This document shows, piece after piece, positions 1 through 64,000 of a DNA stretch of 64,000 nt. How positions within the stretch are numbered: position 1 is the first letter of the stretch; every line of letters starts with the position of its first letter. The notes beneath the pieces are model-generated. The model saw nothing but the letters and a program-made list of their open reading frames with translations. It ran no database searches and was not told where the DNA came from. Location of the stretch: assembly GCA_963664245.1 (NCBI GenBank), contig OY760934.1, positions 232,242 through 296,241 on the forward strand. The letters are read 5' to 3'. Source of the DNA: Bacteroidales bacterium. Its GTDB lineage: Bacteria > Bacteroidota > Bacteroidia > Bacteroidales > GCA-2711565. Made by a program: the position numbers and the translations under genes.

Positions 1-1197
1 ATTGCCAAAGGTGATTTTAAGAAAGCCATCGAGGTGGTGAAAGAAGAAATTGCCCTTCCTTATGTTTTGGGGTACATTTGTCCGGCTCCTTGTGAAAAAG
101 TGTGCCGCCGGGCTACGATCGACAGCAGCGTTCAAATTTGCCAGTTGAAGAAATTCGTCGCAACGGATATCGAGAAAGAAGCTTTCTTTCCTGAAAAAGA
201 AAAAGCAAGCGGAAAAAAAGTGGCGATCATTGGCAGCGGCCCCGCCGGATTATCGGCTGCTTTTTATTTGTTAAAAAACGGTCATGAGTGTGTTTTGTTT
301 GAGAAAAATGAACAAGCCGGTGGAAGTTTGCGCTACGAAGAACTGGATAAAGACCTGCCGTTTGAAGTGCTTGATGCAGAGATTGATTATCTAAAAAAGT
401 ACGGAGCTTGTTTTGAGTTGAACACCAAGGTTGACCAAGATAAATTGAATCAAATTCAAAACGATTTTGATGCGATTGTTTTATCAATCGGAATTTCAAA
501 TTTTGAAATAAAAAGTTTAGATAGAAACGAAAAAGGGATTTTTACCAATGCCGAAACTTTTGAAACTTCCATCCCGGGGGTGTTTGTTTGCGGAAGTGCT
601 ATCAAATCCTTGAAAATGGCGGTTCGATCTGTTGCCCAGGGAAAAGCAGCGGCTTTGGCGGTTGATGCTTATTTAAAAGGTGAAGCAATCAAAACCCAAT
701 CCAAGGTCTTCAATTCAAAGTTTGGGAAGTTGATGGAAGCAGATTTTGATGCTTATTTAAAAGAGGCTCCGAATTCTAAAGTTGAAAAAACAACTTATAC
801 TGAATTAAATTCCTTCTCTGCCGAACTTGCCCAAAAAGAAGCCGGGCGTTGTATGCACTGCGATTGCCGTAAGATTGACACATGCGCTTTGCGGATTCAC
901 TCAACAACTTACAATGTTGACCGTCGGAAATATCTGATGGGCGAACGCAAGCCGGTGACCAAAGATTTTAAACAGGATGTCATCGTGTTTGAGCCGGAGA
1001 AATGTATTAAATGCGGAACCTGTGTGGAAATTACGGCCAAGCATAAAGAAGAATTCGGATTGACCCACATAGGTCGTGGCTTTGAGGTAAAAATTAAGGC
1101 TCCGTTTGCAAAAGGTATTTCGGATGCATTAACTTTAACAGCCATTGAATGTGCTAGAGCCTGCCCGACGGCAGCCATTTCACTAATTGAAAAATGA
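1..1197 (+). CDS. FAD/NAD(P)-binding oxidoreductase, glutamate synthase small-subunit-like, with C-terminal 4Fe-4S ferredoxin-type domain (5' end cut by window edge)
   Basis: Frame 1 is open from base 1. Dinucleotide-binding motif VAIIGSGPAGLSAAFYL, N-terminal Cys cluster CPAPCEKVCRR, C-terminal CIKCGTCVE ... CARACP. Confidence 0.75.
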   Translation: MAKGDFKKAIEVVKEEIALPYVLGYICPAPCEKVCRRATIDSSVQICQLKKFVATDIEKEAFFPEKEKASGKKVAIIGSGPAGLSAAFYLLKNGHECVLFEKNEQAGGSLRYEELDKDLPFEVLDAEIDYLKKYGACFELNTKVDQDKLNQIQNDFDAIVLSIGISNFEIKSLDRNEKGIFTNAETFETSIPGVFVCGSAIKSLKMAVRSVAQGKAAALAVDAYLKGEAIKTQSKVFNSKFGKLMEADFDAYLKEAPNSKVEKTTYTELNSFSAELAQKEAGRCMHCDCRKIDTCALRIHSTTYNVDRRKYLMGERKPVTKDFKQDVIVFEPEKCIKCGTCVEITAKHKEEFGLTHIGRGFEVKIKAPFAKGISDALTLTAIECARACPTAAISLIEK

Positions 1198-2303
1198 TGA
1201 GAAAAATAGTAATAATCGTTTTTTTATTCCCCCTGTTTTATCTGTCGGCGCAAACAGATGATTGCTGGACGATCTTCAGGGGTAACCAGGAATTGACTGG
1301 TTATACGGATGTAAAACTGGCTAAAAATTATTCGTTGGCCTGGGATTTTAAAACCGAAGATGCCATTAAATCTTCGGCGGTGGTTTGCGATGGGCGGATT
1401 TTTATTGGCTCCAACGATGGTTTTGTTTACGCCTTGGACCTGGAGGGAAAGCTCCACTGGAAATTCAATGCTGAAACTTCGGTGGAAGCCCCGCCATTAA
1501 TTTTGGATGGGGTGGTTTATTTTGGTTCGCTCGAAGGAATGCTTTTTGCCGTGAATGCTTCGGACGGAACCCTGAAATGGAAGTATGCCACCGAAGGGCA
1601 AATTTCGGGTTCTTCCTCCTGGATTTATTCGCCCGATAAAAAAAGCAAATGGATCATTACCGGAAGCTATGATTTTTGCCTTCATTGTGTGGATGCCAAA
1701 ACAGGGATTTTAATCTGGAAGTACGAGGCCGATAACTACATCAACGGGGCTCCGGCTACCGATGGGAAAATTTGTTTGTTTGGCGGCTGCGACGGCTTTT
1801 TGCACAAAGTGGATGTTGGAACCGGAAAAGCTTCGGATAAAATTGATGTTGGAACCTATATTGCCTCCTCGGCGGCTATTTACGCAGATAAAGCGTTTTA
1901 CGGCAATTATGACGGCAATTTTTATGTCACCGATTTGAAAACCGAAAAAACGCTTTGGGAGCATAAGGAACTGGGCTCTTTTTTAGGTTCGCCCGCAGTA
2001 GCCAAAGGAAAAGTGATTATCGGTTCGCAAAACCGGAATTTATATTGTTTTGATGAGAGCTCCGGCGAAATCCTTTGGATCTTTAAAAGTATACGGAAAA
2101 TTGAAGGTTCGCCAGTGATTGCAAACAATAAAGTGGTGCTTGGGGCAGGCGACGGACGCATCTATATTCTTGACCTGGAGACTGGCGAGAAATTGTGGCA
2201 GTACGAAATTGGAGCACCCATTTTCGGGACACCTGCGGTAATTGCCGATAAAATTATTATTGGAGCCCACGACGGTCGCATTTATTGTTTTAAGAAGAAC
2301 TAA
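1194..2303 (+). CDS. Secreted PQQ-like beta-propeller repeat protein
   Basis: Signal peptide MMRKIVIIVFLFPLFYLSAQ. Repeated blades of the type DGFVYALDLEGKLHWKF, DGTLKWKY, DGRIYILDLETGEKLWQY. Start overlaps the upstream stop (ATGA). Confidence 0.75.
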   Translation: MMRKIVIIVFLFPLFYLSAQTDDCWTIFRGNQELTGYTDVKLAKNYSLAWDFKTEDAIKSSAVVCDGRIFIGSNDGFVYALDLEGKLHWKFNAETSVEAPPLILDGVVYFGSLEGMLFAVNASDGTLKWKYATEGQISGSSSWIYSPDKKSKWIITGSYDFCLHCVDAKTGILIWKYEADNYINGAPATDGKICLFGGCDGFLHKVDVGTGKASDKIDVGTYIASSAAIYADKAFYGNYDGNFYVTDLKTEKTLWEHKELGSFLGSPAVAKGKVIIGSQNRNLYCFDESSGEILWIFKSIRKIEGSPVIANNKVVLGAGDGRIYILDLETGEKLWQYEIGAPIFGTPAVIADKIIIGAHDGRIYCFKKN

Positions 2304-2326
2304 ATCTTAATATAAAGGAATTATAA

Positions 2327-3073
2327 ATGAGTAAGAAATTCAATAATATATCTCAGCTTGATTGTCAAAATATATATAAGATAATTATTGAAAACTCAGA
2401 CAGACATTACAAAATTGCAAATGAATTAGCAATTAATGAAGATTATTATGGGATTGGAATTTCTCATTTAATTCTTTCAGCAGAAGAATTAGCCAAAGCT
2501 CTAATTATTTTTTTAGATGGCGAAGGTTTGCATGTTAGAAAAGTTGCTGGAATCAATAAGTTTTTCCATAATCATGAGCCAAGACATCACTTTTCAAATC
2601 TTTTTGTTATTATGCATTTTATGTTAAAACACCTTATGAGTTTTGCAAAAAGAATTAATAACTTAATTCATAATCCTGATTTACACAATACCGCAACCAG
2701 TATTGAAAAAGCTATAATTAATCAAAATGAGGATGGATTAGATAAATTAGTTGAAGAATTTATAAATACTAAATTGAAATATAAGGCAGAATTACTTGGA
2801 GTTTATTCAGACTTTTGGAATATAGCTGATAGAACAAAACAACGAGGATTTTATGTTGATTATGTAGATGGTTTATACTCACCTTCCAGCTTCTCAAAAT
2901 CAGACTATGATTTTGTAAAAGAGGTTGTGAATTCATTTAGACGAGAATGTAAGAAATTAATAAACAAAGTAAAAAATATAACAGAAACTGATAAAAAACA
3001 AATAATCAAGTTTGTTAATAAAGACAAAAGTATATACGACACAATTGAATTAATGATTAATGTTAAATTATAG
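2327..3073 (+). CDS. Hypothetical protein, AbiV/HEPN-like (putative abortive-infection family)
   Basis: 248 aa with no signal peptide. The blocks GISHLILSAEELAKALI and KQRGFYVDYVDG resemble, from memory, conserved blocks of AbiV-family HEPN proteins. AT-rich single-gene unit between GC-richer genes. Not verified by a profile search. Confidence 0.4.
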   Translation: MSKKFNNISQLDCQNIYKIIIENSDRHYKIANELAINEDYYGIGISHLILSAEELAKALIIFLDGEGLHVRKVAGINKFFHNHEPRHHFSNLFVIMHFMLKHLMSFAKRINNLIHNPDLHNTATSIEKAIINQNEDGLDKLVEEFINTKLKYKAELLGVYSDFWNIADRTKQRGFYVDYVDGLYSPSSFSKSDYDFVKEVVNSFRRECKKLINKVKNITETDKKQIIKFVNKDKSIYDTIELMINVKL

Positions 3074-3154
3074 TATTTGTTTTCTTAGGAAAAATTGATC
3101 AAACTTCTTAGCCAAATAAATTACTACAAGTTGAATGTTCAAAACTGAATTTAA

Positions 3155-4447
3155 ATGAAGATTGTAAATATTGTTCCCGGATTTGGCGGTTCGTTTTATT
3201 GTGGAAACTGTTTGCGTGACACTTCCTATGTGAAATCGCTGATTGACGAGGGGCATGATGCGATCACCATTCCTATATATCTGCCTTTAAGCCTTGATGC
3301 GGAAACCAAACCGGATATCCCGGTATTTTACGGAGCCGTTGCTATTTATATGAAGCAACAGTTTAAACTTTTCCGTAGGATGCCCAAGTGGCTGGAGAAT
3401 TTTTTTAATGCGCCTTTTATGTTACGTTATGCGGCTAAGAAAGCCGGTTCAACGCGTGCCGAAGGTTTGGAAGAAATGACCCTCTCCATGCTTCGCGGAC
3501 AGGAGGGCTATCAAAAAGAGGAGCTGCAACAGCTGATTGATTTTTTAAAAAAAGAGATTAAACCGGATGTGGTTCATTTGTCGAATGCCCTGTTGATGGG
3601 TTTGGCGGCCAAAATCAAATCGGATTTAGGAATCCCCGTGGTTTGTTCGTTGCAGGATGAGGATGTTTGGATTGATGCCATGAGCGCGGATTATCAGGAT
3701 CAGTTGTGGGGATTGTTTACCGAAAAAGCCGGGGATATTGATGCTTTCGTAGCGGTGAGCCGTTATTATGGCGAGGTGATGCAAAAAAGAATGAGTATTG
3801 AACCGGAAAAACTGCATGTAATTTACATTGGCCTGGATGTGAATAATTATGATTATGCCGTGCCGGATACGGATAACCCGGTAATTGGCTATATGTCGCG
3901 CATGAACGCTGAAAACGGCTTTGAAGTTTTTATGGATGCCTTTATAAAGCTGAAATCAAATCCTAAATATAAAAATGTAAAAGCCCGTGTTTCGGGCGGA
4001 CAAACTGGCGATGATAAAAAGTTTGTTCACAAACAGCTTCGTAAGTTGAAAAAAAATAATCTGTTGGATGAAGTTAAATTTGTGGAAGAATACGAGGAAA
4101 AATACCACAATCGCTACAATCAGCACATTGATTTGCTTTCGGTTCCGGTTTTAAAAGGAGAGGCTTTTGGTTTGTACCAGATCGAAGCTTTGGCTTGTGG
4201 GGTGCCAACGGTTCAGCCGGCGTTGGGGGCTTTCCCCGAAATTGCGGAAGTCTCACAAGGAGGTTTGATTTATGAACCAAATACGCCCGAAGCCCTTGCC
4301 CAGAAATGGGAAGAGCTACTTGCTGATCCGGAGAAAATGCTTAAATTGAGCAAACAGGGACGCAAGAGTGTGGAGGAAATTTTTAATACGCTAACCACTC
4401 GGAAAATGTTGGAGGTTTATCAGTCTGTTGTTAATTATATAAAATGA
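3155..4447 (+). CDS. Glycosyltransferase family 4 (GT-B fold)
   Basis: C-terminal GT1/GT4 signature EAFGLYQIEALACGVPTVQPALGAFPEI; 430 aa. Confidence 0.8.
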   Translation: MKIVNIVPGFGGSFYCGNCLRDTSYVKSLIDEGHDAITIPIYLPLSLDAETKPDIPVFYGAVAIYMKQQFKLFRRMPKWLENFFNAPFMLRYAAKKAGSTRAEGLEEMTLSMLRGQEGYQKEELQQLIDFLKKEIKPDVVHLSNALLMGLAAKIKSDLGIPVVCSLQDEDVWIDAMSADYQDQLWGLFTEKAGDIDAFVAVSRYYGEVMQKRMSIEPEKLHVIYIGLDVNNYDYAVPDTDNPVIGYMSRMNAENGFEVFMDAFIKLKSNPKYKNVKARVSGGQTGDDKKFVHKQLRKLKKNNLLDEVKFVEEYEEKYHNRYNQHIDLLSVPVLKGEAFGLYQIEALACGVPTVQPALGAFPEIAEVSQGGLIYEPNTPEALAQKWEELLADPEKMLKLSKQGRKSVEEIFNTLTTRKMLEVYQSVVNYIK

Positions 4448-5070
4448 TGTATCGAATTTTGTTTTTTTTCTGTAGTTGTTTTCTTTTTATAGCTACTATT
4501 AATGCTCAGAATAAATATGTATTAAGAGAATTAAAGGGGGATAAACTTGAGTTCCAAAATGATTACCCGGAGTTAGAGAATTTTTCTGTAACAAATGAGC
4601 AATTACAAAAATCAAGATATACAAAGTATCACCCTAATCGAAATCTAAATAATTATTATTTTGAATTAAAAGAATTTACTAATGATGAAGTAGGTTTAAT
4701 TCTGAAAGAAAATGTAAATAATTTTAGATTGTTTTATTTTGGGGCTTATTCATTTGGAGACTTAAAACTTGTAATAATATTGATTAATGATACTGTTTTT
4801 TCTGGAGTTAATGACTCATATGTAACTTTATCAATAGACTCCTGTGGGAAAGTAACAGATGTTATTGAGATAGGTAAATTGCTTTCTGAAGTCCCCGAGA
4901 AAAATTTTGAAATAACTTCTATACTAAAAGGGAATAAAATATATATAAAACAATTGTACGAAGAATATAATACCCCTATTGATGAGGAACCTACGAGGAG
5001 AATAGAAGAAAGTCGTATTTATGAAATAGGTAAAAATGGGACATTTTCTCAAGTAATCCAAAATCATTAA
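4444..5070 (+). CDS. Hypothetical secreted protein
   Basis: Signal peptide MMYRILFFFCSCFLFIATINAQ. Start overlaps the GT4 stop (ATGATG). AT-rich, no recognisable motif. Confidence 0.5.
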   Translation: MMYRILFFFCSCFLFIATINAQNKYVLRELKGDKLEFQNDYPELENFSVTNEQLQKSRYTKYHPNRNLNNYYFELKEFTNDEVGLILKENVNNFRLFYFGAYSFGDLKLVIILINDTVFSGVNDSYVTLSIDSCGKVTDVIEIGKLLSEVPEKNFEITSILKGNKIYIKQLYEEYNTPIDEEPTRRIEESRIYEIGKNGTFSQVIQNH

Positions 5071-5092
5071 TAAAAAATCAAAAATCGAAGCC

Positions 5093-5770
5093 ATGATTAA
5101 ATTAAAAAATATTCACAAACATTACTTTAACAATGCCGGAACCGTTAAGCAGGAGGTCCTGAAAGATATTAGCCTTGAAATTAAGCCGGGCGATGCCATT
5201 GCCATCTTGGGACCTTCGGGTTGCGGAAAAAGTACTTTGCTGAATATGATCGGTAGTTTGGATAAACCCACTTCCGGCAGCATTGTTTTTGATGGTGTTG
5301 ACCTGGCTTCGTTGAACGACAAGGAATTGTCGGAGTTCAGAAACAAACACATCGGCTTCATTTTTCAGATGCACCATTTAATGCCGCAGCTAACAGTGCT
5401 TGAAAATGTGTTGCTGCCCACGCTTGCTAATCCTGATAGAAATAAAGAAAAAGATCAGCAGCGCGCCAAAGACTTGCTTTCAGTTGTCGGGTTGGAAGAT
5501 AAAATCCACCAGTTCCCCGGACAATTATCCGGTGGCGAATGCCAGCGGGCAACGGTGGTCAGGGCTTTAATTAATGAATCGCAAATTATTCTGGCCGACG
5601 AACCTACTGGTTCGTTGGATCATAAATCGGCCGGGCAGGTGGGTGATCTTTTGGTAAAAATGCAGCAACAGCAAAAGGTGGCTCTGATCGTTGTAACCCA
5701 CTCCAGGGAACTTGCGAATAAAATGCAAACTGCTTATGAATTGATTGATGGAAGTTTAAAACAAATGTAA
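5093..5770 (+). CDS. ABC transporter ATP-binding protein (MacB/LolD-type)
   Basis: Walker A GPSGCGKST, signature LSGGECQR, Walker B IILADEPTGSLD. Confidence 0.9.
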   Translation: MIKLKNIHKHYFNNAGTVKQEVLKDISLEIKPGDAIAILGPSGCGKSTLLNMIGSLDKPTSGSIVFDGVDLASLNDKELSEFRNKHIGFIFQMHHLMPQLTVLENVLLPTLANPDRNKEKDQQRAKDLLSVVGLEDKIHQFPGQLSGGECQRATVVRALINESQIILADEPTGSLDHKSAGQVGDLLVKMQQQQKVALIVVTHSRELANKMQTAYELIDGSLKQM

Positions 5771-5806
5771 AACTCCTAACTTCGAATTCTCAACTCCAAA
5801 CTAAAA

Positions 5807-8800
5807 ATGAACACATTCAAATACATCCTCCGAAGCTTGGCGTTTTACAGCAAAAACCACCTTACGGTTTTTTTGGGAACCATGCTCAGCACGGCTATTT
5901 TAACCGGGGCTTTGATTATCGGCGATTCGGTGCGGGGGAGCCTGGGAGATTTGCTTGAGAAACGTCTGGGAAAAGTTGAGTTTGCACTGGATGCCGGAGA
6001 TCGTTTTGTGACGGACGGCTTAAATAAAACTATTTCGGGGAAAATAAATTCCCGTACGGCGGCTGTTTTAAAACTGAATGGAATTGCTGTCAATCCAGCC
6101 ACATCCAACCGGATTAACCAGGCGCAGGTGCTGGGCGTGGATGAAAACTTTTGGGGGCTTGCCGGATTAAAAAATATTGATTTAAAAAAAGACCAGGTTA
6201 TTATCAGTGATAATCTGGCTCATCGCCTGGAATTGGGTGTCGGTGACGAACTCCTCCTGCGTGTGGAGAAAAAGGGCTTTGTGCCTTCCAATGCTCCTTT
6301 TGTTCAGGATGAAGAAACTTCGGCGGCTCTTCGGTTGGAGATTGTCGGGATTGCGGATAAAAATAAATTCGGGCGGTTTAGTTTGCAAAGCAACCAGGTG
6401 GCTCCTTACAATGTGTTTGTGTCAAAAGATTTTTTGGCCGAAGAAATTGAAATGTCCGGCTTCTCAAATTTGGTATTGCTGGAAAACCCGGGAACGGAAA
6501 CTTCGGATCTCTTGCGCTCAAGCTGGACCGCTTCCGATGCCGGGATCATCCTCGAAAAACTAAAAAATACCAATCAAATCGAACTTCGCTCCAGACGGAT
6601 TTTTCTTGAGGAAAATATCAGCGAAGTTATTCTTAACGACTTCCCCGGAAATGAAATTCTGACTTATCTGGTCAACACTATTAAGTCGGAAAAGGGCGAA
6701 ACGCCTTACTCATTTGCTTCGGGAATGTCGACTTTTGATTATTTAAAGCCGGATGAAGTTGTGATTAATCAATGGCTGGCCGATGATTTAAAGGTTCGGA
6801 AAGGCGATAGTTTGCAGGTTGATTTTTATGTGATCGGTTCCATGCGTAAGTTGGTAGAAGAACGGACATCTTTTGTGGTTAAAGAAATTATCCCCACCGG
6901 GCAAGCCGGACTGGACAACTCATTGATGCCGCCTTTTCCGGGCATTGCCACTTCTCAAAGCTGCAACGACTGGGAAACCGGCGTGCCGGTCGATCTGGAG
7001 CGCATCCGCGATAAAGACGAAGCTTACTGGAATCGCTACAAAGGAACGCCCAAGCTTTACCTGTCATATAAAACCGCTGTAACTTTATGGGCGAACCGTT
7101 TTGGTAAGCATACGGCCATTCGTTTTGATGTGGATAAAGTGAGCATTGATGAGCTTAATGAAACGATCAGCGCCAAGCTTGACCCCAAAGATTTGGGCTT
7201 GCAATTCAGGAACGTACGCAAAGAAGGCGATCATGCTGTAGCCAATGCCATCGGATTTGATGAGTTGTTTTTGAGCCTGAGCTTTTTCGTGATCGTTGCC
7301 AGTATTTTACTAACGAGCCTGCTGTATGCCCTGAATATTGAGAGTCGCAGGGATCAGTCGGGGGTGATGGCGGCTCTGGGGTTCACCAAACGGAAAATCA
7401 AACGCCTTCATTTATACGAATCTTCGCTGATTGCCATTGTTGGCGGTGTGTTCGGAGCCTTGCTCGGGATTCTTTACAACGAACTCATCATGCGCGCCAT
7501 AAATTCCATCTGGAACGACATTGTACGAACCAACGAGCTGGATATTATCATTCTTCCGCGAACGCTTTTTATCGGAGCCATGAGCGGGATCATCATCGCC
7601 CTGATTATTATTTACTGGGTGAACACCAGCAAATTGCGGGCTCCCGTTATCCAGTTAATCAAAAAGGTAAATACGGTCAGCATTGAAAGGCCGCAATATT
7701 ATTGCTGGTCGTGGTTGGTGGCTTTGTTGGCTTTTTGTGCTGTGATCGTGATTTTTCTTAGCGGTTCTTTGGCCGATCCGAGCTCGCTCATGATTGCCAG
7801 TGCCTTGTTTCTGGTGAGCTGTTTTTCTATGGTGAAATTCTACATGAACAAGGTTAAACACCGGAAAGCGGTTCCTGATTTCAACGTGATTTCATTAATC
7901 AAACGAAATATAAGCCTGAACCAAACACGTAGCTTATCGGTGATTATTTTGCTGGCTTTGGGAACTTTTACCATTTTGATTACCGGCGGCAACCGTAAAA
8001 CATTTTACGGGCAAACCAACAATGCCCAATCCGGTACTGGGGGCTACTTGTTTTGGGCTGAAACCAGCCTGCCCGTATTAAACGATTTGAACGCTTCGGG
8101 CGATTTTGACGGCCTGGATTTTGTGCAATTTCATCAGCTGAGCGGCGATGATGCCAGTTGTTTGAACCTGAACCAGGTGACCAAGCCCCGGATTTTAGGT
8201 GTTGATCCCACGGCTTTTGATCAGAAGCAAGCCTTTGCTTTCCAGAAATTAGATGCTTCGGTTGATGCGGAGCACCCATGGAAATCCCTTGAACAGGAAC
8301 TGGGTGAAAATGTTATTCCGGCCTATGCTGATCAAACCGTAATTGTTTGGGGACTGATGATGAACGTAGGGGATACGCTCTACTACAATAGCGAAGATGG
8401 CGAGCGTATTGCCATGGTTTTGAAAGCCGGTTTGAAACCGAGTATTTTCCAGGGGAACCTGCTGATTGCAGATAAATTTTTTACCAAATATTTCCCGTCG
8501 GTGAGTGGTTCAAAAATGATGCTTGTGGATGGTTCTGTTGAAAAAGAAGCGGATGTGAGGGATGAACTGCTGGCTAATTTTATGGATCATGGCATTGAAA
8601 TCCAGCGCACGGATGAACGCCTGGCCGAGTTTAATTCGGTGACCAATACTTATTTAACGGTGTTTATGATTCTCGGCGGATTGGGCGTGTTGATCGGTAC
8701 GATTGGCTTGGGTGTGATTTTAATCCGGAACCTGCTGGACCGCAAACATGAAATCGCTTTGCTACAAGCCATTGGTTTTAGCAAATCCAAGATACTCGGC

Positions 8801-9028
8801 ATTATTTTTTATGAGAATTTTGCCTTGCTCTTGCTTGGAATCATCATCGGCTTTTTGGCCTCGGCCATTGGTTTGATCCCTTCCATTATCAGTAATGCTT
8901 TTGAAATGCAGATGGATATGATGCTGCTCATTATTTTGCTTGTGTTTATTAGCGGGGTGCTATGGATTTATTTCTCTGCCAAAAGAATGCAGAAATTGCA
9001 TTTGGTTGAGAATTTGAAGGTGGAGTGA
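5807..9028 (+). CDS. FtsX-family ABC transporter permease with two permease modules (1073 aa)
   Basis: Two clusters of FtsX-type TM helices (roughly aa 480-680 and 950-1070) separated by large extracytoplasmic regions. Lies 36 nt after the ATPase gene. Confidence 0.85.
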   Translation: MNTFKYILRSLAFYSKNHLTVFLGTMLSTAILTGALIIGDSVRGSLGDLLEKRLGKVEFALDAGDRFVTDGLNKTISGKINSRTAAVLKLNGIAVNPATSNRINQAQVLGVDENFWGLAGLKNIDLKKDQVIISDNLAHRLELGVGDELLLRVEKKGFVPSNAPFVQDEETSAALRLEIVGIADKNKFGRFSLQSNQVAPYNVFVSKDFLAEEIEMSGFSNLVLLENPGTETSDLLRSSWTASDAGIILEKLKNTNQIELRSRRIFLEENISEVILNDFPGNEILTYLVNTIKSEKGETPYSFASGMSTFDYLKPDEVVINQWLADDLKVRKGDSLQVDFYVIGSMRKLVEERTSFVVKEIIPTGQAGLDNSLMPPFPGIATSQSCNDWETGVPVDLERIRDKDEAYWNRYKGTPKLYLSYKTAVTLWANRFGKHTAIRFDVDKVSIDELNETISAKLDPKDLGLQFRNVRKEGDHAVANAIGFDELFLSLSFFVIVASILLTSLLYALNIESRRDQSGVMAALGFTKRKIKRLHLYESSLIAIVGGVFGALLGILYNELIMRAINSIWNDIVRTNELDIIILPRTLFIGAMSGIIIALIIIYWVNTSKLRAPVIQLIKKVNTVSIERPQYYCWSWLVALLAFCAVIVIFLSGSLADPSSLMIASALFLVSCFSMVKFYMNKVKHRKAVPDFNVISLIKRNISLNQTRSLSVIILLALGTFTILITGGNRKTFYGQTNNAQSGTGGYLFWAETSLPVLNDLNASGDFDGLDFVQFHQLSGDDASCLNLNQVTKPRILGVDPTAFDQKQAFAFQKLDASVDAEHPWKSLEQELGENVIPAYADQTVIVWGLMMNVGDTLYYNSEDGERIAMVLKAGLKPSIFQGNLLIADKFFTKYFPSVSGSKMMLVDGSVEKEADVRDELLANFMDHGIEIQRTDERLAEFNSVTNTYLTVFMILGGLGVLIGTIGLGVILIRNLLDRKHEIALLQAIGFSKSKILGIIFYENFALLLLGIIIGFLASAIGLIPSIISNAFEMQMDMMLLIILLVFISGVLWIYFSAKRMQKLHLVENLKVE

Positions 9029-9108
9029 TGATCTAAGTGTTTATTTTTGATAAAAGTCCGGACGGAGTTTTTAATTCATTAAGAAGCTGCAAATTTTTCC
9101 ATTTAATA

Positions 9109-9131
9109 GAGCGGAAAATTATTTTCCGCTC
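9109..9131 (+). terminator. Perfect 10-bp hairpin downstream of the permease gene
   Basis: GAGCGGAAAA-tta-TTTTCCGCTC. No clear U-tract, so terminator function is uncertain. Confidence 0.4.
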
Positions 9132-9134
9132 AGC

Positions 9135-9298
9135 GGGGTGCAAAAATATTTTGGTCAGCTTTAGCTGAATGTGATCCAACGTTTTATGGTATGGTGTCGT
9201 GGGGGATTATGGGGCGAAAACGTATCCGTTTACACTGACTTTTTTTTACGAGCCACAAACGCTTAAAAACCGCTGAAACCCGCATGCACTATACCATT
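9135..9298. repeat. Conserved 3' cassette-flank element, copy A (split by the IS; continues at 10999-11010)
   Basis: Shares ordered blocks with 21164-21324. These include GTCAGCTTTAGCTGAATGTGATCCAACG (9154-9181), which is 27/28 identical to 21175-21202. Confidence 0.6.
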
Positions 9299-10998
9299 TG
9301 TGTCTGTTGCACAAAGGCATTAAAATAAATAAATTGCAATTTGGTTAATACTTTTTTTCATCCCTAATAATTCAGGTTTTGATTACTTTATGCATTTAAT
9401 TTCAATAAAAAAGGCTTGAATAGCATTATATGAAGCGAAAAAACCAGCAATTTGCTCATATATATAGGCCATTTGAGCCTTTACCTTGGTCTCGTACTTA
9501 TTGACATTATATTTTAGTAATTTCTTCAAGTTATAAGCACAGGCAGCCATGTGAACCACTTTATTGGCTTGGGCAATACCCAAAGTATTGATTTTTCGTA
9601 ATCCCAGGTATTGAGTAAGGTTTCCCCAAGCTGGTTCTACTGTTGATTGCCGTTTACCCTTCATTTTTCTGCCCCATTTACTATTTACCCTCTCATTATT
9701 CCGTATGTATTCATCCAAATAGGCTGTTATTGCGATCTTTTTTTCATGAGACTTTCCGATACATACACTTCTGCTGGGGCAATCTTTACAATCGCTTCGC
9801 CGGGTATAGTAATGGTTTTGTAAAGAGTCATTGCTATGCTTTTGCTTTTTAAATATTACCCTTTTGCCTTGTGGGCATAACCAATAGTTTTGTTCCTTTA
9901 TAAAAGTAAAACCCTCTGGGCCACCTTTAAACGTTCCATGTTTTGGAATGTAACTAAGTATATGTTCTTGTTCCAGAAACTGATAATTATCTCCGCTACT
10001 ATAACCAGCATCAGCTAGAATATTAGTCCATAACAGCCCTAATCTCCATAAACGCTTATGGGTTCTCTTAACGATATCTTGTAAGTTCTTGCTGTCCACT
10101 CTATCGGCATGATAAGCCTGTACATCACTTATTACATTGAAGGCCGTATCTACGGTAATGTTCCCGTGATAGTTTAGCTTACGGGATTTTCCCGGCTTTA
10201 CACTAATGCGAGCATCAGGATCGGTAGGACTATAATGGGTTTTGTTACTGGTGTATTTAGAACGCTTAGAATTAGCCCCTTGCCGCGTGTTTTGGGTTGT
10301 TTTCCATTTTTTCTGCCGTGCTGCTATTTCATTAAGTTCATCTTTATTTGCAGAAACCTGTCTTTGTGCCAGGTTTGCTTTATTCTTTTTTGCTTTTCGT
10401 ATTGGTTGTTGGTCTCCATTGGAGATAGCCCTTATTCTGGTTAAATATTCTTCCAGCTCTTCTTCTGGTACTTTTAGCTCTAAGCTATCCATACTTGCAT
10501 TGGCTTTAATAGGAGCAGAATCGGTTGCTTGGGTATGCCCACTCACAAGCCCACTATCAACACATAAAGCAAATATCTTTGTAAAAACAGTTTCAAAGAC
10601 ACCCTCTGGAAATAACTGGCGAGTACGGCTAACAGTACTATGCCACGGTAAGGGTTCATCTATATTATATCCAAGAAAATACAAAATATCTAAACGCATG
10701 GAGCAATGTGCTATCAACTTACGATCACTTACAATATTTTCTAAATAGCCAACAATGCATAATTTAAAAAAGACACGCGGGTCTATACTTTTTTGTCCAC
10801 AACCACCATAATATGGCGCAGTTTGTTTGAGGAGAAAATCCAAATTCAGGATCGACTTTAACCTACGGTAAAAGTTCTGCTCTGGCACAACCTGGCTTAG
10901 TTGGAAACTGACAAATAGTTTTTCTTGGTATTCTTTATTCCCTTGCATGACGTAAGTTAATAATATTTTGCCTATTTCTTTGTTGTGCAACAGTTACA
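9299..10998 (-). mobile_element. IS1182-like insertion sequence (~1.7 kb)
   Basis: Terminal inverted repeats TGTGTCTGTTGCACAA (9299-9314) and TTGTGCAACAGTTACA (10983-10998), with an 11-nt perfect core CTGTTGCACAA. Single transposase ORF. TGTGT occurs at 9299-9303 and 10999-11003, which is either a 5-bp target duplication or part of the IR. Confidence 0.75.
9383..10948 (-). CDS. IS1182/IS5-type DDE transposase
   Basis: N-terminal MQGNKEYQEKLFVSFQLSQVVPEQNFYRRLK ... DPRVFFKLCIVGYLENI, typical of IS1182-group transposases. DDE region around ADAGYSSGDNY. The ATG at 10948 is preferred over the TTG at 10990 in the ORF track. Confidence 0.85.
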   Translation of the reverse strand: MQGNKEYQEKLFVSFQLSQVVPEQNFYRRLKSILNLDFLLKQTAPYYGGCGQKSIDPRVFFKLCIVGYLENIVSDRKLIAHCSMRLDILYFLGYNIDEPLPWHSTVSRTRQLFPEGVFETVFTKIFALCVDSGLVSGHTQATDSAPIKANASMDSLELKVPEEELEEYLTRIRAISNGDQQPIRKAKKNKANLAQRQVSANKDELNEIAARQKKWKTTQNTRQGANSKRSKYTSNKTHYSPTDPDARISVKPGKSRKLNYHGNITVDTAFNVISDVQAYHADRVDSKNLQDIVKRTHKRLWRLGLLWTNILADAGYSSGDNYQFLEQEHILSYIPKHGTFKGGPEGFTFIKEQNYWLCPQGKRVIFKKQKHSNDSLQNHYYTRRSDCKDCPSRSVCIGKSHEKKIAITAYLDEYIRNNERVNSKWGRKMKGKRQSTVEPAWGNLTQYLGLRKINTLGIAQANKVVHMAACAYNLKKLLKYNVNKYETKVKAQMAYIYEQIAGFFASYNAIQAFFIEIKCIK

Positions 10999-11001
10999 TG
11001 T

Positions 11002-11016
11002 GTTGGCTGCTGGGTT
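11002..11016. repeat. Cassette-1 inverted repeat, 3' arm
   Basis: GTTGGCTGCTGGGTT ends 1 nt before the stop codon (11017-11019). Its partner is the rc of 12373-12387, GTTGGCTGCAAGTTT (12/15 identical, first 9 perfect). Confidence 0.55.
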
Positions 11017-12345
11017 TTATAGTAATTGTTTTAATTCTTCCCTTATCACCGAAGGTTTTTCTGCTGTCGCATCGATAATAAATCCTTTATCATCAATCAA
11101 AATATATCTCGGAAAAGCTTTTGCATTATAATCATCATTAAATTTATGTGTTGCCCCTTCAGTACAAAGATTAATGGTATTTAATTCAAATTCTTTTATT
11201 TTACTTAACCATTTTTCTTTGTCATTATCAGCTGATATCGATACAAAAATGATATTTTCATTCTTCAATTCATCAGAAAGCTTTTTCATTTCGGGCATCT
11301 CTCTTATGCAAGGTCCACAAAATGAGCTCCAACAATCTATGTATACAAATTTACCCAGAAAGTCCGAAAGCTTAACAATATTTCCGTTGTTATCTATTAT
11401 CTCAAATTCAGGAGCCTTTTTTCCTGTTGCAAGCTTGCTCCAATTATTATATTTCCCTGTCAGGTAATCTTTTTGTCCTTTGTCTTTCATAATTGCCAGA
11501 AAGTCATCGCATATACTATCAATTCCATCAATACCATTAAGATTTATTTGACTATTAATCTCTCTGAGCATTATATCTTCGAATATTTCTCTTTCAGTAA
11601 ATATTTCCTTTGCAAGAGTGTATTTGTCATTTAATTCTTTTGCCCTGAAATCTAAATAAGATATTAAAGTTGACTTGTAATCATTGAATTTGAAGAGTTC
11701 TTTATTGTTAGTTTCTATCTGGTCAGTGAATTTGTAATAATTATCAGGAAGTTCAGGTTTAATTTTAGTGAGCATCTCATAAAAACCTGGATACCCAAAT
11801 TGTTGGTTAATCCAAAAGTAATTGATAAGCAGATTTTCTGTGTTGTAGAAAGAATTAGATATTTTGGGATTCAATTTTTGGTAATCATTCAAATGTTTTA
11901 TTCTAATCTGCTTAACACTATCTATTTTTTCTATAAATTTTTCAGGCTCAGAAGAAAACAGAGCAATATCAATTTTTCTTGGGTCGTCAAATCCTAAATC
12001 CATTATTAAGTTCATTTTCTTATATAAAAACTCACTTTCTTCAAAACCAAGCCCGGAAAATTGAATTTGTTTAGACCTTTCATAATCTATAAAAATGCTA
12101 TCACCAAATTCTACAAAAAGAGGAATCCACTCATCTAATTTCAAGTCAATGTAATTTTCTGCTCTAATATTAAAACTAAATCTACCATTAACAATAGTAT
12201 CCATGTAAGTTGAATCAGCTGTTTTTACTTCTGCAATTGCTACTTCAGAATTCCTCAAAAAACCAACAATCTTGATTGTGCGATTGTCTTTATTACTGCA
12301 TCCCAAAATCAAGATACATAAGCTTAAAATCAATAATTTTCTCAT
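11017..12345 (-). CDS. Thioredoxin-fold (TlpA/ResA-like) lipoprotein
   Basis: Lipoprotein signal MRKLLILSLCILILGCS. C-terminal thioredoxin fold with CxxC motif WSSFCGPC. AT-rich. Confidence 0.75.
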   Translation of the reverse strand: MRKLLILSLCILILGCSNKDNRTIKIVGFLRNSEVAIAEVKTADSTYMDTIVNGRFSFNIRAENYIDLKLDEWIPLFVEFGDSIFIDYERSKQIQFSGLGFEESEFLYKKMNLIMDLGFDDPRKIDIALFSSEPEKFIEKIDSVKQIRIKHLNDYQKLNPKISNSFYNTENLLINYFWINQQFGYPGFYEMLTKIKPELPDNYYKFTDQIETNNKELFKFNDYKSTLISYLDFRAKELNDKYTLAKEIFTEREIFEDIMLREINSQINLNGIDGIDSICDDFLAIMKDKGQKDYLTGKYNNWSKLATGKKAPEFEIIDNNGNIVKLSDFLGKFVYIDCWSSFCGPCIREMPEMKKLSDELKNENIIFVSISADNDKEKWLSKIKEFELNTINLCTEGATHKFNDDYNAKAFPRYILIDDKGFIIDATAEKPSVIREELKQLL

Positions 12346-12372
12346 AATTATATTTTTTGTAGGATGTTTCTT

Positions 12373-12387
12373 AAACTTGCAGCCAAC
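12373..12387. repeat. Cassette-1 inverted repeat, 5' arm
   Basis: aaacttgcagccaac is the rc of GTTGGCTGCAAGTTT. Lies 28 nt upstream of the ATG at 12345. Confidence 0.55.
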
Positions 12388-12520
12388 TTATATATAAACC
12401 AGTGTGTGTTATTTTACTTATATATTTCAATAATTCTCCTGGTGAATTAATCAAAAATTATCAACCCAAATGCTGGGGAGAAGCATTTTCCACAAAATCA
12501 AATATAAGAAATTTTATTAA
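12383..12520 (-). promoter_or_regulatory. Promoter + 5' leader module L1
   Basis: On the minus strand there is a -7 box TATATTTG (12499-12506). Next comes the hairpin AAATGCT-TCTCCCC-AGCATTT (12468-12488). The proximal 49 nt (12383-12431) are about 41/49 identical to 22171-22220. Confidence 0.55.
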
Positions 12521-12529
12521 ACCAAGTCC

Positions 12530-13114
12530 TTAGTAATGTGCCGAATAATGCTTGGGGTCAACGATTTCGCGGTATTTATCGATAATTTTTTTAAAATCTT
12601 CCCATACCGGGCGTTTCAGGTTTTGGTTTCGCAACAGGGCCGATGGGTGGTAAGTGGGCATTGCCAGGCGGTTTTGCCAGTTTATCCAGTTTCCCCGGAG
12701 CTGGGTGATTTTTGCATTTGGATCAACCAGCCCCTTAAGTGCGGTTGCTCCCAGTAAAATAATAATTTTAGGGTTGATGATTTCAATTTGTTGGTATAAG
12801 TAAGGAACACAGGCTTCCCGCTCTTGCGGCAGGGGATCGCGATTGTTGGGTGGCCTGCACTTTACAATGTTGGCAATAAAAAGGTGCTTGTCGCGCTGAA
12901 ACCCGCAGGCTCCCAAAATTTTGTCCAGCAGTTGCCCCGATTTCCCGACAAAAGTTTTGCCCTGCATGTCTTCGTGGTATCCCGGGCCTTCGCTAATTAG
13001 CATGATTTCTGCCTCCGGGTTTCCATCGCCAAAAACAATATTGTTTCGTTGTCGGTGCAGCTCGCATTTTTCGCAACCGGAGACCTGTTCGCGTAATATT
13101 TCCAGTTTATCCAT
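12530..13114 (-). CDS. Uracil-DNA glycosylase, family 4
   Basis: GDGNPEAEIMLISEGPGYHED, Cys ligands CEKCELH and KCRPP, C-terminal HPSALLR. Confidence 0.85.
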   Translation of the reverse strand: MDKLEILREQVSGCEKCELHRQRNNIVFGDGNPEAEIMLISEGPGYHEDMQGKTFVGKSGQLLDKILGACGFQRDKHLFIANIVKCRPPNNRDPLPQEREACVPYLYQQIEIINPKIIILLGATALKGLVDPNAKITQLRGNWINWQNRLAMPTYHPSALLRNQNLKRPVWEDFKKIIDKYREIVDPKHYSAHY

Positions 13115-13964
13115 GCGTTTGAGTGTTTATTTCTTTAAGTATGATAGACCCGTTTTTAACGCCGATGTGGCGGGCAATGACGGCACATTTTGCCTTCAGT
13201 AAAAAGAACACCTGCCGGTTGCAGCCCGACAACCCTTCAAAGTTTCCCTGCCCTTTACTGATGACCATGTCGGCACGGTTAAAGCGGTATAAAAAATCAG
13301 GGTTGGCGTGGTTCAGGATTATCCCGGGCGACTGGTTTCCCGATTCAATAATTTCAGCAACCTCGTCAATGCCCGAAGCAATGGCCTCGGCCGTGGTTAC
13401 ATCATTGATAATGGGTTTGGAGCGCACCACGTATTGAACCGGTTTGTGGAGCTCTTTAATTAATATTTTATCGAAAACCGACTCGCCGCAATTGTCTCCA
13501 AGGTAAAGAACTTGTTTTGCTTTTTTTAAGCTGTTTTTAAACGCATCATAATCAAAAATGGCAAACTCCTGTTGCAGTATTTTTTTTACATCGCTTACGA
13601 TGTCAAACTCATGGTTTACGCCCAGGTCGATGATGTTTCCTGCAATGGCAATTTTGATGGCCGTAAGCAGCCGGTCGTCCGATTGCTTAACCATGTCTTC
13701 TAGTTCCGGGTAAATTGATTTTGCCTCTTCAATATGTTGTTCTTTGATTTTTTTGTAAGGATCAGCTACCCCGGTAACTTCGCTGACAATTTTATACACC
13801 ATGGTTCCGGTTTCGGCAGGCGTGCTTTGCAACGATATGGTTTTTATCATTTCCCCGGTTCTGTCCAGAATTTCTTTCATCTTTTCTTCATCGTTTGTTG
13901 CTATTCGTCCTGCACGAAGTGCCTGGTGAACAAAGCAGGGGATACAGTCAAGGTAAGTATTCAT
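13107..13964 (-). CDS. DUF89/ARMT1-like damage-control phosphatase family protein
   Basis: N-terminus MNTYLDCIPCFVHQALRAGR and overall length are typical of DUF89 proteins. Overlaps the UDG start by 8 nt. Confidence 0.7.
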   Translation of the reverse strand: MNTYLDCIPCFVHQALRAGRIATNDEEKMKEILDRTGEMIKTISLQSTPAETGTMVYKIVSEVTGVADPYKKIKEQHIEEAKSIYPELEDMVKQSDDRLLTAIKIAIAGNIIDLGVNHEFDIVSDVKKILQQEFAIFDYDAFKNSLKKAKQVLYLGDNCGESVFDKILIKELHKPVQYVVRSKPIINDVTTAEAIASGIDEVAEIIESGNQSPGIILNHANPDFLYRFNRADMVISKGQGNFEGLSGCNRQVFFLLKAKCAVIARHIGVKNGSIILKEINTQTHG

Positions 13965-14090
13965 TTTTATTTATGCGTTTTGTTGGAAGAATATTAAATT
14001 CTCCTGAAATATTTTCAAAGATACTGAATCCGCTCCTTTTTTCAGGAGTTTCGTTTAACTTCTTTGCTTGGGAATTGTGTGAAGCTTGGT

Positions 14091-14801
14091 TTAAATCGGT
14101 TTGAAATCTTTCTTTGTTACGCCACAAATCGGGCACATCCAATCGTCGGGGATGTCTTCAAATTCGGTTCCGGGAGAAATGCCCGAGTCGGGATCCCCAA
14201 CATCTGGATCGTAAATCCACCCGCAAACAATACATTGATAAAGTTGTTTTTCGCCGGAGGACTTTTTTTTATCTTCAAATTTTTTTTCTTCCCGGTCGCC
14301 AAGGTAGGTTGGGGCGTTTTTAGGAGATACCCCCTTAATGACTTTTCGGTAGTGATCGTAGGTCAGTGGGGGGGCATCATCATCCAACAAATCATAATCA
14401 ATCAATTCGCCGATGAATAATAGGTGTGTGCCTACGTCTATGGTGTCGGTTACTTTACATTCGAACCAGGCAATGCATTTGTCGGTAATAATGGGCGAAC
14501 CAGTTTCCCCTGTTTTGTAGTTGATATTTTCAAATTTATTGATCTCTTTACCGCTCTTAAATCCCCAGGGGCCTAAGAATTCAAGGTCAACATCTTGTTG
14601 TAGCACTGAAATACTAAAGGCTTTGCTTTTCTCGATGACCCCAGTGGTTTGGTTGTTTTTGTTGGTGGCAATGGCAAATTTGGGCGGGGTGGCCGTAACC
14701 TGGAACACCGTGTTTGAAACGTGCCCGGTTTTTTCTTCGCCATGGGCTGATGATACAATGTAAAGTCCGTAAGTAAGTTTGAAAAAAGCGTCGATGTTCA
14801 T
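14091..14801 (-). CDS. Flavin reductase-like domain fused to a C-terminal rubredoxin
   Basis: The C-terminus [12 protein letters not shown] ... DDWMCPICG carries two CxxC pairs of the rubredoxin type. The N-terminal ~160 aa are flavin reductase-like. Confidence 0.8.
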
Positions 14802-14867
14802 GTTGCTGATGTTTGATTTTTACTAAGATAATCCTTTTTGATTAAAAGGAAGGGAAAGTTTCAGTAA

Positions 14868-14908
14868 GCAGCGGCAGTGAATATGTCCTGACTGTATGGT
14901 GCCGCTGC
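14868..14908 (-). terminator. Hairpin downstream of the glutathione peroxidase gene
   Basis: GCAGCGGCA ... TGCCGCTGC, a 9-bp GC-rich stem with a 23-nt loop and no U-tract. Confidence 0.4.
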
Positions 14909-14923
14909 CTCCTGTTTACTCGT

Positions 14924-15448
14924 TTAATCAGCGGTAATAAAGTCTATGATTTTTTGATCCATCGGGCTTTTCTTGGGATGTAAAAAATCTACAATCTTCC
15001 CTTCTTCATCAATTAAATATTTTTGGAAATTCCACAAAACTTCCGATTGCGTTGATTCGGTTAGCCATTTGTAAAGCGGATGTATGTCTTTTCCTCTTAC
15101 GGAAATCTTGGCCATCATCGGAAAGCTAACTCCATAGTTTAGCTGACAGAACTCTTTTATTTCCTCGTTACTGCCGGGTTCCTGGCTTAAAAAATTATTT
15201 GCCGGAAAACCGATGATTACAAGATTTTGATCCTTGTATTTTTTGTAAAGAGCTTCAAGTTCTTTGTACTGTGGGGTTAATCCGCACTTTGAAGCGGTGT
15301 TCACCACCAGTACTTTTTTGCCTTTTAGTTGTGCTAAATCGTAATCTTTCCCGTCGATGGATTTTACGGTGAAATCGTGTAAAGATTGTTGAGCTTGTGC
15401 GCCTGTAACCACACTTAATATTATTATCATCGTTATAAGTTTTTTCAT
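14924..15448 (-). CDS. Glutathione peroxidase (secreted/periplasmic)
   Basis: VVNTASKCGLTPQY catalytic block, IIGFPANNF. Signal peptide MKKLITMIIILSVVTGAQA starts at the ATG at 15448; the track start at 15469 is a TTG. Confidence 0.85.
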   Translation of the reverse strand: MKKLITMIIILSVVTGAQAQQSLHDFTVKSIDGKDYDLAQLKGKKVLVVNTASKCGLTPQYKELEALYKKYKDQNLVIIGFPANNFLSQEPGSNEEIKEFCQLNYGVSFPMMAKISVRGKDIHPLYKWLTESTQSEVLWNFQKYLIDEEGKIVDFLHPKKSPMDQKIIDFITAD

Positions 15449-15551
15449 TGTTGTTTTAAGTTTTATCAAAGATACTAATTATTTAGAATAGTTATAAATA
15501 AAATTATTAAACGGATGGCTAATCTATACTTTAAATAATTATTTTTGCAGC

Positions 15552-16850
15552 ATGATACGACTGCATAAACTCGATTTAAACCCGCTTGAAAAACAAAGCT
15601 TTAGACTGCATACTATTTATACTTTGTTGGAAGGGGTAATCCTTGGTGTGCTAGCTTTAAACGAATTTGTGTTTCTGAAAAGTTTGAAGGGCTCAAACCT
15701 GCAATTGGGAGTATTGTTTCAATTTTCGACCGTGGTTTTTGTTTTCCTTTTGTTTATTAACGAGTTTATACGCAGAACCAAGAACCGCAAGCGGCTGGTT
15801 TTTATGGTTGGCTTGCTCACCCGTTTACCCTTGTTTTTTCTGATCCTTTTTCCGAGATCGTCAACATCTCTGGATGGAAACTCGCTATATCATTACATAT
15901 TTTTGGCAATTTTCCTGGTTTATTATTTAGGGAACCCCGTGATTTACCCAACCATCAATTTTTTACTGAAATCGAATTACCGCCATGAAAATTTCAGCCG
16001 TTTATACAGCATCTCTACATCTTTGAATAAGTTTGTAATGTTGGTGATAACCTTTGTATATGGCCTTTGGCTGGATGCCGACAATTATATTTTTGTGTAT
16101 GTTTTTCCGCTGATCTCAATCCTTGGCGTGTTTTCGGTGTTTCTGTTGACCCGTATTCAGTTTCCTACTGAAGAACCCGAAACGATCCGAAGATCCATTC
16201 TTCAGTCTGTGCTGCAATCCGGGAAAAATATGTATAAGATATTGAAAGAAAATGTGCCGTATCGCCATTTTGAAGCGGGTTTTATGCTGTATGGATTTGC
16301 CTTTATGTTTACCTATCCCATTTTGTACATCTATTTTTACGATCACCTGAATTTGAACTACTCCAGCGTTGCTTTTTACCGGAACGCCTATAATATTGTG
16401 GCTATCGCGATATTGCCCTTCTTCGGGAAGTTGATGGGAAAAATTGATCCGCGCATGTTTGGCGTTATCACTTATACTTCCCTTGGCTTGTATATTTTCT
16501 TTTTGGCTCTTACTAGCTATGTTCCTTATTGTTTTGATTTTTGGAACATTACATTGTATTATTCGTTAATTGCGTATATTGTATTCCACGGGGTGTTTGC
16601 CGCAAGCATGGTTTTGTTGTGGAACATTGGTTCGTCCTATTTCTGCAAACCCCATGAAGCCGGGACTTACCAATCGTTGCATTTATCGTTGGTAGGGGCA
16701 CGAGCCATTATTGCGCCATTGTTTGGAGTGTTCTTTTATGAATTATTTGGCTACACGGCTACCTTTGGCTTGTCTATTTTATTTGTGATAGCTGCGGTGT
16801 TCATTATGTACTGGTCGTATCGACGGGAAGAATGTACCTGTAAAAAGTAA
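15552..16850 (+). CDS. Polytopic membrane transporter, probably MFS
   Basis: About 12 predicted hydrophobic helices in 432 aa. No diagnostic motif confirmed. Confidence 0.55.
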   Translation: MIRLHKLDLNPLEKQSFRLHTIYTLLEGVILGVLALNEFVFLKSLKGSNLQLGVLFQFSTVVFVFLLFINEFIRRTKNRKRLVFMVGLLTRLPLFFLILFPRSSTSLDGNSLYHYIFLAIFLVYYLGNPVIYPTINFLLKSNYRHENFSRLYSISTSLNKFVMLVITFVYGLWLDADNYIFVYVFPLISILGVFSVFLLTRIQFPTEEPETIRRSILQSVLQSGKNMYKILKENVPYRHFEAGFMLYGFAFMFTYPILYIYFYDHLNLNYSSVAFYRNAYNIVAIAILPFFGKLMGKIDPRMFGVITYTSLGLYIFFLALTSYVPYCFDFWNITLYYSLIAYIVFHGVFAASMVLLWNIGSSYFCKPHEAGTYQSLHLSLVGARAIIAPLFGVFFYELFGYTATFGLSILFVIAAVFIMYWSYRREECTCKK

Positions 16851-16922
16851 AATCCGGGATCATTTATAGTTAATCATTATATTTGGACATTGATTAATAA
16901 TGTGCGATTTTTGCCCTTTCCT

Positions 16923-18140
16923 ATGAAAAATAAATCACTGTTAAAGATTATTGGACCCGGCATTGTTGTGGCTGCAACCGGCGTAGGAGCTGGCGATCTT
17001 GTTGCTGCTGCGCTATCGGGAGCCGAATACGGTTATGTTTTGCTTTGGGCTGCCGTTTTGGGCGGGGTGCTAAAATATGTTTTAAATGAAGGGATTTCCC
17101 GCTATCAGTTGGTTAGTGGAGAGAGCCTTTTAAATGGTTGGAAAAATCACCTGCCTTCTTTTGTCTCGTGGTATTTTTTGGTGTATTTGTTTTTGTGGAG
17201 CTTTATTGTTTCCGGTGCCTTGATGGCTGCCTGCGGATTAGCTGCACATGCGCTGCTTCCTGCATTAAATGTAACCCAATGGGGAATTATCCATTCGCTT
17301 ATCGCCTTAGCTATTGTGTTTGTAGGCCATTATAAATTGGTCGAAAAACTGATGCGTTTGTTCATTGCCCTGATGTTTGTTGTTACCATTGTTTCGGCAG
17401 TGTTGATTGCTCCGGATCTGAATGAAATTTTTAAAGGGATTTTTATTCCCACTGTTCCGCCCAATTCTGTAAAATTTATTTTAGGTGTTATTGGAGGTGT
17501 AGGTGGAAGTGTTACCCTGCTGAGTTATGGTTATTGGATGCGTGAAAAAAAATGGGAGGGACAATCTTTTTTGAAAAGAAGCCGAATTGATTTGGGAGTG
17601 GCTTATACTTTGACAGCTGTTTTTGGAGTGGCTATTATGATTATTTCTGCCGGGGTAAAACCCGAAGTGATGAAAGGGAGCGAAATGGTGATTGCTTTGG
17701 CAGAGAAAATGGGAAGTGTAAGCGGGAATTTTGGGAAATGGATTTTTTTGTTCGGATTTTGGGGCGCGGTATTTTCTTCCATGATTGGTGTTTGGCAAGG
17801 CGTTCCATGTCTTTTTGCCGATTTTTACAGCCAATATAATCCCTCAACTAAAAATGAAGGGGATTATACCAGCAGGAAATCATATCAATATTTTTTACTT
17901 TTTCTGGCCATCCCGCCAATGATTTTATTATTTGCTAGCAAACCAGTTTGGCTGATTATTTTATATGCTGTTTCCGGTTCTTTCTTTATGCCTTTTTTGG
18001 CAATCACGCTTTTGATCCTTAATAACAAATTTAAGTTGCTAAAAAAAGAGGTGAACTCCTGGTTGGTTAATGCCCTCTTAGGACTTTCGCTGGCCGTATT
18101 TATTTACTTGTTGGTTGTTGAGATCCTTTCGAGGTTTTAG
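16923..18140 (+). CDS. Nramp-family divalent metal transporter
   Basis: IIGPGIVVAATGVGAGDL N-terminal Nramp motif; about 11 TM helices. The ATG at 16923 is preferred over the TTG at 16890. Confidence 0.8.
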   Translation: MKNKSLLKIIGPGIVVAATGVGAGDLVAAALSGAEYGYVLLWAAVLGGVLKYVLNEGISRYQLVSGESLLNGWKNHLPSFVSWYFLVYLFLWSFIVSGALMAACGLAAHALLPALNVTQWGIIHSLIALAIVFVGHYKLVEKLMRLFIALMFVVTIVSAVLIAPDLNEIFKGIFIPTVPPNSVKFILGVIGGVGGSVTLLSYGYWMREKKWEGQSFLKRSRIDLGVAYTLTAVFGVAIMIISAGVKPEVMKGSEMVIALAEKMGSVSGNFGKWIFLFGFWGAVFSSMIGVWQGVPCLFADFYSQYNPSTKNEGDYTSRKSYQYFLLFLAIPPMILLFASKPVWLIILYAVSGSFFMPFLAITLLILNNKFKLLKKEVNSWLVNALLGLSLAVFIYLLVVEILSRF

Positions 18141-18174
18141 GTTCGCACTAATAGCTAAAGATTAAAACTTATTG

Positions 18175-18588
18175 TTACTTCGTCAAATCTTTAAGTTTGT
18201 TATTTTCAATGATTAAATATCTTTCCTCCATTTCAAAGTGAGGATCGGCATTGATAATAATTAAACGGCTATCTTTTTTGTATTCACAACCATTTGAAGT
18301 GTTGAACGAACCGATGAATTTCCCGTCAATTTGATTGAATACTGCATACATCTGGCAAGGTGAACCGCATCCCCATTCAATGATAAAGTAATGATTGGCA
18401 AAGTGCGATTTTTGAAGTTTCCATTGAAGCCTTGCGCATGATAAAACATAGTTCGTTTGAGGTAACCTATCTAATATCAAACTATCAACCTGAATAAACT
18501 TTTTCTTATTGATAATTGGATATTCATCAAAACTAACTGTAGATGATAAAATAATGGATAATATAATTAAAGGGAAAAATATCTTCAT
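18175..18588 (-). CDS. Hypothetical secreted protein
   Basis: N-terminal hydrophobic signal MKIFFPLIILSIILSS. AT-rich, no motif recognised. Confidence 0.45.
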   Translation of the reverse strand: MKIFFPLIILSIILSSTVSFDEYPIINKKKFIQVDSLILDRLPQTNYVLSCARLQWKLQKSHFANHYFIIEWGCGSPCQMYAVFNQIDGKFIGSFNTSNGCEYKKDSRLIIINADPHFEMEERYLIIENNKLKDLTK

Positions 18589-18638
18589 TTTAATTAATTT
18601 GGAATTAAATGTTCAAAAATAGCAATATAATTGTTAGG

Positions 18639-19211
18639 TTACCCCTGAACCTCTCCATTAACCGAATGGATAATTACTTTCCCGAAACCTTGTCCGTAAT
18701 CATTTTTGAAATCGTAAAAGGCCCCAATGACCAGTAGCTCATTTTTTTTGATTTTTTCGCTGTACTTTTCCAGGGCAATTTTTACCTGGTAGTTGATGTT
18801 GTTGTTGATGCAGGTGTTAAGTTCATCGGTAGGGGTGAGGGCCGGAAGAAGTTGGTCGAGCCGGGCTTTGATAGAATCCGGTTCTTTGTTGTAGCCAGCC
18901 CTGAAAGTTTTTATTGCCCCGCAATCGCTATGCCCAAGGATGAGCAGTATCGGGGTTTTGAGGTACAGCACGCCGTAATCGACCGAGGCTTCGTTAGAGA
19001 ATATTTGGTTCCCAATATTGCGAACCGTAAATATTTTGTTAAACGAATTGCCCAGTAAAGCTTCACTTTGAACGCGCGAATCGGAACAGGAAACCAAGGT
19101 GATGAGCGGTTTTTGGCCATGCTGCATCTCTGCCTGGAAATCTTTGCCGGTACGGTTCATAAAGGCATGGTTATTATCTTGAATAAGTTCAAGGATATTT
19201 TGGTGTCTCAT
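18639..19211 (-). CDS. Beta-class carbonic anhydrase
   Basis: Zinc-ligand motifs CSDSRV and GHSDCGA. Confidence 0.8.
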   Translation of the reverse strand: MRHQNILELIQDNNHAFMNRTGKDFQAEMQHGQKPLITLVSCSDSRVQSEALLGNSFNKIFTVRNIGNQIFSNEASVDYGVLYLKTPILLILGHSDCGAIKTFRAGYNKEPDSIKARLDQLLPALTPTDELNTCINNNINYQVKIALEKYSEKIKKNELLVIGAFYDFKNDYGQGFGKVIIHSVNGEVQG

Positions 19212-19358
19212 GGTTAGTAAGAATTAATACGCTCAAATATAAGGAATTCTGGGAGAATGAAATGCGTAATTATTCTAAAAAATTGGTGTAAAAAATTCCT
19301 CTAACATTTGATGTTCTTTTCAGTAGAAGCTTTGCAGGATTTCTTAGTTGCGTCTATA

Positions 19359-21029
19359 CTACGAACGTTTAATCGTTGTGTTTGGTTCTGTGTGTTCTAT
19401 TATTTCGCATGCTTTTTTTGTTGCAATCTTAAAGTTATCGAAGATTAAATCAACGGGAATTAATTTGTTTAAATGATATTTTATTAATTCTTCTTTAATC
19501 TCAGAGTTCACGCCTGATAATAAAATCGTTATGTTTTTATTTCGTAATATTTTTACGGCATCCTTTAAATTATGCAATCCGGTTTGATCAATAAATGAAA
19601 CATGCCGCATCCGTATAATCAAGACTTTGCATGTTAATCCGATTTCCTCAATTGCTTCGGAATACCTTCTGGCGGAAGCGAAGAATAAGGGGCCGCTAAT
19701 CTCATAAATTTTGACCATATCTGGTAGGTCGGAATAATTTTCTATCAGGTCGTTATCTACAATACAATCAATTCTTTTCTCGCTAATATCAGACATTCTT
19801 TTCATGAAGAGTACTGCTGATAAGAGTACGCCGATTTCGATGGCTAAGGTTAAATCAAAGAACACTGTTATAAAAAATGTTGTGAGCAAAATAAGTACGT
19901 CAAAGTACGAACCTTTCAGAATAGACACGAAAGACCGCCACCCACTCATATTATAAGCGACAATGATTAAAATTCCGGCCAGGCAAGACATGGGGATCAG
20001 TTTTGCCCAGCGTCCGAGAAACAGCATTATCAGGAGCAATGTGATTGCGTGTACCATGCCCGATATTGGAGTCCTTCCCCCGTTTTTAACATTTGTTGCT
20101 GTACGTGCAATTGCGCCTGTAGCAGGAATTCCTCCAAAAAAAGGAGTGATAATATTTGCAATTCCCTGTGCAATCAGCTCTGTATTTGAACGATGTTTCC
20201 CGCTAATCATCCCGTCGGCTACAACTGCAGAAAGTAAAGATTCAATTCCTCCCAGCAAAGCAATGGTAATTGCCGGTGCAAAATAGTTTTGTAATTCATT
20301 AAGTTTTACGCTAGGGAAAACAAAACTAAAATTATTGGGGATCGAACCAAAGAATGTTTCGACCGTCGCAACATCAAGTTTGAAAATATAAACCACCAGT
20401 GTTATCGCCACAATAGCTAAAAAAGAGCCCGGGATTTTAGACGTGATCTTTTTTGAAAAAACGGTGATTAAAATGGTAACCATGGTTATGGCAAAAGCGA
20501 TCCAGTTTATGTGATTGATATTTGAAAAATAAATCATCCATTTCTCATAAAATCCGGAAGGGATTTTGCTTATGGGTAAGCCCAAAGCATCTTTTATTTG
20601 TGTTGAAAAAATTACGAGGGCAATACCACTTGTGAAACCAACGACCAATGAATGGGGAAAAAACTTTAATAATGTTCCCAGTTTGAATAATCCAAAAACA
20701 ATTAGTATAAGGCCGGCAAGTATGGTTGAAATTATTAGTCCGTCAATGCCATAGTGTTCAACAATACCATATACAATTACAATAAAGGCACCTGTTGGCC
20801 CTCCAATTTGTACACGGCTCCCTCCCAAAAACGAAATCAAAAAGCCTGCAACTATTGCGGTTATCAATCCTTTTTCGGGCGATACCCCTGATGCAACTGC
20901 AAACGCAATTGCCAATGGCAAAGCTACAATTCCGACAACAATACCTGATAAAACGTCATTTGTTACCTGCTTTTTATCCAAGCCTGTTTTGAGAAGGCTG
21001 AAAAATTTTGGCCTGAAAATACTATTCAT
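19359..21029 (-). CDS. SulP-family anion transporter with C-terminal STAS domain
   Basis: 556 aa with a typical SulP N-terminus (LSGIVVGIVALPLAIAFA) and a C-terminal STAS-like domain. Confidence 0.9.
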   Translation of the reverse strand: MNSIFRPKFFSLLKTGLDKKQVTNDVLSGIVVGIVALPLAIAFAVASGVSPEKGLITAIVAGFLISFLGGSRVQIGGPTGAFIVIVYGIVEHYGIDGLIISTILAGLILIVFGLFKLGTLLKFFPHSLVVGFTSGIALVIFSTQIKDALGLPISKIPSGFYEKWMIYFSNINHINWIAFAITMVTILITVFSKKITSKIPGSFLAIVAITLVVYIFKLDVATVETFFGSIPNNFSFVFPSVKLNELQNYFAPAITIALLGGIESLLSAVVADGMISGKHRSNTELIAQGIANIITPFFGGIPATGAIARTATNVKNGGRTPISGMVHAITLLLIMLFLGRWAKLIPMSCLAGILIIVAYNMSGWRSFVSILKGSYFDVLILLTTFFITVFFDLTLAIEIGVLLSAVLFMKRMSDISEKRIDCIVDNDLIENYSDLPDMVKIYEISGPLFFASARRYSEAIEEIGLTCKVLIIRMRHVSFIDQTGLHNLKDAVKILRNKNITILLSGVNSEIKEELIKYHLNKLIPVDLIFDNFKIATKKACEIIEHTEPNTTIKRS

Positions 21030-21050
21030 TGTTCAGTAATAAAAAAGTGC

Positions 21051-21058
21051 AAATGTAA
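21051..21058 (-). promoter_or_regulatory. Candidate -7 promoter box for the sulP operon
   Basis: The minus strand reads TACATTTG (TAnnTTTG), 22 nt upstream of the ATG at 21029. Confidence 0.45.
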
Positions 21059-21163
21059 ATCTAAAATCCGCTCGTTATTCGCTGGAGGGTTGTTTTTTTG
21101 TTCCTAAAATCGTGTTTATTTTGGCTTCGGTCGTTTTTGGAGCGACAGGATGTTATGCAGCAA

Positions 21164-21324
21164 GGGGGCAAAAAGTCAGCTTTAGCTGAATGTGATTCAA
21201 CGGATGGCGGTATGAAATCGTTGGGGATTGCGTGCGATTTACTATCAAGGTACATGGAAAGTTGAAGCGGGCTAAAAACCTTCGCATACCATGAAACCCT
21301 TATTGGCTATATTGTGTGTTGGCA
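21164..21324. repeat. Conserved 3' cassette-flank element, copy B (intact)
   Basis: Blocks GGGGGCAAAAA, GTCAGCTTTAGCTGAATGTGATTCAACG (21175-21202), GGTATG, TCGTTGGGGATT, GCTAAAAACC, CGCATACCAT and TGTGTTGGC occur in the same order as in copy A. Confidence 0.6.
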
Positions 21325-21332
21325 TTAGTACT
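21301..21332. repeat. Cassette-2 inverted repeat, 3' arm
   Basis: TATTGGCT-N9-GTTGGCATTAGTACT, ending 3 nt before the stop codon (21336-21338). Confidence 0.6.
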
Positions 21333-21335
21333 TTT

Positions 21336-22160
21336 TTAATCAAATCTATATAAAAACGTCCGATAAACTTCCCCTTTATGGTTTAAAGTCACTTCTTTAA
21401 TCAATCTACCCAGTGAGTCATAATCGTACATTATTGTATTGTTTTTAACACTAAAAGATAAGTTTTCAGTCAAAGGGTATTCGTTACTTTCAATTGATTC
21501 TTTGATTAATCGTCCATTCTCGTTATAAACAAATTTTTTCTCCTCTTTTAGTTTACCACGAATCCGAGTAATGTTTTTTAATTTTCCTGTATCATCATAG
21601 GAGTATTTTCCAATCCAGGTAGTGTCGCCGTTTTCAATATCAAATTCTTTGTTAATCAGTTCGTCATTATATAAATAAGCTCTCCAAATCTCATACTTGT
21701 CACCTTGCATATTTGAACCTCTATCAATTAATTCTTTGAATATCTTACCGCTCTCATTATAGAATTTAATCTGTTCAAATTTAACTGTATCCAAATCGAC
21801 TGCTGTTACTAAAGTCCTGTATATTCCAATCAGGTTTTTATTGTCATTATAAATCATTAAATCTCTCCACCCAATCTCACAATTATACATACGACAGTTA
21901 TACTTTTCAATTAAATTACCTACCGAATCATAGAAATATTTTATCCTGTATTCATGACCAATCTGTTCGATAAGTTGTCCCGATATATTAAAGAATTTAT
22001 AATTAATAGCATTTTCAGGAGTCATGTTGCTACCAGAATACTTTATTTCTCTTATATCGTAATCTATTTGTTCACTAAAATCTGGAACATACAGAACTTG
22101 TCTCGAACAACTAAATTGTATCAGAATCAAGATTGCTAATATTCTTTGCAGTGTGCTCAT
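21336..22160 (-). CDS. Lipoprotein with short YD/RHS-like repeats
   Basis: Signal MSTLQRILAILILIQFSCS from the ATG at 22160; the track start at 22190 is a TTG. Repeats YDSVGNLIEKY, YDDTGKLKNI, YNENGRLIKES, YDSLGRLIKEV. AT-rich. Confidence 0.55.
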   Translation of the reverse strand: MSTLQRILAILILIQFSCSRQVLYVPDFSEQIDYDIREIKYSGSNMTPENAINYKFFNISGQLIEQIGHEYRIKYFYDSVGNLIEKYNCRMYNCEIGWRDLMIYNDNKNLIGIYRTLVTAVDLDTVKFEQIKFYNESGKIFKELIDRGSNMQGDKYEIWRAYLYNDELINKEFDIENGDTTWIGKYSYDDTGKLKNITRIRGKLKEEKKFVYNENGRLIKESIESNEYPLTENLSFSVKNNTIMYDYDSLGRLIKEVTLNHKGEVYRTFLYRFD

Positions 22161-22192
22161 AGTATTAATACCAACGTATGTACAAACCAATA
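22161..22192. repeat. Cassette-2 inverted repeat, 5' arm
   Basis: The rc reads TATTGGTT-N9-GTTGGTATTAATACT and directly abuts the ATG. The inner 15-mer is 13/15 identical and the outer 8-mer 7/8 identical to the 3' arm. Confidence 0.6.
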
Positions 22193-22310
22193 TGTGTTAT
22201 TTTTCTTATGTCTTTTCAATATCATTATTTATTCCGCAGCTTTGTACGAGAACAAGTCTTAATGCCGGGGGAGAAGCATTATTTCAAATATAAAAAATAA
22301 ACCATTATGA
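22171..22310 (-). promoter_or_regulatory. Promoter + 5' leader module L2
   Basis: On the minus strand there is a -7 box TATATTTG (22285-22292). The hairpin is AATGC-TTCTCCCCCG-GCATT (22261-22280). The proximal 50 nt are homologous to L1. Confidence 0.55.
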
Positions 22311-22332
22311 ATTTAATATCCATAGTTGGTTT
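22299..22332 (-). terminator. Candidate intrinsic terminator of the upstream three-gene operon
   Basis: The minus strand reads AAACCAACTATG-gatattaaatt-CATAATGGTTT followed by ATTTTTT. The stem is 6+4 bp with a small internal loop. The first arm overlaps the stop codon. Confidence 0.45.
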
Positions 22333-23173
22333 ATTTTTCCTCCATATTTATTAATTTAAAAACTAATGTTTCGTTTTCATAATTACGGTATTCCATTTTA
22401 ACAAAACCGTATTCTTTATTGAAAAACATCGTTAGCTTTGAGTTTCCTAAAGAACATGTAGAAACACTTTTAATAATCCAACAGTCAATTTTTAAATTTC
22501 CTAGCAGGTAAGTTGTCTGACCGGATACTTTGTATTTGTATTTTATCGTTTCTCCATCCCATTCTCCCCAGCCGTCATTAATATTTAACGAACCGTCCCA
22601 TTTTTTACCTTTTTTTATGGGGAAAGAAACTTTCGGGAAAGGAGCGACCTCTGTAAATTTGTATTGGTTGTTCCGGATGGGGTGCATCCATACCTGTTCC
22701 ACATTCTCAATAACACCTTCCCCTGTTTTTTCTTCCCATAATTGAAGTTCTTTATTTATTTTGTGATTTCTTAATTTTATAGAATCGGCTTTATAATCTG
22801 GGAATTCATAATAGATTAAATCTTGTTTCTCCGGTTGCCATTCCCACCTTTTTCCGGTTGTTTTCATATATACAAAGCCATTGGACAGCGTATCTTTATT
22901 TGAAGCCAAATAAATTGCTTTGTAGCGATAAGTTTTCCCCTTTTTAAAGATTGTTCTTACTTTAGGAATTCTTCGTTCCGTAAATTCTAAACTGTCAAAA
23001 TTAGTGTTAGAATCAATGCCATTCTCCGGAATTTTGTACCTTCTTTCAATGTCATACAAGGTATCCGTTTTGGTATTTATAGTTTCAATGGTGGTGGAGT
23101 TTTGAGTGTAGGCATTACTTTGAATACCAATTAGTGCAATTATGGTGATAATAAAAATCTGTTTGTATTTCAT
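22331..23173 (-). CDS. Hypothetical secreted protein
   Basis: Signal peptide MKYKQIFIITIIALIGIQSNAYTQ from the ATG at 23173. An alternative ATG at 23206 directly abuts the upstream stop. No motif recognised. Confidence 0.5.
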   Translation of the reverse strand: MKYKQIFIITIIALIGIQSNAYTQNSTTIETINTKTDTLYDIERRYKIPENGIDSNTNFDSLEFTERRIPKVRTIFKKGKTYRYKAIYLASNKDTLSNGFVYMKTTGKRWEWQPEKQDLIYYEFPDYKADSIKLRNHKINKELQLWEEKTGEGVIENVEQVWMHPIRNNQYKFTEVAPFPKVSFPIKKGKKWDGSLNINDGWGEWDGETIKYKYKVSGQTTYLLGNLKIDCWIIKSVSTCSLGNSKLTMFFNKEYGFVKMEYRNYENETLVFKLINMEEK

Positions 23174-23206
23174 GTCTTTTAGTTTATATGTAGACCAATG
23201 TGGCAT

Positions 23207-25228
23207 TTATAATACTTTTATAAGTAAACGAAAATTCTTGACTTCCTGCACCAAGTTGTTCAGTTCTTTTAATTGTACATATTCCTCTTTATCAATGAAG
23301 TCTTTTGTAATTATATAACTTGATTGTATTACAAGTTCATCGTTTGATGAACCTAAGCTTATCTGAAAAAAATATTCTCCTACATCGTTTTTAATACTCC
23401 TGTTAAAATCTTCAAGATTTAACACCTTAATATCACGTGGGAATTTCAGGTTAAATGTACTTACATCGCTATAGCTATAATCCAAATAATAATTCAAGTC
23501 AATAGAATCTTTTTCGCTTTCAATTTTGCTGTTTCGTATTAATTTATCCAGGGTAATACTAATCATATTATCACTTATAAATGTGACTGAATTTTTGATT
23601 GTGCCTTTTGCATTGAAATTGTATAAAAAAGGAGCTGTGTTTTTAAAAGTAATATTCGTAATGGTGTCAATTTCTAAAGCAGTTTTATCATCTTCAAATT
23701 TGGCAAATGCACTATAATAATCATTCATTTCCTGGTTTTTATCAAGCATACTAAAGAACCTTCTTAAATCCGTTGATAATCCGCCGGAAATCCTTAAGCT
23801 TGAATTAAAAGTGGTGTTTTTGTTTTCAATATCTACATCACAATAGATATACTGATTCAGATAATTTAAATTGGCATTCATCCCCGGCAAGGTGATTAAA
23901 TTAATTTGAACAGAATCTGCTTCTGCCACTTCTAAGTCATAATTAATGTACTTGTCTTTTGCCTTAATTTTACCCTCTAAAAACGGTTGTGCGATAACGG
24001 CTTTTGTATTATAAAGTGATGTTGGGATTTCATTAATCTGATATTTGTAATTTACATCGTGTGGGTACAAAAAGCTAAGAAATCCCTTGCCATTTTCATA
24101 TGCAAAAAATATGTGATCAAATTCCCCTTTTCTGATATAGCCCGGGTCAATCTCTCCCGATCGTTTACTACGGGCAAATACGGCCCAATATTTAATGTTT
24201 AAGTCCTCTAACAATTGACGGTATAAGCGTCGGATACTTATAGGATCAAAACGCTGTTCTTTTAAAAAGTATCCAGTGGATTTTATAAATTCTTCTTCTT
24301 TCGGTTCTTCTATTGCGAAATTTTTAAGAATGTCGTTATGTAGAAGCTCGAATTTGTAATATTTGCTACTGTCTTTTTCGTCATCAATAATTCTTTTTTT
24401 CCAGCGACGGTAGTACGATTTTTTTTCATAGTCTAGTGATAAAGGTTGGGTCATGTAATTAAATTCCTGGTTGTAAACATCTTTCCAGTTTCTAATATCA
24501 TCGTCCTTATTGTTAACCGAATAAAAGATATAGGGTAATTCGCAGGGCAAACAGGTGTAGTTGTTTCCTTCCAAAGCTTTAACCTCTTTCATTTTAAATA
24601 CACAATAAATTAGGGTGTCATTTACCAATACCTGAGGTTTAGGAAATCCATTGTACTCTTTATACATAATGACCAGATTGGGAGGAGTTTGAATGGTGTA
24701 TTCGGTATTTAAACTGGGAATGGCATTGAATAGGTTTACAAAATCCCCTAGTTCATAAAGTTTTAACTTATGGGTATACGTATACTTAATTTCAATCGTA
24801 TCTCCTGCTTCAACCCCGGGAATCGGAAAATTTATCAGATCTGTTTGTTCTTCTTTTTTTTGGCGATTTAAAATAAGGCTTGAATCTAATTTTACGATGC
24901 TTCCGTCTGACTTTAATGTTTTAATAGTTATAGTACTTAAATCATCTATGGTTGATTTACTTAGACTTAGAAATGCAAACTTGTCAACCCCGGATTTATT
25001 ATTAATTACAATTTTATTTTGGAAAGAAACATGTCTTCTGTAATTCCTCCATGATTTACTGTAAGCAACATCTGTATATGAATATAACATGTAAGCATCA
25101 GCGTTTTTACACACTTCGCTAAATGGTTGTTTAGGAATACTGTCATTGGCAAAAACACCGATGCAAATAAAGCTTAGACAAAAGAGAAGGTGCTGTTTAA
25201 ATTTTGTTTTCGAGAATAATGGGCTCAT
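23207..25228 (-). CDS. Large secreted protein of unknown function (possibly a DUF3857/DUF3858-type partner of the adjacent transglutaminase-like protein)
   Basis: Signal peptide ...HLLFCLSFICIGVFA; 673 aa; AT-rich. The family guess comes only from the typical Bacteroidota gene pairing. Confidence 0.45.
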   Translation of the reverse strand: MSPLFSKTKFKQHLLFCLSFICIGVFANDSIPKQPFSEVCKNADAYMLYSYTDVAYSKSWRNYRRHVSFQNKIVINNKSGVDKFAFLSLSKSTIDDLSTITIKTLKSDGSIVKLDSSLILNRQKKEEQTDLINFPIPGVEAGDTIEIKYTYTHKLKLYELGDFVNLFNAIPSLNTEYTIQTPPNLVIMYKEYNGFPKPQVLVNDTLIYCVFKMKEVKALEGNNYTCLPCELPYIFYSVNNKDDDIRNWKDVYNQEFNYMTQPLSLDYEKKSYYRRWKKRIIDDEKDSSKYYKFELLHNDILKNFAIEEPKEEEFIKSTGYFLKEQRFDPISIRRLYRQLLEDLNIKYWAVFARSKRSGEIDPGYIRKGEFDHIFFAYENGKGFLSFLYPHDVNYKYQINEIPTSLYNTKAVIAQPFLEGKIKAKDKYINYDLEVAEADSVQINLITLPGMNANLNYLNQYIYCDVDIENKNTTFNSSLRISGGLSTDLRRFFSMLDKNQEMNDYYSAFAKFEDDKTALEIDTITNITFKNTAPFLYNFNAKGTIKNSVTFISDNMISITLDKLIRNSKIESEKDSIDLNYYLDYSYSDVSTFNLKFPRDIKVLNLEDFNRSIKNDVGEYFFQISLGSSNDELVIQSSYIITKDFIDKEEYVQLKELNNLVQEVKNFRLLIKVL

Positions 25229-27023
25229 TGATTATTTTTTTGTACGATTTCAGTATTTCGTTTATTGTATTAAGGTTTTCTTTTTTAATGAAGATGTAAT
25301 CAAGAATAAACTCGTAGTTACATTCTATTATAGAATCAGCCGGGTTGCTTATCTTCAGGTCAAGGGAAACACCTTTATCTGAGAATGAATGTTCAATCTG
25401 CTTAAATGCGTTAAAAGGTTCCTGCATTTTAATTGTCAGCTTAACTTTTTTATCGATTGTGCTACCCAGGTGTGTTCCTTCAAGCAGGGTTTCCCTGTTT
25501 TCTGTATCTATTAAACGGGGTAAAAAGTCGATGAATAAATATCGGCTATCATTATCTTTAAATATTTTCAGATCGACAGATAGCTTGCCTTCAATATTAA
25601 CCGTGTCAGAATGGCTGTTAACCGTGAGCGCTGTTACCGATTGGTTGTTAAATATCAATTCATAATACTTTTTTCCGATACATTCTCTTTCATCTTCTTT
25701 GCTGCCATAAAACATCCATTTTAAAAAGTTTCCGGAAATGCCAGTGTAAATAGCTTTAAATTTCCCTTGTAACGATTTGCCAGAATCTGTATTTAACTCA
25801 ACTTCGTAGTTGATTATATTGTCTTGAGGTGCAAATCTGTTTAATTTATAATATTCCCCGCCATCGGGATTGAGAATTAGGATTGTTTTTTCCTGAATGC
25901 TTTGAACAGGGGTTCCCGGTATATGAATCGGATCCGTTGGATCCAGCACAATAGGTTTGTTATTTAAATATGCCACGCATACAATATGATTAGCCGAACA
26001 TAAGGCCGGGAAATCGCAATCGCAAATATGGTGAAACGTAGCTGCTAGTGCAATATGGCTTTTAATTCCTTTGTAATTTAAGGCTTCGCAAAGGAAATTT
26101 GATAAGTCTTTACAATCACCATGTTTGTTTTTAAAAACTTCATTTACATGCGATGGAATAAATGCGCCTATGCCTATCTCAATGGCGACATATTTAAAAT
26201 TTGTTCTTACATAATTATAAAGGGTGTTTGCGATTTCGGTTGAGTCGGTTATGCCATTTGTTATTTCGTTAATTTTATTTATAGCTAATGAATCTAGGCC
26301 TCTTACAGTCTCTACTTTACGGAGAAACCAGTTGTTTAAATATTCGGTTTTATTTTCACCCGAAGCCGTTGGAATAACCGTTGTTCTTATTAGTGGAGCC
26401 CTTATGTCTCTATAAATGCCAAAGTACATCATAAAGTCAGGTTCTACTTTAACCGGAACTGCTTTAAAACGAAACTGCATTTGATTGTTAAATTTAGAAG
26501 AATCAATAAGCAGATATTTCAAAGAATCTATATATAATGTATTGTAAAAAAAATGGTGTGTTTCAGGTATTGTAATCTGGTAATCTAGGGTGTCAGCATT
26601 ATCATAGTTGAATAGGGGTAAATCACAGAAATATCTTAATTCTTTACATGAAACTCTATAGGTGATTTTTGCTTCAGTTTCAGCAGGAATGATAATGGAC
26701 TTTACTCTTTTACTGGAAATTAATTCAGAGTTGAAATCTTCATTGTGAATAATTGGGTCTTCCAGGATTTTAAACCGCTTTCCTTTTTTAATATATACCT
26801 TAATGCCAGATATTCTTTCTAACTCATAATCATAGAAAATAGGAAAAATACTTTCTTCAGAACTTTGTTTGATGAGTACACTAATATTTCTATTGAATAC
26901 AGTGTCGTTTACTATTTCAATATGTTCAGTTTTTGTACTGATGTTTAAATCCCGGGCTAATCCCGGAATGTGAATTGAAAATAATAAAACTGCCAAGATT
27001 GAATTAATCGTAGAACCTTTCAA
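25197..27023 (-). CDS. Secreted transglutaminase-like (cysteine-protease fold) domain protein
   Basis: The core KHGDCKDLSNFLCEAL carries a catalytic-type Cys. N-terminal signal. The track start is a TTG, so the exact start is uncertain. Confidence 0.6.
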   Translation of the reverse strand: MKGSTINSILAVLLFSIHIPGLARDLNISTKTEHIEIVNDTVFNRNISVLIKQSSEESIFPIFYDYELERISGIKVYIKKGKRFKILEDPIIHNEDFNSELISSKRVKSIIIPAETEAKITYRVSCKELRYFCDLPLFNYDNADTLDYQITIPETHHFFYNTLYIDSLKYLLIDSSKFNNQMQFRFKAVPVKVEPDFMMYFGIYRDIRAPLIRTTVIPTASGENKTEYLNNWFLRKVETVRGLDSLAINKINEITNGITDSTEIANTLYNYVRTNFKYVAIEIGIGAFIPSHVNEVFKNKHGDCKDLSNFLCEALNYKGIKSHIALAATFHHICDCDFPALCSANHIVCVAYLNNKPIVLDPTDPIHIPGTPVQSIQEKTILILNPDGGEYYKLNRFAPQDNIINYEVELNTDSGKSLQGKFKAIYTGISGNFLKWMFYGSKEDERECIGKKYYELIFNNQSVTALTVNSHSDTVNIEGKLSVDLKIFKDNDSRYLFIDFLPRLIDTENRETLLEGTHLGSTIDKKVKLTIKMQEPFNAFKQIEHSFSDKGVSLDLKISNPADSIIECNYEFILDYIFIKKENLNTINEILKSYKKIINEPIILENKI

Positions 27024-27068
27024 ACCTATTAAAAATTAAAACCATTGTTCATAATATAATTATCCCTA

Positions 27069-27110
27069 ATGCCGGGGAGAAGCATCAAGTCAAATATATA
27101 AAATAAATCA
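27069..27110 (-). promoter_or_regulatory. Promoter + leader hairpin module L3
   Basis: On the minus strand there is a -7 box TATATTTG (27091-27098) followed by ATGC-TTCTCCCCG-GCAT (27069-27085). This is the same core as in L1 and L2. Confidence 0.5.
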
Positions 27111-27157
27111 ATGTATAATAGGTTTTAAAAGAGGAATTAGATTCTTTCTGTAAACAA

Positions 27158-27187
27158 AAAAGCTGTCTTCTTTCGAAAACAGCTTTT
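27158..27187 (-). terminator. Intrinsic terminator behind the displaced rho fragment
   Basis: AAAAGCTGT ... ACAGCTTTT forms a 9-bp stem. On the minus strand it is followed by a T-run. Confidence 0.6.
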
Positions 27188-27210
27188 ATATCTAAAGAAT
27201 AATTTTGTGT

Positions 27211-27595
27211 CTATCCATTCATCGAAATCAAAAATTCCTCGTTAGTTTGAGTGAACATGATCTTGTCTTTCAGGAACTCCATGGCTTCCAGCGGGTTCAT
27301 GTCGGCCAGATGGTTTCGTAGTACCCAAATGCGTTGCAGCGATTCTTTATCAAGCAGCAAATCTTCGCGGCGTGTACTTGATGCCACCAAATCGATAGCC
27401 GGGTAAACGCGTTTGTTCGATAATTTGCGATCCAACTGAAGCTCCATGTTGCCGGTACCTTTAAATTCTTCGAAGATTACTTCATCCATTTTAGAGCCGG
27501 TGTCGATCAGGACCGTAGCGATGATGGTTAATGAACCACCGTTTTCAATTTTACGGGCTGCACCAAAGAAACGTTTTGGTTTTTGAAGGGCGTTG
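27211..27595 (-). pseudogene. rho: Truncated duplicate of the rho 3' end (last ~128 codons)
   Basis: Co-linear with 29230-29614 at a constant offset of 2,019 nt. The 92-aa ORF differs from Rho at one residue. It has no 5' part. Confidence 0.85.
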
Positions 27596-27842
27596 CTAAA
27601 AAGTATTGGGAATCAAGATTTAATGCTTGTAACATCTGATAAGAACGGAAGATACATACAATAATTATGACAAAAGAATAACTAATGTTGGCTAAATAGA
27701 CGAAACGAGAGTAAATTAAAGTAGAATATTCTGTTTCAAATTTCTACAATTTAATAACTTTGAAGCCAGCAACCGCCTACTTTACATATGTTTTGGGATG
27801 GCCGTTTTGCAGCGAAGTATTAATAAATTAAAATATGATGTT

Positions 27843-29141
27843 ATGAAAAAGAAACCGTTTTTTGTAATTCTTTTTATGCTTCCATTTGTGTTATTTGCCC
27901 AGAAACAAGGCGATGTTGGAATAGCTTTCAGTGAGGGGAATAATAACTGGGGAAAGGGGTATTTTTTTATCACCTGGGTTGATCCTAATATTAATGAGAA
28001 TTATATTGGGAATAATTATTTGAAATATGCAGATATAATTACCCATGTTGATGGGGTAGATGTGCATAATATTGCTAGGGAGAAGTTTATGGATTTTTGT
28101 AAAGGAGATGTTGGATCAAAGGTAGAGTTTACGGTGAACCGTATGGGATGTCCAGAACCCATTAAAATAGCGATAAAAAGAAAAGCTTCTTTAAATGCCC
28201 TTTGGGGCCCCTATTATTTTTCAACAAAAATAAATTATAATTTAGGGAGTAGTGTCAGGCACAGTTGGATTATGAGACAGACTAATGATGCTGAAAGTTC
28301 CCACCAAATACTAAGCGACAAGGAAATCGATTTTCTTGCATATAAAACTTTTGATTTTGAATACACTAACCAAAAACAACCATTAATTGAAAAAGAATTA
28401 TCTTCGGTTATTGAAAATATATTAGAATCTAAAGGATTGGCGAGAGATAAAGAGAACCCTGATTTCTTGGTTTTTATTGATTTCTTTTCTGATAAAAAAG
28501 AACAATATGTTCCGCCAACAGAGAAACTCTATACCCGATATAATACAACATATAATATTTGGACCAAAAGCTGGGAAACAAGAAAAAATATCCAGTCCAG
28601 AACAGAAGGAGATTATACAAGAACTGAATACCTGACTGTGCTAAAAATAGCTTTCATGGATGCAAATCGAACAAAGCTTGCTGACAATAAGGTTCCCCCC
28701 GTTATATGGGAAGCTACTTATGAAAGAACTGAAAATGAAAAAACAACAATCCTTAATAAAGCAAAAGAGGAATATCCTTTATTGCTGAAATCTTATCCTG
28801 TTATAGCATGGCAATTTGATTTAGCTTATAATGATTGGGGAATATATGTAGACCGTGTGAATCCTAATAAGATAGCAAAAATAATTCCCGGCAGCTATGC
28901 CGAAAAAATTGGCTTACAGGAAAATGATATTATTGTGATGGTAAGAAAAGTAGATCGAGCAGCTTCATATCGTGAATACAAAGAATCCCCGATGTTTTAT
29001 TTATTTGAATATGACAAACAGCTTTGGTCTGTTTATAAGATTAGGGTTAATAGAGATGGGAAAAATAAAACGTTGTCTATTTCGTATAAAGATCCCCAAC
29101 CTTCGGTAGAGAGGTTGAAGATAAGCCTTCCTCAAGAATAA
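27843..29141 (+). CDS. Secreted PDZ-domain protein
   Basis: Signal MKKKPFFVILFMLPFVLFAQ from the ATG at 27843. PDZ-like segments ADIITHVDGVDV...GSKVEFTVNR and IIPGSYAEKIGLQENDIIVMV. Confidence 0.6.
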   Translation: MKKKPFFVILFMLPFVLFAQKQGDVGIAFSEGNNNWGKGYFFITWVDPNINENYIGNNYLKYADIITHVDGVDVHNIAREKFMDFCKGDVGSKVEFTVNRMGCPEPIKIAIKRKASLNALWGPYYFSTKINYNLGSSVRHSWIMRQTNDAESSHQILSDKEIDFLAYKTFDFEYTNQKQPLIEKELSSVIENILESKGLARDKENPDFLVFIDFFSDKKEQYVPPTEKLYTRYNTTYNIWTKSWETRKNIQSRTEGDYTRTEYLTVLKIAFMDANRTKLADNKVPPVIWEATYERTENEKTTILNKAKEEYPLLLKSYPVIAWQFDLAYNDWGIYVDRVNPNKIAKIIPGSYAEKIGLQENDIIVMVRKVDRAASYREYKESPMFYLFEYDKQLWSVYKIRVNRDGKNKTLSISYKDPQPSVERLKISLPQE

Positions 29142-29174
29142 TGAATGATTTTTGATAGTTTTAAAATATATATT

Positions 29175-29208
29175 AAAAAGGCTGGAACCTACGGGTAACA
29201 GCCTTTTT
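29175..29208. terminator. Bidirectional terminator between the PDZ gene and rho
   Basis: AAAAAGGCTG ... CAGCCTTTTT forms a 10-bp stem flanked by an A-run and a T-run. Confidence 0.6.
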
Positions 29209-29229
29209 TAATATATTAATTTTTAATGG

Positions 29230-30801
29230 TTATCCATTCATCGAGATTAAAAATTCCTCGTTGGTTTGAGTGAACCTGATTTTGTCTTTCAGGAATTCCA
29301 TGGCTTCCAGCGGGTTCATGTCGGCCAAGTGGTTCCGCAGTACCCAAATACGTTGCAGCGATTCTTTATCAAGCAGCAAATCTTCGCGGCGTGTACTTGA
29401 TGCCACCAAATCGATAGCCGGGTAAACACGTTTGTTCGATAATTTGCGATCCAACTGAAGCTCCATATTGCCTGTACCTTTAAATTCTTCGAAGATTACT
29501 TCATCCATTTTAGAACCGGTGTCGATCAGGGCAGTAGCGATAATGGTCAATGAACCGCCGTTTTCGATTTTACGGGCTGCGCCAAAGAAACGTTTTGGTT
29601 TTTGAAGGGCATTGGCTTCCACCCCACCGGATAATACTTTGCCCGATGCCGGAGAAACAGTGTTGTAAGCCCTTGCCAAACGGGTGATAGAGTCGAGCAG
29701 GATAACTACGTCGTGGCCGCACTCGGTCATGCGTTTTGCTTTTTCCAGCACAATGTTTGCAATTTTTACGTGGCGTTCTGCCGGTTCATCAAAAGTAGAT
29801 GAAATGACTTCGGCTTTTACGCTACGTTCCATGTCTGTTACCTCTTCCGGGCGTTCATCAATTAACAAAATAATTAAATAGGCTTCGGGATGGTTGGCAG
29901 CAATGGCGTTGGCAACTTCTTTTAAAAGAACCGTTTTACCGGTTTTTGGTTGAGCCACAATCAACCCACGTTGTCCTTTTCCAATAGGCGTAAACAAGTC
30001 GATTACACGGGTTGAAATGGTTTCTTGTGGATGTCCGGTTAACGAAAGTTTTTCGTCCGGGAACAGGGGCGTTAAGAAATCGAAAGGAATACGGTCGCGT
30101 ACTTCTTCCGGCCTGCGCCCGTTGATTAACTCAACTTTAATTAACGGAAAATATTTTTCGGTTTCTTTTGGTGGACGAATGGTCCCTCTCACGGTATCAC
30201 CGGTTTTTAATCCGAATAATTTAATTTGTGATTGAGAAACGTAAATGTCGTCGGGAGAGTTCAGGTAATTGTAATCTGATGAACGAAGGAAACCATAGCC
30301 ATCCTGCATGATTTCAAGAACGCCCTCGCTAGACACAATGCCTTCTAGCTCTGAAAGAAAATCATCGCGTTTAACTTCGTATTCTGATTTCGGGTTGTCC
30401 TGTTTTGGAGTCTCTTTTTTCTCAGGAATTTCAATATTTTCGTTACGTTCTATCCTGCTTTTTTTAGGTTTGACTTCTTGCTCAGTATCAGGATTGGTTG
30501 AAAAAACAGGTTCGTCAATAGAAGGTTCTTCTGGTTCTTTCTTTTTGATCGGTTCCACTTTTTCGGGCTCACGCGGAATACGTGCACGCCTTCCCCGGCT
30601 TGGTTTTTTAATTTCTTTTTTCCCTTTTTCTTTTTCTTCTTTTTCTAGCTCTTCATTGGTAGGATTTAACGCCTGATGATCTAAAATTTTGTAGATAAGA
30701 TCTTGCTTTAATAATTTATCAACTTTAGGAATGTTAAGGCTTTTAGCTATCTCACGCAGTTCCGAAACCAATTTGCCATTAAGTTCAATAATGTCGTACA
30801 T
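29230..30801 (-). CDS. rho: Transcription termination factor Rho (with K/E/P-rich N-terminal insertion)
   Basis: N-terminus [25 protein letters not shown], Walker [13 protein letters not shown], conserved C-terminal ATPase region. 523 aa. Confidence 0.95.
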
Positions 30802-30918
30802 GAAAATTTTATTTAATTTTTAAATAAGGAGTTTTAATTATATGATAAATTTTTTTACGTGCTTTATGTTATAAAAAATTTAAGTAGAAAATAGTTTATG
30901 GAAATACTTATTCTTTTG

Positions 30919-30926
30919 CAAATATA
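30919..30926 (-). promoter_or_regulatory. Candidate -7 box upstream of rho
   Basis: The minus strand reads TATATTTG, about 118 nt upstream of the rho ATG. Confidence 0.3.
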
Positions 30927-31034
30927 ATAAAAGAATAATATAAATCTTAAAAAAATAGGAAAAAAAGTACTTCAACTTTCAAATTTGTAGTTCTTTATAA
31001 CGAAAATTTAAAGAAAATTTGTGTTCAGTTTTCT

Positions 31035-31042
31035 TATATTTG
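31035..31042 (+). promoter_or_regulatory. Candidate -7 box for the DUF4293-like gene
   Basis: TATATTTG lies 18 nt upstream of the ATG at 31060. Confidence 0.45.
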
Positions 31043-31059
31043 CATTAAAATTTTTAGTT

Positions 31060-31530
31060 ATGATTCAGCGTATACAAAGTGTTTACTTATTTGTTGCAAG
31101 CCTGGCTTTAGGCCTGATGTTTGTTTTCCCGATTAGCCGGTTTTATGGTGATTTACATACTTTAGAACTTTCTTTATTGGAATTAAAAAACCTGGTGCCA
31201 ACCAGCGCGGATATTGTTAATCCCTATTTTACCTATCCTTTGGCTATTTCAGTAATTATTATTTCGGCAGTTGCTTTTATAAGCATCTTCTTTTATAAAA
31301 AAAGGAGAAGACAAATACGTTTGATACAGATTGATATTTTCCTAAATATCCTCTTGATTTTTGGTGTTTTCTTTGTTTATACCAGGCTGATTCAAAACCA
31401 AGTGAGCGTTGATGAAGTTTACGATATTGCTTCTTATCTTCCGCTGATATCGCTGGTGGCGTTAATTCTGGCTTATCGTGGTGTAAAGAAAGACGAAATG
31501 CTGGTTCGTTCGGCTGACCGATTGCGTTAG
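31060..31530 (+). CDS. Small integral membrane protein, DUF4293-like
   Basis: Four hydrophobic helices. N-terminus MIQRIQSVYLFVASLAL. Divergent from rho, as is often seen in Bacteroidota (recollection). The ATG at 31060 is preferred over the GTG at 31021. Confidence 0.5.
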   Translation: MIQRIQSVYLFVASLALGLMFVFPISRFYGDLHTLELSLLELKNLVPTSADIVNPYFTYPLAISVIIISAVAFISIFFYKKRRRQIRLIQIDIFLNILLIFGVFFVYTRLIQNQVSVDEVYDIASYLPLISLVALILAYRGVKKDEMLVRSADRLR

Positions 31531-32021
31531 GCTCTTTTTACTTCAAATATTTCTAAATCCTTTATTTGATTTCCGTCTATTTGAAAACGCATCATGGTAA
31601 TGTGTTTGTGAAAGCCCGATTTTCCGGCTGAGCCCGGATTCATGTGCAATAATTTTAAATCCGTATCATTTATCACTTTTAAAATGTGAGAATGCCCCGA
31701 AATGAATAATTGGGGCTGGTGTTCTGTTAATAAATTTTTAATCCCCTTGGCATAGTGTTTTGGATAGCCCCCAATGTGGGTCATAAAAACCGTTACTTCT
31801 TCGCATCTAAATATTTGGAATTCTTTAGTTTCTAAGCGGATTTTCTGATTATCGATATTTCCGTAAACGGCAATAAGCGGCTTGAATTTTTTTAGTTTAT
31901 CAAGGGTTTCAATATCCCCAATATCTCCGGCATGCCATATCTGATCTACGTCTTTGAAAAAATCAAAAAGTCGGGGGTGAATATACCCGTGCGTATCGGA
32001 GATTAAACCAATTTTTTTCAT
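31527..32021 (-). CDS. Metallophosphoesterase (YfcE/MJ0936-like)
   Basis: Motifs ISDTHG, HAGDIGD, YGNIDN, SGHSH. Confidence 0.8.
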   Translation of the reverse strand: MKKIGLISDTHGYIHPRLFDFFKDVDQIWHAGDIGDIETLDKLKKFKPLIAVYGNIDNQKIRLETKEFQIFRCEEVTVFMTHIGGYPKHYAKGIKNLLTEHQPQLFISGHSHILKVINDTDLKLLHMNPGSAGKSGFHKHITMMRFQIDGNQIKDLEIFEVKRA

Positions 32022-32896
32022 TAAAATTTAATTGTGAACCCTAGACCGAACAGCTCTTTAAACTGGGTTCGCGGCCCAATTTTCCCTTCATCATCTTTAA
32101 TGTTAATATCATCATCATAAATAAGATGGGTGGATAAAGTAGAGGCCATAAAGCTGTTGATTTTCATGTTGAAAAACAGTTCCCAGTCGACATCAACATT
32201 TTCAGGGTGACTTTTATAATTCGAGAACACCTCCAGCTTTGTTTTCATTTCTACATTTTTAATGATTTCTTTTTTGAAATTCATGACAATAGAACCACCA
32301 TGAGCAAATTTAGAATGTTTTCCGGGATTAACTCCAAATGCCCCCTCGTCTGCTAACTTTTTATCAGCAACAATAATTAAACGACCGGTGAACGGTGAAA
32401 TATTGAGTGAGAAATTTTTGCTGGGTTTGTGTTCAATACCAAAAGATAAATAAATGTATGCCGGGGCAAAAAAACTGGAAATAGCAACCGAATCGTTCGG
32501 GTAATTGTACCCGTTGGTGAATTGGGTTTTAAGCGTAGTCATTATGGTATAGTACCAGTTTTTAATCGACCTTTTCCCGTAAGTGCTTGAGAAATAAATT
32601 TTGTCATCAATTTTACGAAAAGGCTCTCCATTTTGCTTTTGCAAGCCATAAGCCAGTTCAAATTTGTTGTCCCAAATACTATTGTTTTTTTTATAATTTG
32701 CCTGGAAATTAAAAAAAGTGTTGGTCGAGATGGAGCTTTCTCCACCCTTTGCCCAGTTTGAAAGCGTTACCTGCGATATTACAAATTTTGTTTCTGCTCC
32801 AACGTTCCAGGCCGAGTCTTTTTTTTGTTCTTGAGAAAATGTGGGTACAGTAAATAATAAAACTAAAGCTAAACTATAAATCTTCTTCTTCATCAA
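32021..32896 (-). CDS. Outer-membrane beta-barrel-like protein, DUF3078-like
   Basis: Signal peptide, the segment SNWAKGGESS, and alternating beta-strand pattern ending in F. Confidence 0.6.
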   Translation of the reverse strand: MMKKKIYSLALVLLFTVPTFSQEQKKDSAWNVGAETKFVISQVTLSNWAKGGESSISTNTFFNFQANYKKNNSIWDNKFELAYGLQKQNGEPFRKIDDKIYFSSTYGKRSIKNWYYTIMTTLKTQFTNGYNYPNDSVAISSFFAPAYIYLSFGIEHKPSKNFSLNISPFTGRLIIVADKKLADEGAFGVNPGKHSKFAHGGSIVMNFKKEIIKNVEMKTKLEVFSNYKSHPENVDVDWELFFNMKINSFMASTLSTHLIYDDDINIKDDEGKIGPRTQFKELFGLGFTIKF

Positions 32897-32902
32897 TAAA
32901 TC

Positions 32903-33721
32903 TTACTTTTCATTATACACGTGAACATCTCTTTGCGGAAATGGAATAGAAATCCCTTCCTTGTCAAAGGTTTTCTTTACTGTTTCTGTAATTTCGAAAT
33001 ATACTTTCCAATAATCGGGTGTTTTGACCCAGGCTCTTACTACAAAATTTACCGAGCTGTCTCCCAGTTCTGACAACGCAATAAATGTTTCGGGTTCATT
33101 TAATATTAATTCGTGTTTTTCGGTAATTTCCTTTAAAATGCGTTTTGCTTTATCAATATCATCGCCATAGCCAATCCCGAATTTGAAATCTACTCTTCGG
33201 AGCTCTTCGGCAGAATAATTTACCATGGAACCGGTTGATAAGCCACCATTAGGAATAATAATGGTTTTGTTGTCGGGGGTTTTAAGGATGGTGTTAAAAA
33301 TCTGGATTTCTTTAACTGTTCCGGCATAGCCCTGCGCTTCGATATAATCGCCTACCTTAAATGGTTTGAAAAGAAGGATTAATGCTCCTCCTGAAAAATT
33401 CTGCAACGTTCCGGAAAGTGATAATCCAATGGCTAGTCCGGCAGCACCTAAAATGGCTACAAAAGAAGTCATTTCAACGCCAACCATGGCCATCACGCTT
33501 ACAATAAGCAAAATTTTTAAAGTGATGCTGATAAAACTTACGATATAAGGTGTAAGTGTTACGTCAACTTTTCGTTTGTCTAATAATTTCGATAAGCCTT
33601 TTCTGATGGCTTTGATGACCCAGAATCCAATGATTAATGTAAATATTGCTAACAAAAGTTGTGGGCCATATTCAAATAGCATATCAATCGCTTTTCCCGA
33701 ATATCTGTTTAATTCTTCCAT
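32903..33721 (-). CDS. Mechanosensitive ion channel (MscS family)
   Basis: Three N-terminal TM helices followed by FKPFKVGDYIEAQGYAGTVKEIQIFNT, the MscS beta-domain. Confidence 0.85.
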   Translation of the reverse strand: MEELNRYSGKAIDMLFEYGPQLLLAIFTLIIGFWVIKAIRKGLSKLLDKRKVDVTLTPYIVSFISITLKILLIVSVMAMVGVEMTSFVAILGAAGLAIGLSLSGTLQNFSGGALILLFKPFKVGDYIEAQGYAGTVKEIQIFNTILKTPDNKTIIIPNGGLSTGSMVNYSAEELRRVDFKFGIGYGDDIDKAKRILKEITEKHELILNEPETFIALSELGDSSVNFVVRAWVKTPDYWKVYFEITETVKKTFDKEGISIPFPQRDVHVYNEK

Positions 33722-33838
33722 TTTTCAAGATTTTGATTATAGTTACATGAGTGTTGCAGAAATATGCAATGCAAAATTAATTATAAATAGGCATTTGATG
33801 CCAAATTATTAATAATTTTATGAGATAAAATATTAAAT

Positions 33839-35149
33839 ATGAATTTAGATTATATATCGTTTGGTATAGGAATATTAAAAGGCCTGATTATCGGGCTAAT
33901 TGTTTTAAGGGTATTGTTTAGGAAGAAGAACCGAAAAGCTGAAGTAGAGATTGCTTTTTTAAAAGAAAAATCTGCTTTGCTGGAAAAAAATCTGGAAGAG
34001 CTGAAAAGTGAAAATGTAGAAAAAGAAGCATTGATTATTGAATTGAACCGAAAGTTAAGTAAAAGCGAAAGCGATTTGGATCATCTGAACCAAAAGCTTT
34101 CCGAACAAAAACAAGACCTGCAAAAATTACAGGATCAGTTCAGGATTGAGTTTAAAAACCTTGCCAACGATATTTTAGAAAATAATTCGAAAAAGTTTAC
34201 TGAAGATAACCGCAATAAGTTGAATGATTTGCTGAAACCTCTTGGTGAAAAAATAAAAGATTTTGAGAAGAAGGTGGAAGAAACTTATGATAAAGAATCT
34301 AAGCTTCGATTTTCTTTAAAAGAAGAAATAAAACGCTTGGAAGAATTAAACCAACAGGTAAGTAAAGACACCGAGAACCTTACCAAAGCCTTGAAAGGAG
34401 ATTCGAAAACCCAAGGTAACTGGGGTGAGGTTGTATTGGAAAATATTTTGGAGAAATCAGGATTAATCAAAGACCAAGAATATTTTGTGCAAAATTCGTT
34501 TAAAGATGAGGGTGGTAAACGCCTACAACCCGATGTGGTGGTTACTTACCCGGGTAAACGAAATGTAGTGATTGATTCAAAAGTTTCGTTAACGGCTTAT
34601 GACAAATACGTTGGTCTCGAAAACGATGATCAAAAAGAGGTAGCCTTAAAGGCTCATCTGATCTCGATTAAAAAACACATTGATGAGCTCAGTGCAAAAA
34701 ATTACCAGGACCTATACCAGCTAAATAGCCTTGATTTTGTAATGATGTTTCTTCCGGTTGAACCGGCTTACCTATTGGCCATACAAAAAGATGCCGAATT
34801 ATGGCACTATGCTTACAATAAGCGTATATTAATTATAAGCCCGACAAACTTAATTGCCGCCCTAAAAATGATTGAAAGCTTATGGCGGCAAGAGTATCAA
34901 ACCAAGAATGTTCAGGAAATTGCCCGTCAGAGTGGCGATTTGTACGATAAGTTTAAAGGTTTCATAGATGATTTATTGTTAATCGGCAAGAAATTACAGG
35001 AAACCCAGCTTACTTATGAAGAGTCGATGAAAAAGCTTTCAACGGGTCGTGGAAACCTGGTAAAACGGGTTGAGAATATTAAAAAGCTTGGAATAAAAAC
35101 ATCAAAAGAATTACCACAAAACCTGTTGGACAGGGCAGAGGAGGAGTAA
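33839..35149 (+). CDS. rmuC: DNA recombination protein RmuC
   Basis: N-terminal TM segment and long coiled coil, followed by the RmuC nuclease-like core QPDVVVTYPGKRNVVIDSKVSL. Confidence 0.85.
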   Translation: MNLDYISFGIGILKGLIIGLIVLRVLFRKKNRKAEVEIAFLKEKSALLEKNLEELKSENVEKEALIIELNRKLSKSESDLDHLNQKLSEQKQDLQKLQDQFRIEFKNLANDILENNSKKFTEDNRNKLNDLLKPLGEKIKDFEKKVEETYDKESKLRFSLKEEIKRLEELNQQVSKDTENLTKALKGDSKTQGNWGEVVLENILEKSGLIKDQEYFVQNSFKDEGGKRLQPDVVVTYPGKRNVVIDSKVSLTAYDKYVGLENDDQKEVALKAHLISIKKHIDELSAKNYQDLYQLNSLDFVMMFLPVEPAYLLAIQKDAELWHYAYNKRILIISPTNLIAALKMIESLWRQEYQTKNVQEIARQSGDLYDKFKGFIDDLLLIGKKLQETQLTYEESMKKLSTGRGNLVKRVENIKKLGIKTSKELPQNLLDRAEEE

Positions 35150-35152
35150 AAA

Positions 35153-35899
35153 ATGGCCATGAAGAAAGATCAAATCATATATGGAACGCGTGCAATTATT
35201 GAGGCCATCAAGGCGGGGAAAGAAATTGATAAAATTTTGATCCGAAAAGGAATTCGCAATGCTCTTTATATTGAGCTCCAACAATTAATCAATCATTACG
35301 ATATTCCGGTTCAAAATGTTCCGGTTGAAAAGTTAAATCGTATCACCCAAAAGAACCACCAGGGAACCATTGCTTTTGTTTCGGCTATTTCATTTCAAAA
35401 TATTGAATCCATTGTTCCTATGCTTTATGAGGAAGGGAAACCCCCTTTGATTATCATTCTGGATAGCGTAACAGATGTCCGTAATTTGGGTGCTATTGCC
35501 CGTACGGCAGAATGTTCGGGCGCACATGCTATTTTGGTTCCTTCCAAGGGTTCGGCGCAAATTAACGAGGATGCCATTAAAACTTCGGCCGGGGCCTTGA
35601 ATGTTATACCGGTTTGCCGGGCAAATAATTTGAAAGATAGCATTGAGTTCTTGAAAAACAGTGGCGTTCAAATTGTGGCGGCCTCCGAAAAAGCCGATCA
35701 AAATTATACTGATGTCGATTATAGTGTGCCAACGGCTATTATTATGGGCTCGGAAGAAAGGGGCGTTTCGGGTGAATACATCAAGCGTTCGGATCACTTG
35801 GTGCAAATTCCGATTTTAGGCGAAATAGAATCGTTGAATGTTAGTGTTGCCACGGCTGTTATGCTTTATGAAGTGGTTCGCCAAAGAGCAAAGGCATAA
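35153..35899 (+). CDS. rlmB: 23S rRNA (guanosine-2'-O)-methyltransferase RlmB (SpoU/TrmH family)
   Basis: SpoU motifs NLGAIARTAECSG, IIMGSEERGVS, IPILGEIESLNVSVA. Confidence 0.85.
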   Translation: MAMKKDQIIYGTRAIIEAIKAGKEIDKILIRKGIRNALYIELQQLINHYDIPVQNVPVEKLNRITQKNHQGTIAFVSAISFQNIESIVPMLYEEGKPPLIIILDSVTDVRNLGAIARTAECSGAHAILVPSKGSAQINEDAIKTSAGALNVIPVCRANNLKDSIEFLKNSGVQIVAASEKADQNYTDVDYSVPTAIIMGSEERGVSGEYIKRSDHLVQIPILGEIESLNVSVATAVMLYEVVRQRAKA

Positions 35900-35902
35900 A
35901 AA

Positions 35903-35928
35903 ATCCCCTCACCGTAAGGTAAGGGGAT
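35903..35928. terminator. Hairpin between convergent rlmB and rplS
   Basis: ATCCCCT-caccgtaaggta-AGGGGAT. Confidence 0.55.
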
Positions 35929-35951
35929 CTCAAATTAATAATATCTTCAAA

Positions 35952-36305
35952 CTATCTTCTAGCTTCTTTAATTCTGGCTTTCTTACCTCTTAAGCCGCGT
36001 AAGTAGAAAATACGTGCACGACGAACAACACCTTTTTTGTTCACGGTAATACTTTCAATAAATGGAGAAGCGATCGGAAAAATCCGTTCTACTCCAATGT
36101 TGTTAGAGATTTTACGAACAGTAAATGTTTCGGTTGTACCGCCTCCTGAGCGTTGTAAAACAATGCCCTGAAAATTTTGGATACGTTCTTTATCTCCCTC
36201 TTTAATTTTATATTGAACAGTAATTGTATCACCTGCTTTAAAATCAGGATATTCCTTAACCTCTGTCAGGTTTTCAACGTGCTGTAGTAATTCGTTCTTG
36301 CTCAT
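35952..36305 (-). CDS. rplS: 50S ribosomal protein L19
   Basis: [33 protein letters not shown] ... RRARIFYLR. Confidence 0.95.
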
Positions 36306-36340
36306 TTCAGTATTCTTTAAGGGTTCTTCAAAAATGAGTG

Positions 36341-36348
36341 CAAATATA
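36341..36348 (-). promoter_or_regulatory. Candidate -7 box for rplS
   Basis: The minus strand reads TATATTTG, 36 nt upstream of the ATG. Confidence 0.45.
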
Positions 36349-36402
36349 CAGTTATTTTTTTAATAATTAAATGAATTCTTGGTATTTTTATTTAAAATAA
36401 GA

Positions 36403-38814
36403 TTATTCATACCGAAGTGTTTCTACCGGGTTAACTTTTGTGGCATAAACCGTTTTCGAAAGCATGCTTAACAGGGCAAATAGCATAGTGATTCCAAGAG
36501 CTGTAAGGCCTGGTATTAAAGAGTGTTCAACATGGTATGGGAAACTTTCGAGCCAGCGGTCTAGGCTCAGGTAGCTTAAGGGCCATGCAATGGCGTTGGC
36601 AATAATGATTAGTAAAAAGAACTCTTTGAAGAAAAGTATATTTATAGCCCCGGGTTTTGAACCCAATACTTTTCGAATGCCGATTTCCCGCCTCCGGGTT
36701 GCGGTAGAAAAACTTACTAAACCATAAATTCCCAAACAAGCTATAAAAATGGAAATAATGGAAAGACCTAAAACTACCGATGCTAATTTCTCTTCTTCGG
36801 TATAATATTGTGCTATTTCATCTTTTACAGAATAATAGTTAAATGATTGAGCGGGGAAAACTTTTAAAAATTCTTCGTTCAAAAACTGAATTGAGCGTTG
36901 CATGTTTTCTCCCTTTACTTTAACACTAATACACCAACCTGTTTCTTCCGGATTGTATAAGTGAATAATCATTGGGGTAATTTTATTACGTGCAGACGAA
37001 AAATGAAAATCTTTAACCACACCAACAATTTTCACCCTGTTTCCTTCCATATTATCGCGGTAATCGCCATAATATTTTACTTTAACGCCAATAGGGTTGT
37101 CGGTAATACGCATACGCTTTGCAGCGGCCTCGTTAATAATACACTGGTTTTCTTCTACGCCAACTTGGGTTCGAGCAGAAACAAATCCTTCACCGGCAAT
37201 AAGCTTCATATTATAACAGTCAATATAGTGATGATCGGCATAGTTGTTATTGATCCGAATATATTCTTTTTCTTTGGCACCTTCCCAACTGGCTCGTGTC
37301 CAATTACTCGAATTATGAATAGGATAGTCGTGTACACTGGCTTTTTCTATATCCGGATTTTGGAGGATTTGATTCCTGAAGTAGTTGATACGGTTCATGG
37401 TACTGTCATTAAAGATTATCCGTATCATGTTTTTGGTTTCAAAGCCTTGATCTTTATTTTTAAGGTAATTTACCTGTCGTAATATTCCCAAGGTTCCAAT
37501 AATAAAACAGGCCGAAATTATAAATTGTATCGCTACCAGTATTCTTCTGCTTCTTGACTTTGATACCTTGTTCCCTGATATTCCTTTTATGGCGTCAAAA
37601 GGCTTGGACTTTGAAATGACGTATGCCGGATATAAACCGGATAAAATTCCAAAAAACAGTGTTACAATAATTATAAATCCGAGTAGCTGGAAATTGTTTA
37701 GATAATTGAAATCCAGTTCTCTTTTTACAATTTGGTTGAACCAGGGGAGGAAGGTTTCAAAAATAACAAAGGCTAGAATTAAACTTATAAAAGCGATTAC
37801 TATTGATTCGGATAAAAATTGCGTAATGAGCATGTTTTTATTTGCCCCTGAAATTTTACGCAAACCGACTTCTTTTTTTCGCTTTGTTGAGTAGGCAACA
37901 GCCAGGTTTGTAAAATTTACACCAGCCATAAAAATTATAAATACAGCTAAAGCCATTAAAATATACAAATTTGAAATAGAGCCCCTTAATGCATAATCGC
38001 CGGCTATTGGGCTATATAAGTGAATGTCCTTTATGTTTCTGGCTTTTAATTCGTTATTCGTACTTTCCTTCCAGAATTTTTTCAGAATATGTTTAATTTT
38101 TTTGTTGAAGTCGATTATATCGTGGTTATCAATGAGCTTTACATATGTAGCCAGCCAGTTATTTCCCCACTGGTTAAATTCCTCTGTTCCCCAGATGTGT
38201 TCAATAGTAGCCATTGAAATAAGACTGTTAAATTCGAGGTGGGTGTTCTTAGGTGGGTCATACATGATGCCCGTAATTTTTAATGATGGAAAACCAAATC
38301 CTTGTTGATCAATGATTTTTCCCATAGGGTTTTCATCTCCAAATATTACGTTGGCCAATGATTCTGTTAGAACCACGCAATTAGGCTCTTGCAAAGCTGT
38401 ACTGGGGTCGCCATGTTTTAATTTGTAGCTAAAAAACTCGAAAAACTCCCGGTCAGTAATAATTCGGGTGGTTTCAAAATCTCTTCCTTCTGGTGTAGTA
38501 ATGGTTCCTGCATTATTATAAAATAAGCGAATTGATTCTTTTACTTCAGGAAACTCAGCTTTGATGGCTCTCCATAATGGAACCGGAGCAGTTTCCATAA
38601 GTTCTGACCGTCCGCCTTCAATCATATTTTGTTCTATACGGTAAATGTTCTCTTTCTGAGGGTTAAAGTCTTCAAAGCTAAGCTCGAATTGAATGTAAAG
38701 GGTTAAGGCAATAAATATCGACAATGCGATAGAAAGCCCTATAATATTAATTAAGGCGTACGATAAATTTCGCCTGAAATTCCGAAATGTTGATTTAATA
38801 TAATTTGACCACAT
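36403..38814 (-). CDS. FtsX/MacB-type ABC transporter permease (803 aa)
   Basis: Two FtsX permease modules with MacB-like periplasmic domains. C-terminus NPVETLRYE. Confidence 0.85.
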   Translation of the reverse strand: MWSNYIKSTFRNFRRNLSYALINIIGLSIALSIFIALTLYIQFELSFEDFNPQKENIYRIEQNMIEGGRSELMETAPVPLWRAIKAEFPEVKESIRLFYNNAGTITTPEGRDFETTRIITDREFFEFFSYKLKHGDPSTALQEPNCVVLTESLANVIFGDENPMGKIIDQQGFGFPSLKITGIMYDPPKNTHLEFNSLISMATIEHIWGTEEFNQWGNNWLATYVKLIDNHDIIDFNKKIKHILKKFWKESTNNELKARNIKDIHLYSPIAGDYALRGSISNLYILMALAVFIIFMAGVNFTNLAVAYSTKRKKEVGLRKISGANKNMLITQFLSESIVIAFISLILAFVIFETFLPWFNQIVKRELDFNYLNNFQLLGFIIIVTLFFGILSGLYPAYVISKSKPFDAIKGISGNKVSKSRSRRILVAIQFIISACFIIGTLGILRQVNYLKNKDQGFETKNMIRIIFNDSTMNRINYFRNQILQNPDIEKASVHDYPIHNSSNWTRASWEGAKEKEYIRINNNYADHHYIDCYNMKLIAGEGFVSARTQVGVEENQCIINEAAAKRMRITDNPIGVKVKYYGDYRDNMEGNRVKIVGVVKDFHFSSARNKITPMIIHLYNPEETGWCISVKVKGENMQRSIQFLNEEFLKVFPAQSFNYYSVKDEIAQYYTEEEKLASVVLGLSIISIFIACLGIYGLVSFSTATRRREIGIRKVLGSKPGAINILFFKEFFLLIIIANAIAWPLSYLSLDRWLESFPYHVEHSLIPGLTALGITMLFALLSMLSKTVYATKVNPVETLRYE

Positions 38815-38847
38815 AATGTTTAATTTTTTTTTGATTCATTTATTATA

Positions 38848-38863
38848 ATCAAGTTATGTGCCA
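38848..38863 (-). promoter_or_regulatory. Candidate sigma-54 (-24/-12) promoter for the permease gene
   Basis: The minus strand reads TGGCAC-ataac-TTGAT, against the consensus TGGCAC-N5-TTGCW. It lies 33 nt upstream of the ATG at 38814 and next to a divergent sigma-54 activator gene. Confidence 0.4.
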
Positions 38864-38986
38864 TCAATTATAATGTTCTGAAAAATAAAGTTTTATCGTT
38901 TATCTCGATATTTTTTATTACTCACTTTGTTAAATTTTTAAACACGAAGCGTTCAATTTTTTAACACTATGTTATATATTTACATC

Positions 38987-40342
38987 ATGATTGAAAAAGT
39001 ATTAATTGTAGATGATGATCCGTTAATCATTGAGTCAATAGAACTTCTTTTAAATAGTGAAGTTACTAAAATTGATAAATCAGAGAGGCCCAAAGGAGTA
39101 AAAGAACTGGTTAGTTTGAACGATTATGATCTTATTTTGCTTGATATGAATTTTTCTCCTGGAATAAATTCGGGGAAAGAAGGCCTGGATTTGCTGAAGA
39201 AGATTATAAAGGCTAAACCGGACTCAGTAGTTGTTATGATGACTGCTTTTGCTGATATAAACCTGGCTGTGGAAGCCATGAAATTTGGGGCAACCGATTT
39301 CATCCAAAAACCTTTAAATGCCGAGAAACTACTGGCAACAATAAAATCGGCCTATCAATTGCGCTTGTCGAAAAAGAAAATAAAAGAGCTCGAATACAGA
39401 AAAAAAAATCTGGAAACGGATTTGGAGCGCTTCCAGTCGCCGATTATCGGAAATTCGGAAGCTATGCAAAGGCTTCACGAAACAATTGCCAAGGTTGCCC
39501 AAACGGATACCAACGTGCTGATTACTGGCGAAAACGGAACCGGCAAAGAATTGGTGGCCCGGCAAATCCATAAACTGTCACTGCGTTCAGAAAATATATT
39601 TGTTAGTGTTGATATGGCTTCGTTAAGCGAAGGGTTGTTTGAAAGCGAGTTGTTTGGCCATGTTAAAGGATCGTTTACCGATGCTATTTCCGATAGGGTT
39701 GGCCGTTTTGAAATGGCTTCCGGCGGCTCAATCTTCCTTGACGAGATAGGAAATTTATCGTATTCGCTTCAGGCAAAATTATTGTCGGTAATTCAAAACC
39801 GGAAGATTAGCAGGATCGGTTCTAACCGAGAAATAGATATCGACATCCGCCTGATTTCGGCAACTAATAAAGACCTGTTTAAAGCGGTAGAAAACAATAT
39901 TTTCAGGGAAGATTTATTGTACAGGATCAATACGGTTCACATACAGATACCTCCGCTAAGGCAGAGGGGAAAAGATATTGAACTTTTAGCAGAGTTTTTT
40001 TTAAAGAAATATGCAACAAAGTATGAGAAGTACAAGATAAAGATGAGCAATAAAGCATACGATAAATTGAACCGCTATAAATGGCCCGGAAATGTAAGGG
40101 AACTGCAACATGTTATTGAAAATGCAGTCGTTTTAAGTACGTCTGACTTAATTGACTTAAACGATTTGATGCTTAGGGATGTTGAAATTAGTGATGATAA
40201 TGAGATTAACCTTGAATCGATCGAACGGAAAGCCATATTACGGGCACTGGATAAACACCGGGGAAATTATACGAATTCGGCCGAAGAGTTAGGAATCTCC
40301 AGAACAACATTGTATCACAAAATAAAGAAATATGACCTATAA
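38987..40342 (+). CDS. Sigma-54-dependent response regulator (NtrC family)
   Basis: REC domain (VLIVDDD), AAA+ sigma-54 interaction domain (GENGTGKE, ESELFGH, GSFTDA), C-terminal Fis-type HTH (AEELGISRTTLYHKIKK). Confidence 0.85.
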   Translation: MIEKVLIVDDDPLIIESIELLLNSEVTKIDKSERPKGVKELVSLNDYDLILLDMNFSPGINSGKEGLDLLKKIIKAKPDSVVVMMTAFADINLAVEAMKFGATDFIQKPLNAEKLLATIKSAYQLRLSKKKIKELEYRKKNLETDLERFQSPIIGNSEAMQRLHETIAKVAQTDTNVLITGENGTGKELVARQIHKLSLRSENIFVSVDMASLSEGLFESELFGHVKGSFTDAISDRVGRFEMASGGSIFLDEIGNLSYSLQAKLLSVIQNRKISRIGSNREIDIDIRLISATNKDLFKAVENNIFREDLLYRINTVHIQIPPLRQRGKDIELLAEFFLKKYATKYEKYKIKMSNKAYDKLNRYKWPGNVRELQHVIENAVVLSTSDLIDLNDLMLRDVEISDDNEINLESIERKAILRALDKHRGNYTNSAEELGISRTTLYHKIKKYDL

Positions 40343-41699
40343 CCGATTTTATTTTTTTACCGTAATCAAGTTGCTTTTGATGCTGATAAGCTGCTTCTTG
40401 GTTGCTTATGTTACCTTATATTATACGAACCGGTTTTTTACATTACTGGTTCTGCTCATTCTTATTTTAATACAACTAATACACCTTATATATTATGTGA
40501 ACAAAACGAACAGAGAGCTTGCGACTTTCCTGCTTTGTTTAAAGGACGGAAATACTTCATTTGTTTTTGATGAGAATAAGTTTGAACGGAATTTTGGAAA
40601 TTTATATAAAAGTTATCGTAATGTAAAAGAAGGTTTCAGCCGTTTAAGCAAAGAAAAAGAAAAAAATATTATTTTCTTGCAACAGGTTGTCGAACACCTG
40701 GCAACTCCTTTTTTAGGTATAAAGAACGCTTCAGAAATTATAATCAGTAACCGTTCTGCTTCCGATTTATTTGGGAATAAAAAATTTAAGAAGCTTTCTG
40801 ATTTGGCTGAAATTCACTTCACATTTCCTGAAATAATAAAGGGGATGTCTAATAAGCAGCAAAGAACCTTTGAAATTAAGACCCTTGAAAACAAGTCCCA
40901 AACCCTTCTGTTAAGTGCCAGTGAATTTAGGCTCGAAGGGGATTTAATAAAGCTTATAAGTATCCAGGACATTGAAAATGAGATGGAAAAAAAAGAAATA
41001 CAATCGTACCATAAACTTGTAAGGGTTTTGGCTCACGAAATTTCAAATTCCATAAACCCGATAACCATGCTGGTTGGGAACATTAAAATAAAGTCGGGAG
41101 TATTATTAAAAAACAAAAAATCTCCTGCTTCGGAGAATGAAAAAATATTGCACGACATTAATAGAAGTGCCGAAATAATTGAAACCCGCGGAAACGGATT
41201 GATTGATTTTATTAATGGGTACAAGAATTTCACCTCAATGCCCAAAATTGAAGTTCAGGAAGTTGATATTGAAGTGTTCTTACAGGATAGCTTGAAAATA
41301 CTTGATGCAGAACTTAAAGAAAAAAACATAACGACAAGCATAAGTGTTGAGGAAAACTTGGGGGAATTTATGTTCGATCCTCACCAAATAGAGCAGGTCA
41401 TAATCAACCTGATTAAAAATGCGATCCAGGCCTGTGTTCCTACAAAAGGGGAATCTTTTATAAACCTAAAGGCTTATTCCGAAAAGCTTTATAATTATAT
41501 TGAAGTTGTTGACAATGGAGTTGGAATTGAGAAGGAAATTCTCGATAAAATTTTCATCCCTTTTTTTACGACAAAAAAAGAGGGAAGTGGGATAGGTCTG
41601 AGTTTTTCAAAAAATATTATGCATTTACACCAAGGGCAAATTTTCGCAGATTCTCAACTCAACGAAACAAAATTTATAATGAAGTTCAAACGCAATTAA
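40332..41699 (+). CDS. Sensor histidine kinase
   Basis: Two N-terminal TM helices, H-box [12 protein letters not shown], HATPase N and G boxes ([21 protein letters not shown]). Confidence 0.8.
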
Positions 41700-42376
41700 T
41701 CTTCGTTATATAATTCCGGTCTTCTTTCTTTGGTTCTTTCAATTGATTTCTCCAATTTCCACTTTTGGATTTCTTTTTCATTTCCGGAAAGTAAAATTTC
41801 GGGAACTGGCCAGCCTTTAAATTCTCTGGGGCGGGTATAAACCGGTGGCGAGATTAAATCATTTTGAAAAGAATCGGAAAGGGCAGAGGTTTCGTCGCCC
41901 AAAACCCCCGGGATTAAACGTACAATACTGTCTGTAAGCACTGCTGCTGCAAGCTCTCCGCCAGATAAGACATAGTCGCCAATAGAAATCTCCATGGTGA
42001 TTAAATGTTCTCTTATTCGCTCATCAATGCCTTTATAATGCCCGCATAATAAAATTAGATTTTCTTTGCTAATAAAGGAATTGCTGAGTTTTTGATCCAA
42101 TTTTAAGCCGTCAGGGCTTAAATAAATTACTTCATCATAGCTCCGGGCTTGTTTTAACAAAGATATGCAAGCGTCAATGGGTTCAATCATCATTACCATT
42201 CCGGCTCCTCCACCAAAAGCATAATCATCGACCGACTTATGTTTATTTCTTGAATACTCCCTTAAATTATGAAAATGAATTTCAACAAACTTTTTTTCTT
42301 TTGCTCTTTTTATGATTGAATGATTAAATGGTCCTTCAAACATTTCCGGGAATATGGTAATAATATCAATTCTCAT
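41696..42376 (-). CDS. trmD: tRNA (guanine37-N1)-methyltransferase TrmD
   Basis: [17 protein letters not shown] ... [10 protein letters not shown]. The ATG at 42376 is preferred over the track start. Confidence 0.9.
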
Positions 42377-42438
42377 TCTGCAAATATTTAAAAACAAAAT
42401 TACAATTTTAAGTTATAGGGTAGGAGTAAATCCGATAT

Positions 42439-42704
42439 ATTTACAAATGTGACAAGTAATTACAGATAACATTTGTAACTCCATAAAAATTCACATATTT
42501 ATACGTAAAAAATACACCATTCACAATAACTACTTGTAAAATAAATATAAAAATTAATCATATCAATAATAACTTTAAGTTTTTTAGTGATGGTTATAGG
42601 TGTTTTTTAGTAAATTTATCAAGTGGGGTAGTCTGTATGTTAACAAATGTACACTAAATATAAATTATATTTGTAAACAAAATAATATTTACATTTGTAA
42701 CATG
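42439..42704. promoter_or_regulatory. Array of ACAAATGT/ACATTTGT (TTTGTAA) motifs in the trmD-HTH intergenic region
   Basis: Copies at 42439-42453, 42468-42479, 42640-42654, 42667-42679 and 42687-42704. Two of them also match TAnnTTTG (-7 boxes): TATATTTG at 42667-42674 and TACATTTG at 42689-42696. Confidence 0.35.
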
Positions 42705-43127
42705 ATTGATCGTATACGATTATTATTAAAAGAGAAAAATTTAAATGCTGCACAATTTGCTGATTTAATCGGCGTACAACGATCCAGCATATCGCATGTA
42801 TTATCAGGCCGGAATAAGCCAAGTTTGGAGTTTATTCAAAAAATATTGAAAGTATACCCTGATATAAGCTCCGATTGGTTAATATCGGGCAAAGGAGAAG
42901 TTGTAGCCCCCGCTAAAAGTCAAAGTGTGGATTTATTTACTTCATCCGATGATTCGTCACAGGGAGGATCGAGCCTTAATAAGATGCGTCCTCAAACTTC
43001 TGAAAAGGTAGAAAAAACAGCGGTTCCCGAAAAGAAAAAGGAAACAGCATTACTAAGTGATAGCTCTATTGAAAGGGTTATTATCTTTTATAAAAACGGG
43101 AAAATGAAAGAATATAAGCCTGAGTAA
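42702..43127 (+). CDS. XRE-type helix-turn-helix protein
   Basis: N-terminal HTH LNAAQFADLIGVQRSSISHVLSGRNKPS, followed by a low-complexity C-terminal part. The ATG at 42702 is preferred over the long AT-rich extension in the track. Confidence 0.7.
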   Translation: MIDRIRLLLKEKNLNAAQFADLIGVQRSSISHVLSGRNKPSLEFIQKILKVYPDISSDWLISGKGEVVAPAKSQSVDLFTSSDDSSQGGSSLNKMRPQTSEKVEKTAVPEKKKETALLSDSSIERVIIFYKNGKMKEYKPE

Positions 43128-43128
43128 C

Positions 43129-43548
43129 TTAGTACATTTCAATTCCTGAAAAGAAGAAATCTGATTCTATTCTGGCGTTTTCATCGCTATCAGAGCCATG
43201 TACTGCATTTTCTCTTAACGAAGTTGCAAAAAGCTTACGTATTGTACCTTCTTCGGCATTTTCCGGATTTGTAGCTCCAATAAGTTTACGGTAATCTTCA
43301 ACGGCATTATTCTTTTCGAGAATAGCAGCAACAATGGGGCCTGACGACATAAAAATACATAGATCCTTATAAAAGGGTTTGTCTTTATGGACAATGTAAA
43401 ATTGTTCGGCACGTTTAAACGACATACGTACCATTTTAAGAGCAATAACCCTAAAGTCGGCTTCATTAATTATTGCTAATATCGGACCAATGTGGCCGTT
43501 TTCTACAGCCTTAGGCTTAATCATTGTAAAAGTTCTGTTTCCTTTCAT
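43129..43548 (-). CDS. ndk: Nucleoside-diphosphate kinase
   Basis: RTFTMIKP ... NAVHGSDS, including the active-site His. Confidence 0.9.
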
Positions 43549-43660
43549 AAATCGTAGAAATATTGATTATTTATTGGTTTAATAAGAAGGTCTAAATTAA
43601 TAAAATTATACTAATTTAGCGATTCATTTAAAGGTTAAATATCTTCTAATTATATCTATT

Positions 43661-44665
43661 TTGGACATTACTGAGTTAAAAAAATTAAAACAGCTTCTGG
43701 AAGACAAGAATCAGAACATTATTATTACTTCGCATCGTAATCCTGATGGTGACGCTCTTGGTTCTGCCCTGGCTTTTTATGAATACCTTGCTCAGCAAGG
43801 GTTTAATGTAAATTGTGTGCTTCCGAATTATGCCCCTTCTTTTTTGACTTGGCTAAAAGGGTACGATCAGATTGTAATTTACGATGAAACCCCCGAAGTA
43901 GCTAAAAAACTGATAAATGAGGCTTCTGTTGTTTTTAGTTTAGATTATAATATCTATCACCGTACAGGAAATATGCAAACAGCTCTTAGCAACACTAAGG
44001 CTAAAAAAGTATTGATTGACCATCATTTAGAACCATGGCAAGGTTTTGATATCAGTATATCGAAGGTAGATATTAGCTCAACTTCCGAATTACTATTTGA
44101 TGTTATTGCGTTCCTGGGAGGAAAAGAACAGATAAATAAAACGATTGCAGAAGCTTTGTATGTTGGCATTGTGACGGATACCGGTTCGTTTAGTTACTCT
44201 TGTAACTACCCTGGGACATACAACAAAATTGCTTATTTGATGGAGAAAGAAGTTGATGCTGAAAAAATCCATCAATTGCTTTATGCAACTTTTACCGAAG
44301 ATCGTTTACGGTTATTGGGGCATTGTTTGAGTGAACGTCTTAGGGTTCTTCCTGAACATAAAACGGCATATATTTTTCTTAGCAGGGAAGATTTAGAACG
44401 TTTTAATTACCAAACGGGAGATAACGAAGGAATTGTAAATTATGCCCTAACAATAAAGGGAATTGAGTTTGCTGCGATGTTTACACAGCGCAATAATAAA
44501 GTCAGGATTTCTTTTCGTTCGAAAGGAAATTTTTCTGTTAATGAATTTGCCAGAACTCACTACAATGGGGGAGGGCATAAAAATGCTGCCGGGGCAGATT
44601 CATTTAAAAATATGGATGAAACCTTAAAAGAATTTGTTGAACTAGTAAAAAATATTAAAATCTAA
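43661..44665 (+). CDS. DHH-family phosphoesterase (NrnA-like oligoribonuclease/pAp phosphatase)
   Basis: Motifs HRNPDGDALGS, LIDHH, DTGSF, GGGHKNAAG. TTG start in the track. Confidence 0.8.
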   Translation: MDITELKKLKQLLEDKNQNIIITSHRNPDGDALGSALAFYEYLAQQGFNVNCVLPNYAPSFLTWLKGYDQIVIYDETPEVAKKLINEASVVFSLDYNIYHRTGNMQTALSNTKAKKVLIDHHLEPWQGFDISISKVDISSTSELLFDVIAFLGGKEQINKTIAEALYVGIVTDTGSFSYSCNYPGTYNKIAYLMEKEVDAEKIHQLLYATFTEDRLRLLGHCLSERLRVLPEHKTAYIFLSREDLERFNYQTGDNEGIVNYALTIKGIEFAAMFTQRNNKVRISFRSKGNFSVNEFARTHYNGGGHKNAAGADSFKNMDETLKEFVELVKNIKI

Positions 44666-45975
44666 TGATGAAAAAAATTACACCAATTTTTATTTTACTT
44701 GCTGTTGCAGGTTTATCTTTCTTTATGGCCTCTTGTAATAAATACAAAGGGTATGAAAAAACAGAGTCGGGAATTTATTATAAGTTTCATAAGAAAACAG
44801 ATAGTATAAAGGTTGAAGCAGGTGATGAAGCTGAATTTAGAGCCCGGTACTATTTAAAAGATTCTGTTTTACATGATGCTTTCTCTCATCCGGTGAAACA
44901 ACCGATGTTCGAATCTCAGTATATTGGGGATATATTCGAGTGTTTTTCATTAATGTCGGTTGGCGATAGTGCAACTTTTATCATTCAAGCTGATTCTTTC
45001 TTCCTTAAAACGGCTAGGGCACCAAAGCTTCCAAAGTTTGTGACTCCAAAAACAAAATTGTATTTGGATATTGAACTGCTCGGTTTAAAAACCAAGAAAG
45101 AAATTGAAATTGAAAAGCAAAAACAGTTAGCTGAGTATAAAGCAAAAGAGGAAAAAGACATTGAAGAATACAAGACCAAAAATCATTTCAGCAAGAAGTT
45201 TGCCGGAACAGATATCTTTTACAAACCTATATCAAGAGGTAAAGGTAATTATCCAGATTCATCGGATATGATAACGGTTGATTATGTGGTAAGAGTGCTG
45301 AATGGAAGGCGCTTAGGAGGAACGGACATTACTAAAAAGCCGATGGTATTTGAATGTTTTGGGAAGAACCATGAAACAAAAGCTTTCAATTTGGCGATCA
45401 GTAAAATGAGAAAAGGAGAAAAAGCTGAATTTATTGTTCCTTCATCGTATGCTTTTGGCGAAGAAGGTATGACAGGACGTATTTTGCCATACACTCCTTT
45501 ATTTTACGAGATTGAGATTGTTGGTATTCAATCGAAAGCTGCTTATATAGCAGCTAAAGAAGAAAAAGATCGTGAATTGGTTAATGCTGAAGAAGAAAAA
45601 ATTGCCAACTATTTGAAAGAAAATAATATCACTGAATCTCCTCGCGAAAGTGGTTTGTATTATATTGAGAAGAAAGAAGGGCTGGGGAAACGCCCGCAAG
45701 AAGGAGATGTCGTAAAAGTTCACTATACTTTGTACACCCTTGAAGGTAAGAAAATTGATTCATCTGTTGATCGTGGGCAACCGTTTACATTTACTGTGGG
45801 TAAAGGGCAGGTTATTGCAGGATGGGACGAAGCCTTGACTTTAATGAAAGAAGGTGCTCAGGCAACATTACTTATCCCTTCAAAAATTGCTTATGGTGAT
45901 CGTCAAAGGAGTAAAGATATTTTACCTTACACACCTTTACGGTTTGAAGTTGAATTGCTTGAAATTGAAAAATAG
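44665..45975 (+). CDS. FKBP-type peptidyl-prolyl isomerase lipoprotein (multi-domain)
   Basis: Lipoprotein signal ...FFMASC. The C-terminal FKBP domain reads VKVHYTLYTLEGKKIDSS ... VIAGWDEAL ... IPSKIAYG. Confidence 0.85.
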   Translation: MMKKITPIFILLAVAGLSFFMASCNKYKGYEKTESGIYYKFHKKTDSIKVEAGDEAEFRARYYLKDSVLHDAFSHPVKQPMFESQYIGDIFECFSLMSVGDSATFIIQADSFFLKTARAPKLPKFVTPKTKLYLDIELLGLKTKKEIEIEKQKQLAEYKAKEEKDIEEYKTKNHFSKKFAGTDIFYKPISRGKGNYPDSSDMITVDYVVRVLNGRRLGGTDITKKPMVFECFGKNHETKAFNLAISKMRKGEKAEFIVPSSYAFGEEGMTGRILPYTPLFYEIEIVGIQSKAAYIAAKEEKDRELVNAEEEKIANYLKENNITESPRESGLYYIEKKEGLGKRPQEGDVVKVHYTLYTLEGKKIDSSVDRGQPFTFTVGKGQVIAGWDEALTLMKEGAQATLLIPSKIAYGDRQRSKDILPYTPLRFEVELLEIEK

Positions 45976-46009
45976 AAAAAAAGCCCCTCTTTAAAGAGGG
46001 GCTTTTTTT
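45976..46009. terminator. Bidirectional intrinsic terminator
   Basis: An A-run, then GCCCCTCTTT/AAAGAGGGGC, then a T-run. It lies between the convergent FKBP gene and the end of the long minus-strand operon. Confidence 0.7.
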
Positions 46010-47249
46010 ATTGTTGTTTTATATTATCAATCAAACTAACCAGTTCCTGTGGTTTAAAGGGTTTGGCAAGATATTCGTTCATGCCTGCCGAAATACACAT
46101 TTTGCGGTCTCGTTCCATTACGTAAGCTGTAATAGCAATGATCTTGATAGGTTTTTTAACATTTTGTTTTTTCTCTACCTTTCTAATTTCGGAAGTCGCT
46201 TCAAGGCCATCCATTACCGGCATTTGAATATCCATTAAGATTAGATCGTAACTATTTTCTTCGAATTTTTTTACTGCAATTTTCCCGTTTTCAGCAATAT
46301 CAACGGTATGTCCTTCTTTCTTCAGGGTAGCTGTTGCAAATTTCTGGTTCAGAAAATTATCTTCTACCAATAAAATCGACATGGGTTTTTTGCTTTCAGT
46401 TTCAGCAACAGATTCAATAATTTTAGGTTTTTCGACATATTCGCCTATGCCTAATTCTGCCGTAAACCAAAAAGTTGATCCTTTGCCAACTTTGCTTTCA
46501 ACGCCAATTTCCCCTTCCATTAAATTAGTTAGGTTTTTAGCAATAGCTAAGCCTAAACCGGTTCCACCATATTTACGGGTTGTTGTAGAATCAATTTGTG
46601 AGAAAGCCTGAAAAAGTTTAAGCTTATCTTCTTCAGATATACCAATACCAGTGTCAATAACATTAAATCTAAACAAGCCTTTATCCTTACCTATATGCAT
46701 GGGTTCAACATTGATGGTAACATTACCTTCTTTGGTGTATTTGATGGCGTTATTGGTAAGGTTGGTAAGAATTTGTTTTAAACGTGCTTTATCCCCGATT
46801 AATTCGTGCGGGATGCGTTCATCAATCCTGACATTTAATTCAATGCCTTTACCTTTTGCTTTGTTCATTAAAAGTTGCTGAACAGCTGTAATTTCATTTT
46901 TCAGAATGAACGGATTTGTATCGAGTTTAAGCTGTCCGGCTTCAATTCTTGAGAGATCAAGGATATCATCAATGATGGTCAGTAAGTTATTTCCTGAAAC
47001 ATTAATGATATCAAGAAATTCCATTTGTTCTTCAGTGAGGTCCGTTTGTTTTAAAACGTTATACATCCCAATAATGCCATTCATAGGGGTTCTGATCTCA
47101 TGGCTGATATTGGCTAAAAACATTGATTTTAGCTGATTTGCAGCTTCATTAATCTCTTTAGCTTTTTTGAGTTCATGTTTTAATTCCTGAACCTGTACTT
47201 TTAGCTCATCAATTTCCTGAATTAAATCGTCACTTGATTTCTTATCCAT
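46008..47249 (-). CDS. Hybrid sensor histidine kinase/response regulator (cytoplasmic)
   Basis: Coiled-coil, H-box [10 protein letters not shown], HATPase (DTGIGI, GTGLGL), C-terminal REC (LLVEDN ... LILMDIQMP). Confidence 0.8.
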
Positions 47250-47266
47250 AACAATTATTAAAAAAA

Positions 47267-49855
47267 TTATTTTTTAATGTTCTTTTTTAGTTCAATTTGG
47301 CGATATATAATATTTGTTAATTCATTTTTATTCACCGGCTTGGGGATATAATCATCAAAACCGGCATCTAATAAACGCTCTTTATCGCCTGTCATTGCAT
47401 AAGCTGTTTGTGCAACAAACGGAACATTTTGGTATTCTCTCCATTTGCTTTTTACTTCATGCATTAATTTAACGCCATCCCAGGGAGCCGGCAAATTAAT
47501 ATCAAACAACATAATGTCAAAGATTTTACCTTCTCTATAAGCTTTTTCAATGATTTCAAGAGTCTCATCGCCATCAACGGCTAAGGAATTGTCCCCGATT
47601 TTATCAAGCATTTTCTTTAATACCAATCGATTCATTCTGTCATCCTCAACAATAAAGATATTAAATTTCTCATTACTCTCTTCAGGAGTTTCCGAAATTA
47701 TTTCTTTTTTAGGCTCTTGGATGCTTTCAGTAATAAGCTCTGTATCGGGTTTTAAGTATATTTTTACAATGGTTCCTTTGCCTTTTTCCGATTCAACAAT
47801 AATATCTCCATTCATCAGATCAAGCAGGCGTTTGGCTAATGGCAGCCCTAGGCCAGCTCCCTGATAGGTTCTTGAATAACCAAGACTTTCCTGGCGGAAT
47901 GCTTCAAAAATATGTTCCAGGTAGGCTTTATCTATTCCTATGCCGGTATCTTTAATCGAAATGCATACCTGTTTTCTTTTTTCATCAAAATCCGTAATTA
48001 CATTGATGAACCCTTTGTCGGTGTATTTAACGGAATTATCAATAACATCGGTAATAATTTTGGTTAAGCTGTTTTCATCAACAATGACATTCGGTATATC
48101 GTTGTATTTAACATTGAATTTTAAACCTTTATCATTAGACTTAAATTTAAAGAGCTCAGCGGTTTTTTCTACGATTTGGTTAACCGAGCAGGAGGTGGGT
48201 TGCATATCGAGATCATTGGCCTCTATTCGGCTAATATCGATGATATTATTGAGCAGACTCAATAAGCGATCGCCACTTTCCTGGATGCCATTGGCATATT
48301 CATACAATTCCTGGTTTTCCATTAAGGATAATTCGGTGAGCAACAGGCTTGAGAAACCAATGATCCCGTTCAACGGGGTTCGGATTTCATGCGACATATT
48401 GGCTAAAAAAGCATTTTTTAAATAATTGGCATCTTCGGCTTTTTTCAATGCTTTTTTTAATTCTGTGTCCAATTCAATCCTTTGGTTTAGCCTTTCTTTT
48501 AGCTCTTTGGTTTGAATTTCAATTTCTTTTTTTAGCTCCTCGTCGAAATTTTTTAATTTCTTATCTGATTCTTTTAAATGTTTTTTTATGGATTGGCTTT
48601 CGTTGAAGTATACCTTGGTTTTTTTCTTATTAATAAAATAAACAACTAAAAGGCCCGTAAACAAGATAACGATGAGTATAATGGTAAGGCCTAAATATAG
48701 ATTTAGCGATTTAATTTGATGTTTTTGATTTTGTTGATCCTGTGCCGAATGAAACAATAGGTCTGTTTTAAGAATATTTTCCCTTAAAGCATACTCTTCT
48801 GATACAATTTGTTTGAGTTTTTTGTTTATCTCATAAGAAAGTTCATAATGTTTATTTTGTGCTGCTGTGGCTTGCGAAAATTGAGAGTTGGCAGTATAAA
48901 TTTTTGATAATAACAAATATAAATCATTGATTAACAAAATTTCATTCTCAGATTTTAATTCTTCCAATGTATTTAAATTCAGATGAATTAATGCTGTTTT
49001 GTATTTTGCTTGCTTATAAAGGTTTTCAGAGAGTCCGTACAAGCATTTTAAATGATGGTGTTCAGATAAATATTGAGTGTATGTTAAGGCATTCTCAAGG
49101 GATTTTTGAGCAGTTTCCAGATCGTTTTTGAGTGTTAAAATATCGGCTTGTAGCAAATAGTCTTTAAATAGTTCTGCTTCTTTTTTTAAGGATTTATGAA
49201 TGATTAAGGCCGATTGTAGAAAAAACAAGGCATCGTCATATTGGCCTTTTAAATAATTGGCTTTGCTAAGCTGGTAAAGGTTATCCGCCGAAAACTCCTG
49301 GTTGTTTGCTTTTTGGGCAAGATCGCGTCCCAATTCAAAACAACTGATTGCCGTATCAATTTCTCCGGTTTTAATGAATAGCTTTCCAATTAGTAATTCT
49401 ATTTCTCCGTAGTTATTGATCTCATCGAGCGTATTTTTTGCAGTCGTATAATAATCTGAGGCTCTTTCGTAAAAAGCTGTTTTGTAGAAAATTTTCCCAA
49501 TAGATTTTGAAGACAGGTGAGCATTTTTTTGATCTTTAATCAAGTTTGCTTTTTTATTACATTCAAGAAAATGTTTAAGCGAATAATTATAATTTTTATT
49601 TACAAGATAATAGTTTCCAAGAGCTAGGTTTGATTTTATAATAAGCTCCTTATCTTTCTGATTTTGGGCATAATCGTTAATCAAAAGTAACTGACCTACT
49701 TGTTGTTTTGCAAGGTGCTCCAACGATAAAACAGAATCAATTTTATTGGTTTTTATAAGCGATTCGACAAACGAAAAATCATTTGCCTGAGATGATGCAA
49801 TTAAAGCAATTTGCAGTAATAGTAAATTTAGAAACAAAATAATTTTCTTAGTCAT
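47267..49855 (-). CDS. TPR-repeat membrane sensor hybrid histidine kinase/response regulator
   Basis: Signal sequence, TPR-like periplasmic repeats, one TM helix, coiled-coil, H-box [10 protein letters not shown], HATPase, C-terminal REC. Confidence 0.8.
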
Positions 49856-49860
49856 AGTAA

Positions 49861-50670
49861 TTAGTCTTTATAGGCCACAAATAAAATTTCTTTTTGATTA
49901 ATGGCATATTTTTCAGCTTCAAGTAAGTTCATATATTCTACTGGATCAAATTGTTTTACTCTAAATCCGGCCTTTTCAAGACGTTTGGGGTAATCTTGGC
50001 CATAAATCCTGACATGGTCAAATTGTCCGAAATGTTTTTCACGTTCTTTTGGATCGGTAATGGAAGAATCTTCATAGGTTTTGTTTAGAACCTTGGATAT
50101 GGGAACCTGGAGAATTGCCCAACCTCCGGGGCGTAAAATACGGTACAGTTCGCTCATGGCTTTGTGGTCATCAATAATGTGTTCCAACACATGATTACAA
50201 AAGATGACATCGAAGGATTTATCTTCAAATTTTAAATCGGTAATATCAATGATTGAAATGTCTTTTGAATAATAAAAACCTTCATGATATTTTACACCGG
50301 CCTGATAATTTATATTATCCAGTTTTGACAAAAAGGCTTTTAAGCTGCCGGAAGGAGCCACATGAATAACATCCAGTTTATCCGTAAATATATTTGAATA
50401 ATTTTGCAAATACAATAAAATCAAACGATCTCTGTCGGTTGAATAGCAACGTGGACAAACACAGTTTTTTCTTCGTCCGGCGCCAATTATTTCCTTTTCA
50501 TAAATTACAGGAAGATCAAACCCTCCGGCTAGCAATTTTCTAAAACTGTTTTTACAGAAAGGGCATTTGTATTTATACCCAAAATAATAGAAGGTTTGAG
50601 TGCGTTGCCATAAACCCCGCAATTTTTTTCCAATGAAAAAAGGAATGAATTTTTTGATCTTAGATCTCAT
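49861..50670 (-). CDS. Class I SAM-dependent methyltransferase with N-terminal Cys4 element
   Basis: CPFC ... CPRC pairs, followed by a methyltransferase fold ([21 protein letters not shown]). Confidence 0.75.
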
Positions 50671-50680
50671 AGTAATTTCT

Positions 50681-52333
50681 TTATATAAATACCACCTTCT
50701 TAGTAATTGTACCGTATTTACTTTCTAATTTAAGAAAATATATACCTGAAGGCAAACTATTCTTTTGAATATCAAATGTATGAGGCCCCTTACTTTGTTT
50801 CTGTTCAAAGAATATCCTTACAATTTTACCTTGCAAATCAATGAGCAATAATCTGATGTTCAATGTTTCATTAAGTTCATACGTGAGCGTTGTCCAGGTA
50901 TTAATCGGATTTGGTACAATCACATATTTATTAATCCATTTTTTGGTAAGAAGGTTACCCTCCCCAATACCTATTGTTGGATCTTGCGATTCGTAAGCAC
51001 CAATATCAAAAGCTTCTTTAAACGGACGGGGTCTATTTTCAATATCAAAAGTTAAATTCAAGCTGATCAAATCCAAACCAGTATTAACTGCCGGAGAGAG
51101 TCCATCCAGGTCATAATTATCGTTAGCAGCATCAATGAACTGAACGTTGGATGTTAAGTTTGTTAAATAGTTGTTGGATTGTTGATAATTGATTAAAATA
51201 TTAATATTCATGTAAGAGCTGGAACCTAAAATACTGTACGAAGAAGGTTCGCAAATAATATTATTGTATAATTTATAAGAGCTGATAGCAGTATTGGTAA
51301 GTTTGATTCCATGCGTTTTAGGCGAGACAATCGTGTTGTTATAGATAAACATTTCGCTGCCTGCATCGGTTGAAACATTTCCTACCCAGATGCCGTGTTT
51401 CTGATTGTTGGTAGGACCTCCACTTGGTAAGTAGCTCATGCCGGGGCGGACAATCAAATTGTTATAAATCTTATGGTTTCCTAAACCGAGAATATCTATG
51501 CCGTCTCCTTTACCGTCAAAAATTTTATTATTATAGCAATCACATTCTGTTCCGCCACCAATTAAAATCCCGCTCATTTGATTAGTGGTTTCACGATAAC
51601 TGTCGTTTCGGATGATGTTGTCGTGAATCGAGCAATCTTTGGTTGCCGAGCTTACCTGTATGCCGTCCCAGCCCGTGTTCTCGACAATATTGTTATATAC
51701 TTCAACACCTTCGATAACATGGGGGAGAAGCGTTCCGCAACCTGCTACTTCTTGTCCCGTATATTTCGAGCTGCCAATATACATCCCTTCGTCGGCAATG
51801 TCATGAAAATAACAATCGTGGATTTTTATGTCGTACATGGTAAATTGATCCCGGGTTGCCCCGTTATCGCAGGTTGGGTCGGTTTTAACATAAATCCCGG
51901 CAATAGGAATGTTGCCGATTTCTACCCGTTCCATTTCAAAATTGGTACTCAGGTTGTCTACCGAAACACCAGTACCATAAGTAACCCCGGCTATTTGAAT
52001 CCCGTATTGGTTTGTGCTGCTTCCCGAACCTGTAAGCTTTATAAAAGAACAGTTTTGAAATTTAATTCCGTAATAACCATAATCATCGGCTGTAATTGCA
52101 ACCTGGCCGCCTTCGTTAATTATTGTAACCGGGTTTCCTTCAGAACCATGAATATTTCTGAATAATAAATAATCGCGCTGGCCTGAAGTCAGCTTAATAA
52201 CATCACCGGGAGCGGCAGATAAATCATCTCCATCCACGAGGTTGGTGGTAAGGCCTACGGTATGTGTAGCTGCAAAAGAATGATGAGCAATTGTAATAGT
52301 AAAAAAGAGTAATATGAGTGTTCTTTTAATCAT
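50681..52333 (-). CDS. Secreted right-handed parallel beta-helix protein with T9SS C-terminal sorting domain
   Basis: Signal peptide, repeated N-rich beta-helix turns (YNNIV, HDNII, YNNKI, YNNLI, YNNTI, YNNII). The C-terminal ~80 aa end ...GIYFLKLESKYGTITKKVVFI. Confidence 0.7.
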   Translation of the reverse strand: MIKRTLILLFFTITIAHHSFAATHTVGLTTNLVDGDDLSAAPGDVIKLTSGQRDYLLFRNIHGSEGNPVTIINEGGQVAITADDYGYYGIKFQNCSFIKLTGSGSSTNQYGIQIAGVTYGTGVSVDNLSTNFEMERVEIGNIPIAGIYVKTDPTCDNGATRDQFTMYDIKIHDCYFHDIADEGMYIGSSKYTGQEVAGCGTLLPHVIEGVEVYNNIVENTGWDGIQVSSATKDCSIHDNIIRNDSYRETTNQMSGILIGGGTECDCYNNKIFDGKGDGIDILGLGNHKIYNNLIVRPGMSYLPSGGPTNNQKHGIWVGNVSTDAGSEMFIYNNTIVSPKTHGIKLTNTAISSYKLYNNIICEPSSYSILGSSSYMNINILINYQQSNNYLTNLTSNVQFIDAANDNYDLDGLSPAVNTGLDLISLNLTFDIENRPRPFKEAFDIGAYESQDPTIGIGEGNLLTKKWINKYVIVPNPINTWTTLTYELNETLNIRLLLIDLQGKIVRIFFEQKQSKGPHTFDIQKNSLPSGIYFLKLESKYGTITKKVVFI

Positions 52334-52342
52334 AAAAAGTTT

Positions 52343-53539
52343 TTATTTTCCGCGTTTTGCCCGTTCCCAGTTTACGGTTTGTTTTCCTTTTAAGAACCGT
52401 TTAAAGCCTAAGAAAACCGAAAGGTTCATAATAAAAAAGTAATAGGGGATGAACAATAGTTTAATTTTGATTTCTTTGTTTTCGAAATACCAGCCCAGCA
52501 GAGCAAGCACATAAAATGCAATTTGCCCGTAAAGCAAGTAAGTAAACAGGTCGTTGAAATTATCGAAACCCAAATTAAATGTAATTATTGCGTTCAGGAT
52601 CAATAATAATGGTAAGGCCAAAGGAGCCAGGGTCCATCGTAAAACCCGGTGCGAGATGTACTGAAATGAGAGCAGCCCGTATTTAAAAATATTTAATAAA
52701 GAAGCCAGGCGGATGATGGACTGGATTCCTCCGGCCGAAATACGGATTTTACGTTTTAGCTCTTCTTTTACGTTTGCCGAAGATGTTTCAATGGCATAAG
52801 CTTCGGGGTCGTACTGAATGGTATAACCTTTCATTGCAACCCTCAGCGAAATAATAAAATCGTCTAAGAGGGTATCTTTTTCAACGTGTTGGAACAATTC
52901 GGTTCGGATGGCAAAAAGCTCACCGGCAGCACCAACCACCGAATATAACTCGGCATCCCATTTTTTCAGGGTTGATTCGTATTTCCAGTAAATTCCTTCG
53001 GTTCCGGCAGCGGTATCTTTATCTTTTTGGTAAATGCGCTTTTCGCCGGAAACGCAGCCCACTTTCGGGTCGCTGAAAAGGTTTACAATGCGGCGGATCG
53101 ATTCTTTGCCAAGCATGGTGTTCCCATCGGAGAAAATAACGATGGGCGATTTTACGAACTGCATCCCGCGGTTCATGGCTCCGATTTTTCCTCCGCGGGC
53201 ATCTTCGTGGTAAGCTTCCACGCCTTTATCGGCATACTCGCGTAAAATATCGGGAGTGCCGTCGTCAGAACCGTCGGTAACCCACACCTGGTGTACTTTT
53301 TCTTTTGGATATTCCAGACTGAATGAGTTTTGGATTTTTTCCCTGACATAATCTTTTTCGTTATATGCTGCTACAAACAGCGTAACTTCAGGTTCGTAAT
53401 CAGGAGTGATTTGTTTTTTCCGGCCAAGTTTAAAAACCCGTTTTAATTTTACCAAGATGTACAACACAATTCCATAACCCAAATAGGCATAAAAAACAAT
53501 AAATAACAGAACCCAAAAAATAATTTTCAGAATATCCAT
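52343..53539 (-). CDS. Glycosyltransferase family 2 (membrane-anchored)
   Basis: GT-A core VTLFVAAYNE ... DGSDDGT ... FSDGN. C-terminal TM helices. Confidence 0.8.
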   Translation of the reverse strand: MDILKIIFWVLLFIVFYAYLGYGIVLYILVKLKRVFKLGRKKQITPDYEPEVTLFVAAYNEKDYVREKIQNSFSLEYPKEKVHQVWVTDGSDDGTPDILREYADKGVEAYHEDARGGKIGAMNRGMQFVKSPIVIFSDGNTMLGKESIRRIVNLFSDPKVGCVSGEKRIYQKDKDTAAGTEGIYWKYESTLKKWDAELYSVVGAAGELFAIRTELFQHVEKDTLLDDFIISLRVAMKGYTIQYDPEAYAIETSSANVKEELKRKIRISAGGIQSIIRLASLLNIFKYGLLSFQYISHRVLRWTLAPLALPLLLILNAIITFNLGFDNFNDLFTYLLYGQIAFYVLALLGWYFENKEIKIKLLFIPYYFFIMNLSVFLGFKRFLKGKQTVNWERAKRGK

Positions 53540-53551
53540 AATAAAGTATTT

Positions 53552-54373
53552 TTAATTAATTTTTTTCGCGTAAAGATTAAACGGATCAATCCTTTTGTAT
53601 TCAAAATTCCCTAATTGGTTAAGGATTGATTTAATTTCGTTGATCCCAACGTGCTTGCTTTCAACAATGATTACTAGCTCTTTAATTGATTTGATAAAAT
53701 TTTGCATTCCTTTAATAACGTTAACTTCCATTCCTTCTACATCAATAATAAATAAAACAGAAGATACTTTTTTTAGCTGGGGAAGATCAAGTTTATCAAA
53801 TTCTTTAATGACCGCTTTTTTGCTTGTTGTTTTTAAGTATGTTTTGTATTTGCTTGTTGCCCCGGTATTGTACGAATTGTAATTAAAATCAATTTCTTCT
53901 TCTTTATCGCCTAATGCATAAGGGTATACCGTTACTTTATCCTCAACATCGTTAATGTTTATATTTTTCCGCAAGGCTTTTATGTTTTCTTCAATGGGCT
54001 CAAAAGCAATGGTCGGGATATTGTTTTTAGCAGCTACAATACTGTACAGCCCAATGTTTGCGCCAATATCAATCACAACATCTGCCTTGTGGAGTTCTTT
54101 TAAAAAGAGCTTATAAACAGCTTTCTCGTAGGTTTTGCTGGCCATCTTAAAATCAACGGTGTTTTTTCGGATAAACAATTTCCCGAAATGGGTATTTACC
54201 ACCATATCTTTCGAGTTTGATCTTTTCATAAAGATGGACTTTATCATAACCCAAATAAGCACAAACTCTTTGTTTCTTATATAATCAATGATGTATGACC
54301 AGATGATAAAAAATTTACGTACATACCAGTATAAACTGGCCTGCCTTTTCAGGTATTTTAAACTTTCTCCCAC
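53552..54373 (-). CDS. FkbM-family methyltransferase
   Basis: VVIDIGANIGLYS and FEPIEEN motifs. Confidence 0.7.
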   Translation of the reverse strand: MGESLKYLKRQASLYWYVRKFFIIWSYIIDYIRNKEFVLIWVMIKSIFMKRSNSKDMVVNTHFGKLFIRKNTVDFKMASKTYEKAVYKLFLKELHKADVVIDIGANIGLYSIVAAKNNIPTIAFEPIEENIKALRKNININDVEDKVTVYPYALGDKEEEIDFNYNSYNTGATSKYKTYLKTTSKKAVIKEFDKLDLPQLKKVSSVLFIIDVEGMEVNVIKGMQNFIKSIKELVIIVESKHVGINEIKSILNQLGNFEYKRIDPFNLYAKKIN

Positions 54374-54978
54374 TTTTTAGTCTCCCAATTGTATTGTTTA
54401 AGAAGTTTTGCCGGATTTCCCGCAACGATTGAATATGGGGGCACATCTTTGGTAACCACACTTCCGGCAGCTACTACCGAATGCTTCCCGATGGTTACGC
54501 CTGCAACGATCACTGCGTTTGCACCAATCCAGGCTTCATCTTCAATTTTTATTTCTGCTGTTGTAACTTTCTGGTTGTGAATAGATATTGAAACATCCTC
54601 GTAGGTATGGTTCAAACCAGAGGCAACAATATTTTGTGCAAACATAACATCATTTCCAACGCTAACCGGCCCGATAAGCGTATTGCTCAACCCAATACGG
54701 GTTCGTTCACCGATTATAATATCTCCAACGCCATTATTAATGGTTGCAAAATCTTCGATGGTTGAATTTTTCCCGAGTTCAAATTTGTTCCAGGGCATCA
54801 CATCCATTCTGGTCATGGCGTTTATTCTCGAACCCTTTCCTTTTTTATGAACCAAGGGGTTTAAAAACCAGCGAACCCATAAGCGTGGACGAGCCTGGTT
54901 TTTAGGCGAAAGTAACCAGATTGTCAGTTTAGCTATTTTGGGGTTGGATTTAATTTTTTCTTTTAAACTCATAGGCAC
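54358..54978 (-). CDS. Hexapeptide-repeat (LbH) acyl/acetyltransferase
   Basis: Hexapeptide repeats IGANAVIVAGVTIGKHSVVAAGSVV. Confidence 0.75.
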   Translation of the reverse strand: MPMSLKEKIKSNPKIAKLTIWLLSPKNQARPRLWVRWFLNPLVHKKGKGSRINAMTRMDVMPWNKFELGKNSTIEDFATINNGVGDIIIGERTRIGLSNTLIGPVSVGNDVMFAQNIVASGLNHTYEDVSISIHNQKVTTAEIKIEDEAWIGANAVIVAGVTIGKHSVVAAGSVVTKDVPPYSIVAGNPAKLLKQYNWETKKWEKV

Positions 54979-54982
54979 AATC

Positions 54983-56176
54983 TTAATTTTCTATTTTCTG
55001 AATCACATCATAAATGGCTTTTACGTTATTTTCCCAGGTATGTTCCCGTGCAAATTGTATTCTTTTTTCTTCCAGTTCTGGGGTATTCTCGTTTAATGCT
55101 TTTTCGATGTTTAAAACATATTCTTCTTTGCTGGAAGCCAGGTAAACATGGTCCTTAAAAACCTGCATGGTTTCGGTTGAAGTTGCTACCGTGGACTTGC
55201 CCATGGCCAGGTATTCGTCAATTTTCCGCGGGTAGTTTCCAATGGTCAGCGGGTTTAAATCCTGCGGGTTCAGGGCTACATCAAAGGCTTTTAAGTAGGA
55301 GGGGAGTTGCTCCATTGGTTTTGAACCTAAAAAATACACGTTTTTAATTTGGTGGAGATTACTGTTTTGAAATTTTTCATCCTCGGGACCAACCAAAACA
55401 ACACTCCATTCGGGTTTGCTTGTCGCGATGTGTCCGATCACTTCGATATCCAGCCTTGAACTCTTTAAAGCCCCAATATAGCCAATAACAGGCTGCTTTA
55501 TTGGTTCTATATCGCTGGGGAGTTCTTTAATCAAATCGTTATTAAACAAAGAAACATCGCAGCCCTGGCCAACATAAAACGAATTAGGATTCATGTTACG
55601 GGCAATGTTTTGCAGGTAAACCGAATTGGCAACCACCAAATCTGATTTTTTCATGACTGCATCCTCGTAAAAAATACCATGGTGCTTGAAAAAATCAGTA
55701 GCCCGCATATTATCGCGGGTGTAATAAACCAGCGTTTTAGGTTTTAAAATCTCTTTAAACAGAAAAGCCCGGTAAAAATCGCTGTCGTTAAAAATGATAA
55801 AATCCTTGAAGCCAAGTTCATCAATGGCCTTCTGAACCTGTTTGGCATAGCGTTTTGAATTTATATTGTTGAAGGAATTAAAAAGCCTGCGGTGCCCGAT
55901 TTTGCTGATCGATTCAAGAATGGTTTTGGGGTTCAGGTTCCATAAATTATCATTGATTTGCTCAATAGCCGGAAGTTGGTTCTTTAATATTTTTTTCCGC
56001 TTGTTAACCAGGGGATCATTTTTTTTACGAAGCAAGGTAAGCCGATCCATGGGGTAATTTACATACAGCACCCGGTTGTGTTTGGCGAATTCATAAGCAA
56101 TATTCACACAATTGCTGCCAATTGTCGAATCGAGGCTTTGCAGGCCATGAACGATAATGTCCCTGTTTTTAATCAT
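54983..56176 (-). CDS. Glycosyltransferase (GT-B, GT4-like), paralog 1
   Basis: Clearly homologous along its whole length to 56169-57398 (MIKNRDIIVHGLQ vs MVENRDIIAFGLQ; IDEYLAMGK in both). The ATG at 56176 was chosen by alignment to the paralog. Confidence 0.75.
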   Translation of the reverse strand: MIKNRDIIVHGLQSLDSTIGSNCVNIAYEFAKHNRVLYVNYPMDRLTLLRKKNDPLVNKRKKILKNQLPAIEQINDNLWNLNPKTILESISKIGHRRLFNSFNNINSKRYAKQVQKAIDELGFKDFIIFNDSDFYRAFLFKEILKPKTLVYYTRDNMRATDFFKHHGIFYEDAVMKKSDLVVANSVYLQNIARNMNPNSFYVGQGCDVSLFNNDLIKELPSDIEPIKQPVIGYIGALKSSRLDIEVIGHIATSKPEWSVVLVGPEDEKFQNSNLHQIKNVYFLGSKPMEQLPSYLKAFDVALNPQDLNPLTIGNYPRKIDEYLAMGKSTVATSTETMQVFKDHVYLASSKEEYVLNIEKALNENTPELEEKRIQFAREHTWENNVKAIYDVIQKIEN

Positions 56177-57398
56177 TTTCAGATTGTTTTTGTTCTTCCT
56201 CAACTTCTAAAATATGATCGTAAATTTTTTGCACAAAATTCTCCCAAGTATGCTCCGAAGCATAAGTGATCCTCTCTTTTTCCAGTTCAGGACTGTTTTC
56301 TTTCAGGGCTTTGTCAATTTCGGTAATGTATTCTTCTTTGGTTGACGGGAGATAGGTGTGATCCTTGAAATAAGCCATGAAGGTTGTTTTGGTTGCTACC
56401 GTGGGCTTGCCCATGGCCAGGTATTCGTCAATTTTCAACGGATAATTAACATCGGTAATTTTATTGACCTTTTGCGGGTTCAAAGCCACATCAAAACCTT
56501 TAATATAGGAAGCCAATTCTTCGGGGTCTTTTCGGCCCAGGAAATAAACATTGCTAAGCTGGTGAAGCTTGCTATTTTTGAAATCTTCATCTTCGGGGCC
56601 AACCAAAACCAAATCGTATTCCGGGCGTTGTTCGGCAATGTGTACAAGCACTTCAATATCCAGACGAATAGTGGTCAGATAACCAACGTAGCCAATAATT
56701 GGCTTTTTATTTTTACGGATTTCCTGTAAATCGGTAGGAATTTCAAGTTTGCCGTCTTTATCGTTATATCTGGTCAAATCACAGCCCTGGCCAATCATGT
56801 ACGAACGTGGGTTGGTTTCGCGGCAATAATCGGCAAAATAATCCGAATTGGCAACAGCAAAGTCAGCCTGTGCAACAATTTGCGGTTGCAAACGGGTACC
56901 GTGCCGCTTGTGGTAATTAACCAGGATTACTGCATCGCGTAACAGGTAGATAAACATCTTAGGTTTTAATAATTTTTTCAGGTAATAGCCTGTAATCATT
57001 GAATTATCATTAAATAAAATAAAGTCCTTAAAGTTTAGCTTTTGAGCGGCTTTCTTGATCTGCTTTGCAAAACGTTTGTCGTTAATCTTGTTAAAATAGT
57101 CGAAAATGCCCGGCGACTTAATCCAGTTGATTGATTCGATAACGGTTCTAGGATAAAGCACCCAAAGGTTATCGTTGTACTGAACCAGGTCGGGTTCTTT
57201 GCCTTTAATAATATTTATTCTTTTTTGAACCTCGGGACGGTTCTTTCCTTTAATTAGTTCGCTGCGTTTTAAGGGCGGGTTTACAAATAAAACCCTGTTT
57301 TTACGTGCCATTTCAAGCACGGTATATTTGTTTGTGAAAGCTATTTTCAGATCCCAGGGTTGTAGTCCAAAGGCAATAATATCTCTGTTTTCTACCAT
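56169..57398 (-). CDS. Glycosyltransferase (GT-B, GT4-like), paralog 2
   Basis: Tandem paralog of 54983-56176. The ATG at 57398 avoids overlap with the upstream gene. Confidence 0.75.
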   Translation of the reverse strand: MVENRDIIAFGLQPWDLKIAFTNKYTVLEMARKNRVLFVNPPLKRSELIKGKNRPEVQKRINIIKGKEPDLVQYNDNLWVLYPRTVIESINWIKSPGIFDYFNKINDKRFAKQIKKAAQKLNFKDFILFNDNSMITGYYLKKLLKPKMFIYLLRDAVILVNYHKRHGTRLQPQIVAQADFAVANSDYFADYCRETNPRSYMIGQGCDLTRYNDKDGKLEIPTDLQEIRKNKKPIIGYVGYLTTIRLDIEVLVHIAEQRPEYDLVLVGPEDEDFKNSKLHQLSNVYFLGRKDPEELASYIKGFDVALNPQKVNKITDVNYPLKIDEYLAMGKPTVATKTTFMAYFKDHTYLPSTKEEYITEIDKALKENSPELEKERITYASEHTWENFVQKIYDHILEVEEEQKQSEND

Positions 57399-57409
57399 TT
57401 TAATAAGAA

Positions 57410-58561
57410 TTAATGGGTTTGAGAATAAATTTCTTCGTACAGTTTTAAAACTTCCTCGGCCATGGTTTTCCATGAAAATTTCTTTGCTTGTTCGAGTCCG
57501 TCTTTTTTCAACTGTTGGCGGTATTTTTCATCGCTGAGTATTTTAATCATCCCTTCCGTAATTTCTTCCGGTTTATACGGGTCAACAATATGAGCTTTTC
57601 CTCCCGAAATTTCAGGCATTGAAGAAGTGTCGGAAGTAATTACCGGGGCTCCGCTTCGCATGGCTTCCAGGATTGGAATACCAAAACTTTCGCGCAACGA
57701 CGGGTATAAAAACAAATTACATAAATTATAAATAGCCGGTAAATCGGTGTTTTTAATGTAGCCGGTTAATTTAATGTGGTTCATTAAATCTTTATTACCT
57801 ATATCCGATAAAATTCCCTCCAGGTAACTTGCTCCAAAATCAAGCATTACCAAAGGAAGTTTTTTATCCGATTGTTTTATATAATTAGAATATGCTTTTA
57901 AAACATTGGGGGTGTTCTTTTTCGGATCGGTATTCCCGAGGAAGAAAATAAATTCATCCGGAAGTCCGTAGAGTTCTTTTACCCGTTTTAGTTCGTTTTG
58001 GTCGTTGATGGGTTGAAAATATTCGCTAACGCCGTTATAAACGGCCACCAGGCGATTGTCTTCTTTCGGGTAACCGAAGAAGTGTTTAATCCGGTCGCGT
58101 TCAAATTTTGATACGGTGATGATTTTTTTGCTTTTCTTCACGTTTCTCGGAACCACGTAGCGGCGATACATGTTTCCCATTTTTTGGTACCAGGTTCCGC
58201 CTTTTTTGAAAATGGCTACACTTTCGAGATAAATAATATCATGGAGCGTAATTATTAACGGAATTTTGGTATTCACAGGAGCCGTATTACTGGTACAGTG
58301 CAGTATGTCGCAACCGGCTTTACGGGCAGCTTTGGGCAATGCAAATTGCTCCCAGGTAGGATAGGGGCCTCCGCCAAGTTCCATGATTTTAAAATTATCT
58401 GTTTCCTGCAAACAGCCTGAATCTTCATCGGGTTTAACAAAAATTACATATTCATTCTTCGTGTCAATTTTTTGCAGATTCTGGATGAGTTCCAGGGCAA
58501 CCATATCCATTCCATGCTTTTTTGTACGGAATAAACGTTGACCTTCAATACCAATTTTCAT
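57410..58561 (-). CDS. Glycosyltransferase family 4
   Basis: ESFGIPILEAMRSGAPVITS GT1/GT4 signature. Confidence 0.85.
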   Translation of the reverse strand: MKIGIEGQRLFRTKKHGMDMVALELIQNLQKIDTKNEYVIFVKPDEDSGCLQETDNFKIMELGGGPYPTWEQFALPKAARKAGCDILHCTSNTAPVNTKIPLIITLHDIIYLESVAIFKKGGTWYQKMGNMYRRYVVPRNVKKSKKIITVSKFERDRIKHFFGYPKEDNRLVAVYNGVSEYFQPINDQNELKRVKELYGLPDEFIFFLGNTDPKKNTPNVLKAYSNYIKQSDKKLPLVMLDFGASYLEGILSDIGNKDLMNHIKLTGYIKNTDLPAIYNLCNLFLYPSLRESFGIPILEAMRSGAPVITSDTSSMPEISGGKAHIVDPYKPEEITEGMIKILSDEKYRQQLKKDGLEQAKKFSWKTMAEEVLKLYEEIYSQTH

Positions 58562-58568
58562 AGTCGTA

Positions 58569-59753
58569 TTATTTAGATTCAGGTTTCGTACTTGTATGTT
58601 CTGTATGAATAAATTTCTTGTTGGCTCCTTTCAGTTTTAATAAAGATAAAAACATTAACAGGAACGCTTTGGGTAAAGAAATTATAGCTCTTAGTGTTCT
58701 TAAATTATAAAATTTCAGGGGGACGGAGAAAATAAATGTAAGAACCGTTGCCGCCAAAACACCCAACCAAATGTATTTCCAGGTAAGGGTGTTAAACAGT
58801 AATGAAATAATATTGATAAAAATTAAAAAGCCCAACAACATTATCCTTGGTGGCTGGATAAATTGTATGGCTTTATCGAAATAATCGAGATTCCCTTTTA
58901 ATAACAGGTGTTTGAGGGAAGTCATAAAGTCCATGCTAAAGTAATGCAACTGGGCCGAAAGCCATCTCCTCCGCTGGTTTTTAAATACCTCGGCTTTTTG
59001 AACCTTTTCGTCCAACACATAAGCATCGGATAAAAATTCAATGACTTTACGTTCTTTAAGCATTTGCAATTCGATTTCTTTATCAAATCCACCAACTGCT
59101 TTAATCGATTTCATCATCTTTTTAAAATAAGCGTATTCCATGGCCATGCCCGAACCGATTAAGGCAGCCGATAAGCCAACCACCCGGTGTCCTTTCCGGA
59201 AAATCATATTGTTTACTTCTTCGCTAACTGCATCTAAAATTGCAAAACGGGTATTTATGTTTTTTGCAACCCGGTGTCCCTGAACCGCCATATAGCCTTT
59301 GTTAAAGGCATTGTTTACTTTTGAGATAAAGCTGGTTTCCATCAAATTATCGGCATCCAGCACCAAAGCTACATCGTAATTGTCGCCCAGTTCTTCCATG
59401 GCTTTGTTCAATGCTTTTGATTTGGTGCTCAAATCAAAAGATACCTCAATGACTTTAATCGGAAATTTTCTTAGAGCTTCAATTGTTTCGGGTTTAAATG
59501 AATCGGCTATAATAATAACGTCATATTTTTCCTGGGGATAATCTTGTTTTAAAGCATCTTCTGCAACTTCGCAAATTACGCTGTCTTCCTTGTATCCGGG
59601 AATCATTACCGCGAATTTCCGCATTTCGGAGTTGATAATTTTTTTATTCCGGGCAGGAAATAGTGCTGCAAATGAAAAAATGAAAATGTAAGCACTTGCG
59701 AAGCCAAAATAAGCTAATAGTACGATTTGTAAAATTTCTGTTGCTAAAGTCAT
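58569..59753 (-). CDS. Membrane glycosyltransferase family 2, paralog 1
   Basis: GT-A core (VLDADN, QGHRVAKN, RRRW-type motif QRRRW) with flanking TM helices, as in a processive synthase. Confidence 0.8.
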   Translation of the reverse strand: MTLATEILQIVLLAYFGFASAYIFIFSFAALFPARNKKIINSEMRKFAVMIPGYKEDSVICEVAEDALKQDYPQEKYDVIIIADSFKPETIEALRKFPIKVIEVSFDLSTKSKALNKAMEELGDNYDVALVLDADNLMETSFISKVNNAFNKGYMAVQGHRVAKNINTRFAILDAVSEEVNNMIFRKGHRVVGLSAALIGSGMAMEYAYFKKMMKSIKAVGGFDKEIELQMLKERKVIEFLSDAYVLDEKVQKAEVFKNQRRRWLSAQLHYFSMDFMTSLKHLLLKGNLDYFDKAIQFIQPPRIMLLGFLIFINIISLLFNTLTWKYIWLGVLAATVLTFIFSVPLKFYNLRTLRAIISLPKAFLLMFLSLLKLKGANKKFIHTEHTSTKPESK

Positions 59754-59755
59754 GA

Positions 59756-60952
59756 TTATTTATTTGTTATTTCTTCCATTGATTCGCCAGTATGTGGCGT
59801 TGCGTTAAATCCTTTCTTTGCACTTTTAAATCGGAATAATGATACAAACATCAAAACAAATCCAACCGGCAGCTGGATTAATGCCCTCAGGGTTTTAATA
59901 TTGTAAAGCTTTCGCGGAATGGCTAAAAGAATCCCGACAATGCAGAAAAAGAAAACACCCAACCAGGCGTACCATAAAGTTCCGGTATTAAAAAAGAAAG
60001 ATAAAGCAGTAAAAATAGTTACGGTTCCTAATAAAAGGATACGGGGTGGCAGTAGTTGTTGAAAAACTTTATCGAAGTAATCAAAATTGGCTTTGGTAAA
60101 AAGTTCGAGTAATGCCGGGATGAAAAAACGTTTGGCATAAATCAACTGGAAGGCAATCCAGCGAGAGCGTTGGTTTACAAACACTTCTGCTTTGCTGACT
60201 TTTTCATCATAAACATAAGCATTGCTCAAAAAAGAAATACGGTGTTTGTTTTCGAAGAGTTTGAATTCCATTTCTTTGTCTTCGGCAAACGAATCAATTT
60301 CTGACATGATGGATTTATACAGTTGAAAATCGAAGGCCATTCCCGAGCCAATTAAAGCCGATGAAAGTCCCATTGAAACATGTCCTTTACGGAAAACACT
60401 GTTGTTTATTTCTTCACTGATCCCGTCTAAAATTGCAAGGTCAGAGTTTTTATTTTTTGCAACACGGTGAGCTTGGATGGCTACAATTTCATTGTTCATT
60501 TCATGGTTGACCTTTCTGATAAAATCGGGTTCCATCAGGTTATCGGCATCTAAAATAATGATGCCTTCATAATCGTTTTTAATTTCTTTTAACGCTTTAT
60601 TGATTGAACGCGCTTTGGTGCTTTGTTCAAAGCTTACTTCCAAAACATTAACCGGGATGTTTTTTAAGTCTTCAATGGTGTCTTTTTTCAAAGTGTCAGC
60701 AATGATGTAAACATCGTACAAATCGTTGGGATAGTTTTGCTTGGTCGCATCACGGGCAACATTACGGATAACAACATCTTCTTTATAAGCAGGAATCAGC
60801 ACAAGGAATTTCCGTAATTCCTCATTATCTTCATTGGGACTGCTTCTGTAAAATAATGCTGAAAAAGCAAACGTGAAAATATAAATGGAAGATATTCCAA
60901 GGTAAGCAATGAATACCCATTGTAAAATTTCTAATAACTGATTCGCAATCAT
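59756..60952 (-). CDS. Membrane glycosyltransferase family 2, paralog 2
   Basis: Tandem paralog of 58569-59753 (ILDADN, QAHRVAKN, QRSRW). Confidence 0.8.
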   Translation of the reverse strand: MIANQLLEILQWVFIAYLGISSIYIFTFAFSALFYRSSPNEDNEELRKFLVLIPAYKEDVVIRNVARDATKQNYPNDLYDVYIIADTLKKDTIEDLKNIPVNVLEVSFEQSTKARSINKALKEIKNDYEGIIILDADNLMEPDFIRKVNHEMNNEIVAIQAHRVAKNKNSDLAILDGISEEINNSVFRKGHVSMGLSSALIGSGMAFDFQLYKSIMSEIDSFAEDKEMEFKLFENKHRISFLSNAYVYDEKVSKAEVFVNQRSRWIAFQLIYAKRFFIPALLELFTKANFDYFDKVFQQLLPPRILLLGTVTIFTALSFFFNTGTLWYAWLGVFFFCIVGILLAIPRKLYNIKTLRALIQLPVGFVLMFVSLFRFKSAKKGFNATPHTGESMEEITNK

Positions 60953-60999
60953 AAAGCAACCTGATTTAAATATTAAATTTACAATATTTCATATGATTT

Positions 61000-61941
61000 T
61001 CAAAGCATTGGATTTTCGTGAACTTCTTTGGAAAAGAAATTTTTAATATGCCAACCAATTGCCCGGTAATACGCATGAAATAGTTTTAATTTTCCCTTTA
61101 TCAAAAATTTGAACGCGTTTTTAGGTATTGCCACCATTAATTGGTACAAAATCCCTAAATAGAAATCCTTACCATGAATATTACGGCGCATAAAAACAAT
61201 TCTGTTTCGGTTCAAATAATATATTTTTAGAGCACTTAAGCGTCCAGTAGAGATTGATTCGCGGTGATATACCAACGAGTCATGTACGTAAAAGATTTTA
61301 TACCCGGCCTGTTTTATCCGTGCACACCAATCGGCTTCTTCGTAATACAAGAAGAAAATGTACGACATCAGTCCTATTTTTTTAATTACTTCCATAGGAA
61401 CCATCATTGCTGCACCATGGGCGTAAGCTGTTTCACGATCCTTGTCGTATTGCCCTTTATCTTTTTGATTGAACCCGATGGAAAAGTTACGCATGGTTAT
61501 CGGGTTGATTTCGGTGTAACCGGCATACTGTATGGTATCGGGTGTATGGAAATACCTGATCTTCGGGCTAACGACACCTATTCCCGGGTTTTGTTCCAGC
61601 TTGTCGAGCAGTGGTTCAATAAAGTTTTCCGTGACAACGGTATCATTGTTTAACAGCATAACGTATTCGCCCCTGGCACGCATCAGGCCGTAGTTGTTTC
61701 CGGCAGCAAAACCGTAATTTATCGGGTTTTCTACAAGGATAACATTGGGGTATTTACGTTTGATAATTTTAGGGTCGTCATCGGGCGAGCAGTTGTCAAC
61801 CACAATCACCTCAATATTGGGATAGCTGATTTTATTGAGCGATTCAATCATTTCAAGCGTAACCTCTGAATGGTTATAATTAACCGTGATAATAGAGATT
61901 AAAGGATAATTCGTTCTTTTACGCTTAAATTCTTTCATCAA
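61000..61941 (-). CDS. Glycosyltransferase family 2, paralog 1
   Basis: ISIITVNYN ... VVDNCS ... LNNDT GT-A motifs. Confidence 0.8.
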   Translation of the reverse strand: MMKEFKRKRTNYPLISIITVNYNHSEVTLEMIESLNKISYPNIEVIVVDNCSPDDDPKIIKRKYPNVILVENPINYGFAAGNNYGLMRARGEYVMLLNNDTVVTENFIEPLLDKLEQNPGIGVVSPKIRYFHTPDTIQYAGYTEINPITMRNFSIGFNQKDKGQYDKDRETAYAHGAAMMVPMEVIKKIGLMSYIFFLYYEEADWCARIKQAGYKIFYVHDSLVYHRESISTGRLSALKIYYLNRNRIVFMRRNIHGKDFYLGILYQLMVAIPKNAFKFLIKGKLKLFHAYYRAIGWHIKNFFSKEVHENPML

Positions 61942-61949
61942 AATACATT

Positions 61950-62882
61950 TTATTTCGAGACCCGTTCTTTTCGCATCTCTTTATCAAAGAAATGCCGGAT
62001 GAACCAACCGTAAGCCCTTAACACGGCATAAGCCTGTTTAAATTCTTTTTTAGCCATTGCAAAAACTACGTTCTTAGCCAAAGCAACGGTAAATAAATAA
62101 CTTAAACTTAAAATGTTCAGGGGGAACTTAACATGCCTTCTCATGTATATCAAACGACCCCGGTTTACATAATAGGTTTTATACGGGCTATTTGTTCCTG
62201 TTGTTACAGAATCTTTATGATATACTTTCGAATTATGGACATAGCATATTTTATAGCCTGCATACCTTACACGCTTGCACCAATCCATATCTTCGTAATA
62301 CAAAAAGAAATATTCGCTCATGGGGCCTACATCTTCCAAGACTTTTCGAGGAAACATAGTTGCCCCGCCATGGGCAAAAGCCGAAAAAGTATCACGTTCG
62401 TACTGGCCTTTTTCGGGTTCGTTATATCCAATGGAATTGTTTCTTATGGTGAAAGGGTTGATTTCTGTATATCCTGCCGATTGTATGTTTCGGGGAGGGG
62501 CGTAAAAATATATTTTAGGACTGACAATGCCGATTTCCGGATTAGATAGCAATACTTTAAGCAAAGGTTCCAGAAAATCCTTTTCTACCGTCATGTCGTT
62601 GTTGATGGACAGAATATAGTCGCCCGTACTTTTTTGTATCCCGATGTTATTTGCCGGGGCAAAACCAATGTTCTTTTTAATGCAAAACAGTTCGATTTTT
62701 CCTTTAAATCGTTCGTTTATTAATATCGGGTCTCTGGGGTCCGATCCGTTATCAACAACAATAACCTCAATGTTGGGGTAAGTAATTTTGAAAAGAGAAT
62801 CCAGAAATTCGATGGTATCGTTAGCGTGGTTATAGTTTACAGTAACTACTGAAACTAGTGGAAGATACTCTTTCAACAACAT
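61950..62882 (-). CDS. Glycosyltransferase family 2, paralog 2
   Basis: Tandem paralog of 61000-61941 (VSVVTVNYN ... VVDNGS ... INNDM). Confidence 0.8.
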   Translation of the reverse strand: MLLKEYLPLVSVVTVNYNHANDTIEFLDSLFKITYPNIEVIVVDNGSDPRDPILINERFKGKIELFCIKKNIGFAPANNIGIQKSTGDYILSINNDMTVEKDFLEPLLKVLLSNPEIGIVSPKIYFYAPPRNIQSAGYTEINPFTIRNNSIGYNEPEKGQYERDTFSAFAHGGATMFPRKVLEDVGPMSEYFFLYYEDMDWCKRVRYAGYKICYVHNSKVYHKDSVTTGTNSPYKTYYVNRGRLIYMRRHVKFPLNILSLSYLFTVALAKNVVFAMAKKEFKQAYAVLRAYGWFIRHFFDKEMRKERVSK

Positions 62883-63023
62883 ATCTTTTAATTTAATTCT
62901 TCAATTTAAAATTACGCCTTTTTTGCAAGCCGGAAGTTTAATGATTTTTTAATTATCAACAGTTATAACTTAATAATGTATATAAATAATTTTAATTCTC
63001 TGGGTTCAGCATTTAAAAAACAT

Positions 63024-63031
63024 TAAATTTG
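63024..63031 (+). promoter_or_regulatory. Candidate -7 box for rfbF
   Basis: TAAATTTG lies 21 nt upstream of the ATG at 63052. Confidence 0.4.
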
Positions 63032-63051
63032 AGATGTAAACCGAAAATTTT

Positions 63052-63828
63052 ATGAAAGTAGTAATATTAGCAGGCGGGCTGGGCACACGTTTAAGCGAAG
63101 AAACTGACTTTAAACCCAAGCCCATGGTTGAAATTGGAGGCAAACCCATCCTTTGGCACATTATGAAAATTTATTCATATTATGGCTACAACGAGTTCAT
63201 TATATGTTGTGGTTATAAAGGGTATATGATTAAAGAATATTTTGCAAATTATTACCTGCACCAGGCTGATGTAACCGTTGATTTGTCAACAAACGAGTTG
63301 GAAGTACACATGTCGCATGCCGAACCTTGGAAGGTGACTTTGGTTGATACCGGCATCAAAACCATGACCGGAGGCCGGATAAAACGCATTGAAAAATACG
63401 TTGGCAATAAACCGTTTTTGCTGACTTACGGAGATGGGCTGGGAGATGTGAACATCAAAGCCCTGGTCGATTTTCATAAAAAACATGGTAAAAAAGCAAG
63501 CATCACGGCGGTTCAACCCATAGGCCGTTTTGGTTCTTTGCTTTTTGACGAATCCGGGAACATCCAAACATTCAAAGAAAAACCTAAAGATGCCGACTGG
63601 GTAAATGGCGGATTTTTTGTACTGGAACCGGAAGTATTCAACTACATCGAAGATTATGATTCTTGCATTTGGGAACGTACGCCGCTCGAAAATTTGTTGA
63701 ACGACAAAGAGTTAATGGCCTACAAACACGAAGGTTTTTGGCATCCGATGGATACCTTGAGAGATAAAAACGAGTTGGAAAAATCATGGAATTCCGATCA
63801 ATGTAAATGGCGATTATGGGACGAGTAA
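63052..63828 (+). CDS. rfbF: Glucose-1-phosphate cytidylyltransferase
   Basis: MKVVILAGGLGTRLSEET ... KPMVEIGGKPILWHIMKIYS; 258 aa. Confidence 0.9.
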   Translation: MKVVILAGGLGTRLSEETDFKPKPMVEIGGKPILWHIMKIYSYYGYNEFIICCGYKGYMIKEYFANYYLHQADVTVDLSTNELEVHMSHAEPWKVTLVDTGIKTMTGGRIKRIEKYVGNKPFLLTYGDGLGDVNIKALVDFHKKHGKKASITAVQPIGRFGSLLFDESGNIQTFKEKPKDADWVNGGFFVLEPEVFNYIEDYDSCIWERTPLENLLNDKELMAYKHEGFWHPMDTLRDKNELEKSWNSDQCKWRLWDE

Positions 63829-64000
63829 ATCCTGATCCGGGCTTTTGGAAAAACAAAAAAGTATTTATTACCGGCCACACCGGTTTTAAGGGCTCGTGGC
63901 TTTGTCTTTACCTGAACCGTTTGGGAGCCGATATTTATGGTTATGCTCTGGAAACCAATACCAATCCGAGTTTGTTTAAGCAATGTAAGATAGAAGAAAT
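63816..64000 (+). CDS. rfbG: CDP-glucose 4,6-dehydratase (3' end cut by window edge)
   Basis: The ATG at 63816 overlaps the rfbF end. The frame is open to the window edge. N-terminus FWKNKKVFITGHTGFKGSWLCLYL (Rossmann GxxGxxG). Confidence 0.75.
   Translation, partial: MGRVNPDPGFWKNKKVFITGHTGFKGSWLCLYLNRLGADIYGYALETNTNPSLFKQCKIEE

Follow-up and report, generated by a model that had tools for sequence, protein, structure and literature searches.

Integrons are commonly defined by the integrase IntI together with its extra domain. In sedentary chromosomal integrons, with the VCRs of Vibrio as an example, an imperfect palindrome (attC) is found at the 3' end of each cassette ORF, exhibiting AAC and GTT boxes, an R' box of the form GTTRRRY and crossover at G↓TT (the arrow marks the crossover point throughout). 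Such sites are conserved in structure and not in sequence, resemble each other within a lineage, fold better on the strand complementary to the ORF and form co-oriented arrays, one site per ORF, beside a tyrosine recombinase; the sites that we describe below share all of these features. Two further types of system bear on our analysis. Dif and the pdif sites of Acinetobacter plasmids are 28-bp double-stranded sites with two 11-bp arms and a 6-bp spacer (11-6-11), with pdif modules bracketing genes, whilst integrons of the Treponema denticola group possess an "inverted" integrase. In Archaea, attI lies immediately downstream of intI (PMC9668308). Surveys describe the Bacteroidetes (Bacteroidota) as almost or entirely without integrons (PMC9024848; bioRxiv 2024.07.02.601686).

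Here, we analyse a 64-kb stretch of DNA (the window) in which an element of conserved blocks had been predicted to occur twice, each time at the 3' end of a gene. The original prediction left open whether this is a structured RNA, an attC-like folded DNA site or a REP/MITE-like repeat. The attC-like option proved to be the best supported of the three: the R' box GTTGRAT had been read correctly, the crossover lies there, arrays of related sites are found by a tyrosine recombinase and the cassette differs between the same junctions. We conclude that the repeats are probably the folded recombination sites of mobile cassettes together with a 28-nt docking sequence, and that they belong to an integron-like system of Bacteroidota.

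Results

The 28-mer GTCAGCTTTAGCTGAATGTGATYCAACG is present on the + strand at 9154–9181 (copy A) and 21175–21202 (copy B), the copies being identical at 27/28 positions. A third match is absent from the 64-kb window even when 3 mismatches are allowed, and shuffled sequence gave 0 matches in 100 shuffles (0 expected by chance). The predicted mini-hairpin TCAGC-TTTA-GCTGA (hairpin b) was found in both copies, at 9155–9168 and 21176–21189, as were the blocks GGGG(T)GCAAAAA, GGTATG, TCGTKGGGGATT, GCT(T)AAAAACC and CGCAT..ATACCAT in the order given; the terminal block TGTGTTGGC, missing from copy A, was found at 10999–11007, beyond an insertion sequence (IS). We also agree that no ORF is conserved: the 64-aa ORF over copy B (21061–21255, − strand) exhibits no Pfam match and is not kept in copy A, and a protein-coding reading was rejected on these grounds. 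The view of the element as one unit has to be revised, since although the blocks are real, the 28-mer lies outside the hairpin site proper and follows 0/17 sites in arrays that were picked by their recombinase. Each copy would mark the downstream end of a mobile gene cassette, where it is joined to its recipient, and would consist of two parts: an attC-like site of ~125 nt that is owned by the cassette, and the 28-mer, which lies outside the cassette on the recipient side of the crossover.

A covariance model (R1) built from 32 sites of other genomes only was used to search the 64 kb, with matches obtained (the E-values being rough) at 9175–9304 (+ strand, 48.9 bits, E 2.4e-8) and 21196–21323 (+ strand, 39.0 bits, E 3e-6) and no other at E up to 10; the window sites are solitary. 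The major part of site A (9177–9298, + strand) displays, in bottom-strand order (antisense to the genes), CAAC, a 5-nt spacer, the stem ATGGTATGGTGTCG.., a variable middle and the 3' arm ..CACTATACCAT, where it is cut by an IS1182-family insertion sequence (9299–10998, − strand) with 16-bp inverted repeats at 9299–9314 and 10983–10998. The neighbouring ORF at 9383–10990 had been taken for the cassette gene of copy A: it in fact encodes the transposase of this IS (Pfam DDE_Tnp_1_6, DUF772 and DDE_Tnp_1), which has inserted in the 3' end of the element. The displaced distal end of the site, TGTGTTGGCT (10999–11008, + strand), contains the bottom-strand GTTG box (gene strand AGCCAAC) and fits the family consensus ..TATAC-NNT-GTTGG. 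With the IS removed, site A measures 129 nt and DNA folding gives −19.3 kcal/mol for the bottom strand vs −12.3 kcal/mol for the top strand. The long-range stem postulated for copy A (9186–9196 with 9287–9297) is real, being both paired by the family model and predicted by DNA folding. Split by the IS, site A now appears to be immobilised.

The cassette gene proper (11017–12345, − strand) encodes a 442-aa Redoxin/AhpC-TSA/thioredoxin-like protein (Pfam), with the stop codon at a distance of 8 nt from GTTGGCT. The full extent of cassette A is 12386 to 9180 (− strand), and its start TTGGCTGC forms a 9-bp inverted repeat with GCAGCCAA at the site. At its downstream end, the gene-strand reading of ATGTGATCCAAC (9169–9180) is the R' box G↓TTGGATCACAT. 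The 28-mer forms the side of the crossover that does not vary here, which is the recipient or attI-like one. At the upstream end, the left half of the docking site, TGGTTTATATATAAG (12387–12401, − strand), lies immediately before the 5' crossover G↓TTGG and resembles that of site B, that of the related strain L050 and those of empty sites in three other loci (L028, L023 and L040). A promoter-like leader is found outside the cassette (12470–12506, − strand), consisting of the box TATATTTG (12506–12499) and the hairpin ATGCTTCTCCCCAGCAT (12486–12470); we take this box to be a match to the Bacteroidetes −7 consensus TAnnTTTG. For 4/5 window proteins from the surroundings of site A, a look-up of the exact protein returned no record. 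In the locus reached via a 96%-identical FtsX-like homolog (L052), the DNA downstream of the FtsX-like gene is entirely different from that of the window.

Site B (21198–21323, + strand; 126 nt) is degenerate. The proposed pairing of GGTATG with CATACC is present, but 4–5 model pairs of the stem are broken and the fold shows no strand asymmetry (−8.7 vs −8.6 kcal/mol). The last ~27 nt of copy B resemble a partly duplicated 3' arm. With its stem decayed, site B also looks immobilised at present. Cassette B runs from 22174 to 21201 (− strand) and carries a gene for an RHS-repeat protein (21336–22160, − strand; Pfam RHS_repeat), with ATG at 22160 the likely start and the mechanical ORF extending to 22190; no homologs were detectable among the fetched loci, including the RHS-repeat cassette of one of them (L010). 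The cassette start TTGGTATTAATAC and GTACTAATGCCAA at the site form an inverted repeat (11/13), the gene-strand R' box is G↓TTGAATCACAT, and the left half of the docking site, TGGTTTGTACATACG (22175–22189, − strand), again lies immediately before G↓TTGG; in L050 it is kept as TGGTTTATACATACG↓TTG, the docking site reading TGGTTTATACATACG↓TTGGATCACATTCAGCTAAAGCTGAC. The leader before cassette B (22262–22292, − strand) displays the same box TATATTTG (22292–22285) followed by a hairpin (22279–22262).

Two strains with ~98% identity to the window (L050 and L051) possess another cassette in place of cassette B, comprising two small ORFs and an intact site (72.9 bits). Its flanks are those of the window, ..ATACATACG↓TTG and ..CCG↓TTGGATCACATTCAGCTAAAGCTGACTTTTTGCCCCC, and the 28-mer of copy B with its flank is conserved in both strains as far as SulP; the ~141-nt leader of cassette B is missing at the corresponding L050 site. 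This exchange of cassettes between strains points to DNA recombination rather than to an RNA. In all, the window has two docking sites separated by 12 kb, and at each of them a single cassette is preceded by a promoter-like leader. That the cassettes seemed to carry their own promoters had been raised against an attC; this objection is answered by the position of the leader, which is outside the cassette and upstream of the 5' junction, where the promoter of a platform would be. No recombinase was found within the 64-kb window or in 60 kb of related-strain sequence. In this combination of cassettes and sites with no recombinase within 64 kb, the window is similar to the CALIN and single attC categories (without integrase) of IntegronFinder, but its sites do not form one cluster, being 12 kb apart with housekeeping-type genes in between, and each has both junction halves as well as a promoter-like leader.

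Further copies exist in number: the 28-mer occurs in 45 loci, joined to many different partners, and R1 gave 78 matches in 310 kb of related loci, all on a single strand within each locus, with 0 matches on two chance-match loci. In Aestuariivivens (L049), 9 sites are found, one after each of 9 ORFs downstream of a recombinase; Pontimicrobium (L048) exhibits 8, of which 7 are downstream of its recombinase, and a third locus (L008) exhibits 5, with the sites of all three arrays co-oriented. The sites are always at ORF 3' ends, and in Flavobacteriaceae arrays each ORF has one. Their lengths are mostly 117–135 nt, with a minority from 65 nt to ~195 nt, the canonical attC range being about 57–141 nt. 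The layout on the bottom strand is CAAC, a spacer of 5–6 nt, a stem of 16–20 bp, a variable middle that contains small hairpins, the returning arm, 2–3 nt and GTTG. The spacer is less asymmetric in attC sites of the aadA type.

Within the alignment, AAC and GTT are invariant in 54/54 sites. The R' boxes of the window, GTTGGAT (A) and GTTGAAT (B), satisfy GTTRRRY; for R'', the cassette strand has AGCCAAC in A (6/7 of RYYYAAC), TGCCAAC in B (5/7) and NNNCAAC family-wide. With the neighbouring R', this box usually pairs only as CAAC/GTTG, and with its own cassette start it is complementary over 9–13 bp in A and B. The stem that had been proposed from two copies shows covariation in the larger alignment, with compensatory changes at 16/18 stem pairs. 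Pairing is found in 88% of cells vs 69% in shuffles and 27–53% with partners slid, the percentage being partly circular as a helix-requiring scanner made the first choice of these sites; this circularity affects neither the compensatory diversity nor the slide control nor the loci picked by the 28-mer alone. Two positions of the bottom strand are conserved G·T/G·U wobbles (43/54 and 44/54 sites), and the strand antisense to the ORF is the more stable in 46/59 sites by DNA folding (p 1.5e-6). Consistent extrahelical bases, by contrast, were not found: no bulged G/T recurs across sites, with a one-base bulge seen in about a third, and the wobbles may take the role of extrahelical bases.

On the gene strand, the 28-mer reads G↓TTGRATCACAT followed by the hairpin TCAGC-TAAA-GCTGA, and in other genomes a recurrent ORF-less cassette (the unit) begins with these 28 nt. 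There, the 28-mer and an upstream inverted copy form a 12-bp stem (P1) around two hairpins; covariation is seen in P1 and hairpin a, and no variation in hairpin b. Four copies of the unit are found per Hanstruepera genome, assemblies break at it, and truncated copies occur at chromosomal sites remote from any recombinase. The window copies keep only ~40 nt of the unit, including short extensions that they have in common, GGGGTGCAAAAATATTTTG in copy A (9135–9153, + strand; a remnant of hairpin a) and GGGGGCAAAAA in copy B (21164–21174, + strand); the partner strand of P1 is absent from the window, and P1 consequently cannot form there. The continued conservation past R', which had been counted against an attC, is explained in the same way, since those bases are the recipient or docking side and the start of the ORF-less cassette. 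The 28-mer with the left half-site is similar to an attI simple site in its L-like box, spacer, G↓TT and R box, and the unit resembles ORF-less integron cassettes in having cassette boundaries and no ORF. Unlike either, the unit is a 12-bp stem with two hairpins that is multi-copy and located within arrays, and we know of no description of truncated attI copies at chromosomal sites far from a recombinase or in multiple copies in arrays. A group IIC-attC intron, a retron, a bridge RNA and an omega-RNA were considered for the unit and dropped, given that no constant protein gene lies alongside and that its boundaries are of the cassette type. The 28-mer may serve as docking half-site or may be just the start of a selfish ORF-less cassette.

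The junctions of the unit are site-specific. Its end ..ATYCAAC↓ is constant and the partners differ: a recombinase leader in L029 and L037, one cassette in L042, L043 and L045 and another in L009. In addition, L011 and L044 have a common chromosomal flank with differing cassettes. Constant DNA gives way to variable DNA exactly at the AAC/GTT box.

In 9 loci, a tyrosine recombinase is found next to the 28-mer or to the arrays. That of Hanstruepera, Pontimicrobium and Aestuariivivens has the same orientation as the cassettes, which are inserted just 3' of its stop codon, as in the archaeal integrons, and this co-orientation can be likened to that of the Treponema denticola group. Both of those systems differ in possessing a bona fide IntI with the additional domain, and a second arrangement also exists here, in which the recombinase is divergent from the cassettes (L023, L029, L037 and L042). 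A comparison with dif and pdif is invited by the Xer-like recombinase and the genes bracketed by sites; however, by inspection the 28-mer contains only the 5-bp palindrome TCAGC/GCTGA with a 4-nt loop and no 11-6-11 symmetry, and the site borne by the cassette is a covarying hairpin of ~125 nt.

Discussion

By analogy with integrons, an Xer-like tyrosine recombinase encoded elsewhere in the genome would recognise the folded antisense (bottom) strand and exchange strands at the conserved AAC/GTT box, and a cassette would be inserted or excised between the left half-site (TGGTTTRTAYATAMG↓) and the 28-mer. We infer that the bottom strand is the one that folds and that single-stranded DNA would be the substrate; such a recombinase would act on the window sites as well, and a role of the 28-mer hairpin in this process is conceivable.

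The absence of intI had been raised as an objection to an attC-like site: it is met by a recombinase located outside the window, and by the fact that the recombinase beside the arrays is not a canonical IntI. This also bears on the possibility that we are dealing with ordinary attC sites, i.e. two single-cassette remnants (CALIN/SALIN-type) of a canonical integron with its IntI elsewhere. The invariant AAC/GTT, the fit of the gene-strand R' (GTTGRAT) to GTTRRRY, the imperfect palindrome of mostly 117–135 nt with an unpaired spacer and the post-ORF position in co-oriented arrays are all as expected of one, and the "integron integrase" profile TIGR02249 is in the top two NCBIfam matches for 4/5 recombinases tested. 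Nevertheless, all 5 recombinases, at 194–220 bits, stay below the cutoff of 265, and in 5/5 cases the match breaks up at profile position ~180, directly ahead of the IntI-specific region; VchIntIA residues 186–245 (about 60) find only 17 counterparts, and the best solved relative is XerA. The recombinase is hence without the IntI-specific region. The sites themselves also depart from the canonical form in their two conserved G·T wobbles instead of consistent extrahelical bases, in their asymmetric spacer (5–6 nt vs 2–3 nt), in the pairing between cassette start and site end (up to 9–13 bp) and perhaps in a gene-strand R'' of NNNCAAC and not RYYYAAC, and they are found in a clade for which surveys report almost no integrons (PMC9024848; bioRxiv 2024.07.02.601686). 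We therefore regard a canonical integron as an unlikely source of these sites.

The strong stem covariation could also have arisen in a structured non-coding RNA, be it an sRNA derived from the 3'UTR of the cassette gene or an antisense RNA from the + strand. Conservation of the two G·U positions is confined to the + strand, and this strand is more stable than its complement, two properties that fit an antisense RNA just as well as a DNA hairpin; furthermore, some variants of the unit exhibit a TAnnTTTG box (TAACTTTG and TACCTTTG) just 5' of the 28-mer on the + strand. This box is missing, however, from both window copies and from several unit variants, and a terminator-like feature is generally not found after the element. 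With Rfam 15, nothing in the window reached the gathering score and the matches at E up to 10 were at chance level with none on the element, whilst the sole match on 12 related loci was one tRNA. An RNA also leaves unexplained the presence of one site per ORF in arrays beside a recombinase, the constant/variable boundary exactly at the AAC/GTT box and the swapping of whole cassettes at those points between 98%-identical strains. An RNA is thus quite improbable as the explanation for the element, and a recombination site remains our preferred reading.

A REP- or MITE-like selfish repeat, or a fragment of the adjacent IS, would account for the multiple copies in several genomes and for the breaking of assemblies at the unit; copy A moreover abuts the IS, and the GTTG..CAAC end of the sites is similar to the inverted repeat of this IS (CTGTTGCACAA). 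This IS possesses its own inverted repeats with the element resuming beyond them, and an IS end or MITE at copy A was rejected accordingly; copy B has no IS nearby. In general, terminal inverted repeats with target duplications are lacking, the copies are not near-identical but diverge and keep their pairing, quite unlike young copies of a MITE, and the sites are linked to ORF ends and a tyrosine recombinase and not to a transposase, making such a repeat highly improbable. Finally, the hairpins lie directly after stop codons, and a scan flagged hairpin b of copy B, after which the gene strand reads CTTTTTGCCC, but the large gene-strand hairpin is followed by AAACCGTTGAAT with no T run, copy A shows no terminator-like site, and neither copy A nor the units of other genomes have the T run that follows hairpin b, so that the probability of these being mere transcription terminators of the cassette genes is close to negligible.

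For the window, the interpretation as folded recombination sites explains two strain-variable genes and provides exact cassette boundaries. Beyond it, we see an even chance that integron-like gene capture is widespread in Bacteroidota (at least in Flavobacteriaceae and in Marinilabiliales-like members) and is based on an XerA-like recombinase without the IntI domain, on ~125-nt sites with two G·T mismatches, on a hairpin unit with the 28-nt docking sequence at its start and on docking sites that are scattered in the chromosome at a distance from the recombinase, each with its own promoter, as seen in the window. This system appears to be undescribed: no account of such arrays in Flavobacteriia or Bacteroidota was found in the searchable literature, which was covered in part and is no proof of novelty. 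If this is true, integron-like capture has either more than one origin or a greater age and breadth than the IntI family. The cassettes seen encode GNAT acetyltransferases, beta-lactamase-family proteins, a glyoxalase-family protein, an RHS-repeat protein and an nSTAND NTPase. Should the arrays be active, the extra IntI domain would be dispensable for recombination of folded hairpin sites, surveys keyed on this domain would miss these platforms, and a large and ecologically important phylum would possess its own machinery for cassette capture.

The repeated element and its cassette genes

Both 28-mers of the original prediction were confirmed (9154-9181; 21175-21202); they agree at 27 of 28 bases, and the other conserved blocks are present in both copies in unchanged order. 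With up to 3 mismatches allowed, the 64-kb window holds no 28-mer match beyond these two copies, and none arose in 100 shuffles; the proposed Rfam check returned no family covering the element. Copy A is flanked by a convergent FtsX-like permease gene on one side and a DDE transposase on the other. The latter belongs to a 1.7 kb IS1182-family insertion sequence (IS; 9299-10998) that interrupts recombination site A at its 3' end and comprises 16-bp inverted repeats TGTGTCTGTTGCACAA and TGTAACTGTTGCACAA (9299-9314 and 10983-10998) and an IS1182-like transposase (9383-10990; DUF772 plus DDE_Tnp_1_6). Deleting the IS in silico joins ..CACTATACCATT to TGTGTTGGCTGC.., restores the previously noted block TGTGTTGGC in copy A and leaves 8 nt between the element and the stop codon of a Redoxin/thioredoxin-like gene (442 aa; 11017-12345, minus strand). 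Thus, the IS lies inside copy A, and the ORF beside this copy, formerly regarded as its cassette gene, is the IS transposase, the true cassette gene being the Redoxin-like gene. The core of the IS inverted repeats, CTGTTGCACAA, is similar to the GTTG..CAAC end of attC-like sites, a likeness that may hint at a target preference. Copy B follows an RHS-repeat ORF (21336-22190, minus strand), 12 nt past its stop codon, and a SulP transporter gene is found about 130 nt downstream.

The 28-mer marks an ORF-less unit

On the gene strand the 28-mer reads G/TTGRATCACAT, followed by the hairpin TCAGC-TAAA-GCTGA. A search of one genome per species with a 20-mer taken from it gave four copies each in Hanstruepera marina and H. 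flava, a single one in a Marinilabiliales MAG and three in a MAG that is mis-binned, together with two chance coding matches that we kept as control loci; a 22-mer scan of metagenomes added 33 loci, of which many lie at contig ends. In every 28-mer locus of both sets the DNA to the right of ..ATYCAAC varies between loci, and to its left lies a conserved ORF-less unit of 170-290 nt. In complete units, ATGTGATYCAAC and a GTTGRATCACAT upstream of it are the two strands of a 12-bp stem that covaries (GTTGAAT with ATTCAAC, GTTGGAT with ATCCAAC, GATGTAT with ATACATC) and encloses hairpin a, whose stem exists in four covarying versions, and an invariant hairpin b. With cassette-type ends and a long hairpin site of its own, the unit fits the description of an ORF-less cassette best. 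The window retains only about 40 nt of it, the partner strand of the 12-bp stem being missing, and the unit is cut at about the same point in loci L011/L044, L046 and L028. Some metagenomic contigs carry two units per array (L034, 7875-7896 and ~11331-11353, the second copy slightly different in the 28-mer region; L024, 202-223 and ~1280), so that the unit recurs there like a repeated ORF-less cassette. In two arrays chosen by their recombinase, none of 17 ordinary sites is followed by the 28-mer, which is located outside ordinary sites. Conservation past the putative R' box, which had been held against an attC, therefore loses its force, as those bases are the 28-mer.

An attC-like folded site

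On the plus strand of the window, which is antisense to the genes beside it, the variable part opens with CAAC(G) and a spacer of 5-6 nt. A stem of 16-20 bp then encloses a middle that varies and contains one or two small hairpins; after the second arm of this stem come 2-3 nt and GTTG. A simple site scanner repeatedly detected such sites in related loci, only copy A in the window and almost no sites in shuffled sequence. Alignment of the arms of 54 sites showed pairing in 88% of stem cells versus 69% in shuffles and 27-53% with slid partners, a percentage that is partly built in since the scanner demands a helix; pair-type diversity, the slide control and the many loci picked by the 28-mer alone are free of this bias. 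In the same alignment, compensatory changes occur at 16 of 18 stem pairs, and G·U is found at two stem positions (43/54 and 44/54 sites). A covariance model of genomic copies had been proposed as a check: our model R1, built from 32 attC-like sites with the window sites excluded, recovers both copies and matches nowhere else in the window (9175-9304, 48.9 bits, E 2.4e-8; 21196-21323, 39.0 bits, E 3e-6). In 310 kb of related loci R1 gave 78 matches, confined to a single strand per locus throughout, and none in the two control loci.

When folded with DNA energy parameters, 46 of 59 sites were more stable on the gene-antisense strand (mean 1.7 kcal/mol, p 1.5e-6). Copy A, whose site is interrupted by the IS, folds at -19.3 (antisense strand) versus -12.3 kcal/mol once the IS is removed; site B has lost much of its stem, and the near-equal energies of its strands (-8.7 versus -8.6 kcal/mol) indicate that this copy is degenerate. 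The element may also have an RNA role, which we consider unlikely; nothing seen requires one.

Junctions and cassette exchange

The decisive case for a recombination junction is the comparison of site B with L050 and L051, strains ~98% identical to the window that were found via an identical Rho protein. Both align to the window on either side of site B, not across it: where the window has its RHS cassette, they carry a pair of small ORFs with an intact site (R1, 72.9 bits), between unchanged flanks (upstream ..TGGTTTATACATACG/TTG.., downstream ..CCG/TTGGATCACATTCAGCTAAAGCTGACTTTTTGCCCCC..). The upstream half-site TGGTTTRTAYATAMG also precedes cassette A, and similar half-sites directly abut the 28-mer in L028, L023 and L040, which are apparently empty sites. 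Cassette A (12386 to 9180, minus strand) and cassette B (22174 to 21201, minus strand) each start with sequence complementary to the end of their own site (TTGGCTGC with GCAGCCAA and TTGGTATTAATAC with GTACTAATGCCAA, respectively), as expected if both cassette ends meet in an excised circle. Near-identical units in other genomes stop at ..CCAAC and then diverge into a recombinase leader (L029, L037), one cassette (L042, L043, L045) or another (L009), and L011 and L044 carry different cassettes on a common chromosomal flank. In L017 (1128-1149) and L038 (13045-13066), what comes after the 28-mer is the left part of the unit in reverse complement; the stretch bounded by the two inverted R-box copies of the unit has thus been flipped, which suggests that both R-box copies are recombination-active.

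Leaders and other strain-variable segments

Both 5' junctions are preceded by a leader of ~140 nt with the box TATATTTG and, ~10 nt on, a hairpin ATGCTTCTCCCC(N)GCAT; the box fits what we take to be the Bacteroidetes -7 promoter consensus, TAnnTTTG. The cassettes had been credited with their own promoters; this promoter-like leader is instead outside the cassette. It occurs three times on the minus strand (12470-12506, 22262-22292 and ~27060-27110), the third preceding an unrelated transglutaminase-like operon. The site B leader (~141 nt) is missing in L050 and in the window is bordered by a direct repeat GAAAAATAA. A secondary BLAST match revealed that the 3' end of rho (384 nt) is duplicated at ~95% identity (27212-27595 and 29231-29614), the rho-derived duplicate lying ~2 kb away, upstream of the transglutaminase-like operon. 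The content of the related strain ERZ21869602 (L052, 11212-19222) differs wholly from that of the window past position 9018, downstream of the FtsX-like gene, and includes an attC-like site (14704-14833), a group II intron reverse transcriptase, a CarboxypepD_reg protein and two transposases. By this comparison the region is a strain-variable hot spot. An extra ~860-nt segment of the window (2292-3149; ORF 2327-3073, 248 aa) is missing in a 94%-identical relative (L052, 5972-5996) and is thus another strain-specific insertion.

Arrays and their recombinase

Neither the window nor the sequence examined from related strains encodes a recombinase. H. flava (L002) encodes a tyrosine recombinase of 393 aa; behind it come the unit, on the strand of the recombinase gene, and then three ORFs, each with an attC-like site at its end. 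The recombinase family is widespread in Flavobacteriaceae, and in Pontimicrobium sp. SW4 (L048) and Aestuariivivens sediminis (L049) co-oriented small ORFs follow the recombinase, their products including GNAT, beta-lactamase-family, glyoxalase, HTH and nSTAND proteins. R1 places one site behind each ORF of these two arrays. The nine sites of L049 lie downstream of the recombinase, as do seven of the eight in L048.

Five recombinases tested scored 194-220 bits with the 'integron integrase' model TIGR02249 (cutoff 265), the match being interrupted near profile position 180 in all five; two passed the XerA-type model NF040815, and XerA was the best match among solved structures. Residues 186-245 of the Vibrio integron integrase, in which we take the IntI-specific domain to sit, have only 17 counterparts in the array recombinases. 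IntI is defined by its additional domain (PMC9668308, PMC4889954). Taken together, the sub-cutoff scores, the break at ~180, the XerA match and the largely unmatched residues identify the array recombinases as Xer-like enzymes without the IntI-defining domain.

Relation to integrons

For Bacteroidetes, IntegronFinder 2.0 lists integrase-only elements and one complete integron (Salinibacter) and nothing else (PMC9024848); a 2024 preprint counts Bacteroidota among clades found without integrons (bioRxiv 2024.07.02.601686), and a review names them among integron-bearing phyla without detail (PMC8618304). We found no published description of such arrays in a partial coverage of the literature, and hence cannot be sure that they are undescribed. 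The arrays work in an integron-like way, but they lack both the protein feature that defines the integron family and one feature of its sites. By analogy with integrons, the gene-antisense strand would fold in single-stranded form, the two G·T positions could label the folding strand for the enzyme, and the 28-mer with the left half-site may serve as docking partner, either double-stranded or as a hairpin. A folded conserved site stands at every cassette end, with the crossover fixed at the AAC/GTT box; cassettes are exchanged between strains, and the arrays are physically linked to an Xer-like recombinase.

Follow-up and report, generated by a model that had tools for sequence, protein, structure and literature searches.

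The gene for a redoxin-type lipoprotein and the two inverted arms that flank it most probably constitute one gene cassette in a system of integron-like, site-specific recombination with a wide distribution in Bacteroidota, and we put the probability of this reading at about 0.8. The gene lies in a 64-kb stretch of Bacteroidales DNA (the window), which also holds a second unit with a different cargo; the two are called unit A and unit B, and their cassettes cassette A and cassette B. From sequence comparison, the arms appear to be the two halves into which the crossover at G|TT divides the outer (R) box of a folded attC-like site. The features of both units are as follows, where R1 is our covariance model of the attC-like site.

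9154-9179, minus strand: first ~26 nt of the ORF-less cassette X (TTGGATCACATTCAGCTAAAGCTGAC), the right flank common to both units, here in unit A
9173-9303, minus strand: attC-like site A, distal piece (L'' box, loop, L' box, R' = G|TTGGATC), R1 score 88 bits
9304-10993, minus strand: insertion sequence (IS) of 1690 bp in the attC-like spacer of unit A, with terminal inverted repeats CTGTTGCACAA
10994-11016, minus strand: attC-like site A, proximal piece (R'' box and some of the spacer), separated from the rest by the IS
11002-11016, minus strand: 3' arm of cassette A, which is the R'' box and reads AACCCAGCAGCCAAC in the coding strand, immediately 3' of the stop codon
11017-12345, minus strand: cargo A, a 442-aa Redoxin/AhpC-TSA (TlpA-like) lipoprotein, from domain matches
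12373-12387, minus strand: 5' arm and start of cassette A (G|TTGGCTGCAAGTTT), from arm pairing; homology to locus L142 starts here
12388-12520, minus strand: leader A, with the TATATTTG box at 12499-12506 and the hairpin AAATGCTTCTCCCCAGCATTT at 12468-12488
21175-21200, minus strand: remnant of the start of cassette X behind cassette B, from the flank alignment
21194-21331, minus strand: attC-like site of cassette B, including its 3' arm at 21318-21331, R1 score 81.5 bits
21336-22160, minus strand: cargo B, a lipoprotein of 274 aa that weakly matches RHS/YD repeats in the domain search
22162-22175, minus strand: 5' arm of cassette B (GTTGGTATTAATAC), from arm pairing
22176-22330, minus strand: leader B, with the same modules as leader A, from sequence comparison

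The arms of cassette A described in the initial annotation were verified in the window sequence, with their coordinates, their sequences, an identity of 12/15 and a perfect match over positions 1-9. The 3' arm, GTTGGCTGCTGGGTT (11002-11016), adjoins the stop codon of the ORF at 11017-12345 on the minus strand. The 5' arm, which reads GTTGGCTGCAAGTTT as the reverse complement of 12373-12387, lies 27 nt 5' of the ATG of cargo A, whose Redoxin, AhpC-TSA and Thioredoxin_8 domains follow a lipoprotein-type signal peptide. The arms of unit B, GTTGGCATTAGTAC (21318-21331) and GTTGGTATTAATAC (the reverse complement of 22162-22175), are identical at 12 of 14 positions. A leader of ~140 nt (12383-12520 and 22171-22300) and a 3' element had been described as common to the two units, and both are real. 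The sharing of the 3' element stands, but the element of unit A is not intact; it is split by the 1690-bp IS, with its other part at 9154-9303. The transposase of this IS (9383-10990) has the domains DDE_Tnp_1_6, DUF772 and DDE_Tnp_1, and the IS is no part of the cassette system. When the IS is removed, the 3' element of unit A aligns with that of unit B up to TGTGTTGGC, and site A forms a single long hairpin of -21.2 kcal/mol. The attC-like site, the IS and the relation to integron cassettes had all been overlooked in the earlier account of unit A and are supplied here. The crossover falls between 9180 and 9179 in the distal piece of site A and between 21201 and 21200 in the site of cassette B, and at the 5' end of cassette A it would lie between 12387 and 12386. 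An exact 9-nt inverted repeat across an ORF is by itself not rare in the window, being found between the 60-nt flanks of 2 of the 50 ORFs, with 8 nt in 8 more. The significance of the arms comes from their anchoring at GTT/AAC beside conserved flanks and from their replication at other loci, not from the length of 9 nt.

The 3' element is an imperfect palindrome of ~135 nt of the integron attC type with a stem of 17 pairs. In the orientation of the cargo, the site consists of the arm ending in AAC, a spacer of ~4 nt, the L'' box, the loop, the L' box, a spacer of ~6 nt and G|TT, which opens the next cassette. In an alignment of 11 palindromes, 12 of the 17 stem pairs showed compensatory changes. 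Over 54 sites, 95.1% of the cells were paired compared with 77.2% in shuffles (0/500), double changes were found in 174 cells compared with 52, and slid controls gave a pairing of 25-54%. The model contains 21 pairs, 14 of which have changes on both sides. R1 detected only these two sites in the 64-kb window and ~30 more in the fetched loci, where they lie in one orientation per locus, 0.5-1 kb apart, one behind each small gene. The leader and the 3' element matched no Rfam family at gathering or permissive thresholds.

When species-representative genomes were queried with the 22-nt invariant core of the 3' element, 12 loci were obtained from Hanstruepera (Flavobacteriaceae), a Marinilabiliales MAG and 'Virgibacillus' contigs, the last of which are probably misbinned. 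In these loci the core is the end of a multicopy element of ~280 nt, element X, which adjoins an imperfect palindrome of ~135 nt followed by a gene on the opposite strand. Element X proved to be a cassette without an ORF: its 12-nt arms (GTTGAATCACAT) match perfectly and lie 52 nt apart, and it has a hairpin of its own, 204 nt long, which a perfect stem of 17 bp closes (z = -7.95). In view of these arms and this hairpin, we dropped the candidate interpretations of X as the end of a group II intron, as an IS with a guide RNA or as an IS1111-type element.

The arms were tabulated for 39 cassettes from 13 loci. Cognate arms were identical at 10.9 of 14 positions, whereas non-cognate arms were identical at 7.0 of 14, and perfect runs of at least 9 were present in 52% of the cognate pairs compared with 0.6% of the non-cognate pairs. 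The 7-mers following GTT were of 34 different kinds. Since the arms are complementary within each cargo while so many different 7-mers occur, it is the inverted-repeat relation that is conserved, and not the sequence. The initial annotation had inferred from two cargos that each keeps its own self-complementary arm pair, and had proposed such a tabulation from further instances of the flanks; the outcome is as it predicted. Between consecutive sites, the 10-14 nt after the GTT at the head are the reverse complement of the 10-14 nt before the AAC at the tail, as in the pairs GTTACCACAC, GTTGTACCAC, GTTAGCGGTA, GTTGTGCAAC and GTTGGCAATA; the first bases of a cassette are thus complementary to its own R'' box, with the crossover at G|TT. 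Only GTT and R at position 4 are conserved in the R box (for example GTTGGCT, GTTACCA and GTTGTAC), positions 5-10 being free and cassette-specific, and the pairing reaches 10-14 bp. At position 11 of the arms, G on the tail side faces A on the head side in 29 of the 39 cassettes. A homologue of cargo A with 72% identity has GTTAG/CTAAC where cassette A has GTTGG/CCAAC, so that arm position 4 differs in a compensatory way. Once cassettes are integrated in an array, each R box becomes a hybrid whose pairing is limited to CAAC/GTTG, and the full stem is present only in the circle.

The boundary of the cassette can be seen directly. The protein collection contained only 39 homologues of cargo A, one of which, with 87% identity, is encoded in an array with four R1 sites (L142, GCA_975959875.1). 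Its homology to the window starts exactly at G|TTGGCTGCAAGTTT, to the left of which L142 has an attC-like site and the window has the leader, and from G|TTGGCTGCAAGTTTAAGAAACA... onward the two are nearly identical. L142 retains the tail arm AAAACCAGCAGCCAAC. The docking slots of the window also vary among sister strains (UDG 98-99% identical). Behind the same leader, slot A carries cargos of 329, 210 and 45 aa, whereas slot B holds a single cassette that encodes proteins of 88 and 165 aa in two ORFs and includes an R1 site of its own, scored at 62 bits. All of these cargos have lipoprotein-type signal peptides. In comparison with the sister-strain locus L139, the variable part of slot B starts and ends at G|TT. 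Both comparisons, of the window with L142 and of slot B with L139, place the boundary of the cassette at G|TT. No significant R1 match was found in slot A of the sister strains, and the 21 nt before its G|TT differ among the strains, unlike what is expected for the fixed left half of an attI site. A 253-aa integrase encoded beside slot A in one strain (L135) was considered as the cassette recombinase and rejected, as it is paired with an IS91-type transposase.

The same observations bear on an alternative in which the cassettes were built elsewhere and the slots are variable islets, exchanged here by homologous recombination through the conserved flanks (the leader at one end, the X remnant and the adjacent gene at the other), with the arms left as relics. 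Such exchange would need no recombinase in the window, and it would account for the extent of the segment replaced in slot A, which takes in the 21 nt to the left of G|TT and ~70 nt to the right of the attC-like site. It would also fit the damaged ends seen in two strains, one with a slot A cargo that lacks an attC-like site (L133) and one with arms that are not complementary (L135), as well as the IS inside the site of unit A. The exact coincidence of both ends of the variable part of slot B with G|TT speaks against it, and so does the presence of the same flanks around two different cassettes in unrelated parts of the chromosome. We regard this alternative as unlikely; it leaves the identity of the arms unchanged.

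The strand on which the site can fold was evident from the non-Watson-Crick pairs. Two pairs of the stem are nearly always G.U (47/52 and 51/52 sites), and this holds for the antisense strand only, which is the + strand of the window; on the mRNA strand they would be A.C mismatches. The attC-like site therefore appears to fold properly only on the strand antisense to the cargo, a bias that points to the antisense strand as the folded substrate. In the arms of the 39 cassettes, positions without Watson-Crick pairing are G.T wobbles of the antisense strand in 54 cases and of the sense strand in 7. The initial annotation had left it open whether the arms act as a DNA site pair or as an RNA duplex. 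The former fits. The latter, in which the 5' UTR would pair with the 3' UTR of the mRNA and control the stability or translation of the cargo, draws on the fact that both arms lie in the expected transcript beside the start and stop codons. On the mRNA, however, the antisense wobbles of the arms would be A.C, which argues against an mRNA duplex, and the two invariant stem pairs are likewise antisense. Furthermore, the arms form the outer portion of a larger site, the second half of which is 130 nt away, and they move with the cassette boundary at G|TT. A role of the arms in mRNA pairing is thus very improbable.

Arrays of such cassettes beside a recombinase gene were found in other genomes. 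Three independent contexts were fetched, from Pontimicrobium, Algibacter and Aestuariivivens (L136, L137 and L138), each with a recombinase followed by a one-directional array of 10 kb; together they contain 28 R1 sites on the antisense strand. A Chryseobacterium plasmid (L147) has the same layout with four R1 sites, and genes for an IS110-family transposase and a group II intron reverse transcriptase lie within its array. All of these 28 + 4 sites are antisense, and all are downstream of the co-oriented recombinase except the site at 678-814 of L136, which is upstream of the recombinase and outside the array. In L002 and L006, co-oriented tyrosine recombinases of 393 and 375 aa head the array, with the stop codon ~40 nt before the first G|TT; this distance is about 40-60 nt where it was read. 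The combination of an array with an adjacent tyrosine recombinase gene and a putative attI-type site is seen in L002, L006, L136-L138 and L147, and the window has no recombinase, as tblastn found no Xer/IntI-like recombinase gene in its 64 kb. These loci point to the occurrence of the arrays in Flavobacteriaceae, in Weeksellaceae (on a plasmid) and in a Marinilabiliales-like genome.

The uniform direction of the cargos is also relevant to the notion that the arms bound an inverton of the size of a gene, which a DNA invertase would flip for phase variation. In Bacteroidota, a surface lipoprotein gene between short inverted repeats is a typical sign of phase variation, and the arms of cassette A would match this pattern; but at more than 50 sites the cargo always has the same orientation relative to the site and the array, no invertase is encoded nearby, and the 87% homologue has the same orientation, so that an inverton has hardly any probability left. 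Scarcely credible as well are terminal inverted repeats of a small transposon or MITE, or a chance match, for which the exact 9-nt repeats at 2 of the 50 window ORFs can be adduced, since no target-site or other flanking duplication was found at either unit and no transposase belongs to the arms, since the arms differ in nearly every cassette yet always start with GTT/AAC, and since perfect runs of 9 occur in so few of the non-cognate pairs.

The recombinase of the arrays is an Xer-like tyrosine recombinase of 350-395 aa, homologues of which are common in Flavobacteriaceae under the source names 'tyrosine-type recombinase/integrase' or 'site-specific tyrosine recombinase/integron integrase'. 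These product names show only a likeness to Xer and IntI. Among relatives of solved structure, XerA (5hxy) ranks first and VchIntIA (2a3v) second. Residues 186-245 of VchIntIA correspond to 17 residues in the recombinase, and the alignment breaks there; the array recombinase lacks the IntI-specific insertion, which is described as essential for integron function (PMC8138268) and is expected of the integrase of a complete integron. With the NCBIfam integron integrase models it scored 214 bits against a cut-off of 265 (TIGR02249) and 151 against 435 (PRK15417). Judged by its sequence, it is not a classical IntI, and because the insertion is missing and the scores are below the cut-offs, the biochemistry of classical integrons cannot simply be assumed. 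The recombinase has an extra N-terminal beta/alpha domain of ~100 aa. Structure prediction followed by Foldseek matched only the Xer/IntI cores, with no match for the N-terminal domain.

Both cassettes of the window are solitary, each preceded by ...AAAATAAC and 21 nt ending at G|TT (12387-12415 at the end of leader A) and each with the first ~26 nt of X on its far side. This docking stretch is similar to the insertion sites that follow the recombinase genes of Flavobacteriaceae (CACATATAAC-NAG|TTG). We read the window as two copies of an attI-like site, each of which may have received one cassette that pushed the former right half to the far side. Upstream of the docking motif lies the leader hairpin, which can be written as AATGCTTCTCCCC(N)GGCATT. 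The TATATTTG box of the leader resembles TAnnTTTG, the -7 promoter element of Bacteroidota, and the leader may therefore act as a cassette promoter. It would then combine an attI-like docking site and a promoter module. In the sister strains, slot B lacks the promoter and hairpin part of leader B, and in the window this part is bracketed by GAAAAATAA repeats; it may itself be a small mobile module. A third, partial copy is present at 27068-27107. When the leader was examined as a folded attC site, no stable or conserved long-range fold was found, only the small hairpin. The Hanstruepera and Marinilabiliales loci contained no leader motifs, and a metagenome scan with the leader 18-mer AATAACACANANTGGTTT returned 120 loci, essentially all of them chance matches in coding DNA.

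We propose that a cassette comprises a short 5' stretch, one cargo gene and the attC-like palindrome of ~135 nt. When the antisense strand becomes single-stranded, it would fold into the outer R box, an unpaired spacer, the 17-bp L stem and a variable loop. An Xer-like tyrosine recombinase, which we infer to act in this genome as well, would then cut between A and C of ..AA|C on the antisense strand, which is G|TT on the coding strand. This chemistry would split the R box, so that the distal half (TT and 8-12 nt) rides at the 5' end of the cassette, with the other half directly 3' of the stop codon. The arms would have to match because the crossover splits the R box and the excised circle needs a foldable site; the need to rebuild this site from complementary halves would also explain why the arms covary in a cassette-specific manner. 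In the window, a double-stranded attI-like site (...AAAATAAC-N21-G|TT) would be present twice, with a single cassette docked at each copy, and the far side of each cassette would be occupied by what was once the right half of the site (TTGRATCACATTCAGCTAAAGCTGAC, with which the ORF-less cassette starts). The expected circular junction is ...CCATACCATAAAACG|TTGGCTGCAAGTTT, and the expected empty slot is ...TATATATAAG|TTGGATCACATT.

A literature search found no description of these cassette arrays. According to surveys, integrons are nearly absent from Bacteroidetes, where IntegronFinder 2.0 finds complete ones in Salinibacter only (PMC9024848). We tentatively consider, at somewhat less than even odds, that the arrays represent an undescribed integron-like class of the Bacteroidota's own. 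Its Xer-type recombinase, lacking the IntI domain, may use the N-terminal domain instead; the outer stem of 10-14 bp would serve as a cassette-specific address that pairs fully only in the circle; and promoter-bearing orphan docks at scattered places in the chromosome would allow strains to swap single surface-lipoprotein genes. If confirmed, the system would widen the range of recombination through single-stranded hairpins to a recombinase without the domain held necessary for folded attC sites, and it would provide a handle on cassettes that may escape current integron finders, among them ones with beta-lactamase-fold, acetyltransferase, toxin-antitoxin and defence-like genes. It would also account for the strain-level turnover of surface lipoproteins in these bacteria, and the cassette-specific arms would offer a natural test of how R-box pairing affects the balance of excision and insertion.

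Integrons are the textbook device of gene capture, and the present system resembles them in many respects. Compact, mostly promoterless cassettes form one-directional arrays, and each cassette is terminated by an imperfect palindrome in which outer R and inner L boxes surround a variable loop. Crossover takes place at G|TT, and the first bases of the cassette complement its own R'' box. The antisense strand folds preferentially; Bouvier in 2005 and MacDonald in 2006 are said to have found that integron attC sites recombine as folded bottom strands. The array is headed by a tyrosine recombinase and an insertion site that does not fold, some cassettes are without an ORF, and the arrays harbour genes of IS110-family elements and group II introns. 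In contrast to integrons, the recombinase is Xer-like, with the archaeal XerA as its nearest solved relative, lacks a counterpart of VchIntIA residues 186-245, carries the extra N-terminal domain of ~100 aa and is co-oriented with the cassettes. The sites of ~135 nt have a consensus of their own, and the R box is a cassette-specific stretch of 10-14 bp, not the 7-bp consensus RYYYAAC/GTTRRRY. The system works like an integron but, since the IntI domain and the 7-bp R box are two defining features that it lacks, it is not filed as a classical one.

The window also resembles CALINs (single attC sites without an integrase) and cassettes inserted at secondary genomic sites (attG), concepts described in PMC9024848 and 10.1101/2022.09.11.507474. 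As in these, attC-type sites with cargo lie outside arrays with no integrase nearby, the window having two R1 sites and no integron integrase within its 64 kb. The docking places differ from CALINs and attG sites in sharing the 140-nt leader and the right flank and in carrying different cassettes in sister strains, as reusable sites would. The pdif modules of Acinetobacter plasmids likewise involve the Xer-type family and genes bracketed by inverted recombination sites. Their dif-like sites are double-stranded and 28 bp long (11-6-11), whereas the site described here is a strand-specific hairpin of 135 nt that occurs once per cassette.

In unit A, the solitary cassette carrying a redoxin lipoprotein gene, an insertion sequence (IS) of 1690 bp interrupts the attC-like site, having inserted into the spacer between the outer R'' and inner L'' boxes of the site. 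A target duplication is possible, although imperfect (CATTTGTGT / TACATGTGT).

Window 9304-10993: IS, 1690 bp, with terminal repeats CTGTTGCACAA
Window 9383-10990, minus strand: IS transposase, DDE_Tnp_1_6/DUF772

In one sister strain, two genes lie paired directly downstream of slot A, and the tyrosine recombinase shares 39% identity with the Xer-like array recombinase across the catalytic domain.

L135 7192-9056 (= L141 11192-13056): IS91-family Y2 transposase and 253-aa tyrosine recombinase

Leader B, which lies upstream of slot B, contains a promoter-like and hairpin segment that is bracketed by GAAAAATAA direct repeats and, compared with sister strains, is inserted sequence (window 22196-22330 versus L139 870-910). 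In those strains the 291-aa gene has its stop codon within the AAAATAAC docking motif. The promoter-like box and hairpin occur a third time (GATGCTTCTCCCCGGCATT) at window 27068-27107, upstream of a transglutaminase-like gene (25197-27023, minus strand); this copy is accompanied by neither a docking motif nor a cassette.

Docking at a distance from the platform is seen again in a Flavobacteriaceae array locus, where a solitary cassette lies outside the array, 9 kb upstream of the recombinase.

L136 240-814: solitary cassette, 144-aa gene and a site matching the attC-like covariance model R1 (66.8 bits)

Every cargo seen in slots A and B (window, L133, L134, and L139) begins with a lipoprotein-type signal peptide (...LGC, ...FSC, ...QSC, ...SSC, or ...ASC). 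Among the cargos of the Flavobacteriaceae arrays are GNAT acetyltransferases, beta-lactamase-fold proteins, HipA/PIN toxin-antitoxin genes, and an nSTAND3 NTPase. Bacteroidota-type sites and the ORF-less cassette element X were also present on contigs binned as a Virgibacillus MAG (L005, L008, and L010), with the recombinase as well in L008; their assignment to Virgibacillus is probably a binning error.

Reverse transcriptase (RT) genes of group II introns were detected in or adjoining arrays, as was a transposase gene of the IS110 family (L145 12830-13338; L147 13272-17054; L141 19864-20585). An RVT_1 gene in L145 starts 6 nt past an R1 site, and in the Chryseobacterium plasmid locus L147 the IS110-family gene and an ltrA gene sit between cassettes. 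Classical integrons are hosts of IS1111-attC elements and group IIC-attC introns, and the arrays described here likewise host IS110-family and group II intron RT genes.

Follow-up and report, generated by a model that had tools for sequence, protein, structure and literature searches.

The window considered here is a stretch of 64,000 nucleotides from a Bacteroidales bacterium, in which the same short arrangement of signals precedes genes at three sites (Table 1). Site 1 is located 3′ of a uracil-DNA glycosylase gene and is followed by the gene of a 442-aa TlpA-family lipoprotein and by an insertion sequence. Site 2 is found 3′ of the gene of a 291-aa protein, and site 3 lies upstream of an operon to which this gene belongs. 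A fourth site occurs in a sister strain (L129), upstream of a CoiA-like gene, where the box has the imperfect form TAAATTTA. As described in the original prediction, an A/T-rich stretch, a -7 box and a hairpin follow one another in this order on the minus strand in all three places of the window, and the box, TATATTTG, is each time a perfect match to TAnnTTTG. The stems had been put at 7, 5 and 4 bp; counting A-U and G-U pairs, they reach 7, 7 and 9 bp.

The 12-mer ATGCTTCTCCCC has exactly three exact copies in the window, all of them intergenic, on the minus strand and closed by GCATT, and they begin 5-12 nt 3′ of TATATTTG. When up to one mismatch is allowed, four matches are obtained against 0.20 expected, a number reached by none of 100 shuffles. 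The additional match, at 51722 with one mismatch, was discarded as a fourth window copy: it is located within a 550-aa T9SS beta-helix ORF, has no box and is attributed to chance. The motif TAnnTTTG alone occurs 89 times in the window (36.9% GC), against about 73 expected as estimated from base composition. It is therefore uninformative by itself, and the signal resides in the conserved combination and its order.

Table 1. Position of the repeat elements and of associated features in the window
Feature	Position	Strand	Remarks
Site 1 A/T-rich stretch GGTTTAATAAAAT	upstream of box	minus	
Site 1 -7 box TATATTTG	12506-12499	minus	Bacteroidota sigma-A type; predicted +1 at 12494/12493
Site 1 hairpin 1 AAATGCT-TCTCCCC-AGCATTT	12488-12468	minus	10 nt after box; -5.2 kcal/mol, z -0.07
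Site 1 linker GGGTTGATAATTTTTGATTAAT, partly deleted second hairpin, TTATTGAAATATATAAGTAAAATAAC	12411..12467	minus	intact CCTCGCACGAAGTTGCGGGA hairpin in sister strains
Site 1 block 2 AACACACACTGGTTTATATATAAGTTGG	12383..12410	minus	all homology breakpoints at block end
TlpA-family lipoprotein gene unit	11003..12386	minus	gene 11017-12345, 442 aa, GC 29%; bounded by TTGGCTGC...GCAGCCAA
Insertion sequence, ends GTAACTGTTGCACAA / TTGTGCAACAG	9297..10998	minus	DDE_Tnp_1_6/DUF772 transposase, 9383-10990
3′ palindromic repeat ending AACGTTGGATCACATTCAGCTAAAGCTGAC	9154..9296	minus	terminator-like hairpin, z -2.0
Site 2 left inverted end ACCAACTATGGAT	22318..22330	minus	directly 3′ of stop codon of 291-aa gene
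Site 2 A/T-rich stretch GGTTTATTTTTT	upstream of box	minus	
Site 2 -7 box TATATTTG	22292-22285	minus	predicted +1 at 22280
Site 2 hairpin 1 AATGC-TTCTCCCCCG-GCATT	22280-22261	minus	4 nt after box; -5.8 kcal/mol, z -2.3
Site 2 second hairpin TTCTCGTACAAAGCTGCGGAA	22232..22252	minus	-7.1 kcal/mol, z -2.5
Site 2 block 2 AACACATATTGGTTTGTACATACGTTGG	22171..22198	minus	sole element part at site 2 in three sister strains
Site 2 right partner GTACATACGTTGGT	22183-22170	minus	pairs with ACCAACTATGGAT
Site 2 strain-specific segment	21230..22170	minus	274-aa YD/RHS-repeat lipoprotein (21336-22160, GC 30%) and 3′ repeat
Site 3 whole element	27015..27132	minus	118-nt imperfect palindrome, hairpin 1 at tip; -30.7 kcal/mol, z -4.5
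Site 3 A/T-rich stretch GATTTATTTTAT	upstream of box	minus	
Site 3 -7 box TATATTTG	27098-27091	minus	predicted +1 at 27086
Site 3 hairpin 1 ATGC-TTCTCCCCG-GCAT(T)	27085-27068	minus	5 nt after box; -9.4 kcal/mol, z -2.2
Site 3 hairpin 1 with outer pairs, GATGCT-TCTCCCC-GGCATT	27068..27086	minus	
Genes behind site 3	22331..27023	minus	transglutaminase-like (608 aa), DUF3857/DUF3858 (673 aa), 291-aa protein; GC 32-33%

Architecture and conservation of the composite repeat

The three copies of the repeat noted originally are indeed present, but repeat finding and alignment show that they are parts of a composite repeat longer than first stated, of about 110-175 nt, with a shared second block and a second hairpin. 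The order of its parts is TTGGTTTAATAAAATTTC, TTATATTTG, a short spacer, hairpin 1, GGATTGATAATTTTTGATTAAT, the second hairpin, TGATTATTGAAATATATAAGTAAAATAAC and a 3′ block. The second hairpin, of the type CCTCGCACGAAGTTGCGGGA, is optional; the 3′ block corresponds to AACACAYATTGGTTTATAYATACGTTGG and ends with GTTGG. Block 2 is common to sites 1 and 2, 70 nt downstream (12383-12427 and 22171-22215, 82%). Alignment of sites and strains indicates that the copies differ by the loss of whole blocks: the second hairpin is partly deleted at site 1 of the window, the first linker is missing at site 2 and the second hairpin at site 3. Where it is kept at site 2, the second hairpin (TTCTCGTACAAAGCTGCGGAA) is homologous to CCTCGCACGAAGTTGCGGGA of L127 and L128 and to CCACGCACGAGGTTGCG of site 4 in L129. 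When the full 168-nt element of site 2 is folded, it closes with ACCAAC.../...GTTGGT. At site 3, the inverted ends measure about 17-20 nt (27129-27110 / 27037-27018) and are complementary at 17 of 20 positions, with 72 nt between the arms; on the right, the element directly adjoins the start codon TTG (27023) of the transglutaminase-like gene. Site 1 has no left inverted end. These MITE-like ends, the location at gene sites that vary between strains and the ATG at the head of the core had gone unnoticed in the original prediction. A conserved small peptide spanning the second block of sites 1 and 2 was considered and rejected, the copies being in different frames.

The core, made of ATGCTTCTCCCC and GCATT (17-18 nt), is 100% identical among the four sites, whereas its ungapped flanks (45 nt upstream and 30 nt downstream) are 27-43% identical, near random. 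A comparable picture emerges from site 1 in four strains. The proportion of variable columns is 7.2% in the glycosylase gene and 37.5% from the upstream stop codon to the box; it then falls to 0/8 in the -7 box, 1/10 in the spacer between box and hairpin and 4/21 in hairpin 1, with no change in the ATGC/GCAT stem arms, before rising to 64-68% downstream of hairpin 1. The -7 box and the transcript start are hence the least variable part of the site 1 spacer, and this peak on box and core suggests selection on the promoter and the start of the leader. A neutral relic of a mobile element would be expected to decay evenly or to retain its ends; what has persisted here is the interior, with box and core, and this speaks for a promoter and leader function at the level of the host.

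Invariance of the loop, as originally proposed, holds only inside the window; sister strains carry TTCTTCCCG and TTCTCCCTG at site 1, with C-to-T changes giving the loops TTCTTCCC in L128 and TTCTCCCT in L129, and at site 1 of the window an A replaces the G at the loop closing position. No further copies were detected by a profile search (nhmmer) of 176 kb of the species' DNA, in which matches occurred solely at these sites; four sites were seen in about 80 kb of unique sequence, and all the evidence comes from these four sites in one species-level lineage. No match to Rfam was found in the window at the gathering score, nor within the element of L127 at E values up to 10. A search of a genome collection with ATGCTTCTCCCCN{0,3}GCAT gave at least 117 matches from all phyla; none of the matches listed has a -7 box and they are ascribed to chance. 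The same conclusion was drawn for a single metagenome match (TATTTG...core), which falls inside a 781-aa ORF. Four matches in viral contigs were also set aside: none has a -7 box, and the two that were inspected (L135 and L137, identical in sequence) are inside a 408-aa ORF; a nearby string resembling block 2 is regarded as a coincidence.

Variation between strains

Homolog searches provided four sister assemblies with about 96-98% DNA identity (loci L124 and L127-L133), and more distant orthologs (L118, L120-L123 and L125) were compared as well. At site 1, box and hairpin are kept in 4/4 strains but the gene downstream is different in each. L127 has a 329-aa ORFan in place of the TlpA-family gene, L128 a 210-aa ORFan, and L129 a small ORF together with IS91-type, integrase and IS1595 genes. 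The window and L127 cease to be homologous at 12383, where the 3′ block has its last base. Orthologs of the TlpA-family gene in other genomes (93% and 87% identical) are devoid of the element, and homology with them begins at 12386/12387, at TTGGCTGC, exactly at the 3′ end of the module. The TlpA unit (12386-11003) is found in three genomes with three different flanks. The insertion sequence of site 1 is part of the strain-specific insert and is absent from this place in L127, L128 and L129. The palindromic repeat located after it has a paralog at 21175-21229 and upstream of that segment; this second palindromic repeat, 3′ of the window inserts of sites 1 and 2, runs GCCAACACA...CGTTGGATCACATTCAGCTAAAGCTGAC.

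At site 2, the part carrying promoter and hairpin is present in the window strain only. In three sister strains the 3′ block alone directly follows the stop codon and precedes a different pair of small ORFan genes; the window strain instead has the YD-repeat lipoprotein gene, and about 125 additional nucleotides that comprise the left end, the box and both hairpins. Site 3 is identical over 200 nt in five strains, and its element is absent upstream of a 70%-identical transglutaminase ortholog in another organism. The same element is thus placed before unrelated genes at four sites, with gene swaps at site 1, in agreement with the portable promoter and leader module that had been postulated.

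The swapped genes have 26-30% GC and the site 3 operon 32-33%, compared with 37% for the window and 42-47% for adjacent core genes. A signal peptide or a lipobox was recognised in 7/8 downstream products. At sites 1 and 2 these are lipoprotein-type signal peptides, except for a 45-aa ORF in L129; the site 3 product has a signal peptide and the CoiA-like product of site 4 does not. The view that the element serves AT-rich genes for secreted proteins or lipoproteins is therefore upheld for composition, all cassette genes being AT-rich, and for most products, with the exception of the cytoplasmic CoiA-like protein. The swapped genes belong to no Pfam family and their products have no similarity to each other.

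Promoter, leader core and competing readings

A transcriptome study of a flavobacterium placed the sigma-A box TAnnTTTG at -12 to -5 (PMC9723704). If this position rule is transferred to the present element, transcription would start 5 nt after the box. Hairpin 1 would then begin at +1/+2 at sites 2 and 3, at +6/+7 at site 1 and at about +10 at site 4; for the core, the first base would be +2 at sites 2 and 3, and +9 at site 1. The earlier placement of the hairpin at or near the 5′ end of the mRNA would accordingly fit sites 1 to 3. A -33 TTTG, expected about 19-21 nt upstream of the -7 box, was not found at any fixed distance; TTG/TGG occurs 19 nt upstream at site 1 and 13 nt upstream at sites 2 and 3. 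In other Bacteroidota, the -33 element is reported to be dispensable or undetectable (PMC7366714). All four sites point into the downstream gene, 62-192 nt away.

As a structure, hairpin 1 is weak, with energies of -5.2 to -9.4 kcal/mol and z scores of -0.07 to -2.3, and it is not formed when the entire 165-nt leader adopts its minimum-energy fold. The four core pairs are invariant, and the sole two-sided change concerns an outer pair, A-U being replaced by U-A at two sites. Pairing is observed in 87.5% of cells, but 127/500 shuffles score as well. Because the stem is invariant and its covariation score does not exceed that of shuffles, covariation lends no support to the putative RNA structure. 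On the other hand, the invariance of the sequence goes beyond what a purely structural stabiliser would need. The hairpin was also considered as a terminator of the upstream gene and rejected in this role, since it has no U-run and is separated from the stop codon by the promoter box. The C-rich loop could pair with GGGGAGAA inside the 291-aa gene, but an 8-mer match is expected by chance and this idea was dismissed too. We infer that the core is a sequence-specific element of the 5′ leader, for which an RNA stem-loop would be the leading sub-mechanism, with a mini-ORF and an operator as live rivals.

It may be imagined that the core is, instead of or besides a hairpin, a tiny 5′ leader ORF (MLLPGI...) whose translation would control or protect the downstream message. 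Though doubtful, this idea draws on the observation that 7/7 distinct core copies open with ATG CTT CTC CCC. The peptides, each followed by a stop codon, would read MLLPGIWIDNF in L127 and L128, MLLPSIWVDNF at site 1 of the window (where ATGCTTCTCCCCAGCATT opens 11 codons), MLLPGIENIDY in L129 and MLLPGIME at site 4, and 18 codons are found at site 3. Both strain-level changes of the loop are synonymous third-position changes (CTC>CTT and CCC>CCT), at sites 2 and 3 the predicted +1 precedes the ATG by 1 nt, as in a leaderless or nearly leaderless ORF, and an A is present at -3 at sites 1, 2 and 4. However, the loop of site 2 contains one additional C, by which the reading frame changes beyond codon 4 and the peptide stops at MLLPRH. 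The length and C-terminal sequence are not conserved, 2-12 unconserved codons following MLLPGI, and the change at site 1 of the window is non-synonymous (Gly to Ser). Moreover, all four changes are located in the loop or at its closing position and fit a hairpin equally well, and the ATG would be sequestered in the stem. The dyad AATGC-N9/10-GCATT could alternatively be a DNA operator, recognised over +1..+20 by a dimeric repressor or activator that would co-regulate the genes bearing the element. Invariant half-sites with no covariation, a position overlapping the predicted start and an identity of 100% between sites, typical of DNA recognised by a protein, would all suit an operator. We nevertheless hold it to be rather unlikely: the half-sites are separated by 9 nt at three sites but by 10 nt at site 2, the centre between them shows strong asymmetry and is conserved as well, the spacing from the -7 box is not constant (5, 12 and 15 nt), and neither the window nor the colinear sister loci revealed a DNA-binding regulator linked to the sites.

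Other explanations concern the repeat as a whole. The element could be mainly a substrate of recombination or transposition, either as the centre and ends of a MITE or as an integron- or rAID-like attachment site, the promoter being incidental. The inverted ends and long palindrome of sites 2 and 3, the clustering of homology breakpoints at ...GTTGG and the swapping of single low-GC ORFan genes at two sites between strains that are 96-98% identical can all be understood in this way; so can the second palindromic repeat, with GCCAAC...CGTTGGAT, borne by the 3′ ends of the inserts. In Bacteroidales, arrays that resemble integrons and contain repetitive intergenic sequences are known (rAID-1, bioRxiv 10.1101/471110). 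Yet it is the interior core and not the ends that is best conserved, the opposite of neutral MITE decay. There is a single gene unit per site and no array, neither the window nor the colinear sister loci have a recombinase or integrase next to any site, and no clear target-site duplication was seen. In addition, the homology of the TlpA unit stops at its own GCAGCCAA and not after the 3′ repeat, as would be the case for an integron cassette. This reading, with an incidental promoter, is on these grounds quite improbable. One may also consider each copy as the gene of a small RNA belonging to a multicopy family; its 5′ end would be conserved, its seed would be C-rich, and transcription would stop at the second hairpin, though with partial read-through into the downstream gene. 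A canonical promoter and a perfectly conserved 5′ end followed by divergence recall the FopS pattern of Bacteroides (PMC11697453), and a moderately U-rich stretch follows the second hairpin at site 1 of L127 and L128 and at site 2. This proposal is highly improbable in view of the second hairpin, which is missing at site 3 and at site 1 of L129 and partly deleted at site 1 of the window. A terminator scan also gave nothing at the module sites, the Rfam search was negative even at E values up to 10, and each copy stands close before a gene of the same orientation.

The explanation that we favour, with moderate confidence, is a portable promoter and leader repeat of MITE-like origin serving low-GC accessory genes, most of which encode lipoproteins. 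The element would carry a promoter for the primary sigma factor of Bacteroidota, made of the -7 box TATATTTG and the A/T-rich stretch upstream. It would be set before accessory genes of low GC content and would ensure their transcription. The 18-nt core, ATGCTTCTCCCC(N)GCATT, located at the predicted start or a few bases after it, could form a short hairpin whose loop is C-rich and, as predicted, would be the first thing in the RNA. As a 5′-terminal stem-loop, it may be recognised in a sequence-specific manner by a protein or RNA partner, protect the 5′ end, or both. Most likely, the element would derive from a MITE-like palindromic repeat, and selection would now maintain its promoter and leader portion.

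Promoters are unusual in Bacteroidota, and Shine-Dalgarno-independent translation leaves their leaders poorly understood. The present element would be a compact example of how accessory genes gain expression signals in these bacteria. Should the promoter-leader reading hold, the lineage would re-use one unit to switch on acquired AT-rich genes for surface proteins, and the same 18-nt core at the head of every such message would offer one handle on a changing set of genes. The swaps at two fixed sites amount to a natural experiment on the exchange of small variable lipoprotein genes. It is also tempting to imagine that the element could serve as a portable expression part for relatives of the host organism.

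Comparison with known systems

With the sigma-A/sigma-ABfr promoters of Bacteroidota, the element shares the perfect TATATTTG at three sites and the A/T-rich upstream stretch; it differs from sigma-A promoters by the lack of a -33 TTTG at constant distance and, at site 4, by the box TAAATTTA. Promoter-bearing miniature repeats such as the Correia elements of Neisseria, and mobile promoters in general, measure about 100-170 nt, have inverted ends and a long palindromic fold, and are located between genes, just upstream of them. They carry an outward promoter and are polymorphic in presence or absence between strains. Size, inverted ends, palindromic fold, location, outward promoter and polymorphism are common to the present element, which departs from Correia-type repeats by an interior core better conserved than the ends, the few copies observed and insertions or deletions of whole blocks. 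Terminal inverted repeats and small size also bring it close to MITEs (ends complementary at 17/20 positions in a 118-nt element at site 3; ACCAACTATGGAT / GTACATACGTTGGT at site 2). No parent or cognate transposase was found, the insertion sequence of the window having unrelated ends, and no target-site duplication is visible at site 3. At site 2 of the window, GAAAAATAA is present at both junctions, yet this repeat also forms part of the element's 3′ section, and the neighbouring gene has been exchanged as well. In the literature, the only Bacteroidota MITEs with promoters that were found are Porphyromonas elements, which are unrelated. The features of REP/BIME sequences, namely a GC-rich palindrome of 20-40 nt with a long stem, very many copies and a usual position after genes, are not those of the element, which has four invariant pairs plus A-U pairs, a loop of 7-10 nt and a position always between the -7 box and the gene. 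In the invertons of Bacteroidales, a promoter is flanked by inverted repeats, as at sites 2 and 3, where the repeats are imperfect. No switch of orientation was observed, a single orientation being found in five assemblies for site 3 and in four for site 1, and the window has no gene for an invertase or recombinase.

Stabilising stem-loops at the 5′ terminus, of the type found in the E. coli ompA leader, place a hairpin near the end of the mRNA and do not need a conserved sequence. The hairpin of the element is likewise predicted within 0-6 nt of the 5′ end, but its stem is short and weak and its sequence is conserved in addition to its structure. Leader elements such as ops/JUMPstart and those of the LoaP type recruit NusG paralogs. 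Similarities are the short sequence-invariant leader element, the horizontally acquired AT-rich genes and a small hairpin that could form in non-template DNA or RNA. Differences are the lack of sequence similarity and the nature of the units, single short genes that would leave little for antitermination to do; no NusG paralog was found near the sites.

In the FopS family of Bacteroides, 14 members have a canonical promoter and a conserved 5′ end and are divergent downstream (PMC11697453). FopS/GibS small RNAs therefore resemble the present repeat by their paralogous copies, canonical sigma-A promoter and identical 5′ end preceding divergence. They are set apart from it by the lack of any sequence or Rfam match and of a consistent terminator, by its conserved hairpin with a C-rich loop, where they have a single-stranded seed, and by its constant location upstream of a gene.

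The rAID-1 arrays of Bacteroidales are described as associating a XerD-like recombinase with integron-like repetitive intergenic sequences (bioRxiv 10.1101/471110). Like these arrays and integrons, the present sites have small low-GC genes that vary between strains, and repetitive intergenic sequences, downstream of a fixed expression signal; the breakpoints at a GTTGG-type core are alike as well. In contrast, sites 1-3 have no adjacent XerD-like or IntI recombinase, be it in the window or in colinear sister loci, the integrase of L129 belonging to the IS91-type insert. The units are single and their boundaries are unlike those of cassettes bounded by attC, despite block 2 and the 3′ palindromic repeat. 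It may be hypothesized, as a rather improbable extension, that the element, the 3′ block ended by GTTGG and the palindromic repeat after the inserts form a platform of gene capture and expression served by a remote recombinase. If so, a fixed promoter-leader would be maintained at hot spots after the uracil-DNA glycosylase gene and the 291-aa gene, and strains would exchange individual low-GC lipoprotein genes placed behind it. The logic would be that of integrons or rAID without an adjacent integrase, and the 18-nt core would be the shared control point of the captured genes. The repeat may well represent a new family of promoter-leader element, MITE-like in form and placed before low-GC accessory genes.

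Gene exchange at sites 1 and 2

Four strains, otherwise 96-98% identical, each have a different low-GC gene at site 1, the element copy that follows the uracil-DNA glycosylase gene, between this gene and that of a 1073-aa FtsX/MacB-type protein. In the sister-strain locus L129, the gap and its surroundings (10948-14363 and 18497-20585) encode an IS91-type Y2 transposase and an accompanying tyrosine recombinase; two further transposases (IS1595 and mutator-type) and the reverse transcriptase of a group II intron are also present. In the window, an insertion sequence is inserted about 5 nt past the terminal GCAGCCAA of the unit encoding the TlpA-family lipoprotein; the sister strains do not carry it at the corresponding position.

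The second swap site lies between a sulfate permease gene on one side and the gene of a 291-aa protein on the other. It is occupied by a YD-repeat lipoprotein gene in the window, whereas two small ORFans (88/128 aa; 165 aa) take its place in three sister strains. A 55-nt repeat (82%), which includes the hairpin TCAGCT-TTA-AGCTGA, corresponds to the end of a palindromic repeat of about 140 nt located after both strain-specific inserts.

Coordinates of the swap sites and of neighbouring features
Feature	Window	Sister strains	Remarks
Swap gap, site 1	12382-9027	L127 10744-11812; L128 6516-7396	Sister-strain comparison
Second swap site	22330-21230	L124 14694-15705	Sister-strain comparison
Insertion sequence, DDE_Tnp_1_6 + DUF772 transposase	9297-10998		Ends GTAACTGTTGCACAA / TTGTGCAACAG
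55-nt repeat	9154-9208; 21175-21229		
3' end of the 291-aa gene	22331-22360	L124 14664-14693	Last nine codons
rho gene	29230-30801		
Copies of the rho 3' end	27156-27455; 29175-29474		
Glycosyltransferase gene run	52343-62882		
Tandem paralog repeats	55182-55414/56392-56624; 59188-59357/60381-60550		~70% identical

Duplications and a probable surface polysaccharide locus

Next to site 3, the element copy preceding the transglutaminase-like gene, the 3' end of rho is duplicated together with its terminator (300 nt, 87% according to the repeat finder). The two copies enclose a 447-aa PDZ/DUF4136 gene of opposite orientation, and the duplicated C-terminal fragment of rho makes up the 92-aa ORF immediately upstream of site 3. 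This arrangement around the PDZ/DUF4136 gene was found in all five strains. Further along, ten genes for glycosyltransferases, methyltransferases and acetyltransferases, tandem paralogs among them, share one orientation and form a single run that is probably a surface polysaccharide locus.

Borders of the element

At the DNA level, the 291-aa gene is homologous over its last nine codons (…INMEEK* or …INIEEK*) to the TTGAAATATATAAGTAAAATAA section of the element. From this homology, the gene therefore appears to terminate within a copy of the repeat. The element has a 3' block ending in GTTGG. In other genomes with more distant orthologs of the TlpA-family gene, unrelated sequences upstream of the TlpA unit likewise end in ...TTGG (L120, 1-43; L118, 4690-4765), and that of L118 carries CATATTGCGTAAACGTTGG, which is similar to the 3' block. 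Judging from these sequences, the same ...TTGG junction may thus be used in other species.

Follow-up and report, generated by a model that had tools for sequence, protein, structure and literature searches.

What kind of unit carries an inverted repeat whose arms abut a single gene at its start and stop codons, inside flanks that are shared with an unrelated gene? The question is raised by a minus-strand open reading frame (ORF) at 21336-22160 in the 64,000-nucleotide stretch of Bacteroidales DNA analysed here (the window). The 274-aa product carries a signal peptide with a cysteine and YD/RHS-like repeats, and is probably a lipoprotein; homologs with 80-83% identity occur in metagenomes, while an exact look-up of the protein returned no record. 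We argue that the region 21164-22334 is very probably an integron-type gene cassette, made up of the lipoprotein ORF and an attC-like site of ~138 nt, residing at an attI-like platform.

The repeat had been reported in a sequence-only reading of the window, and its coordinates and 13/15 identity were recovered on re-reading. The 3' arm at 21318-21332 is GTTGGCATTAGTACT, only 3 nt from the stop codon (21336-21338); on the minus strand it reads AGTACTAATGCCAAC and forms the inverse core (R'') region of the cassette. The 5' arm, GTTGGTATTAATACT, is the reverse complement of 22161-22175 and touches the ATG at 22160; this R' side is carried by the cassette. When the 40 nt beyond either end of the 53 ORFs in the window were searched for 15-mer inverted repeats, this ORF gave the best start-to-stop repeat and the sole case of 13/15, with a runner-up at 12/15 and a mode of 10. 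Considered alone, the repeat is only moderately significant. Its reported resumption further out, as TATTGGCT and TATTGGTT, does exist, but the match is weak (7/8) and we give it little weight.

The resemblance of the flanks to a second locus proved real on both sides. We call the lipoprotein locus B and the second one A. On the 5' side, 22171-22215 matches 12383-12427 at 82%, and further upstream both loci have a promoter-plus-hairpin motif, ATGCTTCTCCCC, whose three minus-strand copies lie at 12475, 22268 and 27074. On the 3' side, 21175-21229 matches 9154-9208, also at 82%; the broader aligned regions 21030-21340 and 9030-9390 have a mean column identity of 71%, and both flanks score 84-86 bits with the site model described below. 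Homology between the loci ends at GTTGG upstream and at CCAAC downstream. The match at locus A falls into two parts, 9135-9298 and 10999-11010, because an IS1182-family element has inserted at 9304-10998 (minus strand; terminal inverted repeats CTGTTGCACAA and TTGTGCAACAG). The element was recognized by the Pfam domains DDE_Tnp_1_6 and DUF772 and by the NCBIfam IS1182 model (327 bits), and the letters ACAC are a possible 4-bp duplication at its insertion site.

The second locus is another cassette at the same platform, and its gene was rightly described as a different one: the ORF at 11017-12345 encodes a TlpA-like protein of the Redoxin/AhpC-TSA type, with a signal peptide and a cysteine. Cassette A (9180-12386, minus strand) has the 5' arm GTTGGCTGCAAG at 12376-12387 and the R'' sequence CCCAGCAGCCAAC at 11002-11014, and the arm agrees with the reverse complement of R'' at 10/12 positions. 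Its attC-like site consists of two pieces, 10999-11014 and 9173-9303, and was later split by the IS1182 element. Leader A (12388-12529, minus strand) fills the gap past the UDG stop codon and contains the promoter module (hairpin 12469-12487) and the platform AAATAACACACACTGGTTTATATATAA (12388-12414). The third promoter and 5' hairpin module (27068-27098, minus strand; TATATTTG-N5-ATGCTTCTCCCCGGCATT) lies 5' of a transglutaminase-like operon and has neither platform nor cassette.

Two elements make up the shared 5' flank, an attI-like platform of 27 nt and a promoter module that is specific to the lineage. At locus B the platform (22176-22202, minus strand; AAATAACACATATTGGTTTGTACATAC) extends up to the G|TT junction. 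Within the window, a 26-nt degenerate pattern finds it at loci A and B only (0 expected by chance); it resembles the sequence between the recombinase genes and the first cassettes at other loci, and may function as an attI site. Beyond it, the promoter-leader segment (22206-22330, minus strand) has a Bacteroidetes-type -7 box, TATATTTG, at 22285-22292 and a 5' hairpin, AATGCTTCTCCCCCGGCATT, at 22261-22280, and going by the published consensus it would be a promoter. A direct repeat, GAAAAATAA, at 22197-22205 and 22331-22339 brackets this segment. The leaders themselves were also considered as attC-like sites (from CCAAC at ~22325 to GTTGG at 22171) and rejected, model R1 with filters off giving no match. 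Scans of viral and metagenome contigs with the leader motifs returned only chance matches in coding DNA, with no further promoter-leader and no empty platform.

In the 3' flank, the loci share the attC-like site together with a terminator remnant. At locus B this remnant (21164-21200, minus strand) is the start, ~27 nt, of a conserved ORF-less unit, reading TTGAATCACATTCAGCTAAAGCTGAC and then a T-run, and includes a hairpin at 21176-21189 that resembles a terminator and probably acts as one. Locus A has a corresponding remnant at 9135-9179 (minus strand; TTGGATCACATTCAGCTAAAGCTGACCAAA...TTTTTGCACCCC). The unit occurs at full length in Hanstruepera and at other loci; inspection by eye of the 3' half of the Hanstruepera and L012 copies revealed no TAnnTTTG box of a Bacteroidetes promoter.

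The site of cassette B (21194-21332, minus strand; ~138 nt, CAAC...GTTG) belongs to a family that extends well beyond the two loci from which the earlier reading had argued. A 20-mer of the 3' flank has multiple copies in Hanstruepera, with further matches in a Marinilabiliales genome and other contigs; it had no matches in viral contigs. In an alignment of 11 sites, compensatory changes affect 10 of the 17 pairs of the closing stem, and a covariance model (R1) detects 50 sites across 17 sources. Paired cells make up 94.9% of the 50-site alignment, versus 77% in shuffles and ~30% in slid controls, a figure that is inflated by the fitting of this alignment (A5) to R1. Double-changed cells number 118 versus 30.5 in shuffles, and 11/17 pairs contain such changes. 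The AAC/GTT pairs are standard in 45-47 of those rows that have letters there. An A-rich bulge is conserved in the family, as is a mismatch that recurs systematically at position 11. Site B scores 85.7 bits with R1, a value to be read in the light of its membership in the training set. Comparison with the locus designated L023 suggested a chimeric origin of site B from two sites; this idea was dropped, since L027 and L028 carry the site body together with the homologous gene, and L023 is the one that deviates.

Searches for known structured RNAs turned up little in this region. No Rfam covariance model reached its gathering score in the window, with only chance-level matches, also at permissive thresholds, at loci A and B and the ORF-less unit, and the window has no tRNA genes. 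The window copies have a 5'-truncated look, which prompted the ideas of a TnpB/IscB guide RNA, a retron RNA and a group II intron remnant. All were rejected on the neighbours: ORF lists, with Pfam scans for some of the adjacent ORFs, showed only small genes arrayed on one strand and tyrosine recombinases.

How do the arms fit into such a site family? The sites trail each ORF, in co-oriented arrays, and conservation of the core is confined to GTT(R)/(Y)AAC. The full consensus GTTRRRY / RYYYAAC does not hold: junction 7-mers include GTTACCA, GTTGTAC, GTTGGCA and GTTAGCC, although GTTGAAT and GTTGGAT of the ORF-less unit do fit GTTRRRY. The cassettes share a relationship between their two ends. 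When positions 4-12 after the upstream G|TT are compared with the reverse complement of the cassette's own inverse core, 29 cassettes agree at 6.3/9 positions, versus 3.0/9 for mismatched pairs, and the sequences concerned vary from cassette to cassette. Both cassettes of the window follow this junction rule (B at 13/15, A at 10/12) and show the A-versus-G mismatch of the family at position 11. The composite make-up of the 5' flank, the IS insertion at locus A and the adherence of cassette A to the rule had all escaped the sequence-only reading.

By this rule cassette B (21201-22174, minus strand) begins with the TT of the upstream G|TT junction, and its last base is the G of its own R' (GTT 21199-21201): it starts at G|TTGGTATTAATACT-ATG, carries its attC-like site and finishes at G|TTGAATCACAT. 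The arms would have a simple origin if recombination crosses over at G|TT, because the bases past the junction would then travel with the cassette. These bases complement the cassette's own inverse core (...CCAAC) and would form the closing pairs of the site's stem once the cassette is excised as a circle. The predicted circle junction is ...CATCCG|TTGGTATTAATACT..., that is, ...CATACCGCCATCCG|TTGGTATTAATACTATG..., and the predicted empty platform is ...GTACATACG|TTGAATCACATTCAGC... In the integrated state, cassette B would sit behind a host promoter and before a terminator hairpin.

The most direct view of such an exchange comes from a near-identical relative (L022; ENA ERZ21869602, ctg94850l), which is collinear with the window and 98% identical in the flanks. 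At its locus B the same pair of GTT junctions encloses another cargo, accompanied by a site of its own, so that the replaced segment begins and ends where the junction rule places the limits of cassette B. Read by eye, the rule is weak (7/12) in this replacement cassette. The 21164-21200 region is identical there except for one R' base (TTGGATCACAT in the relative). At locus A the cargo also differs; leader A is kept as far as the junction, and identity breaks at 12385, which is the junction. The platform pattern is matched exactly at locus B of the relative and with mismatches at locus A. The promoter-leader segment is missing from its locus B, where the gene stop GAAAAATAA runs directly into the platform. 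The proposal that cargo is exchangeable between conserved flanks is thereby borne out, although cargo replacement between close genomes could also arise by homologous recombination in the flanks after gene transfer.

Conversely, the same lipoprotein cassette is found with the same boundaries in three other contexts (L023, L027 and L028). At up to 3 differences, the 15-mer of the 5' arm stands directly before the homologous ORF in the first two and just upstream of it in the third, and the 3' arm is invariant in all three. Finding one cassette in different contexts, and different cassettes at one site, suggests that the cassette moves as a unit.

These comparisons bear on two other ways in which a gene might come to be bracketed by inverted repeats. 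One is a transposon or MITE-like passenger bounded by terminal inverted repeats, or simply a chance repeat within ordinary paralogous intergenic DNA. That 13/15 is just one step over the best other ORF speaks for such a reading, but the arms are not accompanied by a target-site duplication, the next cassette in an array starts directly past the previous site, the arms recur with the homologous gene in the three other contexts, and the flanks are members of the 50-site structured family; we consider it extremely unlikely. The other is a whole-gene switch, in which a recombinase flips the segment between the repeats. Flanking inverted repeats are indeed what such a switch would have, yet gene orientation relative to the arms and the site is equal in the window and the three other contexts, no inverted form appears across the five contexts, and the relative shows replacement of the cargo, not inversion. 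The cassette rule accounts for the arms, and we give the switch almost no credence. Among the three kinds of site-specific recombination cassette that had been envisaged, the integron-like one thus stands and the inversion switch and the repeat-bounded element fall away; the general proposal of such a cassette is upheld by the junction rule, by structured sites in recombinase-linked arrays and by the cargo replacement.

A third alternative places the device in RNA, with the arms pairing 5'UTR to 3'UTR on one mRNA so as to mask the start codon and regulate translation or stability. Co-folding agrees that the arms can pair: as RNA they form a 14-pair duplex of -14.4 kcal/mol, compared with -4.2 +/- 1.8 in shuffles, and -24.3 when extended. 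Moreover, the gene has a promoter-like box upstream and is followed by a terminator-like hairpin, so that transcription probably covers both arms. Against this, the complementarity is shared by 29 cassettes and always lies at the recombination junction, with the start arm often far 5' of the start codon, and the changes in the 5' arm among four homologs are one-sided and uncompensated. In addition, the bottom (non-coding) strand folds better than the gene strand in 43/47 sites (p = 2e-8), and likewise with RNA parameters (43-44/47 over the two parameter sets), which argues that the structure operates at the level of DNA rather than mRNA. We therefore regard the RNA device as very unlikely; pairing of the arms in RNA may be a side effect.

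Integron-type recombination would act on the folded bottom strand, and here the sites of the window differ from their relatives. Folded as single strands, two Hanstruepera sites have a z of about -5, against which site B reaches +0.6 and site A, once reconstructed, 0.05. The window copies thus fold poorly, and they may be immobile relics.

Which enzyme could carry out these reactions? No recombinase had been noticed in the window, and tblastn with two array-linked recombinases as queries likewise found none at E < 1e-3; the window has two solitary sites and no array. In other genomes, tyrosine recombinases lie beside the cassette arrays in 6/6 loci examined (L002, L006, L009, L024, L025, L026), and are co-oriented with the array in all of these except L009. 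Three of the six were sampled as further recombinase loci, and all three have arrays, with 5, 6 and 12 sites. The array-linked recombinase family has thousands of members. In the near-identical relative, the gene for a related 253-aa recombinase lies 1.6 kb away from platform A, but it shares an operon with an IS91-type transposase. Excision and insertion of the window cassettes would presumably be the work of such an Xer-like tyrosine recombinase, encoded outside the window.

These enzymes are not typical integron integrases. The TIGR02249 model scores 198-214 bits on them, below its cut-off of 265, with the match in two stretches, and where IntI4 (PDB 2A3V) has 60 residues (186-245) the recombinase has 17. 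The closest relative is XerA (PDB 5HXY, E = 2e-43), with which the alignment is ungapped from end to end, without the IntI insertion; 2/3 of the recombinases examined have an extra N-terminal region of ~100 aa. Judged by these comparisons, which concern recombinases of other genomes since the window has none, the array-linked enzymes lack the IntI-specific additional domain (around patch III), and on that point membership among integrons in the strict sense fails. The Xer affinity in turn raises the possibility of an Xer/dif-type module, as in the pdif modules of Acinetobacter plasmids, in which a gene lies between two inverted, fixed, double-stranded Xer sites. The gene here is bracketed by inverted repeats as well, but the arms are cassette-specific, with GTT/AAC alone invariant and no fixed 28-bp site of 11-6-11 layout; one side is a structured site of ~140 nt with covarying stems; and the cassettes stand head to tail in co-oriented arrays. 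We therefore judge a module of this kind highly improbable.

What would an integron-type cassette in this genome mean? Integrons are reported to be rare in Bacteroidota, where IntegronFinder surveys at first detected only integrases without cassettes and later one complete integron, in Salinibacter (PMC9024848). Here one site model uncovers recombinase-linked cassette arrays in every Flavobacteriaceae locus sampled. Tentatively, and with something short of even confidence, we propose a large integron-like system in Bacteroidota (Flavobacteriaceae and Marinilabiliales), undescribed in the literature searched. It would consist of arrays of ORFs with hairpin sites of ~140 nt, served by Xer-like recombinases without the IntI domain. 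The window would represent a distributed form, in which near-identical genomes swap single cassettes at small platforms that stand alone, far from any recombinase, and comprise a promoter, a 27-nt attI-like site and a terminator. The IntI-specific domain is thought to be required for attC recombination. If these recombinases do act on hairpin sites, the finding bears on the origin of integrons from Xer-type recombinases, and searches based on the integrase would overlook a large pool of mobile cassettes. For this genome, the cassette reading accounts for two variable spots, each with a ready-made promoter behind which an envelope protein is inserted: a YD-repeat lipoprotein at one and a TlpA-like thiol-disulfide protein at the other.

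Compared with known systems, the units described here are like integron cassettes in that each ORF has after it an imperfect palindrome with invariant AAC...GTT ends, the first bases complement the cassette's own inverse core, and cargo is exchanged at a fixed site. The sites are like attC sites in keeping structure while varying in sequence and in folding better on the bottom strand, and their length lies within the attC size range. At the loci of other genomes, the co-oriented arrays beside a tyrosine recombinase also recall integrons. Unlike integrons, the linked recombinases have no IntI-specific domain and are co-oriented with the array in 5/6 loci, and GTTR rather than GTTRRRY is conserved; the window has no linked recombinase, and a single cassette occupies each platform, preceded by a promoter of its own. 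Co-orientation has a reported precedent in the integrons of Treponema and Chlorobi, where the integrase is oriented as the cassettes are, but there the enzyme is described as a bona fide IntI with the additional domain, which the recombinases of our five co-oriented loci are not. Among XerA, XerC and XerD, the recombinase sequence is nearest to XerA, without the IntI insertion, whereas the long, structured, sequence-variable sites are unlike the fixed double-stranded dif-like sites of Xer and pdif systems. Finally, clusters of attC sites without an integrase (CALIN) have been proposed to be degraded integrons (IntegronFinder, PMC4889954, PMC9024848). The window is like a CALIN in having cassettes and sites in the chromosome with no integrase nearby; it is unlike one in that each of its two sites, 12 kb from the other, belongs to a single cassette and has a conserved 27-nt platform, and in the turnover of cargo at each site between near-identical genomes.

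The lipoprotein ORF (21336-22160, minus strand) is bracketed by an inverted repeat just as the sequence-only reading had described: a 5' arm, GTTGGTATTAATACT (22175-22161, minus strand), abuts the ORF start, a 3' arm, AGTACTAATGCCAAC (21332-21318, minus strand), begins 3 nt past the stop codon, and the two are complementary at 13/15 positions. A search of the flanking 40 nt at both ends of 53 window ORFs found arms of this quality at the lipoprotein ORF alone, the modal score being 10. Because the next best ORF reaches 12/15, the repeat by itself is only moderately unusual, and the weight of the case rests on comparison with other sequences.

The flanks common to this locus (locus B) and a second one (locus A) are real, matching at 82% over 45 nt on the 5' side and 82% over 55 nt on the 3' side, with a mean column identity of 71% across the aligned 3' regions. 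The cargo of locus A (11017-12345), previously recognized as a thioredoxin-fold lipoprotein, belongs to the Redoxin/AhpC-TSA proteins and carries a signal peptide and cysteine. The 3' match at this locus had been reported in two pieces, and it is split because an IS1182-family element (9304-10998; transposase 9383-10990) sits within the attC-like site of cassette A. The terminal repeats of this element, CTGTTGCACAA / TTGTGCAACAG, are similar to the GTTGCAC / GTGCAAC boxes found in some sites, and the covariance model described below took the IS1182 end as a substitute inverse core; the likeness could reflect chance or a preference for such sites.

An exact 20-mer common to both window copies of the 3' flank, scanned in one genome per species, has several matches each in Hanstruepera marina and H. 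flava, and also matches one Marinilabiliales genome and three contigs binned as Virgibacillus. Another two matches, in coding-looking DNA without similarity around the 20-mer, were dismissed as chance. Read on the gene strand, the real copies are all laid out alike, with a stop codon first, then an A-run, an element of ~140 nt, GTTGAATCACAT and a small hairpin. The element is variable in sequence and bounded by ...CAAC and GTTG...; in an alignment of 11 elements its closing stem has 17 pairs, 10 with compensatory changes. A covariance model of the site (R1; E <= 1e-6) provides the copy count that had been called for, 50 sites in 17 sources. In the 50-site alignment, which is fitted to the model, 94.9% of cells are paired, versus 77% in shuffles and ~30% with slid partners, and 118 cells are double-changed. 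Even with filters off, R1 identifies just two sites in the window, 21194-21331 and the IS-split 9173-9312. The contigs in the bin labelled Virgibacillus sp. (L005, L009, L011) carry Bacteroidota-type sites, the gene-free unit discussed below and a recombinase of the same kind; they are probably mis-binned, the alternative being cross-phylum transfer.

Sites lie 3' of each ORF, and the arrays are co-oriented. In H. flava (L002), the gene for a 393-aa tyrosine recombinase is followed by the ORF-less unit and then three ORF-plus-site cassettes, and recombinase and array also occur together in H. marina and on contig L009. The recombinase family comprises 7105 proteins at E <= 1e-40; among the matches listed, the named members are all Flavobacteriaceae. 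Three extra members picked unseen, from Winogradskyella sp. PG-2, Formosa sp. Hel1_31_208 and Algibacter mikhailovii, are all followed by co-oriented arrays (5, 6 and 12 R1 matches, respectively), and a recombinase stands beside an array in 6/6 loci examined. The window itself encodes no recombinase, as had been noted. Many cassettes in the Winogradskyella and Formosa arrays carry DUF6090 proteins, and their near-identical start arms (GTTAGCCTTCAT / GTTGTGCTTCAT) suggest that cassettes were duplicated within these arrays.

What rule lies behind the repeat? For ten sites, the 18 nt up to and including the inverse core (R'') were reverse-complemented and sought upstream; the best match starts with GTT in nine, and in eight of these nine it directly follows the 3' end of the previous site. 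Across 29 cassettes, each flanked by two sites, the reverse complement of a cassette's own inverse core agrees with positions 4-12 past its junction at 6.3/9, compared to 3.0/9 for mismatched cassette pairs; in three of the low scorers, an ORF-less unit intervenes. Since the start arms vary by cassette (GTTACCACAC, GTTGTACCAC, GTTGTGCAAC, GTTGGCAAT and others), the complementarity is compensatory. Integron cassettes follow the same logic, the cassette start complementing its own R''. With a crossover at G|TT, the remainder of R', on the downstream side of the junction, would travel with the cassette and would pair with its own R'' once the circle is excised. Cassette B obeys the rule at 13/15 and cassette A at 10/12 (GTTGGCTGCAAG versus the reverse complement GTTGGCTGCTGG). 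Both have a mismatch at position 11 (22165 with 21328 in B; 12377 with 11012 in A), where the start arm has A and pairing needs G, and this mismatch recurs in about half of the 29 cassettes (L002-L026). The gene strand has it as an A-C mismatch, the bottom strand as a G-T wobble, and it might mark strand choice.

In 43 of 47 sites the bottom strand gives the more stable fold (-20.7 versus -18.1 kcal/mol for the gene strand, p = 2e-8), under RNA parameters too, and the modelled pairs include 25 A-C mismatches versus 13 G-T on the gene strand. This bias and the A-C excess point to a single-stranded DNA fold, as for attC, rather than mRNA as the target of selection. Neither window site folds well, with z = +0.6 for B and 0.05 for A as reconstructed; two Hanstruepera sites score about -5. 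Site A is also broken by the IS, and the window copies may no longer be mobile.

The lipoprotein has homologs in metagenomes at 80-83% and 55% identity. One starts with GTTGGCATTAATACT-ATG directly after another cassette's site (L023), one with GTTGGCTTTAATACT-ATG (L027), and in the third (L028) the start GCTGGCATTAACACT lies a short distance upstream of the ORF; in all three, AGTACTAATGCCAAC and an R1 match follow the stop codon. The strongest evidence for mobility comes from a near-identical relative (L022), part of a 3.7-Mb contig, which is collinear with window 31117-12385 and 96-98% identical. At locus B, the 291-aa gene upstream is matched as far as its stop codon, and identity resumes at GTTGGATCACATTCAGC...; the intervening stretch of the relative comprises the platform CACACATTGGTTTATACATAC|GTT, a pair of different ORFs (88 and 165 aa) and a site of its own (62 bits). 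At locus A, identity ends at window 12385, the junction, and a different small ORF comes next. The cargo between the two predicted crossover points has therefore been swapped in very close genomes, and the other cargo that the sequence-only reading proposed to look for is present at both loci of the relative. At 18684-20548 in the relative, a 253-aa Xer/IntI-like recombinase and an IS91-type (Y2) transposase share an operon, with an IS1595 transposase after it; in the window this position is occupied by the TlpA-like cassette and IS1182 element. The 253-aa recombinase is 1.6 kb from platform A and 40% identical to that of L009.

The 5' flank is a composite of a platform and a promoter module. 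Its final 27 nt, AAATAACACAYAYTGGTTTRTAYATAM, ending at G|TT, occur within the window solely at loci A and B, and are kept in L022 (exact at locus B, with mismatches at locus A). They resemble the short stretches between recombinase genes and first cassettes, such as CCACATATAACnA|GTT, and we infer an attI-like function. Upstream lie TATATTTG, which fits the published Bacteroidetes -7 consensus TAnnTTTG, and then a hairpin, ATGCTTCTCCCC(N)GGCAT. This predicted promoter and hairpin are indeed common to both loci, and a third window copy heads an ordinary operon. The locus-B module is missing from L022 and its promoter-leader is flanked by a 9-nt direct repeat, GAAAAATAA (22197-22205 and 22331-22339), and the module therefore does not belong to the cassette system; the difference arose either by insertion of a small promoter-bearing segment or by deletion between the repeats.

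The ORF-less unit, conserved over ~300 nt, has the behavior of a cassette that lacks a gene. It opens with G|TTGAATCACAT, ends with G|TTGG, and contains a hairpin closed by ATGTGATTCAAC and a long inverted repeat, GACAGCGTTATG...CATAACGCTGTC, with no Rfam match. Copies (L002 2180-2490, L001 6925-7200 and L012 about 5960-6320, minus strand; L010 3224-3500, plus strand) are near-identical, also between both Hanstruepera species, and lie mid-array or, in L002, directly after the recombinase gene. Downstream of both window loci only the first ~27 nt are kept (remnants at 21164-21200 and 9135-9179), as a terminator-like hairpin and T-run.

Elsewhere in the window, a rho 3'-end fragment is duplicated (27156-27600 versus 29175-29614, with 300 nt at 87% identity); it lies ~1.6 kb past the stop codon of intact rho (29230-30801). 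It is conserved in L022 (1505-1888 and 3525-3908) and looks like a pseudogene fragment. Two direct-repeat pairs, ~70% identical (55182-55414 / 56392-56624 and 59188-59357 / 60381-60550), are spaced ~1.2 kb within runs of similar-sized minus-strand genes and are probably tandem paralogs.

The lipoprotein unit is very probably a cassette of the integron type that sits at a promoter platform, and a sister cassette lies 12 kb from it. The original inference of a site-specific recombination cassette was right, and the junction rule, the site arrays and the cargo replacement in L022 specify the integron type. In anatomy the unit matches integron cassettes and attC sites, but one defining feature of integron integrases fails: the linked recombinases lack the IntI-specific region and score below the integron-integrase cut-off (198-214 bits versus 265). 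They have 17 residues where IntI4 (PDB 2A3V) has the 60-residue region 186-245, which we take to hold the IntI-specific domain, and align without a gap to XerA. In addition, the conserved core is GTTR only, whereas that of integrons is GTTRRRY. Integrons are reported to be rare in Bacteroidota (PMC9024848, PMC8618304, PMC9668308), and the searched, incomplete literature yielded no description of the present system. Two features set it apart from known integrons: recombinases of a Xer-like family, and single-cassette platforms that stand alone.
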